Assembly: GCA_050273025.1 (NCBI GenBank) | Contig: CP158635.1 | Coordinates: forward strand, 12,710,001-12,774,000 | Reading direction: 5' to 3' | Length of the DNA: 64,000 nucleotides | Origin: Cenococcum geophilum | Lineage: Eukaryota | Notes under the pieces: model-generated | The model's input: only the letters and a program-made list of their open reading frames with translations | Databases searched by the model: none | Told to the model about the DNA's origin: nothing | Shown here: one piece after another, positions 1 to 64,000 of the stretch | Layout of the letters: each line of letters starts with the position of its first letter | Position numbering within the stretch: position 1 is the first letter of the stretch | Program-made: the position numbers and the translations under genes

Positions 1-1070
1 ATTTAGTATAATAACGGCCATCTTATTACTTATTAGGAGGTTCTTACAATAGTAATTAGCACTAGCCTTTAAGATAAGCCGTATTTATAGGTTTAAGATA
101 ATTTATAATAGGGTTATTATAGGCTAAGCCTAAAGCTATTTCTTTAGAGTTTAATAGAGGGCGATAAAAGGGTTCCGTACTTTAGATAGTATAGTAGTAA
201 GGTACTATAGAATAGCTATATCTAGCTAGGTATTTGGACGGGCCTATAGGTAAATATCTATAGTATAACTAGGGTTATAAAAGTATAGCTAGGCATACTA
301 CGGAGTAATATCAGTAGGAGGCTTTAGCGGGCTCTATAGATGGTAAAGCTTATTATATATTTAGAAGCAATTTAGGCTGCCCTAGGCTACGCTATGGTTA
401 GTAATAGTATAGTTTACGGATATAAAAGCTAATGCTGCATTATATAAGCGAAGCCGCTCCTTAAACTGCCTAGTAGAAGTAGTACTAGACTCTAAAAGAT
501 CGCGTAGATATTCTAGCAAAGGCTAGAATAGAGGGAGGGTTATATTATCGTGCTTATAGCAGGCTTTAAAGCGTAGATTACTAGGCTATAATATACTAAC
601 ACGTTTATTAATCCAATGTAGAGCGGTGTAGAAGTTATAGGTAACGTCTATAGGACTAAGATTTAGCTGCTCTATAATATGGCAGATAGTAGTAATAGGG
701 CCACAATCTAGCTGCTCGGCGATAGGGCGGACGGTAGTAGGTCGCGGCTAGATTAATATAGGCGGTCGCGGCTGGATTAATACGGGCGGTATAAGGGGAG
801 AAGCAGCGGCAGAAGCAGCGTCGGAAGTAGTAGTAGCTATATTTTAGGGTATAGGCCGTAAAAGGCCTGCTAAAGGTTATCGTCAGGACCGTTCCTTTCT
901 TTTCTCCTATATATAGAGTTAGAAAGACAGTAAATAAAAAAAGGATAAAAAGGATTAACCCTATAAGATTTACAGATCTTATACGGAGCTTTTTGGCAGT
1001 TATTTAGTATAAAGTTAGTAAAAGGGTAATACCCCTTATAGGTAGTACAGAATGTATAATTAGAAGGCAT
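1..1070 (-). mobile_element. Helitron RepHel N-terminal region, RIP-degraded, runs off the window's left edge
   Basis: Minus-strand translation gives 'YTALHWINKRV', 'FKACYKH', 'FKERLRLYNAALAFISV', '*IYNKLYHL' and 'P*YA*LYFYNP'. These are RIP-damaged versions of the Helitron CxxCxALHW / CCxxG / RSYNxAFAFTS / IHGxLYH / PxYAQLYxYD motifs. ATG at 1070; probable short intron ~911-960. Confidence 0.8.
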
Positions 1071-1383
1071 TTAGGCGATAGGTAGAGTAGTAACTGGGGT
1101 AAGGTAGGATTTAGGGATAGGGTTTTTTTAATAGTGAGGTAGTATGTCCCCCATTAGGTGACCAGACCAAATTTTAACTAATATATCTCTTAGGTTGGAT
1201 CCAAATTTAGTATAACGTAGATTTATAGATTATAGATATTAAAATAACAAGCTGAAAATCTTTAACGTGTAAGATATATTTGGTATAAAGATTAGCTATT
1301 ATATCACTATATATACTAAGTATTTTTTTAAAATATATACTAATGGATTAGTAAGGTATTAAAGAATATCTTTTTAGTAGGTA

Positions 1384-2725
1384 ACGTCTTAGCCACCCAA
1401 TTGACCTACCTGCTAATTACGATTTAAATTACCCCTTTTCTTATATATCTTACCTTTCCTATACCACAACTATAGATTCTACGGCTGCCGCACTGCTTAA
1501 ACTTAATTAAAAAGCTTGAATGGAAATTATAATTAAGCCTTTAGAAGCTAACCCTAACTAATCTGTTCGTAAGCTTGCTAAAACTTCCTACCTACTATAA
1601 TCGACTCTTAACTACTGTTAGAGAGGACGCCGATTATATAAAGAGGCCCATTAAGCCTAACAAAAACTTATAGTCTTTAAGGAGTATTTTATTGTTAAAT
1701 AGATTAATACTATAAAAAGCTAGGGGTGGCTACCCTAAATCTAATACCTTAAATCTATAGGCAAAGATATTCTTAAAGTAAAGAATTGTTCTATAGAGCT
1801 TGGCTAATACTAGTATAAGAACTTCCTTAAATGCTACCTAGAACTTAAAGCTTAATTTACTAAAGGCCTTAATTAAAAGCAAAAGGGTGCTAAAGACCCC
1901 AAAATTATTAAGGATTGGTTTAAGTTATATATAGCTATCCCTTAGCACGGTAGGGTCCTTGGAATTAGTGGTCCGTATAAGAATACTAAAATTAAGGCTA
2001 CGTATGTATCTATGTTTAAAAGCTTAATATAACTGTAATATATATATAATACCGCTCTATATAGAGGACGGGCGCTAGCTACCTTATATTACTTAACTTA
2101 ACTCTAAACATGAAGCTTATATATCAAAATACTAAGAAATTAAAAGCTTTGTATTCCTAAGTACGGGCATTAAATTTAGCGAGTTTAATTGGCTAGTTGT
2201 TATCGATAAGCCAAGGGCCCTAATTACCGTGCTAAGGGATAGTTACTAAGTATAGAGTCTTTAAGGGAGATTAATATAATATGGATAAGAAGGGAATTGC
2301 AATAGGAGTTGGTAATATAGTTAAGGTGTTAGTATTATAATTAGAGGCTAAAGTCTTTGCTATAGAGCCAGGTAATTATAAGTGGGTATTCTTAATTAAA
2401 TGCGTCTTAGGAAATCGATATTGGCTACCTTCCTATATTATCTTTAAAGGAAAGCAAATATAATAAGCTTAGATAACCTTACGCCTTAATCGCCAAATAG
2501 TTATCTAGGTAAGCGATTTAGAGTAAATAAATTCGGATATCGCTCTTAATTAGTTGCACTACTTTAACCTATATATAAAGCTATAACTCTAAGGAATCTA
2601 TTATATATTAATTCTTAATAGCTATAAGAGCTATATATTAATGCAATTTATTAAGTATTATAAAGCTTATAAGATCGTAGCCTTCTACCTCCCCCCTATT
2701 TAACGTATAGACTTTAGCCTCTTAA
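1384..2725 (+). mobile_element. Fot1/Pot2 (pogo-like Tc1/mariner) DNA transposon, RIP-degraded, 3' part lost at Gypsy A LTR
   Basis: TA followed by ACGT terminus at 1384. HTH segment 'SVRKLAKT', CENP-B-like 'YKNFLKCYLEL', DDE motifs 'YNMDKKGIAIG' (~2275), 'ILNSYKSY' (=LDGHESH, ~2611) and 'LPPYLTYRL*PLNV' (=LPPHSTHxLQPLDV, ~2690). Confidence 0.85.
1938..2239. mobile_element. MITE (302 bp) inserted in the Fot1-like transposase
   Basis: Perfect 15-bp TIR TCCCTTAGCACGGTA / TACCGTGCTAAGGGA, TA on both sides (1936-37, 2240-41); transposase homology resumes after it. Confidence 0.9.
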
Positions 2726-3154
2726 TGTAACAAAGCCTTATAGGAAATACTACGGTGGACTTATTAATAGGCTAGGTATATAAGTTAGGGAATAGTTAAT
2801 AATAATAATATAACTAGTAGAGTGGTTACCTAATAGATTAACTCTAATTATATTCTAAGATTTACTATAAAGAAGAAAACTATCTAGGTAGGAACTGTAG
2901 TCCTTTAAATATATAATACTGCGCCTAAGAAATATACTAAGTACGTTAATACGTTAATACGTTAGTATATTACGTTCCCATGTTCCTATATTTCTATATT
3001 CTAAACTTATAACGTACCTAGCTATATAACTTAACTACCTCTTATTTTATAGCTTAATTGGTTTTAGTGCCTCCTATACTATCTTAACTAACCCATTTAT
3101 ATCTCTTTTTAGTGGTTATACTACTATAATACTGCTAATATAAGGTCCGTAACA
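2726..3154 (-). repeat. 3' LTR of Gypsy A (429 bp)
   Basis: TG...CA ends; similar to the solo LTR at 15930 and partly to the G LTRs; PPT complement 'ccacccccctcctc' follows. Confidence 0.9.
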
Positions 3155-3262
3155 CCACCCCCCTCCTCTTTATCTTCGTCCTTAAAGATATCTCCTATCT
3201 CTAAGTTATCTATTAGAGGTATAATATTCCCGTTTTTAATTTAATAACCTTTATTATTTTTA

Positions 3263-3760
3263 ATGCCTCCTATTAGATCCTTTATATCTAATTATTATAA
3301 TTAGCTAGTAACGTTTATTTTTTCCCCTTAGTAAAGTTATACCGTCCTATTCTTATTATACGGAGAAGAAGTTAGTATATATTATAATCGTGGCTCTATC
3401 TAGTTGTTAACATTTTTCTTATACTAAGTATATATAAGCAAATATACAGTTATTCTATAACGTTTAATCTATCTTTAACGCTAAATATACGCGTCTTATA
3501 ATTCTATATAATTATTTTATTTCTTATCTAATTTATTTTAGGGTTTCGCGTATTAATAGCGACTAAAAAACTAAAGAGTAAGCTAGCTAAGGCTCTTGTT
3601 AAGGTTTAATATTATTTTAATAAAGCGTTTTAGGCTCTAAGGCTTAACTAGATACTTATACTTAGTTATCTTACTTAGCAAAAGTTTATAAAAAGGTAAC
3701 AACTTATACGCTAGTAGTAAATCCCTTAAATAATCTAGCTTATTTATTACTTTTAACTAA
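3263..3760 (+). pseudogene. Antisense accessory ORF of Gypsy A (Zn2Cys6-like + coiled coil), RIP-degraded; 3' end approximate
   Basis: ATG at 3263; six TAT codons at C-x2-C-x6-C-x13-C-x2-C-x8-C spacing; probable 1-nt frameshift near 3325; putative 55-nt intron 3487-3541; homologous to 49960-50483. Confidence 0.65.
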
Positions 3761-5670
3761 TCCTTTTATTTTTAGTTTCTCCTTAATATTACCTAACCTA
3801 TTCTCTTTTAATACTCCTATACCTTTCCTATAGCTTTCTTTAAATCCTATAATAGTTTCTAGGTAGTCTTATTATAGCCTATCTACTTTACTTTGTACTA
3901 TATTTTATTATTAATGTCCTTATAGTTAATAATCTTTAAAACCTACTATTTGTCTTCCTCTTATCCTCTATATATATCTACTTTATAAACTAGTAGCTCT
4001 ATATCTCTATACACTAGCTTTAGTATCGCAATATACTATATAGGGTATATCTTTATCTTTATCAGTAAGTTAAGTCTATATATAACTTTTAAAATCTTAG
4101 CTATAATTTTAAACAGTCCTAGTCTAATATAGTCTAACTTCTTACTTAGTTGTTAACTTATAAAATTTTTATATAATAGCTACACTTTATCCCCCTCCTT
4201 TAGATCTGGTCCTTTAGATCTCCTAGCGTTATAGTACTTTTTTATCTTTTTTATACTAATTTTGTTATAGAATAGAGGTCTTTATAAAGATTTATTAGAG
4301 TTTCCATACTCTACTTTACTATTTTACTTATTTTCTTTACTTATTGTATTAATAATAATATTCTAGGCTTATATCTATAATTTGTCTAAAATAGTAATAT
4401 CTTTATACCTTCCTATAGTGTTGCGTTATATATAAACTATATAACTAGTAGTAATAACACCTAATTATTCTATGCATAATTAATATAATATCTTAGATAC
4501 TATTCTAGTATCTAATTTAATCTTTCTATTTATTTATCTGTCTGTAGATAATATATAGTAAAAGTTACTACTTAAACTTCTTATTCTGCTAGGAATATCT
4601 CTTAAAATATTATTATAAATCTTAGATCCCTATCTAATATAATCTTACTTAGTACTCTATATCTTATAAACACTTCCTTAATATAGATTCTAGCTATATC
4701 TTTTATTCAGATTTCTTCTATATATGCTATAAAGTAGCTCTATTTAGTTAGTTTTTCTACTATTACTAAAATTACGTTATATTCCTATTCGGTAATAGGA
4801 TTTTTTTTTAACTTTAGCAACTTTATAATAAAGTCCTATAATATCGTTTCCTATAGACGTTCTAGTACTTTAACTAGCTATAGCTTTCTATATAGTTTAT
4901 ACCTCGTTAATTTATTCCTTTAGCAATCTAAATATTCCCTTAAAACTTTTCTTACTAAGCCCTAAATTCTGTTAATAATATATTCTTTTTAAAGTCTTAA
5001 CACTAAGCCTATAGCTCCGTTGTGTCCTTATATTATTCCCTTATAGAAATTTTTAATAAACTCTTTTATAATATCCTTAGGCACGTATATAGTTTCTTAG
5101 TTCTTATACTACTCTATATTTAAATCTTTAGATTATACTTCTTAGATCCTTTTAGTCTAATCGCTTTCCAGTAACTTGTGTTCCTAAGTTATTATAATTT
5201 TAGAGTAATTATATCTAATCAATCCACCCTTATCTTTGCGTAATATTGCCCCTAATAGCTTCTTATTATTTTGTAGTTTAGCTTTCCTACTTAACGCGTC
5301 TACTTTTATATTTTTAGTTCCCTTAATATATTAAATCTTAAAATAGTATTCCGTAAGCATTTCTACCTATTTAACCTATCTTTAATTAAGTTCTTTTATT
5401 ATTAGAAACCCTATTAAGTTCTTATAATTTATTTTAACTATAAATAGTTTCTTTATGCCTTATAAGAATGCCCTTTATTCCTTAAGTGAATTATACCTAA
5501 ATAACTCCTTATTATAAATGTTATAGTTTAACTCTAGTAGTATTATCTTCTAACTATAGTATATTACTGGATACTATATATTTTTATGCTTTTATAGTAG
5601 GCATACTCCTAGTATAAAGTCTAATGCATCCGTTTCTATAACCGTTTCTAGTCCTAGTTAATAGATCTTA

Positions 5671-5956
5671 TGATAACTCTACAGTAGTAGAGTAAAGTTT
5701 GCGATACTAGCGCGTCCGTAGGCTTGTTACGGCAGTAGTGGTTCCTAAGAAGGTCAAAAGGTAAGGAGGTAGGAGCATCACAGGTGACTTATAGGCGCCT
5801 CGCAGGCGCCTTATAGGCGAGTCCTAAAAGGCGGGGAGATGGATTACGGGGTTTTCTTAAATAGAGTTTTCTCCCTATATGTATATAAGGAGTAGTCCGC
5901 GTGGGCCCAATAGGGATCCGAATCGGACGTTAAGCAATAAATTACTATTATTATTA
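5671..5956 (+). mobile_element. 5'-truncated LINE (3' terminal 286 bp) inserted in Gypsy A pol
   Basis: Matches the 3' end of LINE 7767-13327; (TTA)n tail; 13-bp TSD TTAATAGATCTTA at 5658-5670 and 5957-5969. Confidence 0.9.
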
Positions 5957-7766
5957 TTAATAGATCTTAAGGATTAGCTCCTAGGTAAACAACTCTTTAA
6001 GTTTTTTAATTAACTTCTTTTATTCTTCCCCCTATACCTATAGTTTCTCTTTCTTTATAAGTCTTATAAATAGTTTAATATTCTTTAACTACTATACTAT
6101 AAACCATCTATAGTAGTTGCAAACTCCTAAAAATAATTTTAACTGCGTTATATTCTCTAGTTCTTACCAACTTACTATAGCTTTAATTTTCTTTAGGTCT
6201 ATACTAATATAACCTAGTTTAATAATAAATTTAACAAAATTGGTCTTCCTAGTAAAGAACTTATATTTTTTAATTGCTACTAGTATCTATTCTTCTTATA
6301 GTCTCTTTAAGACCTATTTAATAGATTCTCAGTGTTCTTCTTTACTTATTAAATAGATAATAATATCGTTAAAGTATGCTATAATAAACTTATTAAGGTA
6401 TTCTCCTAATACGCTATTAATTTGCTTTTAAAATATTACTAGTACGTTTATAAGTCTAAACTATATAACTAATAGTTTGTATAGTCCTTCCTTTAACCTA
6501 AAGACTGCCTTCTATTTGTCGCCTTCTTTAATTCTAATCTAATGGTATACCCATCTTAGATCTATCTTTGTAATGATTTACGCATTACTTATTCTATCTT
6601 AAATTTTGCTAATTAAGGGTAAAGGATATCTATCCTCCCTAGTAATACTGTTTAACTATTTATAGTTAATACATAGCCTAAGCTTTCTATTTTTCTTAGG
6701 TATAAATAGTACTAGATATTCTGCTAATAACTGCAATAGTCTAATATATCCCTTTTATAGGTTTTCTTAAATAAACTCTTTAAGTACTCTTAACTCTTCT
6801 TTAGTTAGCTTATAGATTAAAAAGAACTTTAGACTTATTCCTAGTTTTAATTTTAATTTATAGTTCTATACTATATACTCTAATAGCTTTTTACTTTTTA
6901 GGCTCTATAGCTTCTTGCTATACTTATAGTATCTTTTTAGTATATAACTTAAGCCCTACTTAATCTTTTTATATATCGCTCCGACTTAGTACTATACTAT
7001 TTTAGTTTATTATTATATCTTACGTTATTAAGTATCTTTAATATTAACCTAACCTATAACCCAATCAATCTTTAGATTATATTTCTATAACTAAGGCATT
7101 CCTAGTACTGCCCTACCCCGTCCTAATAGTAAGATATTAAAAGATATCTTAATTTATCTCCCTTTAATAGTTATTTAAATAGGTCTTATTTTAAGATTAA
7201 TAATGCCTCCTTAATAGGCTATTAGATCTTTTAAAATTATAACTAGTAAATATAGGTACTCTTTTTATCTATAAAGTAGCCCTATTTATTTTACTATTAC
7301 TAATAAGATATAATTTCTAGTTACTCTATTATCTATTAGTGCCTTAAATTATTAATCTTACTATTTAACTTATAGATTTAGGTGTTGTCCTTAAATTCCT
7401 TTAAGGGTTTAAGCTCCCTCTAGTTTTATAGGCCTCTACTTTTTCTAACTATTAGCTACTTAATCCTGTTATACTTAGCTTATTTTTTAACTAATGCCTT
7501 ATTTACTTTTTATCTTTAATATACTATAAATATATATTCTCTAGGCATTTTCACTACTATTATCTATCTAGGTATTCTTCTATAAGGAATCTTTTTAGTT
7601 AAAGTATTAAGTCTCCTAACTCCTAAACTTTTATTAAATACTATTTATATATATACCTAATATTTCTATATTTTTACTCCTCTAGCGCCTAATATATTCT
7701 TATAGGGTACTTCCTTTTTTTAATTCTTATATATATCGCATATATTATCTATATATATAATCTATA

Positions 7767-10700
7767 ACAGAAAAACAATATTCTTAAAAAAGGAGCTCTT
7801 GCTACACCTGGCCCAAAAAGACTAAAACCAACTAAAAGAACCCTAAAAAACACCTAGAGAATCCCCCTAAGATGCATGCATCGCAGGGGAGGCACACGTC
7901 AAACGACGGTGGCTCGCACTCGCGCGCGACCGCTAGAACTACGCCTAGCAATGGCCCTCCACAACAAAGACAGGCGAATACTACACTATAAAGCGGAAAT
8001 ACCTCTATTAAGAAGGCATCTAATAAAATATAAAGCCTATTAGACGCGTCTAGTATCTAAAATTATAGGGGAGTAACTATTAGCTATAACGAACTAATGT
8101 AGCTAGTAAAATGGCTCCGCCAGTCTAGCGAACCTTAGGCGCCCCTTTAGTAAACCCTTAATTAAATCCTCTAATGGCTAAGCAAAATTAAAAATAAGTA
8201 TAACCCCCCCTTACTAGTAAACCGCACCTAGGCCGCTATAGCTATACTTTTATAGCATAAGGAACCTACCCCCTTTAAGTTAATAACTAGGTATATAATT
8301 ATAATATAACCAAATATAGAATAAGTAGAGGGGCTTAGGGGGTAATTAGAAATAGAAGTCCTTATAAAAATATATAAAGAGGTCTACAATACTGTTATAG
8401 TCTAATACCTTAAGAGCAGAGACATTAGAGTTACCTTAAAGGACTAATAGGTAAAGAAATAAGCTATAAGAATAGGGAATAGGCTAGGAGAACGTATTAG
8501 TATAAAAGTACTTTATAAGGATTACCTAGTTAAAGTCCTAGCGGTTTCTATAAGCCTTAGGGTAGAAAAAGGACGCCAGGTAGATAATATAGTAATTATA
8601 TAGAAGATAGTAAGATAAACGGAACGCCTTATACTAGGACTTAAAATCACCTAAATCTAATGGCTTTAATAGGAAAATATAAACTAAGTATATAATAAGA
8701 ATAATAAGAGAATATAAGGGTTATTGGAGACTTGCTAGGGAGACGCCGGACGAATATATAGCTCCCTTATTGTTAGTATATATATACCAGAAATACAAAA
8801 ACTCCTTATCTAAAAAGGAATAATTATAAATGGCCTTATATACAATATAAGGCTCTATAACTATAGACTACGCCTAGAATAATACTATTGCTGTATATAA
8901 TAGGGACACACCTAATTTATATGCGCAGTATAGGTATACTGCGGCTACTATGCAGGCCCCTATAATATAAGATATTGCTTAAATTAAGACTAAATAAAAT
9001 GCGTAAACTGCCACTAAAGCATATATAAGGCGTAGGAGAGAGAAGACTATATTAAATATAGGAGACGGAAGGCAAGGGCTTAATAGCTATAGGAATAACT
9101 GCATACTAGGTTATATAAATAGAAATAATAGGTAATAAGCTAGGGGGACGCAGGCGCCTTCCTAGCGTTTTCTACCTTTAATACTAGAGGGCTAGGCTAG
9201 CTATCCTAAGCCTTAACGGGCTAAAAGCGACGCCGCGTAATATTACTAGATTAATTAGGGATATAAGGGTTATAGGGGATATAAGGGAGAGGATACCCCA
9301 TAGGAAGACCTCTATAAACAGCGATAGTAGGCTTAAGACTAGGATAATTAAGAATTAGACTTAATACGGTAAATATAATATTTATAGCTAACCTATAAAG
9401 GGTATATAGCCAACTAGTAAGAATAGGGGAAGAACTGGTAATAATAATAAATTTAGATATAGAAGCGCTAATAGGAATATAAAATATGGGAATAGAAAGC
9501 TCTATATAAAATAAGTAGTAACTAGGGTGTAGATATAAGAGATAAAAGCTCTAAATATTCTAGAGAAAGTAGAAATAGAAGAAGCGAGGAACGAAGGAGA
9601 GTTAAAGAACCCTCGCTAGGGGTTTGCCACCTATCTATTATATAGTATAACTACAGCAATACAAACTACCGCCTTATAAGGCCCCTACTAGACAGTCTAG
9701 ACCTAAAGAAATACTATATCCTTACTATATAAGAACCGTATTATAATACCTTTATATAATTAATATATTACCCCTAAGGATTCTAGCTCCTATATAAACT
9801 AAAAGCAGCTATATATGTATGCTTTATAATTAGCAAGGCTATTAGCCTATCCTTATAGTTATAGTAGGCAGTTAACCTAAATATTATAGTTATAACAATC
9901 TAAATATATAGGGGATTGGTATAAATTATTAATATATATAACCCTAGGGTTAAAGGGGTCCTATAAATAGAGAATATTATATTAGTAATAAGCTTACTAG
10001 AAACCGAAGGTATAAAGTCTATTCTACTAGGAAATATAAACCTCTACTACCCGCGGTAGGGGGGTATCTATATTACTGTAGATTAACAGTTAAAGTGCCT
10101 ACTAAGAGCTATAAATATCTAGGGCCTTAAGCTAGCTACCCCCCTAGGAGCAATTATATAGCAATAAGGCACCGCTAGAAGTATAATTAACCTTATATTT
10201 ATAGACGAAGGCCTATACTAGAGACTTAAAAGGTGTAACCCTAAAGAAGAATAGGCACTTACCCTAGACTATATCCCTATTTAGATATAGCTAGACCTAA
10301 ATACTAAAGCGCAACTAAATAAAAAAAGATACGTAATAAGGAAGCTTAAGATAAACAGTTTCCTTAATATAGTTAAATAACAACTCTAAGACCTAGAAAA
10401 AATCCACCTAATACTAAATAAGCAAGGCTTATTAGCTACCCCTAAGGAAATTAACCGAAGACTAGAAAGGATCTAGGCAGCGATTAAAAATAGGCTAGAA
10501 GAGCACTACCTAATCTTAAAACCGGGCCCCTATGTGTAATATATATAGTCTATATAATATACAGTTCTAGTTACTAGCTAATAATAAGCAAGAAGGAAAT
10601 ATATAAGTAGCTATAACCCTAAAGATAAGAGATAATATAAAGATATAAGAAACCAGCTAAAGAATACCCTAAAAAAAGAAGTAAGGAATAACTAAAGACG

Positions 10701-13327
10701 GTTTATAAATAAGTATACTTTTAACCCGAGCCTCCCCTATAATAAAGGCCTTTAGGCTATAGTAAAATAGGTAAAGAAAAAGGTAGGGCGCTTAGTAGAA
10801 GATTTATACCTACTACCCTTATAAAGAGTAGGAGAATTATAGGCTATAAATAATAATGATAAGAAGGCAAAGATCTTTATAAAAAGGTTCTTCCCCTAAC
10901 CAGCTCTAGCAGACCTTAGTAATATTATAGGTAAAACACTGGTGACTTACCTATGGGTTAACAGTGACATAATAATAGAGGAAATGGCTAGAACTATTAG
11001 CCGCCTTTTAAATAATATAGTACTAAGACTAGATGGGATTCTAAATAAGGCCCTAAAAACTTATAGGCCACTTATAGCACTTTAGCTTATAGATATAGCT
11101 AGAGTATGTTTTACTATAGGCTACTACCCGCAACTTAGAAGATCTATAATAACGGTTGTCCTATAAAAAGAAGGTAAAGCAGATTACTTAATCCTAGGAA
11201 GCTACTGCCCTATTGCCTTAGAAAATACCCTTAGCAAGATCTTAGAAAGGGTAATAGCGGAACATATAGCAGATACGGTAGAGGAACACGCCCTACTACT
11301 ATAAAGCTAAATAGGGGCAAGAAAAAACCGCTTAACACTATTAGCACTTACGCTACTCGCTACTACCATTAAATCTATATAGGCGATGTGAAAGGACTTT
11401 ATAGTATTAATGCTTAGCCTAGATATTAGTAGTGCCTATAACAATATACCCTATAAGCGTCTCCTATATATCCTTAGGGTAAAGGGCTTCTTAGAATAGA
11501 TTATATAATTTGTCTAAGGGTTTATAGGCTAGAAAGAAATATTACTAGTCTTTAGCGGATACTAGAGCCCCCCTATTACAGTTATAATAGGAATACTATA
11601 AAAATTACCCCTCTTGCCTATTCTCTTCCTTTTCTTTATAAGTAACCTACTTAACTCCTTTAAGGAAGGGGCAACCTAGGGAATAGGCTTCGTTAACGAT
11701 ATAAACCTAATTATATATAGGCCAACAGCTATAAAGAATTATAGAATACTAGAGAAAGCCTATAACACTTATATAAAATAGGTAAAACGTTATAGAGTCT
11801 AATTCTTATTAGAGAAATACTAGCTAATCTATTTTATAAGAAAACGTAACTAATCTGTAGATCTTTAGTATATAATTCGCATTTAAGGCTTTAGGGGTTA
11901 ACTAGTTTAGGGCTTAAGGGTATTAGGAGTATAGGTAGATAGTAAGCTCTAGTAAAGCGTATATATGGCGCAAGCGGCCTATAAAGGCTAAGTATAGTTT
12001 ATTACTTTATCTAGGATTATTAATTCTATATAGGGTCCATACTTTTAGAGGTCACGCCTACTATATATAATAGTTGTCTGGCTAACCATAATATATAGAT
12101 CCAGTATTTGGGCCATTAAAGAAACTAAAAAGGGCCCCCCTAAATTACTCCTTAAACCACTTTAAAAGGTCTAGATAGCCTACTTCTAGAGTATTATAGG
12201 CGGGTACAAGCAAACGGCTATAGTACTGCTTAAGAAGGAATCTAATATTCCCCCCCTATAGTTATATATTAAAGCCGTAGTAATATAAAGGACGCAAAAT
12301 AAACGCAACTCTAATGTTATAAAGTATATTAAAACACGCCTAAGTAAACTATAGAGGGACCTTAAAGTGCCCCGTAGGAGAATAAACTAATAACCCTAAA
12401 GTAGGGAAGAGATATTAGAGAAATAGGTAAAGAAAGTAGAAGAAGAATAGTGCCGCTTTAGGGCCTAGGCCTATATAGAGGAGAAAAGGAGACGCGTAAG
12501 AGGTTAGTAAAGATAATAGCAAGATAGAGAAAGGAGCTAAAGTAGAATATATAAGAATGCTAAGAAACTATCTACCGCAATATAATACTAGTTGGACTAA
12601 TACTAGAGAGGTAAATAGGAGTTAAAGGTATAGAGGCTAACTTAGGTAAGACAAACCTAAGCTATAGTATAGTTAACGCTATAGGGGGTAAATACCTAAG
12701 GGCTCTAAGAAGGCCTAATAAAGGCAGAAAATATAATATTAACACTCTTAAGAACAGGAATAATAGGACTAAAAGATTAGCTTTACTAGGTGGGAGTTTT
12801 AGTAGGTAGCCTAAGATGCAAATATAGCTAGCTAAGACAGACACTAAAACACGTAATACTGCTATGCCCCCTACGCACTAATTAAGAAATAATACTCTTA
12901 GTAACTAGTATAAAGAACTATAATATACTGCTCTTAATATAAAAAGGCCTTAAGGCGGTTACCTAGTAGCTTATTAGTTAAAATATACTAAATTAGTTCT
13001 GGGTTGCAAGGGAAATAGTAATAAAAGGTAAGGGGGCGAGCAGTAGGTGCCCCCTAGTAACTCTATAGTAGTAGAGTAATAGTTTATAATACTAGCGCGT
13101 CCGTAGGCTTGTTACGGCAGTAGTAGTTCCTAAAGAGGTTAAACAGTAAGGTAGTAGAGCACTATAGGCGACTTATAGGCGCTAAGTAGGCGAGTCCTAA
13201 AAGGCGGGGAGATGGATCATGGGGTTTTCTCATTTTTCTTAAATAGAGTTTTCTCCCTATATATAACTAAGGAGTAGTCTATATAGGCCTAATAGAGATC
13301 CGAATCGGACGTTAAGCAATGAATTAT
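7767..13327 (+). mobile_element. Full-length Tad1-like LINE (ORF1 ~7950-9620; ORF2 APE-RT ~9630-13060), RIP-degraded
   Basis: 15-bp TSD TATATATAATCTATA (7752-7766 / 13328-13342). ORF1 has triple CCHC remnants (~8885-9025). APE 'II*YNYSN...ILTI*EP'. RT 'GSYCPIALENTLSKILE', 'MLSLDISSAYN', 'GFVND'. Confidence 0.92.
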
Positions 13328-14740
13328 TATATATAATCTATACTAATATATAATATACTAGGTGCTTTAGGTTAACTCTTAACTTATCCTTATCTTTAAG
13401 TTTAAACCTCTATCGCACTAATCTAAAGGTTACTATTTTATTTGCAGGTACTAAAATACGCCGTTTACTTCTCTAGTCCTTTAATTACTCTTTTAAATCT
13501 TTTAATATCATAATTAAGGCTCCCTTAATATAATTTATGCCTTTTTTCGTAATTAGTTAGTCTTAAATAACTTATTTATCTAACTATATATAAAAATCTT
13601 CCTACTTATTATTATATCGTTGCCTATACTACTTTTAGTATAGCTCCCTAAGTATATACGGTCTGCCCGTAAGGAAGTATCTTCTTATTACTATATTATA
13701 ATAGCCTTTTATATATCTTTTCTTAAATCTAATTAGGATTCTAGGATCCTCTTTTTCTTCTAGTTTAGTTAGCTACTTAGCTCTTAATATACCTGCCTTA
13801 AGCCTATTAGTAACCCTTTATATAAGCAATCTTTTCCCTAAATAGTCCGTTGCTTTTAGTATCTTTTTTTACTATATAAAGATTCTTTTTTTAAATTCCT
13901 TATTACTTTTATCTAGCTTCTTTCTTACTAATAGGCTAAAGCCTTTATACTTCTTGACCGGGATATTAACTTTTTAATCCTACTGCTAAATCTTACTCGT
14001 AATTTCTTTAATAGTCCTTATCCTAATATTAGAGTCTTAGTTTAATAATTTTCTTAATTTTAAGCTTACTTTTTTTCTAAGCTACGCTCCTACATTAGTC
14101 TAATTAAGCTTTAGTAGTATTTTTATCTCGTCTTAAAAGTCTTAAATCTCGCTTGTCTTACTTTAAAAGTCTTATACCTATAAGAAATTCTATCCTATAC
14201 TTATTTATATACTTCTAAACTAAACTACAACTCTACTCTATTAGTTATTGTCTATTATAGGTCCTTAAGCTTATTTTATCCCATCTTAGGAATTTTAAGC
14301 GTCTCTTATCTCTTCCTAAAAATCTTAAGCCCATAGCTTTTTGCCTTTATTAAGTGCCAAAATAGCTTATTATCCTACTTCTCTTATATCTTATAAAGCG
14401 ATACATTAGGAAAACGGGAAAGTGGTAGGGGCTAGCCCGGGGCTAGCACTGGGTCATTTTAGCTAGATCCGCTAATCTGCTTATATATACTTCTTTACGC
14501 TAGCCCGGGGCCACTTTAGCCACTTTAGTTACTTTAGCCACTTTATATCTAATAGTTATAATATTTATAATATTTCCTGTAACTATAATATTTCTTATAG
14601 CCATAATATTTATAAAATTAACATTTATAAAATTAAATTAATAGTAGTTAAAGGGGGGAGCTTTTTGTAGAGGCTCTAAATTGTTAATTAGCTAGTCTAG
14701 ATAATCCGCTACCTATATACTGATTTCCTAACTAGGTCTA

Positions 14741-15075
14741 ATGCCTATCTACCTACCTATGTACCTGCCTATATACTTACCTGCGTATCTACATACCTAT
14801 CTATTTACCTATATACCTATAAATCTACCTATATACTTACCTATCTACCTACCTACGTACCTATATACCTATCTACCTGTCTATATACCTACGTACTATT
14901 TACCTGCCTATATACCTACGTACCTACCTATATATACCTACCTACGTACCTACCTATATACCTACCTGCGTACCTACCTACGTACCTACCTACGTACCTA
15001 CCTATATACCTACCTGCGTATCTACCTACCTATCTACCTACTTATCTACCTACTTATCTACCTATCTATTTATAT
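14741..15075. repeat. Degenerate (TACC/TATC/TATA)n tetranucleotide microsatellite
   Basis: Direct reading: ctacctacgtacctacctatatacctac... over ~330 bp; flanked by a ~90-bp direct repeat (~14655-14745 and ~15145-15240). Confidence 0.95.
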
Positions 15076-15414
15076 CTGTTATAGGAGCTCTATATCTTTT
15101 TAGGGAGACTACTACTTAGGCTTTAAGCGATTAATTAAGGAGTAGGGGGGAACCTTACGTAGAGGCTCCAAATTGTCAATTAGTGGTGTTCCCGATAATC
15201 TGCTAATTATATACTGATTTCCTAACTAGGCCTAGTGCCTGCCTATATTAGTGTCTAATTTAATTTAGAAGAGGAGTTGGTTTAAATAGTGGTTATCTAA
15301 TGTACCTTCCTAGGAGGCCTTAATCCGATTTAATTTGGTAATAGGCTGTATCGAGACTCTAGTTTAATTCAATTAATTAATTAATTAATTTGTTTATGGT
15401 ATTCGCTAGCTAGT

Positions 15415-15515
15415 CGTTATTATCTGGTTTTGGCGACGGTTATCTAGTTTTGGCGATGGTTATCTAGTTCTAGCGACAGTTGTCTAGTTTTAGCAACGGT
15501 TATCTAGTTCTAACT
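15415..15515. repeat. 21-bp minisatellite, ~5 units
   Basis: Units like GGTTATCTAGTTTTGGCGAC(T). Confidence 0.85.
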
Positions 15516-15804
15516 ATAGTCCTCTACTAGCTATCGTTTTGGCGCCTCCCTAGGTAGGGGGATATAAGGAAAGAAGGGTAAAAAATAAGGTAGTATTTAG
15601 GTGTATAAGAGGTATATAAAGGCATATATAGGCTATTAGAAATATAGTAGGGACCTAATAATACTTAGGACAATTTAGACAATTAGGAAAATTAAAGTCC
15701 TACTAGAAGCCTACTAGGAGGCCTTTAGGATTTTAATACCCTAATAGCAATAAACACAATAATAGTAATAATATTTATTTTATAGCTATAAGCTAATATA
15801 ATGC

Positions 15805-15929
15805 TAGCGTATAGCTTTAGAGCTTAGCTAAAATAGTAGAAAGCTAGCGTAGAGCTTTAGGGGGTTAGCTAATATGGCGGAAAGCTAGCGTATAGCCCTA
15901 GGGGGTTAGCTAATATGGCGGAGAGCTAG
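15805..15929. repeat. ~41-bp minisatellite, ~3 units
   Basis: Units like GGGGGTTAGCTAATATGGCGGAAAGCTAGCGTAGAGCTTTA; interrupted by the solo LTR at 15930. Confidence 0.8.
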
Positions 15930-16568
15930 TATAATAAAGCCTTATAGAAAATACTATAGTAAACTTATTAATGGGCTAGGTATATAGGTATAGAATAGTT
16001 AATAACGTAAATATAACTAGTGGAGTAGATACCTAATAGATTAACTTTAATTATATTCTAAGATTTACTGTAAAAAAAAAAGAAACTATCTATAGAGACC
16101 GTGCGTCCTTAAATATATAACTCCTCCCTATAGTAAAGGGTTTAGTACGTTAGTACATCACGTTCCTACGTTCTTACGTTCTTATATTTCGAACTTATAA
16201 CGTAACTAGCTACGTAACTCAGCTACCTTTTATCCTATAGCTTGATTGGTTCTAGCGCCTCCTATACTATCTTAACTAACCCGTTTATATCCATTCTTAG
16301 TAGTCGTACTACTGCCGATATAAGGTCCGTAATTGTGACGGTACTAATGCGCGTCACCTGCCACATTCAACCAATCAGGATTTTCCATGCCCGGCATGGA
16401 AAATCGCTATTAGCTCACTTACCACTAGCGCCCTAGCGGCCCTCGCGACATGTCTACCTACTACCCCTAAACGATTCTCCTTCTTCTTCTCCTTAGCTTA
16501 GTATCTTTACTAGATAGCAATCCACAAGCTTTAGTTCAGAGGCATTTATGCGAGCCGTTACAGTAATA
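15930..16568 (-). mobile_element. Solo LTR of Gypsy A family (contains a nested solo LTR)
   Basis: Homologous to 2726-3154; 5-bp TSD GCTAG at 15925-29 and 16569-73. Confidence 0.88.
16334..16562 (+). mobile_element. Solo LTR (229 bp) related to Gypsy D LTRs
   Basis: TG...CA ends, 5-bp TSD GTAAT (16329-33 / 16563-67); shares blocks with the D LTR (TGTxACGG, TTAGCTTAGTATCTTT, AGAGGCATTT). Confidence 0.9.
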
Positions 16569-16638
16569 GCTAGCCCTAGGCCCTAAAAACACTTTTAGCG
16601 AAACTAAATTTTATATACCACTTCCCGTTTTCCTAATA

Positions 16639-17571
16639 TAAGTACTCTACCTTTAAATATAACTATAAGATATATAATAAGGAGCTCCTAGCAATTATAA
16701 AAGCACTAAAAGAATAGCGCCCTAAACTATAAGAAACTAAGTAACTATTTAAGACTATTACGGACTATAAGAACCTCTAGACCTTTATAATAACAAAACA
16801 ACTAAACTAGCGCTAAGTCCGTTGGGCTAAGTTCCTCTTTTAGTTTAACTTTATTCTTATCTATAGGCCTAGTACTAAAGCTATAATCCTAAACGCCCTA
16901 AGCCGCCTTCTAGGCGCTGCACCTGCTAATATTAATAATAAATAGCTATAACACTAAGACCGTATTATTTTACTACTAAAGAAAGGTAACCCTACTATCC
17001 TAGAAGAGCTATTAAGCGAATTTTAAAACCAGAGCGTTAAAGACTTTATTATAGTAATAGACCTAAAGCCTAAGAAAAAACCCTATAAGGAGCTTATTAA
17101 GAATACCTATAAAGAGAATAAACTAGCTAGAGATATATTGGCTGCGCTATAAAAATAGGAAGGCCGTAAGGTACACCGCTAGCCTAAGCAGATTAGGAAG
17201 TTGCTCTACTATAATAAATTTAAATGCTTAATTATTAACGGTCTAATCTACTATAGAAACCAAATATTCGTCCCTAATTTACCTAAACTCTAACTAGAAG
17301 TTATATACTATATATATAGTTTAGGTCCTATAGGCCACCTAGGTTATATTAAAACCTTAAACCTTCTTAGTTAAACCTATTAGTAGCTAGATATTTTATA
17401 GTTTACAGCTACCTTTATAAAAGACTGCGCTCTCTACTTCTATATAAAGACCCTATACTTAGCACCGCCTAATTTTCTAAAACTATTAAAACTACTAGTC
17501 CGCCCATAGACTAATATCTCTATTAACTATATTATTAACCTACCTAAGTACCTTTATAACGGCAAAATATA
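16639..17571 (+). mobile_element. Gypsy pol fragment B (RNase H to integrase zinc-binding region)
   Basis: 'YNYKIYNKELLAIIKALKE*RP', 'ITDYKNL', 'LN*R*VRWA' and 'GHLG' motifs; cut off by the TIR element on the left and a LINE tail on the right. Confidence 0.85.
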
Positions 17572-20361
17572 TTATTATTATTTATTGCTTAACGTCCGAT
17601 TTAGATCCCTATTAGGCCTACGCGGACTACTCCTTATTTATATATAGGGAGAAAACTCTACTTAAGAAAACCCCGTAATCCATCTCCTCGCCTTTTAGGA
17701 CTCGCCTACTTAACGCCTACAAGTGGCCTATAGTGCTCTACTACCTTATATTTTAACCTTTTTAGGAACTACTACTGCTGTAATAAGCCTACGGACGCGC
17801 TAGTATTGCAAACTTTACTTTACTACTATAGAGTTATTAGGGGGCGCCTATTGCTCGCCCCTTTGCCTTTTATTACTATTTCCTTTATAACCCAAAACTG
17901 GTTTAGTATATTTTAGCTAATAAGCCACTAGGTAACCGCCTTAAGACCTTTTTATATTAAGAGTAGTGTATTATAGTTCTCTATGCCAGCTACTAAGAGT
18001 ATTACTTCTTAGTTAGTGCGTAGGGGGCATAGCAGTATTATGTATTTTAGTGTTTATCTTAGCTAAATATATTTACATCTTAGGCTACCTACTAGAACAC
18101 CTACCTAGGAGAGCTAATCTTTTAGTCCTATTATCCCTATTCTTAAAAGTGTTACTATTATATTTTCTACCTTTATTAGGCCTTCTTAGAGCCCTTAAGT
18201 GTTTACTCCCTATAGCGTTAACTATACTACAGCTTAGGTTTCTTTTGCCTAAGTTAGCCTCTATACCTTTAACTCCTATATATCTTTTTAGCGTTAATCT
18301 AACTAGTATTATATTATAGTAGATAGTTTCCTAGTATTCTTTTATATATAACTTTAACTCCTTTTTCTTTCTTACTATTATCTTTACTGGCCTTTTACGC
18401 GTTTCCCTTTCTCTACTATATAGGCCTAGGCCCTAGCGTAGTACCATTCTTCTTCTACTTTCTTTACCTACTTCTCTAATATATCTTCCCTACTTTAGGG
18501 TTATTGGTTTATTCTCTTATGGGGCACCCTAGGGTCCCTCTATAGTTTATTTAGGCGTGTCTTAATATACTTTATAATATTAAAGTTATATTTATTTTAC
18601 GCTCTTTATATTGTAGCGGCTTTAATATATAGTTATAGGGGGGGAATATTAGCTTCCTTCTTGAGCAGTACTATAGCCGTTCGCTTATACCCACCTATTA
18701 TACTTTAAAGGTAGGCTATTTAGACCTTTTAAAGTAGTTTAAGGAGTAATTTAGGGGGGCCTTTCTTAGTTTTTCTAATAGCCTAGATACTGGATCTATA
18801 TATTATAGTTAGCCGGATAACTGCTATATATAATAGGCGTAACCTCTAAAAGTATAGACCCTATATAAAATTAACAATCCTAGATAGTTTGATATACTAT
18901 ACTTAGCCCTTATAGGCCGCTTACGCTATATATACGCTCCACTAGAGCTTACTATTTACCCATACTCCTAATACCCTTAGGCCCTAAACTAGTTAACCCT
19001 TAAAGCCTTAAATACAGATTATATAATAGAGATCTATAAATTAGTTGCGTTTTCTTATAAAATAGATTAGCTAGTATTTCTCTGGTAAGAATTAGACTCT
19101 ATATTATCTTACCTATTCTATATAGGTATTATAGGCTTTCTCTAGTGTCCTGCAATTCTCTACGGCTATTAGCCCATATATAACTAGGTTTATATTATTA
19201 ATAAAGCCTATCCCCTAGGTCGCCCCTTTCTTAAAGGTATTACGTAGGTTACTTATAAAGAAGAGGAAGAGTATAGGTAAAAGAGGTAATCCTTATAGTA
19301 TACTTATTATAACTATAAGAGGCGGGCTCTAGTATCCGCTAAAAACTAGTAATATTTCTTTCTAGCCTATAAACCCCTAAATAAATTATATAATCCATTT
19401 TAGGAAGCCCTTTACCCTAAGGATATATAGGAGGCGCTTATAGGGTATATTATTATAGGCGCCGCTAATATCTAGGCTAAGCATTAATACTACAAAGTCC
19501 TTTCGCATAGCCTATACAGTTTTAATAGTAGTAGCGAGCAGTGTAAGTGCTAATAGCGTTAAGCGATTCTTACTTGCCCCCATTTAGCTTTATAGTAGTA
19601 GGGCGTATTCCTCTACCGTATCTACTATATGGTCCGCTATAACCTTTTCTAATATTTTACTTAGGGTATTTTCTAAAGTAATAGGGCGGTAGCTTCCTAG
19701 AACTAAGTAGTCTACTTTACCTTCTTTTTACAAAATAACCGTTATTATAGATCTTCTAAGTTATGGGTAGTAGCCTATTACAAAGTATGCTCTAGCTACG
19801 TCTATAAGCTAAGGTACTATAAGTAGTCTATAGGTCTTTAAGGCTTTGTTTAAAATCCTATCTAGTCCTAGTACTATATTATTTAAGAGGCGGCTAATAG
19901 TTCTGGCCATTTCTTTAGTTATTATATCGCTGTTGACCCTTAGGTAAGTTATTAGTATTTTACTAGTAATGTTACTAAGGTCTGCTAAAGCCGGTTAGGG
20001 GAAAAATCTTTTTATAAGGATTTTTGCCTTCTTATTATTATTGCTTATAGCCTATAGTTTACCTACTCTTTATAGGGGTAGTAAGTATAGGTCTTCCATT
20101 AGGCGTCCCGCCTTTTTCTTTACCTATTTTACTATAGTTTAAAAGCCCTTATTATAAGGAAGGCTTAGGTTAGCGGTATATTTATTTATAAACTATCTTT
20201 AATTATTCCTTGCCTCTTTTTTAAGGGTATTTTTTAGCTAGTTTCTTATATCTTTATATTATCTCTCGTCTTTAGGATTAGAGCTGCTTATATATTTCTG
20301 TTATAGGACACCCCTATAATACTTTGCACACATTTACCTATTTCCACTAACTTAGCAATTA

Positions 20362-23300
20362 TGTAACGGCGCTATCGCACGTTACCTGCCAAAATTCTGC
20401 CATATTCTGCCGACCTGTGATTGGCCCGCCTAAAGCTAGCGCCTTGGCGGCTTACCCTACATATTTATTTACATTGGTCCTAGCGACCCCTTTTCCTTCT
20501 CTTTAGCTTAGTATCTTTGTAATACAGCATTCGTTCAAGCTTTGGTTTAGAGGCATTTGTTTAAGCCGTAATATTATACTAAGCTCTCCCTACCTTGCCT
20601 GGGAAGGCCTTAATAATATCCCACCCTAAAGAAACTTCGTCTGCAACAACGCATTAACGCGCTATACTTAGATACTAAAACAACTCTACATTACCTGGGA
20701 AGGCCTGGATAATATCCCACCTTATAAGCTAGATAGGACTGGACCTATACCCCCAGAATTAAAACTAAAGCGTACAATACCGACGAACCTTGGGAAGCTA
20801 ACAATGGCACCTAAAGCAAGCTTATCTAAGAGAGCTGCCTCTACCCGAGAGGAACCTAAGATCTAATTAGGATCAGAAATTGAAGATAATAATAATGTCG
20901 TAGACATACGCGAGTAGATTCGCGCCCTTATAGCTAGCTAGGAAGCCAATTGTCTTAAAGCGAGAAATATATAAGAGACCCTATAAGAGATCCTAGAAAG
21001 CCTTACGGCCCTATAAAATAGCCCGGCTTCCCCTTCTTAAAGCCCTAGCCGACCTATTTACTCTACTAAATGCGATATACTAGGGAGTACGGATATAATA
21101 ACGAAGCAATTAAAGTCCGTTAAGCTCCCTAACCCCCTACTACTGTCTAACGGGATAGACCCTACCTTTAAGAATTAGAGGATTTAAGTATGAGGAAAGC
21201 TCCGCGTTAACTATAACTATTTCCTTTTTAAAGAAGCTAAAATGCTCTACCTCTTTAGTCGAACCACTGGGGACGCCTAACGGCACCTTTAAGCCAAGTT
21301 TAAGGACGACTCCCCTGTCCAATTTATATCTATTAATAAGATAATACGGCACCTAGTGGCTATTTACGTTAACCTGAATAAAGTACGGGATGCCTGTTAT
21401 AACTATAATTACCTAATAATAAAACCAAACTAACCCTTTGCCAAATTCTAAACTTAATTCCTATACCTTATAGGAGAAGGCCAGGTCCCCCTTAAGAACT
21501 ACTGATTAGACCTATACGATAAGCTAATAATCCGGCTATAAGAAAAGATTGCTATAACCTTAAATAACCTACTAACCCACAAAAAACTCGCAGCTTATTG
21601 CCTATTATTAGACTTAGAACTAAAGCGGATTAACGCCCACCCTAATTAGTAGAAGCGACTCCGTAATAATTGGAACTCGCTAGCTATACCTATAGAAGCT
21701 AGAGCAGGAAGATAAGTTATAACTGCTCTTATACTAAAGGCGGTTATAACTACGCACTAGCAAGCCTTGCCCAACCAGCTACGTACTACGCCATTAACTA
21801 GTATTCGCCGTAATACTCCAATTAACCCTACCTCGGCTACGTGCTTTAACTGCAATAAGTAAGGTTACTTTACCTTATCCTACCTGGAGCTAAAGGATAT
21901 AGGCGATATTAAGAAGATAGAGGAAGGAGAAATATCTAATAAGTCGGAAAAAGAAGAACCCTAGGGAAAGACTCCCCCCTAGGGTACCCTATCGATCTTA
22001 AAGAGATTAATCTTAGTTAGTTAATAGGTAAAAAGCATTTCACGGTTCTATATATAGTATCTTAAAATGGATATAGAGTTAATATAACCGCCCTTATTAA
22101 CACTAGAGCAAATGGCTTCGCCTTTATAAATACTACCTATATAAATAATGTTGCTAAGTTTCTAAATACAGAAGCCATCTAACTAGAGAAGCCTATTTAG
22201 GTAAAGGGCTATAACGGCCAAGCCGGTCGGCCCGTTACCTACGTCTTAAAGTTATATATCGCTCTTAACGGATAACGCCAATATAGTATCCCCTTTTGCA
22301 TTCTAGACCTAGGGTCCTATAATATAATCCTTAGACGAAAATAGATATCCTATTTTAATATTTAGTTAAACATGCAAAAAAGACGGTTTATCTAGCCGGA
22401 GAATAGACCAAGATTGCCCTCCTTTATTAGGGAGATCCGAACCAACCGCAAGATACTAGCTGTAAGGGCTAACCCTACCTACCAGCAGGATGTCTAAGCC
22501 CGTAACCTAGCCTTTACCTAAGAGAACGCCCGCCGTAAAGCTGGAAAGAACTCTATACTAATAAAGATACTCTCCTAAAGCGCTATGTTTAAAGAGAACT
22601 CTATATACAGAAGCGGGACAGATAATAACGTAGATAATATCTAAATTACACAGATCTAACCGTTATGGAAAAGAACGTATTAATAGGATATAAGGGATAA
22701 CCTCTAAAAGATATAACAGGAGCTAAAAGGAGTAACGATAACGCTAGTACCCTAGAAGTCCCTAAAGTTATATACGCCCCTATTATCAGTTAACCCCCCT
22801 ACCGTAGACATTGCCGCAATTAGCGCTATAGCGTTCCACTTTAATATATACCGGAAGGACAATAAGGTCTTTATAATGAGCCTATATAAGATTAACCGAA
22901 TTATTAATAATAGAGAGGAAAGGCCAGATAAGGAAACCGACGAGAAACTAGTCGAACGCCTTCTTCCTACTATTTATATAGGCTACAAGGATACATTCTT
23001 AAAGGCGGCCTTAGACAAGTTACCCCCCTACCAGACATATAATTACAAGATTTAATTAGAGGCCAATAACTCGCTAGGCTATAGCCCCCTCTACTATTAA
23101 TTAATAGATAAGCTAAAAGCAATAAAGTAGTACTTAATTAATAACCTGGATAAAGGGTTTATCGAGCTAAGTTAAGCCCCTTTTACTTCCCCTATCCTAT
23201 TTATAAAAAAGCCTAATAGAGGCCTTCGTTTTTATATTAACTATTAAAAGCTAAACACTATTACTTAAAAGGACCGGTATCCTATTCCTTTAATTAATAA

Positions 23301-26300
23301 GACCCTTATACGTTTAAGCTAGGTAAAGATCTTTACTAAACTTAATATCCGCTAAGCTTTCTACCAAATTAGGATAGACCCTATATCTAAAGATTTAACA
23401 ACGTTCCGTACCCACTATAGTTCCTATAAATATAAAGTTCTTCCTTTTAGACTAATAAACGGACTGGCTATGTACTAAAGGTATATAAATAACGTTCTTT
23501 TTAATTACCTCAATAAATTCTGCACGGCATACCTAGATAATATTCTCATATACTTAAATAACAAACTTAAGTATTAAGTTTATATTAAGAAGGTCCTAGA
23601 GAGACTACGGAATATGGGCTTATAAGTCAATATTAAGAAATGCGAGTTTAGGGTAAAATGTATAAAATACCTCGGGTTTATTATAACTATAGAAGGAATT
23701 AAGGTTAACCCTAAGAAGGTAGAGGCAATTTATAACTGGAAGCCCCCTTATACAGTAAAAGGAATCTAATCCTTCCTTAGTTTTTATAATTTCTACTACT
23801 GGTTTATCCGTGACTACGGAATTGTGGTAAAACCTCTTATATAACTAACTAGGAAGGATATACCTTTTATCTTTAATAATAGCTATATAGAGGCCTTTAA
23901 AGAGGTAAAGGATCGGCTTATCTCTTCCCTAATCCTTTATTACTATAACCCAGACCTTAAATTAATGCTAGAAACAAACGCCTCTAATAGGGTCATAGCG
24001 GGAATCCTATTACAGTTATATCCAGACGGTAAATAGTACCCTATAGCTTTCTTCTTAAAGACAATAGACCCGGCTAAGTATAACTATAAAGTATATAATA
24101 AAGAAATGCTAGCTATTATTTAATTACTCTTCTAATAGCGCGCAGAGCTTAAAGGTATAAACTCCTGGATTAAGATATATATAGATTATAAAGCCCTAGA
24201 GTACTTTATAACTATAAAGCAGCTTATAGGGCAATAAGCCTAGTGGGCCGAAATACTCTCCTAATTCTTCTTTATAATTATATATTATTCTAGTAAGTAA
24301 AACTCTAAGGCTAATACCCTAACCTAAAGAGAATAAGATATAGAACCCTAGAATAAGCTAAAGACCTAATACCGGACGCGCGCCCTCTTCTATCCAGAAC
24401 AGCTTAACCCGCGGATCCTTAAGGAGCTAGACTCCTAGTAAAACGAGCTAGCACTAATGGAGGAGTCCTTAGATAAGCCAATAGGGCTAGTTAACCGCCT
24501 CCTAACTATAAACCGCACGGCTAACGCCCTAAGAGCCCTCCGCGAACAAGCTGTAAAAGGAGACCCCGATTTTAAGACGGAGGAAGGATTGCTCCTATAC
24601 CAGGAGCGGCTTATAGTCCCTAACGTTGATAATCTATAGACCAAACTAATCTGTGAAGCTTATTACCAAGTCTCTATAGCACACCCTAGCAAGAACAAAA
24701 CCCGTAAAATCATTAACTGCCGCTACTACTGGCTAAGAATAGTTGTGGATATTAATTGATATATACGGAACTGCGAAGACTACTAGAGAGCTATAATTTT
24801 ACGGGATAAGACCCTAGGACTACTTAAGCCACTCCTAATACTAAAGCGCCCTTAGTAGTATATTTTTATAGACTTCCATAAACTACCTAGGAACTATAAC
24901 GGATATAATATAGTTATAGTTATAGTTAACCGCTTTAGTAAACGCCCGTTCTTAATTCTATATCACAAAAACATCAATGCTAAAGAGGTAGCCCGGCTAT
25001 ATATCCATTACGTCTACTAAATCTATAGACCACCAGATACTATTATATCCGATTATAGGCCATAGTTTATATCGGCCTTCTGGAATAAGTTTACCCGGAT
25101 CCTAGGCATTAAGCTAAAGCTTTCTACGGCTTATTACCCCCAGACAGACGGTTAGACAGAGATCGTAAATTAGTACCTGGACCAGAGGCTTAGGCCCTTT
25201 ATTAACTATTTCTAGGACAACTAGTCTGAACTACTACCCTTAATAGACTACGCGCAAGTAACCCTACCCTATAACTCTATAGGGTTTGCCCCAATTTAGC
25301 TAAAAATAGGATACTTACCCCGTATAAGCTTTAACTGGAAAAGGCTAGAAGAACCCTAGACTATATAAGAGAAGCTATCCTATGCTAAGGCCCAACAGTA
25401 CGCTAAACGATTAAAGGAGGCCTAGATGGTAGCCCGCAAGAACCTAGAAAGAGCTTAAAGGTTAATAAAACAGCAGGCGAACAAATACCGTTAAGAGCCC
25501 AATTTTGCCCCTGGCGATATGGTCTGGGTTATAATAAGGAATTAGAGGACCGAACGACCTAGCCGTAAGCTAAACTACTAGATAGCAGGACCGTATAAGG
25601 TTCTTAAGAAGATAGGTAACTTATATAAGATAAAGCTCCCAGACTTAATTAGGGTTTACCCTATCTTCTTACCAAATAAGTTACGGAAAGCTATAAACAA
25701 CCTATTACCTGGACAAAAGAATGAGCCTCCCCTACTAGTTTAAGTAAACGGTAACAATAAATGGGAGGTTAATGAAATGCTGGCCTGTAAGATAGTATGG
25801 GGAGCGCTAAAATACCGTGTCTAATAGAAGGGCTACAATCCTAACCCAACCTGGTACCCTATGTGGAACTTTATAGGCTGCCCCCAGAAGCTTAAAGAAT
25901 TCTATAACCAATACCCTAATGCGCCTGGACCCCTAAAGTACCTAGACGAATAGATAGAATGCTGGCATAATAAAGACGATAAGTTACCGGAAGAATATAG
26001 GGATAAAAACGCCCTAAAGCCCTAATACAGCTGTCTACCAAATTCTGCCATATTCTACCATTTTCTGCTAGTACTGTAAAATTTTAGATGTCTAGGAACT
26101 TCAACCGCCGGTTAAAGTTATCTAATTAGTTAGATCCGTGCCAAGACTTTTAGCGGCTACTCTTTCTAGCCTAGTGCTTCTACTTAGCCTATAATCGCCC
26201 TTTATACTTAGTCAGGACGGACTTATATCCCCTTTATCTCCTTATCTTATATTTTTATAATCCTACGTTTATAAGCCTAGTACTACCCTATTTTTTCTAA

Positions 26301-26552
26301 CTAAGCCTAAGGGCAGGCTTTCTTTTAAAGAGGGGGGTAATGTAACGGCGCTATCGTACGTTACCTGCTAAAATTCTACCATATTCTACCGACCTGCAAT
26401 TGGCCCGCCTAAAGCTAGCGCCTTGGCGGCTTACCCTATATATTTGTTTACATCGGTCCTAGCGACCCCTTTTCCTTCTCTTTAGCTTAGTATCTTTGTA
26501 ATACAGCATTCGTTCAAGCTTCGGTTTAGAGGCATTTGTTTAAGCCATGACA
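20362..26552 (+). mobile_element. Ty3/Gypsy chromovirus D, full length (6191 bp), inserted in the 5' LTR of C
   Basis: 212-bp LTRs 20362-20573 and 26341-26552; TSD AATTA; PPT AAAGAGGGGGG. gag 20804-21964 with 'CFNC' knuckle. pol to 26025 with 'AYLDNIL', 'LETNASN', 'YPQTDG*TE' and chromodomain 'KGYNPNPTWYP'. Confidence 0.95.
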
Positions 26553-28554
26553 AATTAGAGACTAACCGCGAAATAGCAATTTAATAGCAATTTAATGGCA
26601 ATCTAACGGCAATCTATAGCATTCTGCTATATTCTGCTAAGTTCTGCTAAGACTATAACCTAAACCCTATTCTGCCCTATATATATATTAATTAAGCAAC
26701 TAAGTTAATAATATATACCCTTTCTTTCCGTTTTCCTACCTTCTTTCCTTACGTAACGTCGTAACCTCCTTATATAGTTTATATATATAGCTTAATAATA
26801 TCTACCTTGCTATATATTATCGTCGCTTATACTTACTCCATAATACTACGTTGCGTTAACTACCTATACTATTATTAATATGCAGAATAAACCCAAAGCC
26901 CCTATAACGGCCGCTGGTATTATATCTATACTCTAAAAATAATTAGTATGGATATAGAAGTCTTTTATAAACGCCCTTAAATAAAACTAAACTACTTTAA
27001 ATTAATAATAAGCTAAATAAGAAGTATAATACTAGCAATTAATTAAGAACCTCTAAGAAGAAGTCCACGCCCTTAAGATGCCTATACTAGGACCTTAAGA
27101 CTAAACGCTATCTCTAGAGATAAATACACGGAACGTAAGCCTTAAACCTATAGTAATTACTTACCCTAAGCCAACTACTATACTAAAACGATTTAAACGA
27201 CTACTAGATCCCCTAGTATTTACTAGTAAATAATAAAAGCTCTAATTATTTCTAAGCTAGCTTAAAAATAAGCTAACTAGTAATACCAACCGTTACCTAA
27301 CTAAAGCTAACTAACTTTATTACGCCCTAAGTCGACTAGGAGAAGATATAGCTAATTTTATTAAACCTCTTTAGCTAAACTTAGTATAAAGCCTAGTTGT
27401 ACTTCTTAAAGCTATATATAGTAACCTAAACCGCCAAGCCACCGCTTAAAGAAAGATAAATTATATAACTTAAGGAATAAAAGGTTTCCTAGTATACTTC
27501 TCTAAATTTAACCGTTACGTAAAGGAAATAGGCTAAAACAACTCTGTACTAATTAATAGCCTTATTAAATCTCTAAGTCCTAAACTAAAAACCTCCCTAA
27601 TAGGCGTAGACCTACTGGGAGCCCTTAATGCCTACGTAAACGTTATTAATAAACGGTATAATAATATACTACGCCTAATACTAAAGTCCGCTCCTTAATA
27701 TAATATAATAACCCCATAAACGTCTACTAAGTTATTATCTCAGCCTAAGCACCCTAACGCTATGGATATTAATACTAGAACCCTAGGGTACGCCCTACTA
27801 GGGTCTTTTAAATAAAAACAACGCATTAAGCTAGGCCTCTGCTTTAAATATAGAAGTAGCTCCTACTTCTCTAACTACTGCTCTATCTCTATATCTAAAT
27901 ACAATATATAAACGGCTAATACTAGCAGCCGTTTACCGCATTAATCTTCCGGTTACTGTCCTTAATCTCTACCTAGTTCCAGCCCTATATCTAGTAAGCA
28001 CTATTTATAAGGATAAAGCTATAACTAAGGTCCTATAAGAACCCTACCCCAATTGCCTCTAAAAGGAAGATTTTAGAGCTAAGTCACTCTCTAGGACAGC
28101 TCTACTATAGGATCTCGTTAAACGTATATAACGTTATAAACTCTAACTCTTAGGACCGTAGTATAACTATTAACTACTGTCTTCGGCAGAATAGTTAATA
28201 GGCTAATATTAAATCTTAATTAACACAGGAGCTAGCGGCATAGGATTTATTAATAAGATCTTTATATAAGATAATAGTTTTACCCTAACCCCCCTTAACC
28301 GGCATATTAACATATTTAGATTTAATAGTAAACATACCGTCTTAGGCTGTATAACCTACGTAGTATTTCTAAGACTCTAATACCTAAACTACAAAGAATT
28401 AATTAAACTTTTTGTTACCACCCTAGGTTACTTAGTAATCCTTAAATAACCCTAGATAAAGCTATATAAGGTAACTATTAATTAGGACAACCTTAAGCTT
28501 CTATTTACCGCCTCCTGTTATAAGCAGAAGTGCCTTATAACTTACTACTTAAAC

Positions 28555-28800
28555 CTAAATCTAAAATCTAAAAAATCTACTAAAATCTACTAGTTTAAAA
28601 TTTCTATAACTGTTTACCCAGTACTTAAGGAATCTGCTAAATTCTACTAACCCAGGAATTCCACCAAATTCTATTAATATAAGATTTCCACTAATATCTA
28701 CTCTACGCCTAAGGAATCCACCAGATTCCACTAGTATAAGAATTTTATTAATATCTACTAAGGATCCAAAAACTCTACTAAATTCCATAAGTTATTACTA
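28555..28800 (+). repeat. Degenerate tandem repeats in the protease-RT spacer of Gypsy C
   Basis: Recurring AAGGAATCCACCAGATTCCACTA-like units. Confidence 0.7.
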
Positions 28801-29287
28801 AGTACTATACTGCCCTAAGCTAAGCAGAAGCTTAAGCTTTATACACAAAAATACTATAAGGACTAGGATTCTTAAAGAACCTAAACCTAAATTTAATACT
28901 AACTCTATACCTAATACCGAACCTAAATCTAAATAAGAAACTATAGACAATCTAAGCAAGCTTAATACCCTAGATATCTATATAATTAGAGCTACCCTAC
29001 TAGCGTAACTTACTAAAAAACCCAAGTATACGATCTTTACTGTTACAATGGCCAATATTAAAAAGGCCTTAGCACTAAAGAAGTATACTAACCCTACTAT
29101 AAAGGTACCCGTAGAGTATTATTATCGCCTAGATATATTCTTATAAAAGGAAACTAATAAGCTACTAGAATACTAACTATATAACTATAAAATTATACTT
29201 AAAAAAGGAAAGCAGCCTAGATTTAGACCCTTATACGGGATATTCTAAAATAAACTCTAAGTGCTATAAAAGTATTTAAACGAGAAC

Positions 29288-32200
29288 TGTTAATCGGAAG
29301 TCCGTGCACCGATTATAAGAAAAGAATAATGACTCTGTCTATTGAATGGTGGCTCTAGAGCCTCTATATATATATAGGAAAGGTATAGGAAATAAGAACG
29401 AGAAGGGGGTAGGGGGGTGGCAATGGAAACAAGGGGTAGGTGACTAAGTCAATGATCGAGTTAATGATTGAGTCAATGACTGAGTTAATGGGAGGCAGCT
29501 GAGTCGGTGATAAGATAACCTGATTTAGGTTAACACACCCCCCCAGCTAATTAACTGGTAGGTGATCAGCTGGATATACCTAAATAGGAAATATCTATAG
29601 TGTTAAACTAAATAGAAACCATCTAAAAGTAAGAATTTAATAAGGAAATCGTGCAAATAGGTCAAACAGTATAGTTAAATCTGACTACAATAGGGTCTTA
29701 ATATCAATTAGATTCAGTTATCGAATGAAGCTCTCGTGCTTCTGCCTTAGCAGGGCCTTTATGAGACCGTTAGCCGTTATGTCAGTAGTAGGGACCCACT
29801 TAATTATAATTGAGCCCTTCTAAACTTCTTGGCGAAGCCAATGCTGGTAGATATCTACGTAACGAAGCTTTGTGCTTAATTGGGGTCCGTTCTTGGTAAG
29901 CAGTTAAATCATCTATAGGTTGTCGCAGCCAATTGTATGCTCCTCATTCGTGTGGAGTTGTATAGCTTAAAAGAAGCGCTGCCACCAAATTAATTTGGTG
30001 GCTGCATTTGATAGAGCCTTAAGCTCAGCTTTAATGCTTAATATTGTAACTATCTTCTGCTTAGTGGAGCGCCAGTTAATTGCTCCCCTAAATAGTAAAA
30101 ATATGAAGCCTTTAGTGCTCTTTTAATTAATAGGATTATTGCTAAATACAGCGTTGCTTACACAGACGACAATCTGACTTCTAATATTCCTATTTGAGTA
30201 TTCGATTGCCAGGGTTCTCGTTTAATAGAGGTATGCAATCGCTCAATTGACTGCGGCTTTGTGTAGGGGCAACGGATTACGAAGGAATTCTGCGAGCTTG
30301 CTCGAGGCTTAAGCGACGTCAGGTCATGTAATGTAGGTGGCGTATAGTAGTAAGCCGACCTTCCGTTGATATATATAGACCTGCTGCTTAGAGGCCTGTT
30401 CTGGATTAGGTAAGAGATCGTCCGTACTCATTGGCGTATATATTGGACGATAATCTTTTAGATGGAAGGTGCTGGCGATCTTATTAATGTAGGAATCTTA
30501 ACAGAGCTAAAGCTTCCGTTAAGGTCGATCGCGGAGGATTTTAATTCCTAAGAACTAGGTTAGTTCTCCTAGGTTCTTAATCTCGTACTTCTTTATTAGC
30601 TCTTCCTTAAAGAGTTAAAGCTTTAGTAGGTCTTCTATACGGTAGGCTGCTATAATATTATTGACATAAAAGAATACGATCAGCCAGTCGTTATAAAATA
30701 GGTATAATTCTCTATTAACTGCCGTCAGACCTAGGGTCGTTAGGGTAGTTGAGAACTTATTAAGCTAAAGTAGTGGTAATCGTCTAAGGCCGTATAAGGC
30801 TCTTCAAAGGAGCAGATACCTACCGTTCTATTAAAAGCTATCTGGAAACTTAATATAGACTATCTTATTAATAAGGCTGTTGGCGAAGGCGTTAACTATG
30901 TTATACTGCCAAGTCTCCAGATTGCATGTAGCGATGATCGCCATTATAGCCCTAAATATTTTTACTATAAGGGTTGCTGCATATATATCCTTTTCGCTAG
31001 GTCGTTGTAAGTTACCTTATATATAAAGACGGGCTTTAAATTTAACTAGATATCTATTAGTGTTAAACTTATAAGTAAACACCTAGGTGACGGGTAAGAC
31101 GTCAAGCAACACTGTTTATATAATGGTCTCGAATGTCCCTTACTGCTCGAGATTACTGAATTTCTTATTAGCGGCTTCTGTAAAGCTATCTTTGTACGGG
31201 TAAGCTTAAAGCTCCTTCTAGCTATAAGGTGGTGATAGAAGCTCGTCGCGGTGTAATCGCTTCTAGTGATGTTTAATTCCAGTAGTAAAAGCTCTATAAA
31301 AGGTAGGAAGGGTATCTAATTGCTTAATATCTATAAGATAAGCTTCTTAACGCATTAAGGGCTTTTTAGTTCTTCTGCTTATTATAATATTAACATCGCC
31401 TATATCGCCGTGGATCTTCTGTCTTAGATAGGCTTATTCTTTAGAAATGAGTTTAAATCGGGGTTTTTACTTAATTGAGGCACTTAACGGCTCTATATTA
31501 GTAGTATTTAATTGAGGTTCTGGCGTCTTAGCTGGGGTAGGGAGGCCTGGTATAGAGTTATCCTTAGAGGCTTGTGGGCTAATTATGTTATTGTCCTGAT
31601 CTGTTGCTTGATCTTGATTTTTATTAGCATCTACCTGTTAACTTCTACTAATATTTACCTTGTCTTCCTTATCTAACGTCTTATCTAATATCTTGTTAAG
31701 CTCTTCCTGAAGCGTCCTGTTAATATTTGATATATTGATTACCTCCAAAATTTGATCCACGCGTTTCTGGAGCAGATTTATAAGATCTGGCTAACTATTG
31801 TTATAGAGTAATTGCTCGTTAAACGTCACGTCTCTTATTTGAATTACCTTTTTTTCGCTAGGTATATAGACCCTAAAGATATTTATTGACTGGTACCCCA
31901 CTAGGTATCTAATATAAGCCCTTAGCTTAAGCTTTTGTATGTATAGGATTTTATATTTAAGCGGGTAAGCTCTACAGCCGTATGTTTATAGGTAAGCTAT
32001 ATTTAGCTTTAATGGCGAGAGCCCTAGTGCTAACTGAAGCTTCTTAAAAGGTGTTATCTAGCCGAGCTGGGCGCTTGGTGTCCGATTAATTAGATACGCT
32101 ACAGCCCTAGTAATTTCTGGCTAGAGCTCTTTTAATAATTAAGCTTTAATCCGCATGCATTAAGACTTAATAATAATCACCCCCCTAAAACGTTCGGCAG

Positions 32201-34652
32201 AACCGTTCTAAGACTTTATATATAGGGCTAACTATTCTAGTAATATTCCTTTTTAGGTCCTCTAGGTGTTAAACTCGCCACTTAGAGACATTTCGCTATT
32301 GATTTAAATTATTGCGATCTTTAGGTTATATTGACGTTCTACCCTATTTGAGTATTGTATAATTGCTTATATCGTTAACGACTTATAGGCGAAGGTCTTA
32401 ACCTTATTTAAATGCAGAAATTTGTTATAGAAATATATTGTCCAGATATAACTGTTATACGCCACGATCTCTTGAAATAAGTCAATATGTACTTAATAGA
32501 AGGGTCTAGTTGCCTTACTAGTAGGTAGTCTTCTTAATATAATCTCATAAGCCTTGCTAATAGCGCAGGTCTCACAGTCAATTATCGCTAGACCTTAAAG
32601 TTTTGTACTACCTACTTTCTGGGGTAAATGCTTGATCGCGTTGGGTCCTGTATGGCCTAGTCTCTTATACTAGAGTCTGCCATCTACTTCCTAATTAGGA
32701 AGGGGGTTTCGCGATTAGATTGCGAATAAGGCCTTACTTAGGGTCTTTAATTACAGCTCGTTGTACTCTAGGGTTGATTAATTACAATGGCGCTCGTAAT
32801 ATGCGAACGTCTCATAATCGTTTTTATACAGTAGGTTCTTTTTATTGTCCCACTATATATCCTTATCATTAAACTTTCTTAGGCAGGCTAAATTTGTATA
32901 AAAACCTGGTATATAAGCTGCGTTAGCTAAGAAGATCTTTCTAGGACCTAATGGCGTCTAAATAGTAATTACCGCCGTCCCTACACCCTTAACTGGATCT
33001 ATACCCGTCCCGGTATATACAAAGTTATTACTTAGTCGGAGCTCGTTAATGAACCTTAATTGATTGTTAATAACGTGTATAGTGGTTTTGTTGTTAAGGA
33101 TTACGCTATCGCGCAGCTTATAGTCAGTGCCTGCTTTATAGGCGCCTATTTAATATACGCAAAAGGTACTATCGTTTTCCTTTTCGTCTGGGCTCCGTGG
33201 AGCTTCCTTTTCTAAAAACTACTTCCTAACCTTCTCTAGTGTTCACTTGTGCCATTCTAGGGCGTTAATAATCTTTTCCTCAACCTTCTTAGCCGTCGCT
33301 TTGTCTAATTTCCAGTCCTTTAATTAAACCGACTTATTAATATAAGGACAGTCCTAGAACCAGTAAACAGCTCCACAGTAGCACGTCGGGGTATCTTTCT
33401 TCCGTGCCGTCCTAGAAGGGGTAATAGTAGGAGCCTTATCCTTAGGAGCCTCGTCCTTAGGAGCCTTATCGATTGGCTTGCCCTAGAAGCTCACTACATT
33501 AGCGCTGAGCTGAGCTCTATTCTTCTGCTGGGCAGTCTCCAATCGTTAATAGTTCCGATAGATATTAACTAGTTAATTTATGGATATTATATGGTCCTTA
33601 GCCCAGTTATGTTTATTAAATTTAACCCTCCACGTTAAGGCCCAATTTGGTAATACTGGCTTTACCACCAACAGAAAGTCTCTAATCACTCAGTCGCCAT
33701 CTACGTCTAGCAATTTAATCTTTTTATAATTGTTATACGTTTTCTCCCACTACTATAACTAGGCCTTGAAGTTCTAATTCTTTAGGCCCTTTTTAACCTT
33801 AGCATATTAAGTGGATAGGTAGAGCTGACGTGCAGTATCAGTAGGGGCAACCCTCTCCTTAAGAGTCACTAGTATGTTATATACTGAGTCGATACCCAGT
33901 ATATAGGTATTTAGATATCTGGCCACTACACCAGTAATATAGCTTCGTAGAGAAGTTAAAGCTGCCTTCTGCTTCTTATATTCCTTCTCTACTATCTTAT
34001 ACCTCTCACAGAGAATTTAAAGCTCGTCCTTCTCGTCCTCAGAGAGAGCTGCATAGGAGGTTGTTCCTAACTTCACGTCTTAAGGCCTAAGAAAGACTGG
34101 TTCAACCAATAGGGGCAACTTATCCCGTTTAGTTAAGGGGTCAACGTATTCCTATACGTCTCCTATTCGGGCTCGGAGCCTAATAAGGTCGATCCATTCG
34201 TCCCAATCAGCTTGGCTCGATAATATCACCGTCGTGGTGATAGCTTGGGTAGGTGGTTAAGAAGTTATTTTGAAAAGGTGCTTGCAGAAAGGTTGACGGA
34301 TTTGGTAATAAGTAGTAATTTGATAAGGGGTATATCAATTAAATAGATTAATTAAATCAAATAGTTGAATAGGGGTAATACGGCAAGCAACCCGGGCTTA
34401 TAACTGTCAATCGGAAGTCTATACACCGATTGTAAGAAAAGAATAATGACTCTGTCTATTGAATGGTGGCTCTAGAGCCTCTATATATACATAGGAAAGG
34501 TATAGGAAATAAGAACGAGAAGGGGGTAGGGGGGTGGCAATGGAAATAAGGGGTAGGTGACTGAGTCAATGATTGAGTCAATGATTGAGTCAATGACTGA
34601 GTCAATGGGAGGCAGCTGAGTCGGTAATAAGATAACCTAATTCAGGTCGACA
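29288..34652 (-). mobile_element. Ty1/Copia retrotransposon E, full length (5365 bp), inserted in C RT
   Basis: 248-bp LTRs 29288-29535 and 34405-34652; TSD AGAAC; PBS-like GTTATAAGCCC next to the 5' LTR (Copia GGTTATGRGCCC type). Single gag-pol ~34268-29690 in PR-INT-RT-RH order: 'RLGHTG', '*NGSAER', 'FKARL', 'ALYGLR*', 'FFYVNN', 'KLRYVDI'. Confidence 0.95.
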
Positions 34653-35012
34653 AGAACCTAAGTAAAGGATTTATTAGAGCAAGCTTATCGCCTATAGCCG
34701 TACTGGTAACCCTTGTTAAAAAACCTTGTAGTGGTCTGCGCTTCTATATAGACTACTAAACTCTTAATGTTATTACCGTTAAGAACTAATATTCAATTCT
34801 GTTAATATAAAAAACGCTAAACTAACTAAGCAAGGCTTGTTACTACACGAAGCTTAATATTATCTTTATATTTAACCGTCTCCGCATTATAAAAGGAGAT
34901 AAATAGCTTACTGCATTTTATACCTAATATAGACTATTTAAGTACTTAGTAACACCCTTTAGCCTTATAAACGCTCTAAGCTCGTTTTAATATTATATAA
35001 ATAATACCCTAC

Positions 35013-37175
35013 CTATTTACCGCACATGCAACCTTACCAAAAGGTAGTGCCACACTCCAAAACTTACGCATACCCATCTTACCATCAAAAACAATCGATT
35101 TTCCAACTTTCAAAACCTAATTTCTACTACCTAGCGAGCTAGAGGTGGATTTATTTGTCGTTTTACCCCCTTTTCCCAATAGAAAATTTTCTTTAAGGGT
35201 GGTCCTAGCTTATAAGCGAGGCACGGATAGGAACACTAAAACTATTACTACCACTAATACCAAAACTACAAAATAGGAGCTAGTTTTTCTACTACCTTTT
35301 AGCCTAATCTCCCCAGAAATCTTCTAGTAAGATTAGTAAGGAGAAAAGGTATAAGGATAGTAAAAACTAAGAAACCCCCCTATAAGATACAAAATGCCAA
35401 GGCCTAATAGGTCAAAAAAAAAGAAACCCCCTATAGAAATAAGTGATAAAGTGTCTACATTTACCTTTTCTCCTCCTTTTCCTCCTCCTAAGACAGGAGA
35501 AAAAAGAGGACATCCTTAGTCGTCTCCTGAAAAAGAAAACCAAAAACCTATAAAAAAAAAGATAATAAAACCAACGACTACTACGGATAGTACGGCTGAT
35601 ACGCCTTCCTATTCCTTTTCTCTAGAACAACATCTAAGATTTACTTTAGAAAGCCTAACTCAGGCCTATAAAGAGCTAGAAGAAGAAGAAGAAGAAAGAG
35701 AAGAAATAAAAGAACAAGTTAAATAGCCAGTGTACTATACACAAAGTATCCTATTAGGAGAAAATCCCTTTACACAAGAAGAAGAAAAAGAAAAAGAAAA
35801 AGAAAAAGACAAGGCAAACGATGTCCTAAAAGGACTAGTAGAAGAAGTAAGAGCTCTCCGTAAGGAGGTGGCTTCTATTAAGAAAACTTACGCAGAGAGG
35901 CTAAAGAAGGACCTCCCTTCTTCGTCCTCTCTACCCTCCTCGTTATCACCACTACTACCTTTTACCTCTTCTCCTTCTAGTAGGAGTTCTACTTTTACTA
36001 AAAGTAAGAAAAACTAGCTATAAAAAAGGAAGCTAGTCCTAATTATAGACAAAAAGGACTAACCTTTAAATACCTTCTCTATACGGAACAAAGTCAACTA
36101 ACTATTTGTATCAAAACTGCAAGTAGAAAAGCTAGTACTAGCGTCTATAGCTAGAACTAAAGGAAAATAAAATATTCTCCTTACAACTACAGAAGAGTAT
36201 AATGCAGATTTCTTAGTTAAATATAAGAATATCTAGTATAACTGCTTTACCTTTTAAAGAGAACAAAAACTTAAACCTTGAGTTTAAATTATAGCCCATA
36301 GGGTTCCTACCCTACCTTTTCTAGAAGAGGGAGGCTCTAAGCTTCTAAAAGAAGAAATTGAGACCTTTAATCCTATAAGGATATAAGGACTACCTAGATA
36401 GATCTTATCTAATGTAAAAATACATAATCCATAAACTAGATTTGGCTCTATAGTTTTTACTATAGAGAGCGAGGAAAAAAGATAAGAAATCATTAAGTAA
36501 AAAGAGATTTTAATTGCAGGTACAGCTACTAAGGTAGTAAAATACCTCGAAGTCTCTCCTACGACGCAGTGCACTAGCTGCCAAAAATTTGGCCATATAG
36601 GAGACAGATACTCTACTAGAGCTTATAGATTTAGTGCGGCTATATATTTATCTAAAGACTACTCCTGTTCTACCTATATAATAACAGGTAAGCCCTATAA
36701 GCATACTACCCCTCTTTATATTAACTGTAAAGAAAACCACTTTCTAATAGTAAAGACTGCGAGGTCCTTAAAGCAGCTAGGCTAGTAGGTAGTACTAGCT
36801 TAAAAGGTTCTATGGAAGAATAAGATAAAATAAATAGGATTCTAGAAGGAGGTAACTCCTACTAGGCTTTTAAAAAAGATGTTAGAGAGTAAAAGGATAG
36901 AAATAAATTGCAAAAGGACAGGGACAGGTGTTAGGATTTCTTATAGTTTTTCCTACCGTTTTCTTATTCCCTAGTAGTTATAGTAACTTAGTTTACTAAG
37001 GAACTATAAACTCCCAGTTTAGGGGTTTATAAACTACTAGGATATAGCTACTAGTACATATTAAGCTGCCTAGAAAGGGTTTATGTATATAGAACTATAG
37101 CGCTATAGCCTAAAGGCTGCTTACGCAGTATTATACGTAGTATAATACAACGGACCTAAAAAAAAAATTGTAAAA
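35013..37175 (+). mobile_element. ORF1(gag)-only non-LTR retroposon F with A-rich tail, inserted in C RT
   Basis: 14-bp TSD AAATAATACCCTAC (34999-35012) / AAATAACACCCTAC (37176-37189). LINE ORF1-like frame with 'KKTYAERL', 'IAHRVP' and 'QCTSCQKFGH...NCKENH'; ~350-bp 3' UTR and A-tract; no APE/RT. Confidence 0.85.
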
Positions 37176-40100
37176 AAATAACACCCTACGTCCTTACCTA
37201 GATATCTTTTATACTACTTATATTAACAACATCCTAATATATAGTAATAACCTAACTAAATATTAGAAATAGGTTAACCTTATTCTATAAGCCCTATATA
37301 GAGCTAGTCTATAACTAGATATAGATAAATATAAGTTTTATAAAATAGAAGTCCTATACCTTAGACTCCTTATTTCTATAAATAGTATATAAATAGACCT
37401 AAAGAAAGTTAAAGTAATTATAAACTAGTAAAAACCTAAGAATATTAAGGACGTAAAAGCCTTTATAGGATTTGCTAATTTCTACTAATAGTTTATTAAT
37501 AACTTCTTCGCCCTAGTTTTACCCCTTATAGCTCTAACCTAAAAGGATAAAGTTTTTGTCTTTAATAAGGAATATAAGAAGGCCTTTGCCTATCTAAAGG
37601 TTATATTTATTACTACGCCTATACTCTAACACTTTAACCTAAACTAAATAAGTATTATAGAAGCTAACTTATCTAACTATATTACTAAAGGCATCCTATC
37701 TTAATATAATAAGGATAGAGTATTATACCCTATAGTATACTTCTTAAAATAACTAAGTCTAGCTAAATATAACTACGAGATCTATAATAAGGAATTATTA
37801 GCTATTATTAGATGTTTTAAATAATAGTGACTTAAACTAGAAGGCGCTAGATTTCTAATTAAGGTCCTTAGCGACTATAAGAACCTATAGTACTTTACAA
37901 CTATAAAATAACTAAGTTATTATTAGGCCCACTAGTTCGAATATCTATTTTATTTCTAATTCTTAATTATATACCGCCTAGGCGTTTAAGGTTAGAAGCC
38001 TAATACCCTAACCTAACGCTTACAAGACACGCCAGCCCTAAAAAAAGTATACTCTTACTAAAATTAGACCCTACTTCGCCCTAAACTATTTAACCCTCCT
38101 ATTAAAAATTTTATAGTACACATCCTTAAAATAACTAATTAATTAATTAAATAGATTATAGTTAATAAATACCTAAATAATAAATTTATCTAAGAGACGC
38201 TTAAACTAATATAAGATGGCATTAAATGCTCTAAAAAGATTTCTTTAAGTAAATATAAAGCCCGCGGAAACCGCTTATATTACTAAAACCACCTAGTTAT
38301 ACCTAACTATAACGAACTTAAGCTTAAGCTCCTTAAACATATATATAATCTACTAATAGCCGGCCACCTAGGCTAAGGAAAAATCCTAGAACTGCTCTAA
38401 TAAGAATACTATTAGCTAAATATATATAATATAATATAAAGGTACGTCTCTAGCTGCTATATTTACTAACGAGCTAAAGCTTTATATAAGACGTATAATG
38501 GCCTTTCAAAGCCACTACCTATTCTAAACTGAAGATGGAAGAATATTTTAATTAACTTTATTATTAACCTCCCCGTAAGTAAGGGCTATATAAATATTAT
38601 AGTAGTTATAAACTAACTATCTAAGATAAGATACTTAATTGCCTACCCTAATATATTAACACCTACTATGGCCTAACTATTCCTAGATTATATATAGAAA
38701 CTCTACAGACTTCCTAAAACGATTATCTCTAATAGAGATAGCTAGTTTATCTCTATATTTTAGAAAAAACTAACTACCTAACTCCGCATTAAAGTACTAT
38801 TGTTTTTAGCATACTACCTAAAAATAGATAGTTAAATAGAACGTGTAAATGCTATAATAAAACAGTATATTTAGATATATATATTATACTTATAAGATAA
38901 CTAGATTAACTGGCTTATATTTACTAAGTTTATAGCAAATAATTCTGTTTTAGAAACTATAAAGGTCTCCCTATTCCTAGCTAACTACGGCTAGTATCTA
39001 TAAATAGGTTTTAAACCATTTAGTAATATTCCTCGCCCTACTTATTACGTCTTATAAGTTATAAAAGTAAATAAATTTATAAAGAAGATGGAGAAACTAT
39101 AATAGTTCCTTACTAATAAAATAATATAGACCTAATCTGTTTATAAAGCCGTAGCGAATAAGAAACAAACCCTAGTACCGGCCTACTAAATTAGTAACTT
39201 TGTCTAGCTAGATATAAGAAATCTAAACATAAAACAACCTACTAAGAAGCTTAATTAGAAGAACGCTAGCCCTTATAAGGTTAAAAAGGTTATCTCCTCC
39301 TACGCCTACTAACTAAAGCTCCCTAATATGGTTAAAATCTACCCTATATTCTACATGTCAGTCCTCTGCTCTACTACTTCTATATTAAACGCCCTACCCA
39401 AATAAATATAAGACCCTCCCCTACTAGTTAAAGTAAATAGTAAGAATAAGTACTTTATTAAAAAAATTAATAACGTTAAGTATAATAAACGGAAACGCTA
39501 ATATATATATCTTATAAAATGGAGAGGCTTTATTAAGTCCTTATAGGAACTCGTTAACCCTATAGGACTTATATAAGCTATAGAAGACTTTTATAAACTT
39601 TACCTAGAACTATTATAGCCCTATCTTGCAGAAGCTTAAGTTTAAAGGGGGGGTACTATTATAGGATACCCCCGTAACACCTTACACATATTTACCTATT
39701 TCTACTAACTTAGTAATTAAAGACTAACTATAAAATAGTAATTTAACGGCAATCTAATGGCAATTTAACGGCAATCTACGGCATTCTGCCATATTCTGCT
39801 AAGTTTTATTAAATTTTACTAAGTTCTACTAGGACTATAACCTAAACCCTATTCTACCCTATATACGTATTAACTAAGTAACTAAGTTAACGATATATAC
39901 CCTTTCTTCCCGTTTTCCTACCTTCTTTCCTTACGTAACGCCTTAACCTCCTTATATAGTTTATATATATAGCCTAATAATATCTACCTTGCTATATATT
40001 ATCGTCACTTATACTTACTCCGTAACAATTTTCTTTTTACTTATCATTAGCTGACTATTAGGGCCGCGTACTATGCGGACCATACGTGATATATATAGGG

Positions 40101-43100
40101 GCCTAATTTTAAAACCGGGCAGTACTCTTCTAGCCCACTTTTAATTGCTGCCTAGATTCTTTTTAGTCTTTAATTAATTTCCTTAGGGGTAGCTAATAAG
40201 CCTCGCTCGTTTAGTATTAGGTAGATTTCTTCTAGGTCTTAAAGTTGTTATTTAATTATATTAAGGAAGCTATTTACGTTAAGCCTCCTTATTGCGTATC
40301 TTTTGCTATTTAGTTACGCCTTAATATCCAGATCTAGTTATATCTAGATAGGGATATAGTCTAGGGTAAATGCTTATTCTTTTTTAGGGGTGCACCTTTT
40401 AAGTCTCTAGTATAGGTTTTTATCTATAAATATAATATTAATTATACTTTTAGCGGTGCCCTATTGCCATATAATTGCACCTAGGGGGGTAGCTAGCTTA
40501 AGGCCCAGGTTATCTATAGCTTTTAGTAGGCACTCTACCTATTAATTAGCAGCAATATAGGTACCCCCCTAGTATGGGTAGTAAAGGTTTATATCTCCTA
40601 ATAGGATAGACTCTATACCTTTAGTTTCTAGTAAGCTTATTACTAATATAATATTCTCTATTTATAGGACCCCTTTAATCCTAGAGTTATATATATTAAT
40701 AATTTATACCGGTCCCCTATATATTTAGATTATTATAACTATAATATCTAGGTTAACTATCTGCTATAACTATAAGGACAGGCTAATAGCCTTACTAATT
40801 ATAAAACACACGTATATAGCTGCTTTTAATTCGTATAGGAGCTAGAATCCTTAGGGGCAGTATATTAATTATATATAGGTATTATAATATAGCTCTTATA
40901 TAGCAAGGATATAATATTTTTCTGGGTCTAGACTGTCTAGTAAGGGCCTTATAAGACGGTAGTTTGTATTGCCGCAGTTATACTATATAATGGATAGGTA
41001 GCGGACCTCTGGCGAGGGTCTTTTGTCTCTCCTTTATTCCTTACTTCTTCTACTTTCACTTTCTCTAGGATATTTAGAACTTCTATCTCTTATATCTGCA
41101 CCCTAGTCGCTACTTATTTTATATAGAGCTTTCTATTCCTATGTCTTGTATTTTTACTAGCGCTTTTATATTTAAATCTATTATTATCTCTAGTTCTTCC
41201 CCTAATCTTACTAGTCGGCTATATACCCTTTATAGGTCGGCTATAAATATTATATTTACCGCGTTAAGTCTAATTCTTAATTATCCTGGTTTTAAACTTA
41301 CTATAGCTGTCTATAGGGGTCTTCCTACCAGGCATCCTCTTTCTTATATCCCCTATAACCCTTATATCCCTATTTAGTCTAGTAATATTACGCAGCGTCG
41401 CTTTTAGCCCGTTAAAGCTTAGAATAGCTAGCCTAGCCCCCTAGTATTAAAGGTAGGAAATGCTAAAAAGGCGCCTACGTCCCTCTAGCTTATCGCCTAT
41501 TGTTTCCATTTATATAACCTAGCGTATAGTTATTCCCGTAGCTGTTAAGCCCTTATCTTCCGTCTCCTATATTTAATATAGTCTTCTCTCTCCTACGCCT
41601 TATATATATTTTAGTAGCAGTTTACACATTTTATTTAGTCTTAATTTAAGCAGTGTCTTATATTGTAGGGGCCTATATAGTAGTCGCAGTATACCTATAC
41701 TGCGTATGTAGATTAGGTGTGTCCCTATTATATATAGTAATAGCATTATTTTAGGCGTAGTTTATAGTTATAGAGCCTTATATTGTATATAAGGCTATTT
41801 ATAATTATTCCTTTTTAGATAAGGACTTTTTACATTCCTAGTATATATGTGCTAACAATAAGGGAGCCATATATTCGTTTAGCGTCTCCCTAGTAAGTCT
41901 TTAGCAACCCTTATATACTCTTATTATTCTTATTATTTGCTTAGTTTATATTTTCCTAATAAAGCTATTAAATTTAGGTAATATTAAGTCCTAATATAAG
42001 GCGTTCCGTTTGTTTTACTATCTTCTATATAGTTGCTATATTGTCCGCCTAACGTCCCTTTTCTACCCTAAGGCTTATAGGAATCACTAGGACTTTAACT
42101 AGGTAGTCTTTATAAAGCACTTTTATACTAATATATTCTCCTAGCCTATCCGGGATAGTAACTAGAAGATTAATACGGTAAACGGTTGTAAGTATTAGCC
42201 GTTTATAAATTGTGTTTAGGCATAGGAATAAAGTAGGAGTTACTTCTATATTTAAAGCAAAGGCCTAGCTTAATGCGTCGTTCTTATTTAAAGGACCCTA
42301 GTAGGGCGTATTCTAGGGTCCTAGTATTAATATCTATAGCGTTAGGGTGCTTATACTAAGATAACTTAGTAGATAATTACAGGGCTATTATATTATATTA
42401 AGGAGCGTATTTCGGTATTAGGCGTAGTATATTATTATACCGTTTATTAATAACGTTTATATAGGCATTAAGGGTTCCTAGTAGGTCTACGCCTATTAGA
42501 GAGGTTTTTAGTTTAGGGCTTAGGGATTTAATAAGGCTATTAATTAGTATAGGGTCGTTCTAGCCAGTTTCCTTTATATAATAGTTAAATTTAGAAAAGT
42601 ATACTAGGAAACCTTTTGTTTCTTAAGCTATATAGTTTATTTTCCTTTAAGTAGTAGCTTAGCGGTTTAGGTTACCATATATAGCTTTAAGAAGTATAAC
42701 TAGGCTTTATACTAAGTTCGGTTAAAGAGGTTTAATAAGGTTAGCTACCTCTCCTTCTAGTTAACTTAGGGTGTAGCAGAGTTAATTAGCTTTAGTTAGG
42801 TAATAGTTAGCTTATTCTTCTTAAGCTAGCTTAAAAATAATTAAAGCTCTTACCGTTTACTAGTAAATACTAAGGGGTTAAGTAATTATTCGGATTATTA
42901 TAGTGTAGTAGTTAGTTTAGGGTAAATAGATGTTATAGATTTAGGGCTTACGTTCCATATATTTATCTCTAGAGATAGTATTTGGTCTTAAGGCCCTAAC
43001 GTAGGCATTTTAAGAGTGCGGTTTTCTTCTTAAAGGTCCTTAATTAGTTACTAGTGTCGTGATTCTTATTTAGCTTATTATTAATTTAAAGTAGCTTAGT

Positions 43101-43443
43101 TTTATATAAAGGCGTCTATAAAAGACTTCTATATCTCTACTAATTATTCTTAAAGTGCGGATATAATGCCGGCGGCCATTATAGGAGTTTTAGGTTCGTT
43201 TTATATATTAATAGTAATATAGGTAGTTAACGTAATATAGTGTTACGGAGTAAGTATAAGCCGCGATAATATATAGTAAGGTAGATATTATTAAGCTATA
43301 TATATAAACTATATAAGGAGGTTAAGATATTATATAAGGAAAGAACGTAGGAAAATGGGAAGAAAGGGTATATATTATAGACTTAGTTACTTAGTTAATA
43401 TATATATAGAGTAGAATAGGATTTAGGTAGTAGTCTTAGCAGA

Positions 43444-46400
43444 TATTACGGACGCTTTAAGTACGATGTTACGACTACTTGGAGAAGAGTTAGAAGAAGC
43501 TAGTTAGTTAATATAAGCACGGTCTAGGATGGAACCCGTGGAACTATATAACGAGGAATGGTAAGCAAGGTCACGTGATGTAATCTATATAATCTGGGTA
43601 ATCTGCGAGATCTGTAATAGAGTAAACAGAGCAGACAGAGTAGATAGAGTAACGACTTTCTTAGGAGTACGGTTATGTATTTAAGGACCCTTAGTCCTTA
43701 CCTAGATAGTTCCTTCCTTGTAGTAATTCTTAGAATATAATTGGAGTTAATCTATTAGGCAACCACTCTATCAGTTATTATTACGTTATTAACTACTATT
43801 TTTACATTTCCTATATACCTAGCCTATTAACAGAACCCACCGTAGTTCCTACTACAAGGTTCCGTTATATAATTACTACCACGGTTATAGTATTAAATAC
43901 AGGGAGTTAAACAACATGCCACCAAAAGCAGCCACTATGACGCTATTGACGGCGGCAACTACTTTAAGGTCAGGGGGTAATACTAGTATAGCGGACACTA
44001 ACTCGCAATAACCTATAACGGTAGAATAATTATAAGAAATAGTTAACCAGTTAATAGAAAATAATGCAGTACTTAAGAATAGGGTTAACAGGATCGGAGT
44101 AGTAAAGGTTAAGTTACCTTTAATTAAACGATTTTTAGGGGAGAGATTAAAGCTTAAAGGATTCCTAACGTAAATGCATTTTAAAGTTATATAAGAGGGG
44201 GCCAAGTTAGCCATAATAATGGATTAGATAGCCTACGCAGGACTATTCCTAACAGGTTAGGTACTTAAATAGTTTAAACCCTACTTAATGGAAATATAGA
44301 CTAACGGAATAACTACTATTAATTAAGAGGTACGATTTATGTTTTCTAGCTAGGTAGGATTTACGGAATAATTAATATAGATATTCGGGGACCCGGAAGC
44401 GACAACTATAGTAAAAAGAAAGCTTTAGGACCTAATATAGCGAACTTTAGTAATTAAGTACACGATATAATTTTAAACACTTACTATATAGGTTAAATGG
44501 AACGATAAGGCGCTTATGGCACAGTATAAATAGGGACTTAAGGCTAAAGTCTAGGACGTAATTATTCTAATAGAAGATGTGGATACCCTAAGGGAATTAA
44601 TAGATTAAGCGATTAAGATTAATAGTAGGATCTTCTAAAGGAAACAGGCTAAGAGAGGCTAGGACAAAGTTCTATAGTTATATAAGATATAGAGCACGCA
44701 ATAACTAAAGCTAAATTAGAAACTATGGTATAGCGCAGAGCTAATAGACCTAAGTGGTACTAAAGAAACCTATAAGAGATAAAGTAAGAAACTATAGAAA
44801 CCTAGAGGTTAAGGATTAAGTAATTATAGAACTAAGGAGTATAGGCTAAACTAAGGATCTTAATAGCAGAAGACGTTTAAGCGAACTCTATAGTAAAAGC
44901 AATAGTTTAAAGATGGAGCTTGCATAAATTACAGAAAACAGAATTATTTTACTAAAGACTATAGAAGTAGTTAGAGTTATTATATAGTAAAGGGAACTAG
45001 ACTAATAGTATATAATATACATATATAGAGGAATAATAGTATACTATAAGGAACAAAAGAATATTTAATTAGAAGTTTTACGTTTTGTTATAATAACGTA
45101 TACTAAATTTATAAAGACGCTAAGTACGGTATAAGCTATTAGCCATAAGAGCTAGAGTTAAGAGGACTTAAAGGAACTAAAGAGTTAGATAAAGAATAAG
45201 ATCGACTCTATAAGCTAGATTAAGATATTATAGCAATATATAAATAATAATTAGCAATAATAATAATAGAGTTAGAGTACTTATTAATTAACAGTAATAA
45301 GGATAGTAAGGGAACTAACTAGGGGTATCTAAACCTTAATAACATAATAGAAGTAAAGACTAAGACCGCTATAGAGCAAGATTTAGTAACGAGTATTATA
45401 ACACCGTTAGATACGGTATCTATTACTTTATAAGACGGAAGGAGTAATATTTAGAGATAATTAAGTAAGCAGATAACTGCTAGTGCTAGCTTACTACTTA
45501 ATAAAGGCAAAAGGCTAAAGGCTTAAGATTCTTAAGACGAGATAAGAGACGACTAAGATTCTTAAAAAGAGATAAGGTATGCTTAAGGACCCATAATAGA
45601 CGAAAACCAATAAAGCAGGGCAGTAGCTTAGTTTAAGAATATACGAATAAGCTCGGGACAAGTGTTCCTAACGGTATAAGATTCTTAAGATAAGATAAGT
45701 AAGATTTAAGACTCTTAAGACGAGATAAGAACACTAGTAAAGCCTAGTTGGACTAAGGCTGGAGTATAGCTTAAAAAAGAAGTAAGCTTAGGATTAAAGA
45801 ATCTAAGGGATTAAGAATTCGGAGTATAAATTAGGACACCTATAAGTAAGAGGTAAGAAGCTTCTTTATAGATTAGAGAATCTGCAATATAAATAGTAGT
45901 TAGATTAGGAGACAGATATATAGACCTAGCGGACTTACTAGTTAAATAAGATGTTTAGACTAAAGATTAAGAGTTTAATACTAAGATTAAGAAGTAAGAA
46001 GACTTTAAGGATCTACTTATAAGACACAAAAGGAAAGAAACTATAGAGGAGTTTAGAGTAAGAATTACCTTATAGTAAGAATAGAAACTAGACAAGAGAT
46101 CTAGTATATTAGGACGTATAAAGGACAGAGCACTAGTATAAAGAATTACTAATAAACCTAAGATAGGTATACTAAGAGCTAAGTGGCTTACTAAACTAAA
46201 ATAAGAAGAGGATCTATAGATTCCTACTAGGTTTAAAGAACGACATATAAAAGGCTGTTATAATATAGTAATAAGGAGATACTTCCTTATGGACAAACCG
46301 TATATACTCTAATAACTATACTAAAAGTGGTATAGGCAACGACACAACAATAAGTGGGAAGATTTCTATATATAGTTAGACGAAAAAGTTATCTAAGACC

Positions 46401-49400
46401 ACCTAATTACGGAAAAAGTAATAAATTATATTAAGGGGGCCTTAATTATAATATTAAAGGATCTAAAGGAATAATTAGAGGACTAGAGAAGCAAGAGACG
46501 CGTCTTAGTACCTGCGAATAAAGTTATAACGTTTAGATTAGTGCAATAGAGGTTTAAACTTAAGGATAAAGATAAGCTAAGAGTTAACCTAAAGCACCTA
46601 GCATACTATACGCTATTATAGATTGTATATATAGACAATATATATAAAATACATAAGAATCTAAAAGAAAAGAATTGGAAATACCCTATAAGGATATACT
46701 GGATAATAGATAAATAATAGTATAGGAATGCTAAATATATGCATAGATGGCATCCGGTAAAAGTCTAAAAGAAAAGAAATTTAATACTTTAACCAGGAAG
46801 ATTCCTTATGGAAGAATGCTTAGATGGATAATAATAGTAGGAATGTCCAAAGAACACCTATTTATAGTATATTAAAGACAAAAAGCGAACTAGGCATTAA
46901 CTAAAGAATAAGCCAAGTATAATAGAATTAAGTAGCCAATAGTTAAGAAAAGTAGAGGCCTATAGGACTAGAGGGAGCTAGTAGTAGAGCCTTAGACCCT
47001 TAAAGGAATTTAAGAATAATACCTAAACCTAAGAGTTAATTAGTAAGATTAGTAGTTTAAAGTATTAGTAGATAGTGGAGTAATAAGGAACCATATTTTA
47101 CTAGCAGCAGTAAAAAGGATGGGGCTACTATATAGATAAAAAGAGTACCCTTATCTATTAGTAACGATTTTAGGAGATTTAATAGCCTATGGAGGAGGTA
47201 TTATTAACCTTAAAATAGGACCAATTTAGATAACTATTAAAGGAAGATAAGTTAAGATATCTTTTAACATATTACTATTAGGGAATAATAAGGCAGTATT
47301 AGGAATGCCTTAGTTACAGGAATATAATCTAAAGATTAATTAGGTTATAGGTTAGGTTAATATCAGAAATATATAATAACATAAGATGTAATAATAAACC
47401 AAGTTAGTATAGTATTAAGTTAGAGTGATATACAAAGAGACTAATTAAGGATTAAGTTATGTACTAAAGAGATACTATAAATATAGTAAGAAGCTATAGT
47501 TACTAAAAAGTAAAAAGCTATTAGAATATATAGTATAGGACTATAAGATAGAGTTAGAATTAGAAACGAGTTTAAGGTTCTACCTAACCTATAAGTTGAT
47601 AGAAAAAGAGTTATAGGCACTTAAGAAGTTTGTCTAGGAAAATCTTCAAAAGGGATATATTAGACTATTGCAGTTATTAGTGGGATATCTAGTACTATTC
47701 GTACTAAAGAAGAATAGAAAACTTAGGCTATGTATTAACTATAGACAGTTAAATAGCATTACTAGGAAGGATAGGTATCCTTTACCCTTAATTAGCGAAA
47801 TCTAAAATAGGATTGGTAATACACAAATCTTTACAAAGATAGATCTAAGATAGGCGTACTATTAGATTAGGATTAAGGAAGGCGACGAATAAAAGGCAGC
47901 CTTTAGGTTAAAGGAAGGACTATACAAACCACTAGTTATGCAATTCGGACTTATAAACGCACTAGCAACGTTTTAGAAGCGTATTAACAATGTGTTAAAA
48001 GAATACTTAGATAAATTTGTTATAGTATATCTTAACGATATTATTATCTACTTAATAAGTAAGGAAGAATATAGAGAACACGTTAAATGGGTTTTAAAGA
48101 GACTATAGGAAGAATAGATACTAGTAGTAATTAAGAAATACGAGTTCTTTACTAAGAAGACGGATTTCATTAGATTTATTATTAAACTAGGCCAACTCAG
48201 CATAGATCTAAAGAAGATTAAGGCTATAGTGAATTGGTAAAAACCAGAAAATGTAATATAGTTAAAGTTATTTCTAGGGTTCTATAACTACTGCAGAAGG
48301 TTTATAGCTTAATAGTTAAAGGATATTAAGCCACTTATAAGATTAATAAAGAAGGAAGAACTATAGGTATAGGGAGAGGAATAAAAGGAACTGTTTAAGA
48401 GAATTAAACAGTTATTTACCTAGGAGCTAGTTCTTAAAATCTATTAACCATAGTTGGAAATAGTGGTCGAAACAGATGTATTAGACTATGCACTAGGAGC
48501 GTACTTTCTATAGAAATATAAAGATAGATAGCACCCAGTGGCATACTATAGTTAAAAAATAACACTACTAGAACTAAACTATAACATCTATAATAAGGAG
48601 TTGTTAGGTATAGTTACAGCACTAAGGGAATAGAGATCATTCTTATAAGGTATAGAAAAACTATTTATAGTTAAGATAGATTATAAGAACCTAACGGGGT
48701 TCCTAATAATAAAAGAACTTAATTATAGATAAGTTAAATAGGCGGAGATGCTTATAGAATACTATTTTAAGATTTAGTATACTAAGGGTACAGAGAATGC
48801 ACGAGTAGACGCTCTAAGTAAAAAGACTAAACTATAGAATAACGAAAAGCTATTAGGGGCTTTATTGCGAAAAGATACAGATAGATTAATTAGGTACAAT
48901 TATCTAAAGATCGCAGTATATACAGAAGAAATATTAGCGGAAGATGTCGCTAGAATCTATATTAAGGAAGTATTTATAAGATATAGAGCACTAAATAAGA
49001 TTATATCGGACAGAGATCTAAGATTTATAGCAGTATTCTAGGAAGTGTTTTTAATAGAGTAAAGAGTTCGAGCAGTAACTTTTACCGTATATTATCCACA
49101 GATAGACGGTTAAATGGAAAGATTAAATTAGACACTAGAGCAGTATCTAAGGCATTATATTAATTACGCACAGAATAATTGGGTATTGCTATTACCAGTT
49201 ATATAGTTTATATATAATATAACACTATAAGAAGGAATAGGCACGTTACTATTTAAGGCGAATTATAGATATAAGCCGAGGACCTTATTATCGCCACGTT
49301 AAGTAAAGAAAATAAGTAGTATAGCTAAGCAAAGAATAAAGAGCTTAATAAATCTTTATATAGACCTTATAGAAATAGCTAAGGTGGTATAGCAAGGGAT

Positions 49401-51017
49401 GAAAAAGTACTACGATATTAAGAGATCTAAGGGACTAGATCTTAAGGAGGGAGATAAAGTATAGCTACTATATAAAAATTTTAAGAGTTAACAACTAAGT
49501 AAGAAGTTAGACTATGTTAGACTAGGACCTTTTAAAATTATATAGAGAATTTCACTAGTTATATTTAAGTTGAACCTATTAGCTAGAATAAAGATCTACC
49601 CTATATAGTATATTGCGATGCTAGAGCTAGTATATAGGAATGTTAAGCTACTAGTTTACGAAGCAGATACATATAGAGGATAAAAGGAAGACAAATAGTA
49701 AGTTTTAAAGATTATTAGTTATAAGGATATAGATAATAAAATATAGTATAAAGTAAAGTAGATAAGCTATAATAAGACTACCTAGGAGCTACTAGAGAAC
49801 CTAAAGAACGCTATAGGAAAGGTATAGGAGTATTAAAAGAGAAAAGGTTAGGCAATATTAATAAAGAAGAATCGCCAAAGAACGAGTTATTTAACGGGGA
49901 TTTAGGAAGAGCAACTACCAAACTACTTAGAGTTATTTTTTTCTCTATTAGAAGAAAATCCGTTTTTTTATTACTAAGTTCCTATAAACCTTATTCTATA
50001 AGTTTCCACTTCTTAGAACGAACCTTCTTGCGAACTCTCTTAAGACGAATTAACTAAGCGGACGCAGTAAGATAAGAATTAAGAGCCCGTTGTTAAGCAT
50101 TAACCGCCTCTTTCTTAGCGTTACATAAATAATGAAGTTCCGCTAAGGCAACGGACAGTTTATTATTAAGCTTTATAGTAACAAATTAAATATAAGACCC
50201 TATAATAAATTACTTAGGGAACTTAGAGACTATTAAGAGTCATAGGACGCGTATACTTAGCGTTAGAAATTAAGCAAATATCGCAAGACAATTAAATATT
50301 TGCTTTAGTGCACTCTAAATAAAAAGAGGGTTATTAAGATAAAGGACTCGCCAATATAATATAGACTAACCCCTTTTTCACGCAACGAGAATATAGAGAT
50401 AGTATTATTTCACTAAGCGATAGTATAGAAGAAACTGTACGCGTATAATAAAGGGTCGAAGAAGAAGAAGGTGCTTTAGGTATTATAAGCAACAATATTA
50501 ACCAAATTAATTAAACGGATATCACACCTTTAGTAAATAACTTGGAGATACTAGGTATCTTTAAAGACGAAGATAAAGAGGAGGGAAATAGTGTTACGGA
50601 CGCTTTAAGTACAATATTATAACTACTTAGAGAAGAGTTAGAAGAAGCTAGTTAGTTAATATAAGTACGGTCTAGGATAGAACCCGTAAAACTATATGAC
50701 GAGGAATAGTAAGCAAGGTCACGTGATGTAATCTGTGTAATCTGGGTAATTTACAAGATCTGTAATAGAGCGAATAGAGCAGACAGAGCAGATAGAGTAA
50801 CGACTTTCTTAGGAGTACGGTTGTGTATTTAAGGACCCTCAGTCCTTACCTAGATAGTTCCTTCCTTATAGTAATTCTTAGAATACAATTGGAGTTAATC
50901 TATTAGGCAACCACTCTACTAGTTGTTATTACGTTGTTAACTACTATTTTTGCATTTCCTATACACCTAGCCCATTAATAGAACCCACCGTAGTTCCTGC
51001 TATAAGGTTCCGTTACA
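43444..51017 (+). mobile_element. Ty3/Gypsy chromovirus G (7574 bp, A-related), inserted in the C2 LTR
   Basis: 426-bp LTRs 43444-43869 and 50592-51017; TSD GCAGA. gag ATG 43916, protease 'LVDSGVIRNHI' (~47065), RT 'YLND', RNase H 'VETDVLDYALG', integrase 'YYPQIDG*MER', chromodomain ~49690-49830. Confidence 0.95.
49960..50483 (-). pseudogene. Antisense accessory ORF of Gypsy G (Zn2Cys6-like + coiled coil), RIP-degraded; 3' end approximate
   Basis: Reads IPKAPSSSSTL...YSRCVKKGLVYIILASPLS**PSFYLECTKANI*LSCD; 55-nt intron 50254-50200; exon 2 'LSVALAEL...LIRLKRVRKKVRSKKWKLIE*GL*EL'. Confidence 0.7.
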
Positions 51018-51209
51018 GCAGAACTTAATAGGATTTAGTAGAACTTAGTAAAACTTAGTAGAACTTAGTAGAATATAGCAAAATATAATAGGTTGCCGTT
51101 AGATTGCCACAGATTGCTATTAGATTGCCGTTTTGTGGTTAGTCTTTAGTTGCTAAGTTAGTAAAAATAGGTAGATATATATAAGGTGTTACGGGGATAT
51201 CCCGTAACA

Positions 51210-53790
51210 AAAGCTTAGGTCTGCTCTATAATACTACTAAAATACCTACGCTTTTAGTTACCTTTTAGCTTTCTACTAAAAGAGGTCTAGTTCCTTACTA
51301 TATCCTTAACGTTTAAAACCGCTTATTTAAAATCCGTATATACGGTAATCTACAGTATAGCTTCTATACACTTTATTTTATTATAAATTGCTAGCTTAAT
51401 TCTAACCTAGATAAATCCGATTTTCTTTTTCTTATAAATACTACCGTCTTTATTTTTAAAGGGCTTTAGATCTATTTATTAAGTATAAGTTTCTATAAAG
51501 TTTATAAACTAGCGGAAGTCTTAACGGCCTAGCTGTATACTATTCTAGAATTGTTCTATATTGTTATATTATACAATATATAAATTTTAGGTCTAACCCT
51601 TTAGAAAGGTCTATGTTACGGAGTAAGTATAAGCGACGATAATATATAGCAAGGTAGATATTATTAAGCTATATACATAAACTATATAAGGAGGTCAAGA
51701 TATTACGTAAGGAAAGAAGGTAGGAAAATGGGAAGAAAGGGCATATATTATTAACTTAGTTGCTTAGTTAATACATATATAGGCAGAATAGGGTTTAGGT
51801 CGTAGTCCTAGCAGAACTTAGCAGAATTTGGTAGAACTTGGCAGAATATAGCAGAATGCCGTAAATTGCCGTTAGATTGCTATTAGATTACCATTAGATT
51901 GCTATTTCTCGGTTAGTCTCTAATTACTAAGTCGGTGGAAATAGGGAGATATGTGTAAGGTGTTATGGGGGTGTCCCGTAACAGTCTACAGCTATAGCTA
52001 TATAGTAATTTACTCTTTATTAAGTTAATTAAGCGCGATTTAGTTTAGTAATTAGTTTTTAATCTTACTAATAATTTAGCGTATACGCTCTTTAGTATTA
52101 TCTTATATTATTAGTGTTTTAAAAAAGTTATCTACCTTATAAACCTAATTGTCTAAATACTAGGCATTAGGTTTATAATAAAGTTCTAGACAACTAAAGG
52201 CCTTAGCTAGTTAGTCTATATCCTTTTTCTATTTATTATATAGGTGCCTCTTTAAGTCTTCTATACCTCTTTAAGTAGGTATTAAGTAACCCTAAAGAAG
52301 CCCTTAACCTTAACTAGGTTATAAAAGAATTTACTTAGCTTAGATTAAACCCTACTAAATATAGATTTGCCCTTAAAGGGTTCTAATATATTTATTAATG
52401 GCTTCCTCCCGTATAGCTTCTAAGAGCCTTATAACAGCTTCCTAATATCCGTCTTAAAGGAGATTAGTATAGGGCTTTTAAATTTCTAAACTTAGGCCTA
52501 GGGAAGCTCCTGCTATAGAGGTAGTATTAGTATTAATAGCTAGTACGGGTTTCCTAATAAGCCTTAGGTCTCAAGTTAGTATTTAAGTTTAGTTTCCTAA
52601 AGGGGTAGGCCCGCTTAGCTTATAAGCAGTCTATATACCGCTACTATACTAATTATATGCCGGTAGTCTTCCGGAAGGGTTCTAGTTAGGTCCTTAGTTA
52701 AATATATTAGTATATTTCTCTAGCATTTTTAGCTTAAGGGAAGATCTTAAAGTTACCTTTAGTGCTTAATCTTTTAATTAGCCTAGGTAGGGCTAAAGGG
52801 GTTTGAGTTACTTTTTAGTAGCGTTATAACCGTTATAAAGGGTATCTATATTTTCCTTAGCGGTAATTATAGATATATAAGAGTCTTTAAGCTCCTAGAG
52901 TATCTTAGTATTAGGGCTTATTTAGCCGTCTTACCTAAAGGTTTATATTATTGCAATCTCTTATTATTAAAGGGACCTTTCTACCTTAGCGCGACGGCTT
53001 TTTATAAGGTGCCCATAGAGTTTCTATTTAAGTTATCGCGAAATTTTAAGGGAGGATAGTAGTTATAAATAAAAGATATAAATAAATAATCTAGTTTTTA
53101 AGCCAGCTGCACTTTTAAATAAAGTAAAAAGGATTTAAATATAAGGGGACTTTATAGATAGTGGGCTATAAGGACACAATTATAGAATAAAATTAATTAG
53201 TAAGAGAGGAGAATCCTTAAGGAGCTAAGGCCTCTAGGATTGTGGAGACTATATACTATAGGTATATACCTCTAGTATATAACTAGCGACCATTTAAGGG
53301 GTGTCCGGGGGTTGTCCTAAGGGCAACCTAAAGTGGCCGCAATAATATCCCTTATAAGTAGTCCTTTTAGCTATATAAAAAGTAAGCTCCTTAATTACTA
53401 AGGGCCTATTTATAGAGGTCGCTATATATAGGCCAAATATATACTAAACCTATAGTAGGACTAGCTATATAGCTAGCTACTAGATTAATAGTAGGCTATA
53501 CAGCTGGTACCGTATAAGTTATAGATTATACTAGGGCATTATAGGCCGTTTTTAAAGTGCTTATAGTTTAGTTTAAAGAGTTTCTAGCTTTATACCGCTT
53601 AGCTCGTGCCTTAATTTAATAGAGGCCTTAGTTAATAGCTAGACAGTAGTCCGTAAGTACCTTTAGCGTCTATATAGTAGTAAAAACTAGTAGTATAGCG
53701 CGCTATAGGTCTAGGGTAAGCTTATTAAAGAGGTTTAGTATTAAGTCTTTATACTATTAGAAGCTATCTAAAACCCTCTACGAAAAATTA
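51210..53790 (-). other. RIP-mutated DNA of unidentified origin (possible decayed gene or element)
   Basis: Strong TpA excess but no recognisable TE motif or homologue in the window; a minus-strand frame at ~51990-52440 has only TAA/TAG stops. Confidence 0.4.
51614..51983 (-). mobile_element. Solo LTR of Gypsy C family (370 bp)
   Basis: TG...CA ends; TSD GTCTA (51609-13 / 51984-88); reverse complement of 39657-40027. Confidence 0.95.
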
Positions 53791-54341
53791 GCCCAGTTTT
53801 ATCTCGAATACAACGCAAACATATACTTTCTAGCGCATCGCAATGGCCGATTGCACGGGTTCACATCTACAGATGAGACTGGTCAGCCTTGACGCCCCCA
53901 AACCAAAATATCTTACGCTCTCGCCCCTCACCACTAACGATACTAACCTCTAGTAAGGACAAACTGTACTCCCACCAATTATAAAGTCGCCAGTCCACTA
54001 CCATCAGGCTCGACGTGAACACTGAACGGGACCTTGGCACAAAGCACGTGATCAACAACACAGTCATCGCCAAGCTGATTTGAGGATAAGACGCTAGGGC
54101 ACTTCAAGCTTGGACTTTACGAATGGCCGCCTGACGTCAGTGGGAAGGCTCGGGAGGAGACCCGTCTTCGGGATGGAGAACCGTGCGTAAAAGCTTATTT
54201 AGTCCTCGTTTGATGGTGAGCCATGGCGGTATGCTTCATTCGTGACATCAAAGAGCACCTGCAATGACACAGCATCTGAGGAAAGGGGTACTGAGCGAAG
54301 ATGTCGGTTCGCGCGGAGAAATCAAGCGCCGACACGCCTAA

Positions 54342-55211
54342 TCAAATCTCCAGCTCCGCATCGTCCATGTCTTCCATTACCAAACCTCCCTCCCTATGAT
54401 GGACATCCTCTTCTCTGCCGCGCTCCTGGTCCTCGAGAAATTCCATGATACCTTCAACGGCCTTTTCCTGATCAAGGAAGTGCTTCAATACTCTGGTGAA
54501 CTTCGTGGTCTGGCTTCTCTGCGTCTTGCTCCTGCATAGCTGCCGTCCCGCTGTCCGTGCCTGACTCCTAAACAGCTTAAAGGCTGCCCTGTCCAACAGC
54601 ACGAGACATTCTTCTTCCACAGCCACCCATGTGCTCATAAGGTCTAGCGCACGGCCTTCGAGAAACTCTCCCTCTTCAGCCACATTCGAGATAGGTTCAA
54701 GGAGTCGTTTCTCAAACCTCAGGACATTCTTGCGTAACTCCATTTCCCGGATAGACTTTAGAAAGCCTACGTCGAACCAGTGCTTCTGGACAGCCTCCCA
54801 CTGGTCGCTCAAGAGCTCGGGGTTGTCGGAGGCATCGTAGAAGGTCGCAGTATCTGTCCATGGCATAATTCCGTCTTCGGGCCTCCGTTTGCCCTTGTTC
54901 TGGCGGGGGGACATACGACAGGGCCCTCTTGATCCTACTTCAACTTCGTTATCGTTATCGTCGTCAATGAGAATTGGATTGCCTCGGACATCGTCAGTGC
55001 ATGATTTGGATTGCTGACCATTCCGCATACCTGAGGTCCCGCCAGTCTCGCTTGCGGACGGAATAACAACTTCATTATCTTCAATAACAATGACATTATC
55101 TGATACGATCGTTAGCAGGAGTTATCAGCCTGAGCTCGCATTCCTACCATCTAATGTACCTTTCGAGATCTGCTGGCCGTCGTCTGGAGTCGGTGCCTCC
55201 TCCATCTTCAT
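54342..55211 (-). CDS. Hypothetical protein, two exons (55211-55160, 55099-54342); may be the 3' part of a frameshifted longer gene starting ~55708
   Basis: 228-aa ORF extended through an intron 55159-55100 (GTACAT...GCTAAC...CAG) that keeps frame; no recognised domain. Confidence 0.55.
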
Positions 55212-56521
55212 GTCTTCCTGACCAGCTCCGCTCTCTGCCTTCGCACCGGATTGTGGGTCAGCGGCGGTCACGATGTGCCCGGCATCGCGCTGAGACGGAT
55301 TATGCGTCGCATTCGGCCGGACGCTCGATCGATGGCTGCATTTCGATGTCTACCGCAGTCAGCGTGCTCTGGGCTTCTGAGTCCTGTTTCATAACCAGCA
55401 TCGGCGGAGAGGAGCGTTCCTTAGATATAGGGCGTTTATTGGGGATGCCCTCGCAGGTAGTTCGGTTGCCGTCGTCAGGACTGCCGAATTGTATGCCCTT
55501 CCCATCCGCCCAAACGCCGTCGGCCTCCTCTTTGACTGGTGACTCTTGTCGATTGCCCGACTGCATCTCCAACCGACGGAATCAGATTAGGGGCATCAGC
55601 ATTGCGAGTTTCATTCGATAACGGCCCTGTAGTGGATATTCTTCTGTCTAGGCCTGCTCTCCCGACCCTCTTTTCGCAAGCTTCGCTACTTGCTTCACCT
55701 GTCGGCATAGCACCTGAGCAAAGCCGCTTGGCAACCTACTCTGCCCGTCAGGATCGCAGAAGACGCGCTCAAAACGCTTGTCCAGCCCCTGGGACTCACT
55801 TCATGGCTGCATCCCGACATCCCGGCGTCACCAGGATTCTCGATCGACTAGAAGGTTAGCAATCCGAGCAAAACCATGCTTCGACAGAGGCATAGAGACG
55901 GGATATTGCTCAATCAGGGTAATGACATGGAAGAGTCGGAGAAGTGAGGCATGGTTGAGACCCATCTGATCCATGGCCGGCCATAGATACTTGTAGCATA
56001 ACATCAGGTGGCTTGAGCCTCCTTTAGCGCCGATGCTCCCCCTTCTTGCTAGACCATAGCTCCGAAGCTGTCCCATCACGCGGCATAAGGCTAGCTTAAG
56101 ATAAATCTACCGGTCCTCTTTGATCGGTGGAGTCTCAGCCGTGCTAGCATAATAACCGGAGGTGGCTCAGTTTTTCTACAAAGTGAATGCCTTCGCTGCT
56201 ATTGGCAACCTCTCAGCCCCCAGGGCTACCAGGTGACGCGGCATGAGACCCAGACAAAGGATGGCTGAGATTCCATCGATCAATGAGGACCAGTAACTTC
56301 AGCCAGCATAATAGCAGGTGGCTCGGTTCTCCTTGGTGCTGGAGCAATGCAGCTTGGTACAAATCAGGCGCGTCAGATGTTGATAGCATATGTCAGCCTC
56401 GAGGTGTTCGCTAAGTTACTGCTGGGATCTGGTATATATAGGCCCCCAATGCCGTTCAGAGAGCTTCACAGCCATCTACTCCCCTAAAAGGCTCGCACAA
56501 CCACCATCGTTCTCAACTGCC

Positions 56522-56958
56522 ATGGAGTCACCACCAAAGAAGTACGAATCAGCGAAGGCATGTTCCGACGAACCTACACATGCATGTGCTGAACCTGGCA
56601 CTTTAAATACCAATTCAGGTCCAGCTCGCGCTTGTTAGGAGGCGACGACGAATTCCTCAAGCCCCTCCTCACTACTTCAACGATACCCGATGGTACTCTC
56701 TACGAAGCTTGGGTATGGTTTCCCATCTTAATACTGCAACTAGAGCTAATTCAGATAAAGGAGAAATCTCTCTTGGAGCTGATAAACGATACCGAATCCT
56801 ACTATGCTGTGACGATAGATAAAGGGCAGGAGTTAGCAGTGATAATTTCTGATCTGATTAGGCTGGAGAGGAAGGGTAAGCAATCTGACCACCAAGCAAG
56901 TCCTTACGCTCACCACACTATATGTCACAGGTGGCCCTCTGATACACCGAGCGCATAG
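56522..56958 (+). pseudogene. Possible small multi-exon gene or gene relic
   Basis: Protein-like frame 'LGGDDEFLKPLL...SLLELINDTESYYAV' with intron-like GTATGG..GCTAATTCAG and GTAAGC..CACAG segments; model not resolved. Confidence 0.3.
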
Positions 56959-58321
56959 CGTTGTAGAGCGGAGGTTTTCTATTTGGTGTCACGAAGGTGA
57001 AATGGATTGCGGAAAATAGGACGGAAGGAAGGTGACGTACAAGAGCAGTCGGCATGCGAAGGTGAGTCGTGTGGCAGCCTGAAACCCAATACCCTTGAAC
57101 TATGCGAGAGTTTTGTACGCTGGCACTCTTTGCGTTTAATTGAAGGCTTTTGTTAGCAAGCACATATACCTTCAATGCTACAGCAGCAGGAAGGCCGGCC
57201 TTTTTGGTCGCCAATAGATTTCCGCGTTGGATGACAAGGCATTAAAGTAGGCATACGAAGCTTGAAGGCTGGACGATTCACTACGCTGTGCTTAGCCTGT
57301 TACTGCACCTTGGCAAATGCACCTTGGCAAATCTCGTGAAGCATGCCTCGCTCTCTTGTGTCACAGAACGCTTGCCTTGGTTCTTCTAAGCATGCCAACC
57401 AGTGCAACCCCGAATTGACTCTAGGTCGCCTCCAAACCCTCCAAGCGTGGTTGACACTGCTTCGCCGGCTTCTCATTCATTGAGCGCGCATCAGTGATAG
57501 AAATCTACACCAGAGATCTGCTGACATTACAATATGAGAAGTGTCGGGACGATATAGTTCAAAACGGGGAAGCACACCTGCCTCGCTAGGTTCTTCGACT
57601 CCTCATGTGTAGCATGTCCAGGTCGGTCAACGTCGCTTCCTACTTCCCCTCTAATCCCTCCGTTTGTCACAATATACTGACGGTTGGCGACTAATTGGTG
57701 CAGAAGCGTTTCTTGTCGCAATTGCTGACACGTATGGGCTGTCCTCGATAGCCATGTCTCTCGACAGACCTGGAATCATACATAAGCTTCCCCCGGACGA
57801 ACGTACCGACTTCGAAGACGCGATCACAGACTGCTTGGTAAGTATAACTTTCATGGACAATCAACGCCCTGTGACCCGTACTCTAGTCTCGCTTACCATG
57901 AAAGAATAGCGAGAAACGCACCAGGGCTTCTACAGTCTGCGCCGCTAGGCTAGACAGAGCGTTTTGTCGCAATCGAACCCCTCTGCAATTGGCGACAAGA
58001 ATCAGTGTTGATAATCGCGCCCAGTCTACACGATCGCGGCTGCGCGCTCCCCGATTATGGTCAGTTGCTGGTTTGAATTCCAATTGATCCATACGGTTCC
58101 CCTAGTGCTCAGTGAATGTACCTCGGATCTCAGCCATTTCAGCTAATTGCTGTTTTAGGAAAGTTGTATACGCGTGCACGGGCCACAGGGTTGATAAATC
58201 GTCAACTCAACTTCCACCTACAACCTCACGCGCTACTTAACGCCCATGCACTCAAAGCGCTAGTAGAGTAAGCCAAATTGCTCGCCGCGATCATAGCTAA
58301 CTAATGTTACGGTCCTAGTGT

Positions 58322-59560
58322 TCAAAGGTTACCGAAATCCTCGCTCAAAACCGCCGAGAAGCTCACCTGCGTCGCGCCCAGCGTTGGCAGCTCACCATTC
58401 ACCTCACGAGTGTCCTCGTCGTTGCCTACGCTGCTCACCTCCTCGGAGGCATTCATGGGCGCTCCCATTACAATCAAGCCTTGCCCATCCCAGTGAGCAA
58501 GCAGCTTCCTCGCCTCCATCACCTCTACGGCCATACGAAGCCTCCGGTCGTCAAGGAGCAGGCCAGCGAGGCTAAAGATACGCTCTGGCTCGTCGCTCAT
58601 CGGTGGAATATAGCGGATATCCATGGCCATACGCGCGAGGTGTGGATAACGTCCGCGAACCTCTGCCGATAGGATCAACCCCTTGTACTTGCGGCTTGCT
58701 CACCCGCTCCTCATACTCGTCGGCGGTTGTAGCAACGATAGATCCTTCTTCATAGATTGCGGCGGCGAAACAGGACCTTAACATGCCATGGGTCATTTTC
58801 CCCGCCCTGTGATCTTCGACGTGTCTCAACTACTCTAGGTAAGTCTCTATACTCGCGTTGTTAAGCCCCTCTCACTGAAAACTTTGCAGCCCTCAACCCA
58901 GCTCGCTCGGCGTCATGTCTCATTGGCGGTTGATAAAGTGCCACTTGCGGCGTGGGTCGAGTACGATCGCGGCTGCCTATATAAGCGAGCGATTCATGAG
59001 ACGGTAGTACTCATCTGCCTTCGCCCGGCCGTGCTCAAATGAAGCGTGGGGGGCATTGATTTCGCCCTTGTCACCACGGGCGTTAGGCGGTGCTTGAATA
59101 GCCACAGCGACAGTGAGTCTGTGCCCTTACCCTCGCGCTTGCTGGTACTAACAGCGTAGTTGTAGCGGCTGGCCTCCACGAAGTAGTTGATATCGGTCAC
59201 TAGATCAACAGCGCGCACGAGATAGGTGCTGTTCCACTGAGTTTGCTAGCTTGAGCTCTTATCGACAAGGCTTGGAGTTGACCTTGATCCGCTCACGCTC
59301 GCAGATCCACAGCCATCCCCCGTGGCTCTGAAGAGATTTACGCACCCATTTTACAGCATTGTGGAACCTGCCGACGAGTCCTTGATTGCTCAAGCTTTGC
59401 TTCGTCACGGGAGTCCTTCAGCAGCTGATTCTCTGCTTCGTCCTTGTCGCCAAACAAGAGGGATCTCGCCACCGCGACGCGCCGGCAGCAGACCGCTCTT
59501 CCTACGCATTCAATTACGGTCAGCGCTCGCGGTGGCACACAGCAGCTAGAAGACATACGG
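58322..59560 (-). pseudogene. Decayed hAT transposase relic
   Basis: C-terminal dimerisation domain 'RYPHLARMAMDIRYIPPMSDEPERIFSLAG' (58322-58678), 'TQWNSTYL' (=RWNST, ~59220-59243) and 'ARSLLFG' (~59460), in correct order but broken by indels. Confidence 0.75.
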
Positions 59561-60469
59561 CGTGGACGGCACGAGAATGCACATCATGCGCAGAGAAGGG
59601 TCTTGCGTCTTCCCAACCACTTACACCCGTCGTTGGCCCTCCGCGTTCTCATAGCACACTTTGGCTGCTTACATATACTGACTCTACCAGGTGTTCCCTC
59701 CGTCTATTATAGCAGGCCTCTCTCCTCGCGCCTTATTGCCTCCGTCACGCAGATTGCCCACTGTGGAACGTGCTAGCACACCTGGCTTTGTGACCGCCAT
59801 GTCCCGCTTTAATACTAAGAAAGAAACCCGGATGTCGTGCCTACAGACGCATATTCTGTCCCAAAACCTCATAAACAGCGTGCGCGCAGAAGGTGTCCGC
59901 CGTGCCCTGCCCGTCAAGAGTCTACACGTGACGTGGCTAAGATTACATTGGACACTTTTGGAGGACGAGGAGTATGCAACGGAGATCCGCAGTGATTAGT
60001 TGGTGCAGTGTTGGTATCACTGAAGCTCCGACCTCGGTAATACCACCTTCGCCGCTAAGGCCCGGATCGTTGAATAAGTCGGCGATGTTCGCACTAGTTA
60101 ATTCAACCCCCAATGCTCTCAAACTCAAGGATCAAGGTCTAGCTGTGCGTTAACCCAATCCAGGCACAGCAGAGTTGGGAGGCAGCTCGAATCAAATTTT
60201 CACCTAACTTTGGGCAGCAGCAATTGAAGAACTAAGCCGCCGCAACGCCGCTAGAGGCGGAGCTGTTGAGATCTGATATCATGCTTGGCGCCGGCCTCCA
60301 GCCTTCAGCATTACGTCTCAGCTGTGCAACTGCCCAAGAACCAGTCGTCCAATGTTCCGTTTTCCCCCATGCATAAAGACGTCCAGCGCCCAAATCCACA
60401 GATTCCTCACAACAATGTCTTTCCCACAAACTTGGATCGCACCCGAGTCGTCAAGCAATTTCCCGTACA

Positions 60470-60885
60470 TCAGCCTTCGACCGACTCCGCCGCCTCCTTC
60501 AGCCCCTGCTCCACATCATCCTTCGTGCCATCCTTCTTCACCAATACACTAGCCATCACGGCGTGAGTACCACCATTGGCCTCCCTCCACCGTTTGATGG
60601 AAGATGGAACCTTCCCAGCATTAGGCTGCATCTGGAACTTGTGGAATACACCGTCCGCTTTTGTAACTTCCCCATCATAGTCCCACCGGACCCCAACGCC
60701 TTCTTGCTCCGCCTGGCCTTTAGGAAAGGCTGTTTTGCCGCGTCCAGCACTTGGGTTCGTAAACTTCTTCCAAGTATTGCCATCAACAGCCTTGCTGACA
60801 GCGTTCTTGAGAGCCTTCTGCATTATAATCAAGGGTTAGATCTGGAAGGTTAGCCTTATCCCACGTTTGTCTCGATGAAGGGCAT
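60470..60885 (-). CDS. Small hypothetical protein (~122 aa; exons 60885-60865, 60817-60470)
   Basis: MPFIETN + KALKNAVSKAVDGNTWKK...AESVEG via a 47-nt intron (GTGGGA...CTAAC...GCAG); intact, non-RIPped; TATA-like element ~61010. Confidence 0.7.
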
Positions 60886-61570
60886 GTCCTTACATTCAAA
60901 GCGTGGAGCTGCAAAAGCTAAGAAGGGTGAAGGGAGGGTCTCGACTTCGTGACCACAGGATGATGGGGTAAACTCAGAACTGTATTACATAGATCGGGTA
61001 GGAGAAGCTTATATAGCTAACAGATAAAGAACCAAGAGTGCAGGATGAGCAGGTGGACCAGGAATATCCCTTCATCTGGCAAGTGTGACTTTTCGTATTG
61101 GGCGCTTTAGGCGCTGTTGCCTGGGTTAGCATGCTGCAGGTACCCTAGCTAGCGTAATTTTATTAGTCGGCCTCACCAAATCGCGTTAATATTGCGATGC
61201 CGATGAAATGCTACAGAAGGCTACTACCAAAGACATCAAAAAGTCGTGCTATATGACGTTATGACTTTAGGTTTCTGCCCTTCCCCCATTAATCAGCTGC
61301 TGATTATATAGGAAAATTCTCCATTAGAGTCCTCCCTCGAATTACTGCCTCGGAGGCTTTAGAGCTGAAGACGTACCGCGTTTTTTAGGCGGTATAAGGA
61401 TAATATTCTGCTGATAATTTAACGATTAAATAGACGGCGATAATATTAAAGCTTTTTGATTAACTATACCAAATATTATAGGCTTCCTGGCTATCCAAGC
61501 GTCAATGAGGCGCCAGCACCCTTGCTGCCGAGCAATCGCACTGACCAGAGGCTTCAAACACCAAGCTCTA

Positions 61571-61719
61571 TCCCTTAACACGCTTGCGTCCTACGAGAGC
61601 GGGCCGTGCGCGAACACCAGAATCAAAAGTACGCGTATGGTCACGCAGCCTTGATCCTACTGATTCTATTGGCTAGCTCTTATCGATAACTGTAGGACGC
61701 AAACCAGCGTGTTAAGGGA
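61571..61719. mobile_element. MITE (149 bp), related to the MITE at 1938
   Basis: 14-bp TIR TCCCTTAACACGCT / AGCGTGTTAAGGGA, subterminal TTGCGTCCTAC / GTAGGACGCAA, TA flanks. Confidence 0.9.
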
Positions 61720-61816
61720 TACAGTATAAAGCCTCTAGATTGGCTTATGAGGCGTGCATATACGAAAAGTCCTTGAATTTTTGCCAGACCAAGGGATCGA
61801 ACGTACGGCTTCATAC

Positions 61817-63445
61817 TCAATACCTCATCATTTGCCCTTCAGCCCTCCTACAATCATGTAGTCTTTTGGTATACCATTTATACATCTTCTGAATCGCACA
61901 CTAATCCATTTCCTCCTCAGAAAGCTGTCTAAACCTAGCTAGTGCCGCCTTCTCTATTGTACACCTTTTTGCGTAAAACTTCCTCTTAATCGGGTGAGCC
62001 ATTAATTTAAGAATACTAAAGTCTGGCGAGACACCAGGGAGTGTAATAAGAGATACTCCATTATCCTTTGCCCACTTAATTATTGCTTTACTTATATAGG
62101 CTAAATCGGCGTTATAGTAGAGGGTAAGACCGTAATCTAGAAGCTCGTCTTGGAGGGAAAAGAGGACTACTTTAGTATATACTTCTGTAGTCATCTTCCC
62201 TACTAAATTAGGCACTTCGTACGGTATAACCTTCCGCTAATTATAGCCTATTATAACGCCAATATTTAGAAGCTTAAGGTGTTCTTTCTCTTAAGCCTTT
62301 GCTTTTATATCCTTCGTAGTAACCTTCTTCCGGTGTATATTAGAGGGTTTATATTAATACTCCTTCCCCTCAGCGTGGTCGATTAAGCGGCCAGTCCGTA
62401 GACTAACCGTCACCCGATTGATCGCCCAAATTTTAGCTGCCCAATCCAGTCAGTCCATGAAGTTATCCGTCTTAATCCGGACTGGATCCGACTGATAGAG
62501 CTCTTAGTACCCCTGGATACGCGTAAAAGAGGGGTAGATAGACGCGTTCGCGTTGTTTTTGGTCCGTGCATGGTCCGTGCATTCACTATTTCCCCCTAAA
62601 TTCCCCCTAAACTATGCCTAAAAAGGCTTAAAACTAAGCTATGCTGCCCTGTCCGCCGTCTGTAGACGTTTGCAATCGGGCCTTATTGATCAGGCCAATC
62701 CGGCCGCTCTAATTAAGAGGCCAATCTGGCCGTCTGAACCTTAACGATCCAGACGTCGGGCAACTAACCACGCTGACTTCCCCTACTTCCCTCTTATACG
62801 CTTTGTTATTTAAGGACCAATACCAAAGTGAAACTCGTCGTAAAAGGCTACGTCTTTTTAGTTAAGGGAGTGTGGTCGAAGAGGGAGTTGTATATTAATC
62901 TAATTTGTCCGTGAAGTAGCTTATGCCTTTATTAACTCCTTCTCCTCCTTATAAACGCAGTTTATAATCCCTTTATCGTCTTAGTAAGCTCGTTAAATTG
63001 CTTTAGGATCGATTATACGGTAGCCTGGCGTTTTAAAGTGGTAGGTTTAAGGTAAGACTACGCCGGAAGCTTCTGCAATATCTGTCTAAGGCTTGCCCTT
63101 GTTATCAAGTAGGACTAAATCATCGTTAAGGTAATTGGCGATTGCAGCTGTCTTTGTTCGTGTAATCAATCTCTTTCTCCCTCGCGGATCTAGGCTAAAA
63201 TCAGGTATACTGTAAAGCGTTCTAGGTTGCTTTAAGGCTAGGATTCGAGACTGAGTACGTGGTGGAACGCCGGTAACCTTGTGGACGAGCTCTTGTGGAA
63301 TAGGAATACAAAGCTCTTATGAAAGTAGCTTTACGGCGAGTACTGGAGAGCGTTATAGTGTTTTAACTTGACTATCTAGTTGCAAGAACTCAATTGGAGG
63401 TGTAAGATAGCGCGCGCGAGACCTGCGGGTCCTAATTGGAGGCAT
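61817..63445 (-). mobile_element. Tc1/IS630-like transposase pseudogene, moderately RIPped; termini not identified
   Basis: 'YYNADLAY' (=DxDxxH) and 'LPGVSPDFSILKLMAHPIK' (=SPDLNPIE); frame continues to TGA at 61817 and is restored across the 62371 insertion. Confidence 0.8.
62371..62776. mobile_element. hAT-like non-autonomous element (~405 bp) inside the Tc1-like ORF
   Basis: Termini CAGCGTGGT / ACCACGCTG; 8-bp TSD CTTCCCCT (62363-70 / 62777-84). Confidence 0.85.
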
Positions 63446-64000
63446 TGGTGCATGTAGTTGATAAATTAGTTGGTTTATTTACATGTAAACAGACGGTTTT
63501 TGGTAGTTGCGCACGTGCTAAATTTCGGCCACTTATTTTGGCGACGTAGAGGCTGCTCATGCCCGGACGGCGGTTTCAGAGTCACTGTTCCACATGCAAC
63601 GGATATTCGGGGCATGTCGAGGTGGAGAACCATAGTGACGGTTTCTCTGGCCGAGAAAATCGTGAGACACCTGGCGGCGCGCCTTGCGGGCAGCTTACAG
63701 TCGCTTCAGAAAAGGATGGGTTTATGTCAGAAACCATGATCTAGTACAGAAATTTACCGAATCCTCACCTGTTTAAACCACTTTTCTGTACCCACGCATG
63801 ATACCACCTATCCTCCATACCAACACATCGCCGTTGCCTATTTTTTGAAGCTATTTAAAGCCTATATTTTTTCCTATTATAGTTAGCGCTATGGTATATA
63901 GGAGGAGAGCTAAAGCACCTAAGAATACTGCAAAGAATACTTCTAAAGCGCCTTAAGAAGTAGACCTTACCGTTAAATCTGCACTAATACCTCCTACTAC

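Follow-up and report, generated by a model that had tools for sequence, protein, structure and literature searches.

The locus raises the question of whether a stretch of DNA lying antisense to a decayed Ty3/Gypsy element of Cenococcum geophilum is a gene, and if it is, what the gene does. The window (the whole 64-kb stretch that was analysed) is a low-GC repeat island (23-41%) as far as ~54000, within a genome of 178 Mb in 7 contigs. It includes Gypsy A on the minus strand and Gypsy G on the plus strand, both with the candidate gene. We conclude that this is almost certainly a real, intron-containing accessory gene of one ascomycete chromoviral Ty3/Gypsy lineage, antisense between the chromodomain and the polypurine tract (PPT). 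The relevant features of the window are these, with reference to an unmutated relative (L086) and two related proteins (P0163 and P0165) that are described below:

2726..3154, minus strand: 3' LTR of Gypsy A, matching the LTR of L086
3155..3175, minus strand: PPT of Gypsy A, at the same position in L086
3219..3276, plus strand: candidate upstream 58-nt intron, GT..AG, holding the ATG at 3263, suggested by one protein, P0163
3263..3486, plus strand: exon 1, disrupted by RIP and by an insertion of 1 nt at 3324, from alignment to relatives and a DNA profile
3348..3458, plus strand: six-cysteine positions, C-x2-C-x6-C-x13-C-x2-C-x8-C, all TAT here and Cys in L086, P0163 and P0165
3487..3541, plus strand: 55-nt phase-1 intron, donor mutated to AT; GT in L086, intron missing from P0163 and P0165
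3542..3833, plus strand: exon 2, coiled coil and acidic Pro/Phe-rich tail, stop TAG at 3831-3833, from alignment and DNA profile
3694..7408, minus strand: RIP-mutated pol of Gypsy A with PR, RT, RH, IN and a chromodomain at ~3800-3950, from tblastn with the L086 pol and Pfam on L086
49811..50483, minus strand: homologue of the antisense gene in Gypsy G, with exon 1 at 50483-50255 and the intron at 50254-50200, from DNA profile and alignment

Element A is a chromoviral Ty3/Gypsy element by its LTRs, PPT, gag and a pol in the order PR-RT-RH-IN-chromodomain, as judged from Pfam on L086 and the pol match, in which the two pols are 49-57% identical (tblastn). RIP has been strong in the region, with a TpA/ApT ratio of 1.67 and 26% GC, as against 0.5 and 52-56% in an intact relative. 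Nested insertions interrupt the element in pol (5670-5960) and gag (7770-13330), and it has short tandem repeats at 14694-15119 and 15400-15526. The antisense promoter is likely to lie within the 3' LTR at 2726..3154. The U3 regions carry subfamily-variable tandem arrays of 8-9 nt, many with ACGT cores (window 2940-3010 and 50720-50800; 3' LTRs L003-L119), which end ~25 nt upstream of a TATTTAAG box (TATA box) at ~position 230. In the 3' LTR of L101, and in this element only, a 9-nt U3 unit is expanded to ~20 copies. Apart from A and G, no part of the window matches the DNA profile of the antisense gene with an E below 0.73, which agrees with the earlier view that Gypsy C and D do without the gene. 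That their chromodomains abut the PPT is true only of the element ending at ~39650 and not of the one ending at ~26340, where ~300 nt (26025-26325) separate the end of pol from the PPT and similarity to the antisense gene is absent.

For alignment, 119 loci were taken, of which 101 had an exon-1 match; the 18 dropped include the window copy of A, which was analysed apart. Taking out L086 and 2 duplicates left 98 copies that were clustered. The DNA profile of the relatives matches exon 1 of the window copy at 3263-3485 (E=2.5e-48) and exon 2 at 3542-3697 (E=1.4e-30), so the landmarks are not there by chance. Much of what the first-pass annotation had read from the letters is indeed there: the ATG at 3263, the six positions spaced x2-x6-x13-x2-x8 as in G and all TAT (codons at 3348, 3357, 3378, 3420, 3429 and 3456), and the NAK followed by a split T|GG codon. 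The intron it had placed at 3487-3541 keeps its 55-nt length and terminal AG, but the donor reads AT, in a TpG context, rather than GT; among the 98 aligned copies, the donor is AT in 92, GT in 5 and a gap in 1. The gene had been ended at 3760, short of the homologous TAG stop at 3831-3833, which is TAG or TAA in 90/98 copies, and the exon 2 tail extends over the chromodomain's end, coded on the opposite strand. The 1-nt insertion at 3324 puts the ATG at 3263 out of frame with the six Cys positions, translation from it hits a stop at codon 14, and exon 2 has lost 1 nt before 3639 and another 90 nt before 3698; with these three changes, the window copy is more damaged than its sister copies. 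A second in-frame start at 3339 is now ATA. The window copy is dead, inactivated by RIP, and adds no independent lineage.

The intact state of the gene is seen in relatives. L086 is a metagenome locus, a circularly permuted and unmutated chromovirus with an open gag of 1001 aa and an open pol of 1258+ aa in which Pfam finds PR, RT, RH, IN and chromodomain. Its antisense gene begins with an ATG at 7270, has Cys codons at the six positions and ends with a stop after PFP; the 55-nt intron runs from a GT donor at 7493 to an AG and spans the overlapping contig ends. The gag (3703-6708, minus strand) is unusually long, with ~650 aa past the zinc knuckle that are without a Pfam match and finish in a His/Cys-rich segment. 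The N-terminal 720 aa of this gag match G but not A, which has its short tandem repeats in this stretch (window 13820-15950). Exon 1 of L086 (7270-7491) has a weak match to Pfam DUF3716 (E=0.18, 12.2 bits, cut-off 22). P0163 and P0165, which are known as protein sequence only, have the six Cys and then read E-W-S-R-V across the predicted junction into the coiled coil, with no intron. They probably derive from spliced RNA, since the genomic RNA of the element is the other strand and cannot lose an antisense intron; by the same reasoning, the intron would never be lost in retrotransposition. The intact relatives encode a protein of ~200 aa with a six-Cys cluster, a long helix and an acidic tail. 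With the exon 1 profile, 315 protein clusters are found at E<=0.001, a count inflated by RIP, and the 150 listed are mostly RIP-mutated metagenome ORFs. The six-Cys pattern occurs in 114 of the 168 proteins analysed, with a C3-C4 spacing of 13 in 114/114, and the exon-end pattern in 80 of the 168, where the next residue is Y in 56, C in 22 (GT kept) and W in 2.

The start of the protein may vary. P0163 runs from the PPT region straight into codon 5, and the missing part is a 58-nt stretch, positions 7226-7283 of L086, which runs from GT to AG and has a CTGAT branch-like site overlapping the ATG. The GT of this candidate upstream intron is kept in 37/38 A copies and 24/26 G copies. If the intron is spliced, the protein would start at the ATG just before the first Cys (3339 in the window). 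P0165 retains the first ATG. Going by the one protein P0163, the gene may have two starts, of which the ATG at 3263 is one.

The first-pass annotation had called the copy in A an independent diverged copy of the one in G, a description that does not fit the pol genes, which are nearly identical. In transversion differences, A and G are 2-6% apart in pol and 17% apart in the antisense exons. Judged by sequence, A and G are best regarded as sister subfamilies, not independent lineages, and because their pol is nearly identical, the intron that they share reflects simple common descent. DNA searches with A and with G each gave ~3200 candidates, of which the best 40 were taken and 30 analysed. The antisense gene is carried by 30/30 A and 30/30 G loci, all chosen by similarity to the gene region. 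Among the A loci, 27/30 have an exon 1 of 223 nt and 28/30 an intron of 55 nt, the intron length found in 30/30 G loci.

The substitutions indicate that the antisense gene is under purifying selection in its own frame, though RIP masks positive selection in these copies. A and G were compared by transversions only, which RIP does not produce. Third positions carry transversions at 53/195 sites (27%), first plus second positions at 48/390 (p=1.4e-5). Exon 2 allows the frames of the two strands to be separated, and there the most variable position is the third of the antisense frame, rather than that of pol (72/123 vs 48/123 columns, p=0.003). The subfamilies differ in length by multiples of 3, with modal lengths of 223/226/229 for exon 1 and 368-425 for exon 2. 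The six positions are TGY or TAY in 98/98 aligned copies, a figure favoured by the picking of these copies by exon-1 similarity; in the same copies, picked in the same way, the intron is 55 nt in 90/98. The expectation that the exons would be better conserved than the intron or the neighbouring DNA was not borne out: purine/pyrimidine differences between A and G number 101/585 in the exons, 7/55 in the intron (p=0.46) and 10/112 in the 112 nt before the ATG. We consider that comparison misleading; both the short intron and the DNA next to the PPT are under constraint of their own. The earlier view of a lineage-wide gene, rather than a chance capture, stands on the codon periodicity, the 3n length differences, the intact copy and the intron-less products.

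The antisense gene is ~5x more divergent than pol. Third-position differences between A and G number 43/753 for pol, taken from single copies, against 53/195 for the antisense gene, taken from family majorities (p=2e-15). Across 11 groups (68 loci), distances are 1-5% in integrase-chromodomain and 7-21% in the antisense gene, where alignment error in the indel-rich coil raises them, and the two sets of distances are weakly correlated (rho 0.23, p=0.09). By sliding counts, L086 is near A in exon 1 and far from A in the first half of exon 2. L061 combines an A-like exon 1 (7 vs 46 differences) with a G-like tail (13 vs 5; p=6e-6). Subfamilies may therefore swap modules of the antisense gene, presumably by template switching.

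The protein has some likeness to the fungal zinc cluster. In L086, P0163 and P0165, the six Cys form two C-x2-C-xn-C halves. The nearest Atlas cluster (0.91) is a 204-aa ascomycete 'Zn(2)-C6 fungal-type domain-containing protein', an automatic name that we take as a lead. On a profile of host Zn2Cys6 domains, P0165 scores 19.6 bits, and 0/200 Cys-preserving shuffles score as high, while 5/200 do for L086 and 14/200 for P0163. Foldseek with the first model gives a weak list (best E=0.37) of mostly Hap1, Put3, Gal4, Ppr1 and Leu3. The Pfam Zn_clus (PF00172) cut-off of 21 bits is reached neither by L086 exon 1 (14.3) nor by P0163 (8.1), and among 36 relatives, 1/36 matches PF00172 at E=0.073. The C3-C4 spacer is 13 here and 5-6 in 21/21 host domains. 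The C2-C3 loop of host domains mostly has 3-5 K/R and that of the antisense gene is much less basic, being AEKKLV in the A clade, with a Lys present, and AKEGLV (KEG) in the G clade, with that Lys absent. A profile-profile match to the host domains is weak (probability 6.5%, 15 columns, in the second half of the domain). We regard the Zn2Cys6 likeness as real but partial and do not assign the protein to PF00172. Both structure models have a long helix past the junction with pLDDT >90, and the Cys region is uncertain. Modelling supports a homodimer, which may form through the coiled coil: the antiparallel P0165 model scores 0.51 against 0.01 for the best control, with pLDDT >=82 and contacts that agree by at least 81% between runs. 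The mark used was reached by 21/30 solved homodimers and 0/23 monomers (17/29 and 0/30 for eukaryotes). The last 48 aa have 7-9 D/E and 0-2 K/R, and the tail is rich in Phe, Leu and Pro.

The antisense layout is already known from the Boty element of the grey mould, whose brtn gene reportedly has two exons and one intron. L086, A and G, fungal chromoviruses too, likewise have an antisense ORF placed after pol and before the 3' LTR. In the accounts available, brtn is an additional antisense gene of Boty-like (BcGypsy1) elements in Botrytis cinerea and Sclerotinia (PMC8365987, PMC4227169 and PMC7264820, citing Zhao et al. 2011, PMID 21802103). Compared by layout as those accounts give it, both are extra antisense genes between pol and the 3' LTR of an ascomycete chromodomain Gypsy. 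The passages cited give brtn neither domain nor function (PMC8365987, PMC4227169, PMC7264820), whereas the antisense gene here has a six-Cys cluster, a coiled coil, an acidic tail, a possible second intron and many divergent mosaic variants per genome. Neither the BRTN name nor its sequence occurs in our match lists or in the readable supplements of the citing papers, and our literature search found no zinc-cluster-like domain in such an antisense gene. Plants have antisense ORFs in Grande (gene23), RIRE2, Retand and PvRetro13, and retroviruses such as HTLV have antisense genes as well (PMC7264820). As that paper's passages describe them, these also lie between pol and the 3' LTR with their own promoter and a proposed regulatory role, and some are nuclear; unlike the gene here, they belong to other hosts and lineages, with no evident sequence link to it and no zinc cluster described there (PMC7264820). 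The Zn(II)2Cys6 factors (PF00172; Gal4, Hap1, Put3) resemble the antisense product in having six Cys that start C-x2-C-x6-C, then a helix, which dimerises in those factors and would do so here, and an acidic tail. They are unlike it in that the protein here has a C3-C4 spacing of 13, a weakly basic loop, a Pfam score below cut-off, ~200 aa, an antiparallel model and a transposon as its source.

As for function, our tentative first choice, and a quite possible one, is that the element encodes a regulator which works in the nucleus on the element's LTR. The antisense gene would be transcribed from the 3' LTR and its RNA spliced. The protein would bind zinc, dimerise through the coiled coil and, once in the nucleus, target the LTR of its own element; the most likely effect would be a rise in transcription brought about by the acidic tail. 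Several observations count against this. The likeness to Zn2Cys6 falls short in the Pfam score, the C3-C4 spacer, the loop, the profile-profile match and, for L086 and P0163, the comparison with shuffles. Different protein clades are not matched one-to-one by different U3 arrays, 4 RNA runs aligned to G contain no spliced read, and the dimer model is antiparallel, unlike Gal4-type dimers, which are parallel.

It is a lesser possibility, and on balance an unlikely one, that the same gene acts by protein contacts, either suppressing host silencing or tethering the integration complex or the particle. In that case, the Cys cluster would be an interaction module, and the variability would reflect conflict with the host. 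The weak DNA-recognition loop and the non-canonical Cys spacing would suit such a role, as would an antiparallel dimer that holds the two clusters far apart and a fast mosaic evolution against a near-invariant pol; however, the order of cluster, coil and acidic tail is typical of fungal activators.

We think it improbable that the gene, while real, is a negative regulator that acts by protein or by antisense RNA overlapping the 3' end of pol, as a copy-number control. Its tail does overlap the end of the chromodomain. In RNA run X3, over G 49655-50060, which takes in the 3' end of the gene, the first mates are all on the plus strand and none on the minus, at depth up to 10, as would be expected of antisense RNA provided that the library is stranded; dsRNA roles of such antisense transcripts are among the topics discussed in PMC7264820. 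However, just 44 reads were aligned, 25 of them <90% alike, selection on codons and cysteines shows that the protein matters, and an acidic tail suits activation.

A further reading, largely refuted and very improbable, has pol carrying a long extra C terminus on the sense strand, with the antisense frame as its by-product. In L086, the pol frame (2-3775, then 7544-7050, both minus strand) is open through the antisense gene, the intron and the PPT into the LTR, ~290 codons beyond the chromodomain, which ~1 in 1000 shuffles match, and the 112 nt before the ATG have a slight pol-frame periodicity (13/38 vs 12/74, p=0.053). Against this, exon 2 has its periodicity in the antisense frame, the intron is flat in the pol frame (8/19, 7/18, 8/18), intron-less products exist, and openness does not clearly set the pol frame above the other sense frames in the RIP families. 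The antisense gene and a pol tail might exist side by side, yet such a tail leaves the gene unexplained. We give just as little credence to a host zinc-cluster gene fragment captured once as functionless cargo, which would suit the distant Zn2Cys6 likeness and the overall exon conservation no better than the intron's, since frame, splice sites and six Cys are kept despite 27% third-position transversions, and the best-scored 150 matches to P0163 in the genome are at <=59% identity, with no close host gene among them (30 were examined as element copies).

Carried further, the regulator reading becomes more doubtful. It would make the gene a miniature, zinc-cluster-derived regulator that serves as an exchangeable hypervariable cassette. 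Old variants would be shuffled on a near-invariant pol by template switching, giving subfamily-specific specificity for LTRs or host factors; splicing of the 58-nt intron would switch between long and short forms, and pol would read through in some elements.

A near-invariant pol beside a fast, mosaic accessory gene points to conflict or specificity. Annotation can label the products of such genes as hypothetical proteins or as 'Zn2Cys6' proteins of the host. According to PMC7264820, the extra genes that LTR elements carry in antisense are without established function, and this lineage offers a fungal test case: an intact natural element with a defined intron, a recognisable Cys cluster and a candidate target in its own LTR.

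Follow-up and report, generated by a model that had tools for sequence, protein, structure and literature searches.

An intron-containing accessory gene antisense to pol in a RIP-degraded Ty3/Gypsy retrotransposon of Cenococcum geophilum

Element G and its antisense gene

The 64,000-nucleotide stretch of Cenococcum geophilum DNA that was analysed (contig CP158635.1, positions 12,710,001 to 12,774,000; here called the window, with positions counted from its first letter) carries a complete but degraded retrotransposon, element G, whose parts are collected in Table 1. Its LTRs are 426 bp long and about 92% identical across the 422 bp aligned by self-BLAST, and Pfam detects in the plus-strand read-through, in this order, RVT_1 (6.3e-20), RT_RNaseH_2 (2.8e-20) and SH3_Tf2-1 (1.4e-5), with the pol stop reading TA(A/G) at 49903-49905 in the codon table. 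The LTRs, target-site duplication, polypurine tract (PPT) and order of reverse transcriptase, RNase H and integrase are those of a Ty3/Gypsy element of the chromovirus type, and the Gypsy setting given in the preliminary description of this locus (made from the letters alone) is thereby borne out. The chromodomain that it named is visible by eye in the tail of pol, but Pfam Chromo gives no match at E ≤ 0.01 in the RIPped element, so that this call is one made by eye only.

A RIP footprint is present in element G, where TpA/ApT is 1.63 and (CpA+TpG)/(ApC+GpT) is 0.43, the same indices being 0.96 and 1.15 in the adjoining GC-rich block. Of the 26,320 changes relative to the deRIP consensus, 21,029 are C>T or G>A, the former being most frequent at CpA (0.66), the latter at TpG (0.68).

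Table 1. Features of element G and of the antisense gene (positions in the window)
Feature	Positions	Strand	Basis or remarks
Element G, complete RIP-degraded Ty3/Gypsy element	43444..51017	+	self-BLAST, sequence reads, RIP indices
Target-site duplication GCAGA, 5 bp	43439-43443 and 51018-51022		both flanks of element G
5' LTR	43444..43869	+	begins TATTACGG, RIPped from TGTTACGG
pol read-through	47500..49905	+	RT, RNase H, integrase SH3, chromodomain-like tail
Exon 2	49811..50199	-	split Trp codon, long helix, acidic/Ser-rich tail
Intron, 55 nt	50200..50254	-	donor ATACGC here, acceptor TAG
Exon 1	50255..50483	-	76 codons + 1 nt; codon periodicity, in-frame lengths
Six-Cys motif	50283..50393	-	reads Y-C-Y-Y-C-C in element G
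Spacer, LTR/PPT to antisense start codon	50484..50590	-	about 108 nt
Polypurine tract	50563..50591	+	immediately 5' of the 3' LTR
3' LTR	50592..51017	+	TGTTACGG...GTTACA
Second, more decayed copy of the antisense gene	3263..3833	+	its element lies on the minus strand
Second copy, parts	exon 1 3263-3486, intron 3487-3541, exon 2 3542-3833	+	

Between the end of pol and the PPT and 3' LTR lies a second gene, 50483-49811, consisting of two exons with 205 codons; pol is on the plus strand, whereas the codon periodicity of this gene is on the minus strand. From 50393 the minus strand reads YSRCVKKGLVYIILASPLS, two stops, PSFYLECTKANI, a further stop and LSC, exactly as had been described, and the exon-2 frame behind the 55-nt segment does contain the amphipathic stretch reported for it (KLNNKLSVALAELHYLCNAKKEAVNA, QRALNSYLTASA and LIRLKRVRKKVRSKKWKLIE, each followed by a stop). 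All eight premature stops between M1 and the natural stop are TAA or TAG, again in line with the preliminary description. The gene does not end at 49960, as had been proposed: the frame continues through a C-terminus that here reads ...SSNTPIPFL to a TAG at 49813-49811, the final ~31 codons lying antisense to the end of pol. It was RIP that killed the gene in element G, as shown by the change of ATG to ATA at the start, of three Cys to Tyr, of GT to AT at the intron donor and by the eight TAA/TAG stops. The locus is thus a dead copy, without consequence for the host. In the second copy of the window all six motif positions are Tyr.

Copies, relatives and the six-cysteine motif

Contigs from metagenomes and collections of proteins supplied all additional copies. 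Nine ORFs of other copies came from a word-based search of proteins in which the X-read-through of exon 1 was the query; a metagenome scan gave 614 candidate stretches, of which 595 were confirmed by tblastn. The best 80 of these 595 loci were aligned with the two copies of the window (82 in total), over a common context of LTR, spacer, gene and pol tail with an occupancy of 0.79-1.0; the antisense gene is present in most copies and is conserved at the protein level. Position 50483, proposed earlier as the start of the gene and reading ATA in element G, is ATG in 12 of the 82 copies. The spacer upstream of it is the most conserved block across the copies (mean purine/pyrimidine (R/Y) distance 0.013) and contains at 50513-50511 an in-frame codon that is a stop in 76 of 82 (TAA in 72, TAG in 2, TGA in 2), and may represent the 5' UTR or promoter region.

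Among 1.84 billion representatives, a profile search found 217 matches at E ≤ 1e-3, 122 of them at E ≤ 1e-10. The full cysteine motif (C-x2-C-x6-C-x13-C-x2-C-x8-C) occurs in 106 of the 150 matches listed, with the 13-residue loop in 105 of these 106. Intact ORFs among the relatives span 128-239 aa, and the same C-terminal motif (...SSDTPIPF) ends P0181, P0187 and P0189-P0192. These sequences show that intact relatives exist, and some of their sequences lack the intron, exactly at the predicted junction.

In the 82 copies, motif positions 1-6 are Cys in 11, 12, 3, 8, 69 and 38 cases, respectively, and nearly all others are Tyr, while the natural relatives P0081, P0112, P0163 and P0181 have all six Cys. 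This agrees with the earlier reading of TAT as a RIP-converted Cys codon (TGY), and does so at all six positions. Position 3 is weakly kept, being Cys in three copies and Tyr in the otherwise lightly mutated P0069 and P0182. None of the Cys positions is among the 40 listed of 322 variant rows obtained from reads. When Cys or Tyr is allowed at every position, the motif occurs three times in the 54-kb AT-rich part of the window (in element G, in the second copy at 3348 on the plus strand and at an unrelated site at 43379 on the minus strand), with a mean of 1.05 matches expected from order-2 Markov simulations; the relaxed motif alone is therefore unremarkable, since about one match is expected by chance. 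Only through the comparative data does the six-Cys motif become convincing.

Protein architecture and family assignment

The predicted protein of ~205 residues consists, from N- to C-terminus, of a Ser/Arg-rich stretch with a short helix, the six-Cys motif, a helix of ~75 residues, an acidic and Ser-rich tail and a conserved C-terminus. AlphaFold2 (AF2) places the helix at residues 77-151 with a pLDDT of 95-99, which supports the helical second exon proposed before, while the Cys region has no confident fold (pLDDT 47-70 in two models). As a homodimer the protein scores 0.48, versus 0.00 for the best of three controls; at least 82% of the contacts are shared among the three runs, with a partner pLDDT of at least 77. 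In a calibration on microbial proteins without small molecules, 21 of 30 paired and 0 of 23 single-chain structures attained this mark. The two chains of the predicted dimer run antiparallel, residue 115 of one facing residue 115 of the other, and it seems likely from these models that the long helix mediates the pairing. The six Cys may bind zinc.

No known family reaches its Pfam cut-off for the antisense protein (Zn_clus, DUF3716). Searches with the X-read-throughs of the element G copy, the nine other ORFs and the 80 copies returned no relevant Pfam family, and PDB profile searches with two alignments gave nothing at E ≤ 10. The scores of DUF3716 and Zn_clus are about equal, and neither reaches its cut-off.

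It is possible, if still improbable, that the Cys part belongs to, or lies nearest to, the fungal family DUF3716 (PF12511), in which case it would be a putative zinc module that need not bind DNA. P0182 matches this model over positions 3-59 of 59 (E 0.018), and the rank 5 Atlas cluster for the Cys part (0.75) has DUF3716 in 28% of its members. However, the 15.4 bits of this match are under the 22-bit cut-off, the match occurs in only one of five lightly mutated domain-bearing sequences (P0163, P0164, P0069 and P0181 have none), and the calibration of the tool rates an Atlas value of 0.75 as weak.

In the preliminary description the motif was compared with fungal GAL4-type binuclear clusters. 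Zn(II)2Cys6 domains have the spacing C-x2-C-x6-C-x5-12-C-x2-C-x6-8-C, and make DNA contacts through basic residues located between Cys2 and Cys3. A true member of this class would be a CGG-binding transcription factor dimerising through a parallel coiled coil, and several observations point that way. The six Cys form two C-x2-C-x(6-8)-C triads, a Pro lies two residues before a triad and a long helix follows, all as in GAL4 and PPR1. Zn_clus is listed for three of the five apparently lightly mutated domain-bearing sequences, namely P0163 (E 0.075, 13.6 bits), P0069 (E 1.5, 9.4 bits) and P0181 (E 4, 8.1 bits), and P0163 has its best PDB match in PPR1, a Zn2Cys6 protein (1pyi, E 0.56; PSCSRCAKEGLVC against PSCKRCAKLEVPC). 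In addition, the nearest ESM-Atlas cluster (0.90, 200 of 256 features) is automatically named 'Zn(2)-C6 fungal-type domain-containing protein'; this cluster, of 204 aa and from Ascomycota, may be the protein's own.

Against GAL4-type membership, every Zn_clus score is under the 21-bit cut-off. The match to PF00172 covers one half-site in an inconsistent register, as in P0163 and P0069, where the first triad falls on the model's second half. Zn_clus matches none of the 80 RIPped copies and none of 12 representatives, two of which (P0081 and P0112) have all six Cys, the PDB profile searches were empty, and P0181 and P0182 instead match a C2H2 linker in single-sequence PDB searches. The 13-residue loop is one residue beyond the range of the class, and little is seen of a basic run between Cys2 and Cys3, where A-K-(E/K)-G-L-V has a single conserved Lys, Lys36 (79 of 82). 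Moreover, the Cys region is left unfolded by AF2, and the ~75-residue helix is predicted to pair in antiparallel fashion. Membership of the GAL4 class is therefore unlikely, and the Zn2Cys6 assignment is not supported in the form suggested.

Intron and splicing

The intron is 55 nt long in all 82 copies, which agrees with the segment described earlier. Its 3' end is AG in 75 of 82 and its 5' end GT in eight, mostly as GTGCGC, and a CTAAC-like branch site lies at 50217-50213. Of the earlier proposal that ATACGC derives from GTACGC, the GT donor thus holds. Across 50264-50175, the codon phase of maximum diversity moves from the exon-1 frame to the exon-2 frame. An in-frame intron of 57 nt, using the surviving GT at 50256-50255, was considered as well and is ruled out by this switch to the exon-2 phase. 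Downstream of codon 81, no alternative acceptor in the right frame was seen in the column table (read by eye); codon 81 itself is TAA in 77 of 82 copies and CAA in three.

Six intact relatives without the intron (P0163, P0181, P0183, P0186, P0187 and P0189) read ...SD(A/S)E-W-S(R/Q)V... straight across the junction, with Gln at codon 81 in five and Val in P0181. Together with the phase switch, they substantiate both the intron and the exon-2 frame that had been proposed. Their contigs measure 921-1423 nt, and such intron-less forms on contigs of about 1 kb are probably spliced mRNAs; the intron is retained in P0190, on a contig of 120,785 nt, and in P0182. None of the 19 matching RNA reads, all less than 95% alike, has the 50199/50255 junction, and these reads (from one run, ~12% of it, over a 1-kb stretch) are uninformative on expression either way; nor was the joint seen in the four read runs examined. 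Introns antisense to the genomic RNA can persist in retroelements, and it is presumably because this intron is antisense to the genomic RNA, from which it would be unspliceable, that it survives.

The alternative that no splicing occurs in vivo, and that the exon-1 ORF (~94 codons, with its stop inside the intron) is translated alone while the downstream frame is separate or vestigial, would explain why gene callers report many unspliced ORFs of 63-107 aa from the same Met, and most copies indeed have a stop after ...LxVP within the intron. Yet exon 2 is strongly periodic itself, and its frame is compatible with no intron other than a +1 (55-nt) one; a start codon is not conserved there (ATG at codon 85 in 2 of 82 copies), and the six intact sequences join both frames exactly at the predicted junction, which makes this alternative very improbable.

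Codon periodicity and selection

Coding constraint was assessed as purine/pyrimidine (R/Y, i.e. transversion) diversity per codon position, with 20,000 column permutations, none of which was as extreme for either exon. Exon 1 has values of 0.038/0.013/0.112 at codon positions 1, 2 and 3, and exon 2 (50197-49940) has 0.081/0.063/0.197, with p ≤ 5e-5 for both, and the third-position excess is absent from the intron, the LTR and 49939-49814 in the same 82 copies. The 80 loci had been picked by tblastn similarity in the exon-1 frame, so that the signal of exon 1 could be inflated, while the exon-2 frame was outside this selection. Leu codons 87, 91 and 95 vary between CTN and TTR without change of the residue. 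Exon 1 keeps an in-frame length in 80 of 82 copies and exon 2 in 72 of 82; all length classes with at least two copies are in frame, the ten out-of-frame classes of exon 2 being singletons. The aligned copies thus show that purifying selection acted on the protein during the active period of the family.

As a positive control pol failed (0.026/0.031/0.036, no clear third-position excess; 54 of 67 loci kept after 13 non-collinear ones were dropped), because it is nearly uniform among the copies. The length of the ORF in the deRIP consensus was rejected as evidence of coding, since other frames are also open for 72-73 codons.

That there is no gene at all, the conservation reflecting cis-acting sense RNA or DNA signals near the PPT and the Cys/Tyr pattern chance, would fit the chance expectation for the relaxed motif, the several open frames of the consensus and an intron and PPT-proximal spacer conserved above exon 2, but it is already contradicted by the periodicity of both exons and the change of frame across the intron, by the in-frame shared length variants and by the intact ORFs and shared motif spacing of the 217 matched representative clusters, which leaves it a negligible chance. 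It is very probable, then, that the antisense gene as modelled in Table 1 is a real accessory gene of this Ty3/Gypsy family, inactivated in element G.

Proposed role

The best overall explanation, an accessory antisense gene together with the regulatory role proposed for it, is given a probability of about 0.85. Within it the role is the tentative part: the antisense protein may be an element-encoded nucleic-acid-binding or regulatory factor, acting for example on its own LTR, although this mechanism taken by itself is rather doubtful. Functional parallels could be HBZ, the bZIP protein encoded antisense in HTLV-1, or, in maize, the nuclear protein of the Grande aORF. In its fullest form the proposal would be that a large ascomycete Ty3/Gypsy family encodes its own spliced antisense zinc-binding regulator, divergent and binuclear-cluster- or DUF3716-like, which pairs antiparallel, binds the repeats of its own LTR and switches sense transcription, silencing or targeting; a candidate site would be the four tandem 9-bp units of U3 (~50764-50727), the deRIP form of which may hold CGG/CAG triplets. 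In all these particulars the proposal is decidedly unlikely.

Comparison with known systems

Antisense accessory genes of LTR retrotransposons are already known from plants and Botrytis, and the layout found here is in print. In fungi, the antisense gene brtn of Boty-like elements is reported by Zhao et al. (2011, Virology 417:248-252, as cited in PMC8365987, PMC7264820, PMC4227169 and PMC5987419). Boty of Botrytis is an ascomycete Ty3/Gypsy element with an extra antisense gene between pol and the 3' LTR (PMC7264820, PMC8365987), a Monilinia transcript matches a BRTN protein record (PMC5987419), and the 'brtn-106' of PMC4227169 may at a guess be a shorter product. By these descriptions, Boty brtn and the gene of element G are alike in the fungal Ty3/Gypsy host, the chromodomain-type pol and the antisense slot. 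The name BRTN is on none of the protein matches found to the antisense protein.

In plants, antisense ORFs between pol and the 3' LTR occur in the Ty3/Gypsy elements Grande of maize, RIRE2 of rice, Retand of Silene and PvRetro13 of Phaseolus, and according to PMC7264820 most copies of a family have them, with a conservation like that of the element's other proteins. They share position and orientation with the gene of element G. They belong to another kingdom and to non-chromovirus lineages, whereas the gene of element G has a spliceosomal intron and the six-Cys motif; the word 'intron' is absent from the review of Vicient and Casacuberta (2020, PMC7264820). In the literature searched, no report was found of an antisense gene in a gypsy or other LTR retrotransposon with a Zn2Cys6 domain or binuclear cluster. 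To the question left by the preliminary description, whether such a gene had been described before, brtn of Boty and the plant aORFs provide the answer that the layout was known, and the gene described here is a well-supported further case of it. New are a clean fungal gene model with an exact 55-nt intron, start, stop and conserved domain layout, and the 217 representative clusters in public protein data with intact relatives, some of them intron-less. As to method, transversions by codon position can bring out a coding signal even in RIP-dead copies.

Retroviruses, too, encode minus-strand proteins beside the 3' LTR, namely HBZ in HTLV-1 and ASP in HIV-1. HBZ is transcribed from a start in the 3' LTR, is spliced, has a dimerising bZIP helix and modulates LTR-driven transcription. 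For the gene of element G a start in the 3' LTR, as suggested in the preliminary description, would be a putative one. There is no sequence relation, HBZ being a bZIP protein and the protein of element G a Cys-rich one, but the two are alike in their place on the minus strand by the 3' LTR; splicing and a dimerising helix are predicted for the protein of element G. If the proposal is true in its fullest form, the antisense gene would be a fungal counterpart of HBZ of HTLV-1 and the fastest-evolving gene of its element.

The element and its copies

The antisense gene of element G, a RIP-degraded Ty3/Gypsy retrotransposon, is well supported as a spliced accessory gene, once functional and now dead in the window, belonging to an ascomycete Gypsy family that is widespread. 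The features on which this reading draws are collected in the following table.

Features of element G, its antisense gene and their surroundings (R/Y, purine/pyrimidine differences only)
Feature	Position	Strand	Remarks
Second, more decayed copy of the element	~2725-7770	-	
Other repeat family	43241-43443; 51614-51815; 40027-39825; 26843-26553		86-91% identity
Element G, complete Ty3/Gypsy retrotransposon	43444-51017	+	LTRs (426 bp each, ~92% alike across 422 bp aligned); GCAGA target-site duplication on flanks; purine tract immediately 5' of 3' LTR
U3 tandem units (3' LTR)	~50764-50727		four 9-bp units
Spacer, PPT/LTR edge to antisense start	50590-50484		107 nt
Exon 1	50483-50255	-	R/Y diversity at codon positions 1/2/3: 0.038/0.013/0.112
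Intron	50254-50200	-	55 nt in 82/82 copies
Exon 2	50199-49811	-	R/Y diversity at codon positions 1/2/3, in the frame first proposed: 0.081/0.063/0.197
Stop of pol	49903-49905	+	
Stop of antisense gene (TAG)	49813-49811	-	
GC-rich block	54001-64000		GC 0.50; no RIP footprint

Read through on the plus strand, element G gives RVT_1, RT_RNaseH_2 and SH3_Tf2-1 (Pfam), in that order. Its RIP indices are 1.63 and 0.43 versus 0.96 and 1.15 for the GC-rich block, while over ~2,520 codons 242 stops fall in the pol frame and 275 and 293 in the other two, i.e. stop counts are uninformative here because the pol frame lies scarcely below the others. In the window, AT-rich sequence (GC ~0.27-0.40) fills the first 54 kb and gives way to a block with a GC of ~0.44-0.55, which is presumably the flank of the repeat nest that bears genes. 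The other repeat family adjoins the left side of element G; further members lie ~600 bp beyond the right end of G and at other places in the window. Several RIPped elements are nested in this region.

All sequence observations of the preliminary description were found in the window. A relaxed Cys-or-Tyr version of the six-cysteine motif (C-x2-C-x6-C-x13-C-x2-C-x8-C, in exon 1) turns up by chance in simulated sequence at a rate of about one per 54 kb (mean 1.05) and proves nothing by itself. In the second window copy the six positions are all Tyr (TAT), within a 37-codon block free of indels; the region around this block is just 63% identical, with many indels. Searching a protein collection with exon 1 (stops read through as X) yielded nine ORFs from other copies, the alignment of which was used for a metagenome scan; 614 stretches matched and 595 were confirmed by tblastn. 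The best 80 of these were retained with flanks, all of them RIPped (GC 0.27-0.43), and were aligned with the two window copies from LTR through pol tail, the same element context being alignable throughout.

Cysteine codons and intron

Across these 82 copies, TGY codons occur at residues 31, 34, 41, 55, 58 and 67 in 11, 12, 3, 8, 69 and 38 copies, respectively, with nearly all of the remainder being TAY, which is the RIP-type change of TpG to TpA. The proposal that TAT represents RIP-converted TGT is thereby borne out at each motif position, and other Tyr, Cys and stop columns of the gene likewise resolve to Arg, Gln or Trp. The intron begins with GT in 8 copies, which supplies the donor that had been restored on paper, and with AT in 74; it ends in AG in 75 and AA in 7, with a CTAAC-like site 13 nt upstream of the acceptor (last base C in 5, T in 31, G in 45). 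As start codon, 12 copies have ATG and 69 have ATA, and ten codons 5' of it an in-frame stop is present in 76 (TAA in 72, CAA in none).

A coding test independent of RIP

Only purine/pyrimidine differences, a class that RIP does not produce, were counted. The third-position excess of either exon was attained by none of 20,000 permutations, although the selection of loci by exon-1-frame similarity may flatter the signal of exon 1 (not that of exon 2); by the same test no such excess was found in the intron, the LTR or 49939-49814. As a control pol was uninformative, being nearly uniform among copies (0.026/0.031/0.036). Scanned in sliding windows, diversity peaks in the phase of the exon-1 frame to ~50235 and in that of the proposed exon-2 frame from ~50204, and therefore only an intron with a length of 1 modulo 3 fits, as the proposed 55 nt does. 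The exon-2 phase rules out an in-frame intron with the surviving GT at 50256 as its donor. Leu 87, 91 and 95 are encoded by differing synonymous codons from copy to copy, exon length classes common to at least two copies are all in frame, and the ten out-of-frame classes of exon 2 are all singletons.

The antisense gene is far more transversion-divergent than pol: in the same 53 copies, R/Y divergence is 0.105 in exon 2 (50197-49940; 0.19 at third positions) and 0.052 in exon 1, versus 0.020-0.038 in pol (49583-48383) and 0.017 in its tail, which suggests subfamily recombination or an accessory gene that evolves unusually fast.

Intact relatives

DNA runs show the stretch with the antisense gene to be extremely repetitive (16,629 and 13,592 matching contigs), with differences that are nearly all transitions. 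In two runs (X18 and X5), contigs matching this stretch have GC-rich loose ends and inserted stretches, suggesting that the same or related organisms carry relatives of the element with fewer mutations or none. A profile of 80 exon-1 translations matched 217 representatives among 1.84 billion proteins (E <= 1e-3); the whole motif is present in 106 of the 150 representatives listed, with a central loop of 13 residues in 105 of these 106, and all six Cys in 2 among those listed.

Intact sequences were reached by searching with a lightly mutated relative, P0069, and then with P0163. Six intron-less relatives (P0163, P0181, P0183, P0186, P0187 and P0189) cross the junction as ...SD(A/S)E-W-S(R/Q)V..., exactly the predicted join with its split Trp codon, in support of the intron; they come from contigs of 921-1423 nt and are putative mRNAs. 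The intron is kept in P0190 (on a 120,785-nt contig) and P0182. Codon 81, TAA in 77 of the 82 RIPped copies, is settled by the Gln of five of the six intron-less relatives (Val in P0181). The intact C-terminus, ...SMLPDLxSSDTPxPF, corresponds to codons 190-205 of the window gene, which is therefore 205 codons long and runs into the end of pol, with an overlap of ~31 codons. In P0069 the exon join is odd (...DAE-CTFHVR-SAAARLD..., as though ~52 nt were absent instead of 55), and P0181 is without the usual Met, the region 5' of the start being read in a different frame; alternative splicing or deletions may account for both.

The encoded protein

AF2 predicted for P0163 a single long helix (77-151, pLDDT 95-99) and a short N-terminal one; the Cys region was not confident, and fared no better in a second model (P0164, 94 sequences). 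Predicted as a homodimer, it scored 0.48 versus 0.00 for the best of three controls, with no less than 82% of contacts shared and a partner pLDDT of 77 or more. The prediction thus passed its controls, at a mark reached by 21 of the 30 solved pairs and by none of the 23 single chains used for calibration, though the microbial origin of this calibration and the zinc included both call for caution; the predicted contacts are antiparallel, residue 115 facing 115.

Zn_clus scored below its 21-bit cut-off in P0163 (E 0.075, 13.6 bits), P0069 (E 1.5) and P0181 (E 4), in differing registers; DUF3716 likewise fell short of its cut-off (22 bits) in P0182 (E 0.018, 15.4 bits). PDB matches were weak and mutually inconsistent. 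The nearest ESM-Atlas cluster, auto-named 'Zn(2)-C6 fungal-type domain-containing protein' (0.90), may simply be the one to which the protein itself belongs, and the Cys part alone met only unnamed Ascomycota clusters. The protein was therefore filed under neither family: of the GAL4-type cluster first suggested, the resemblance in spacing stands, whereas the Pfam scores do not bear out the assignment, and the motif is best called binuclear-cluster-like in spacing.

Candidate flanking control regions

No block of the whole 3' region is more conserved than the spacer (mean R/Y distance 0.013). One of its strands must serve the PPT, and the other could hold a candidate promoter or 5' UTR of the antisense gene. 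The U3 units, CAGATTACA-like in the window and TAGATTATA in most copies, have the deRIP form C(G/A)GACCACA, their second-base G being kept in 31, 5, 8 and 7 copies, respectively, and may be an enhancer or binding-site array. One raw-read RNA run on the stretch of the dead window copy gave 19 reads only, none across the junction, a result that bears on transcription neither way.

Comparison with known systems

A zinc-cluster reading of antisense retrotransposon genes was not found in the literature searched. The layout itself is of an already known kind: the title of Zhao et al. (2011) names brtn as an extra antisense gene of Boty-like elements in Botrytis, and Vicient and Casacuberta (2020, PMC7264820) give the function of such ORFs as unknown and group brtn with those of Grande, RIRE2, Retand and PvRetro13, a class that lies in antisense between pol and the 3' LTR.
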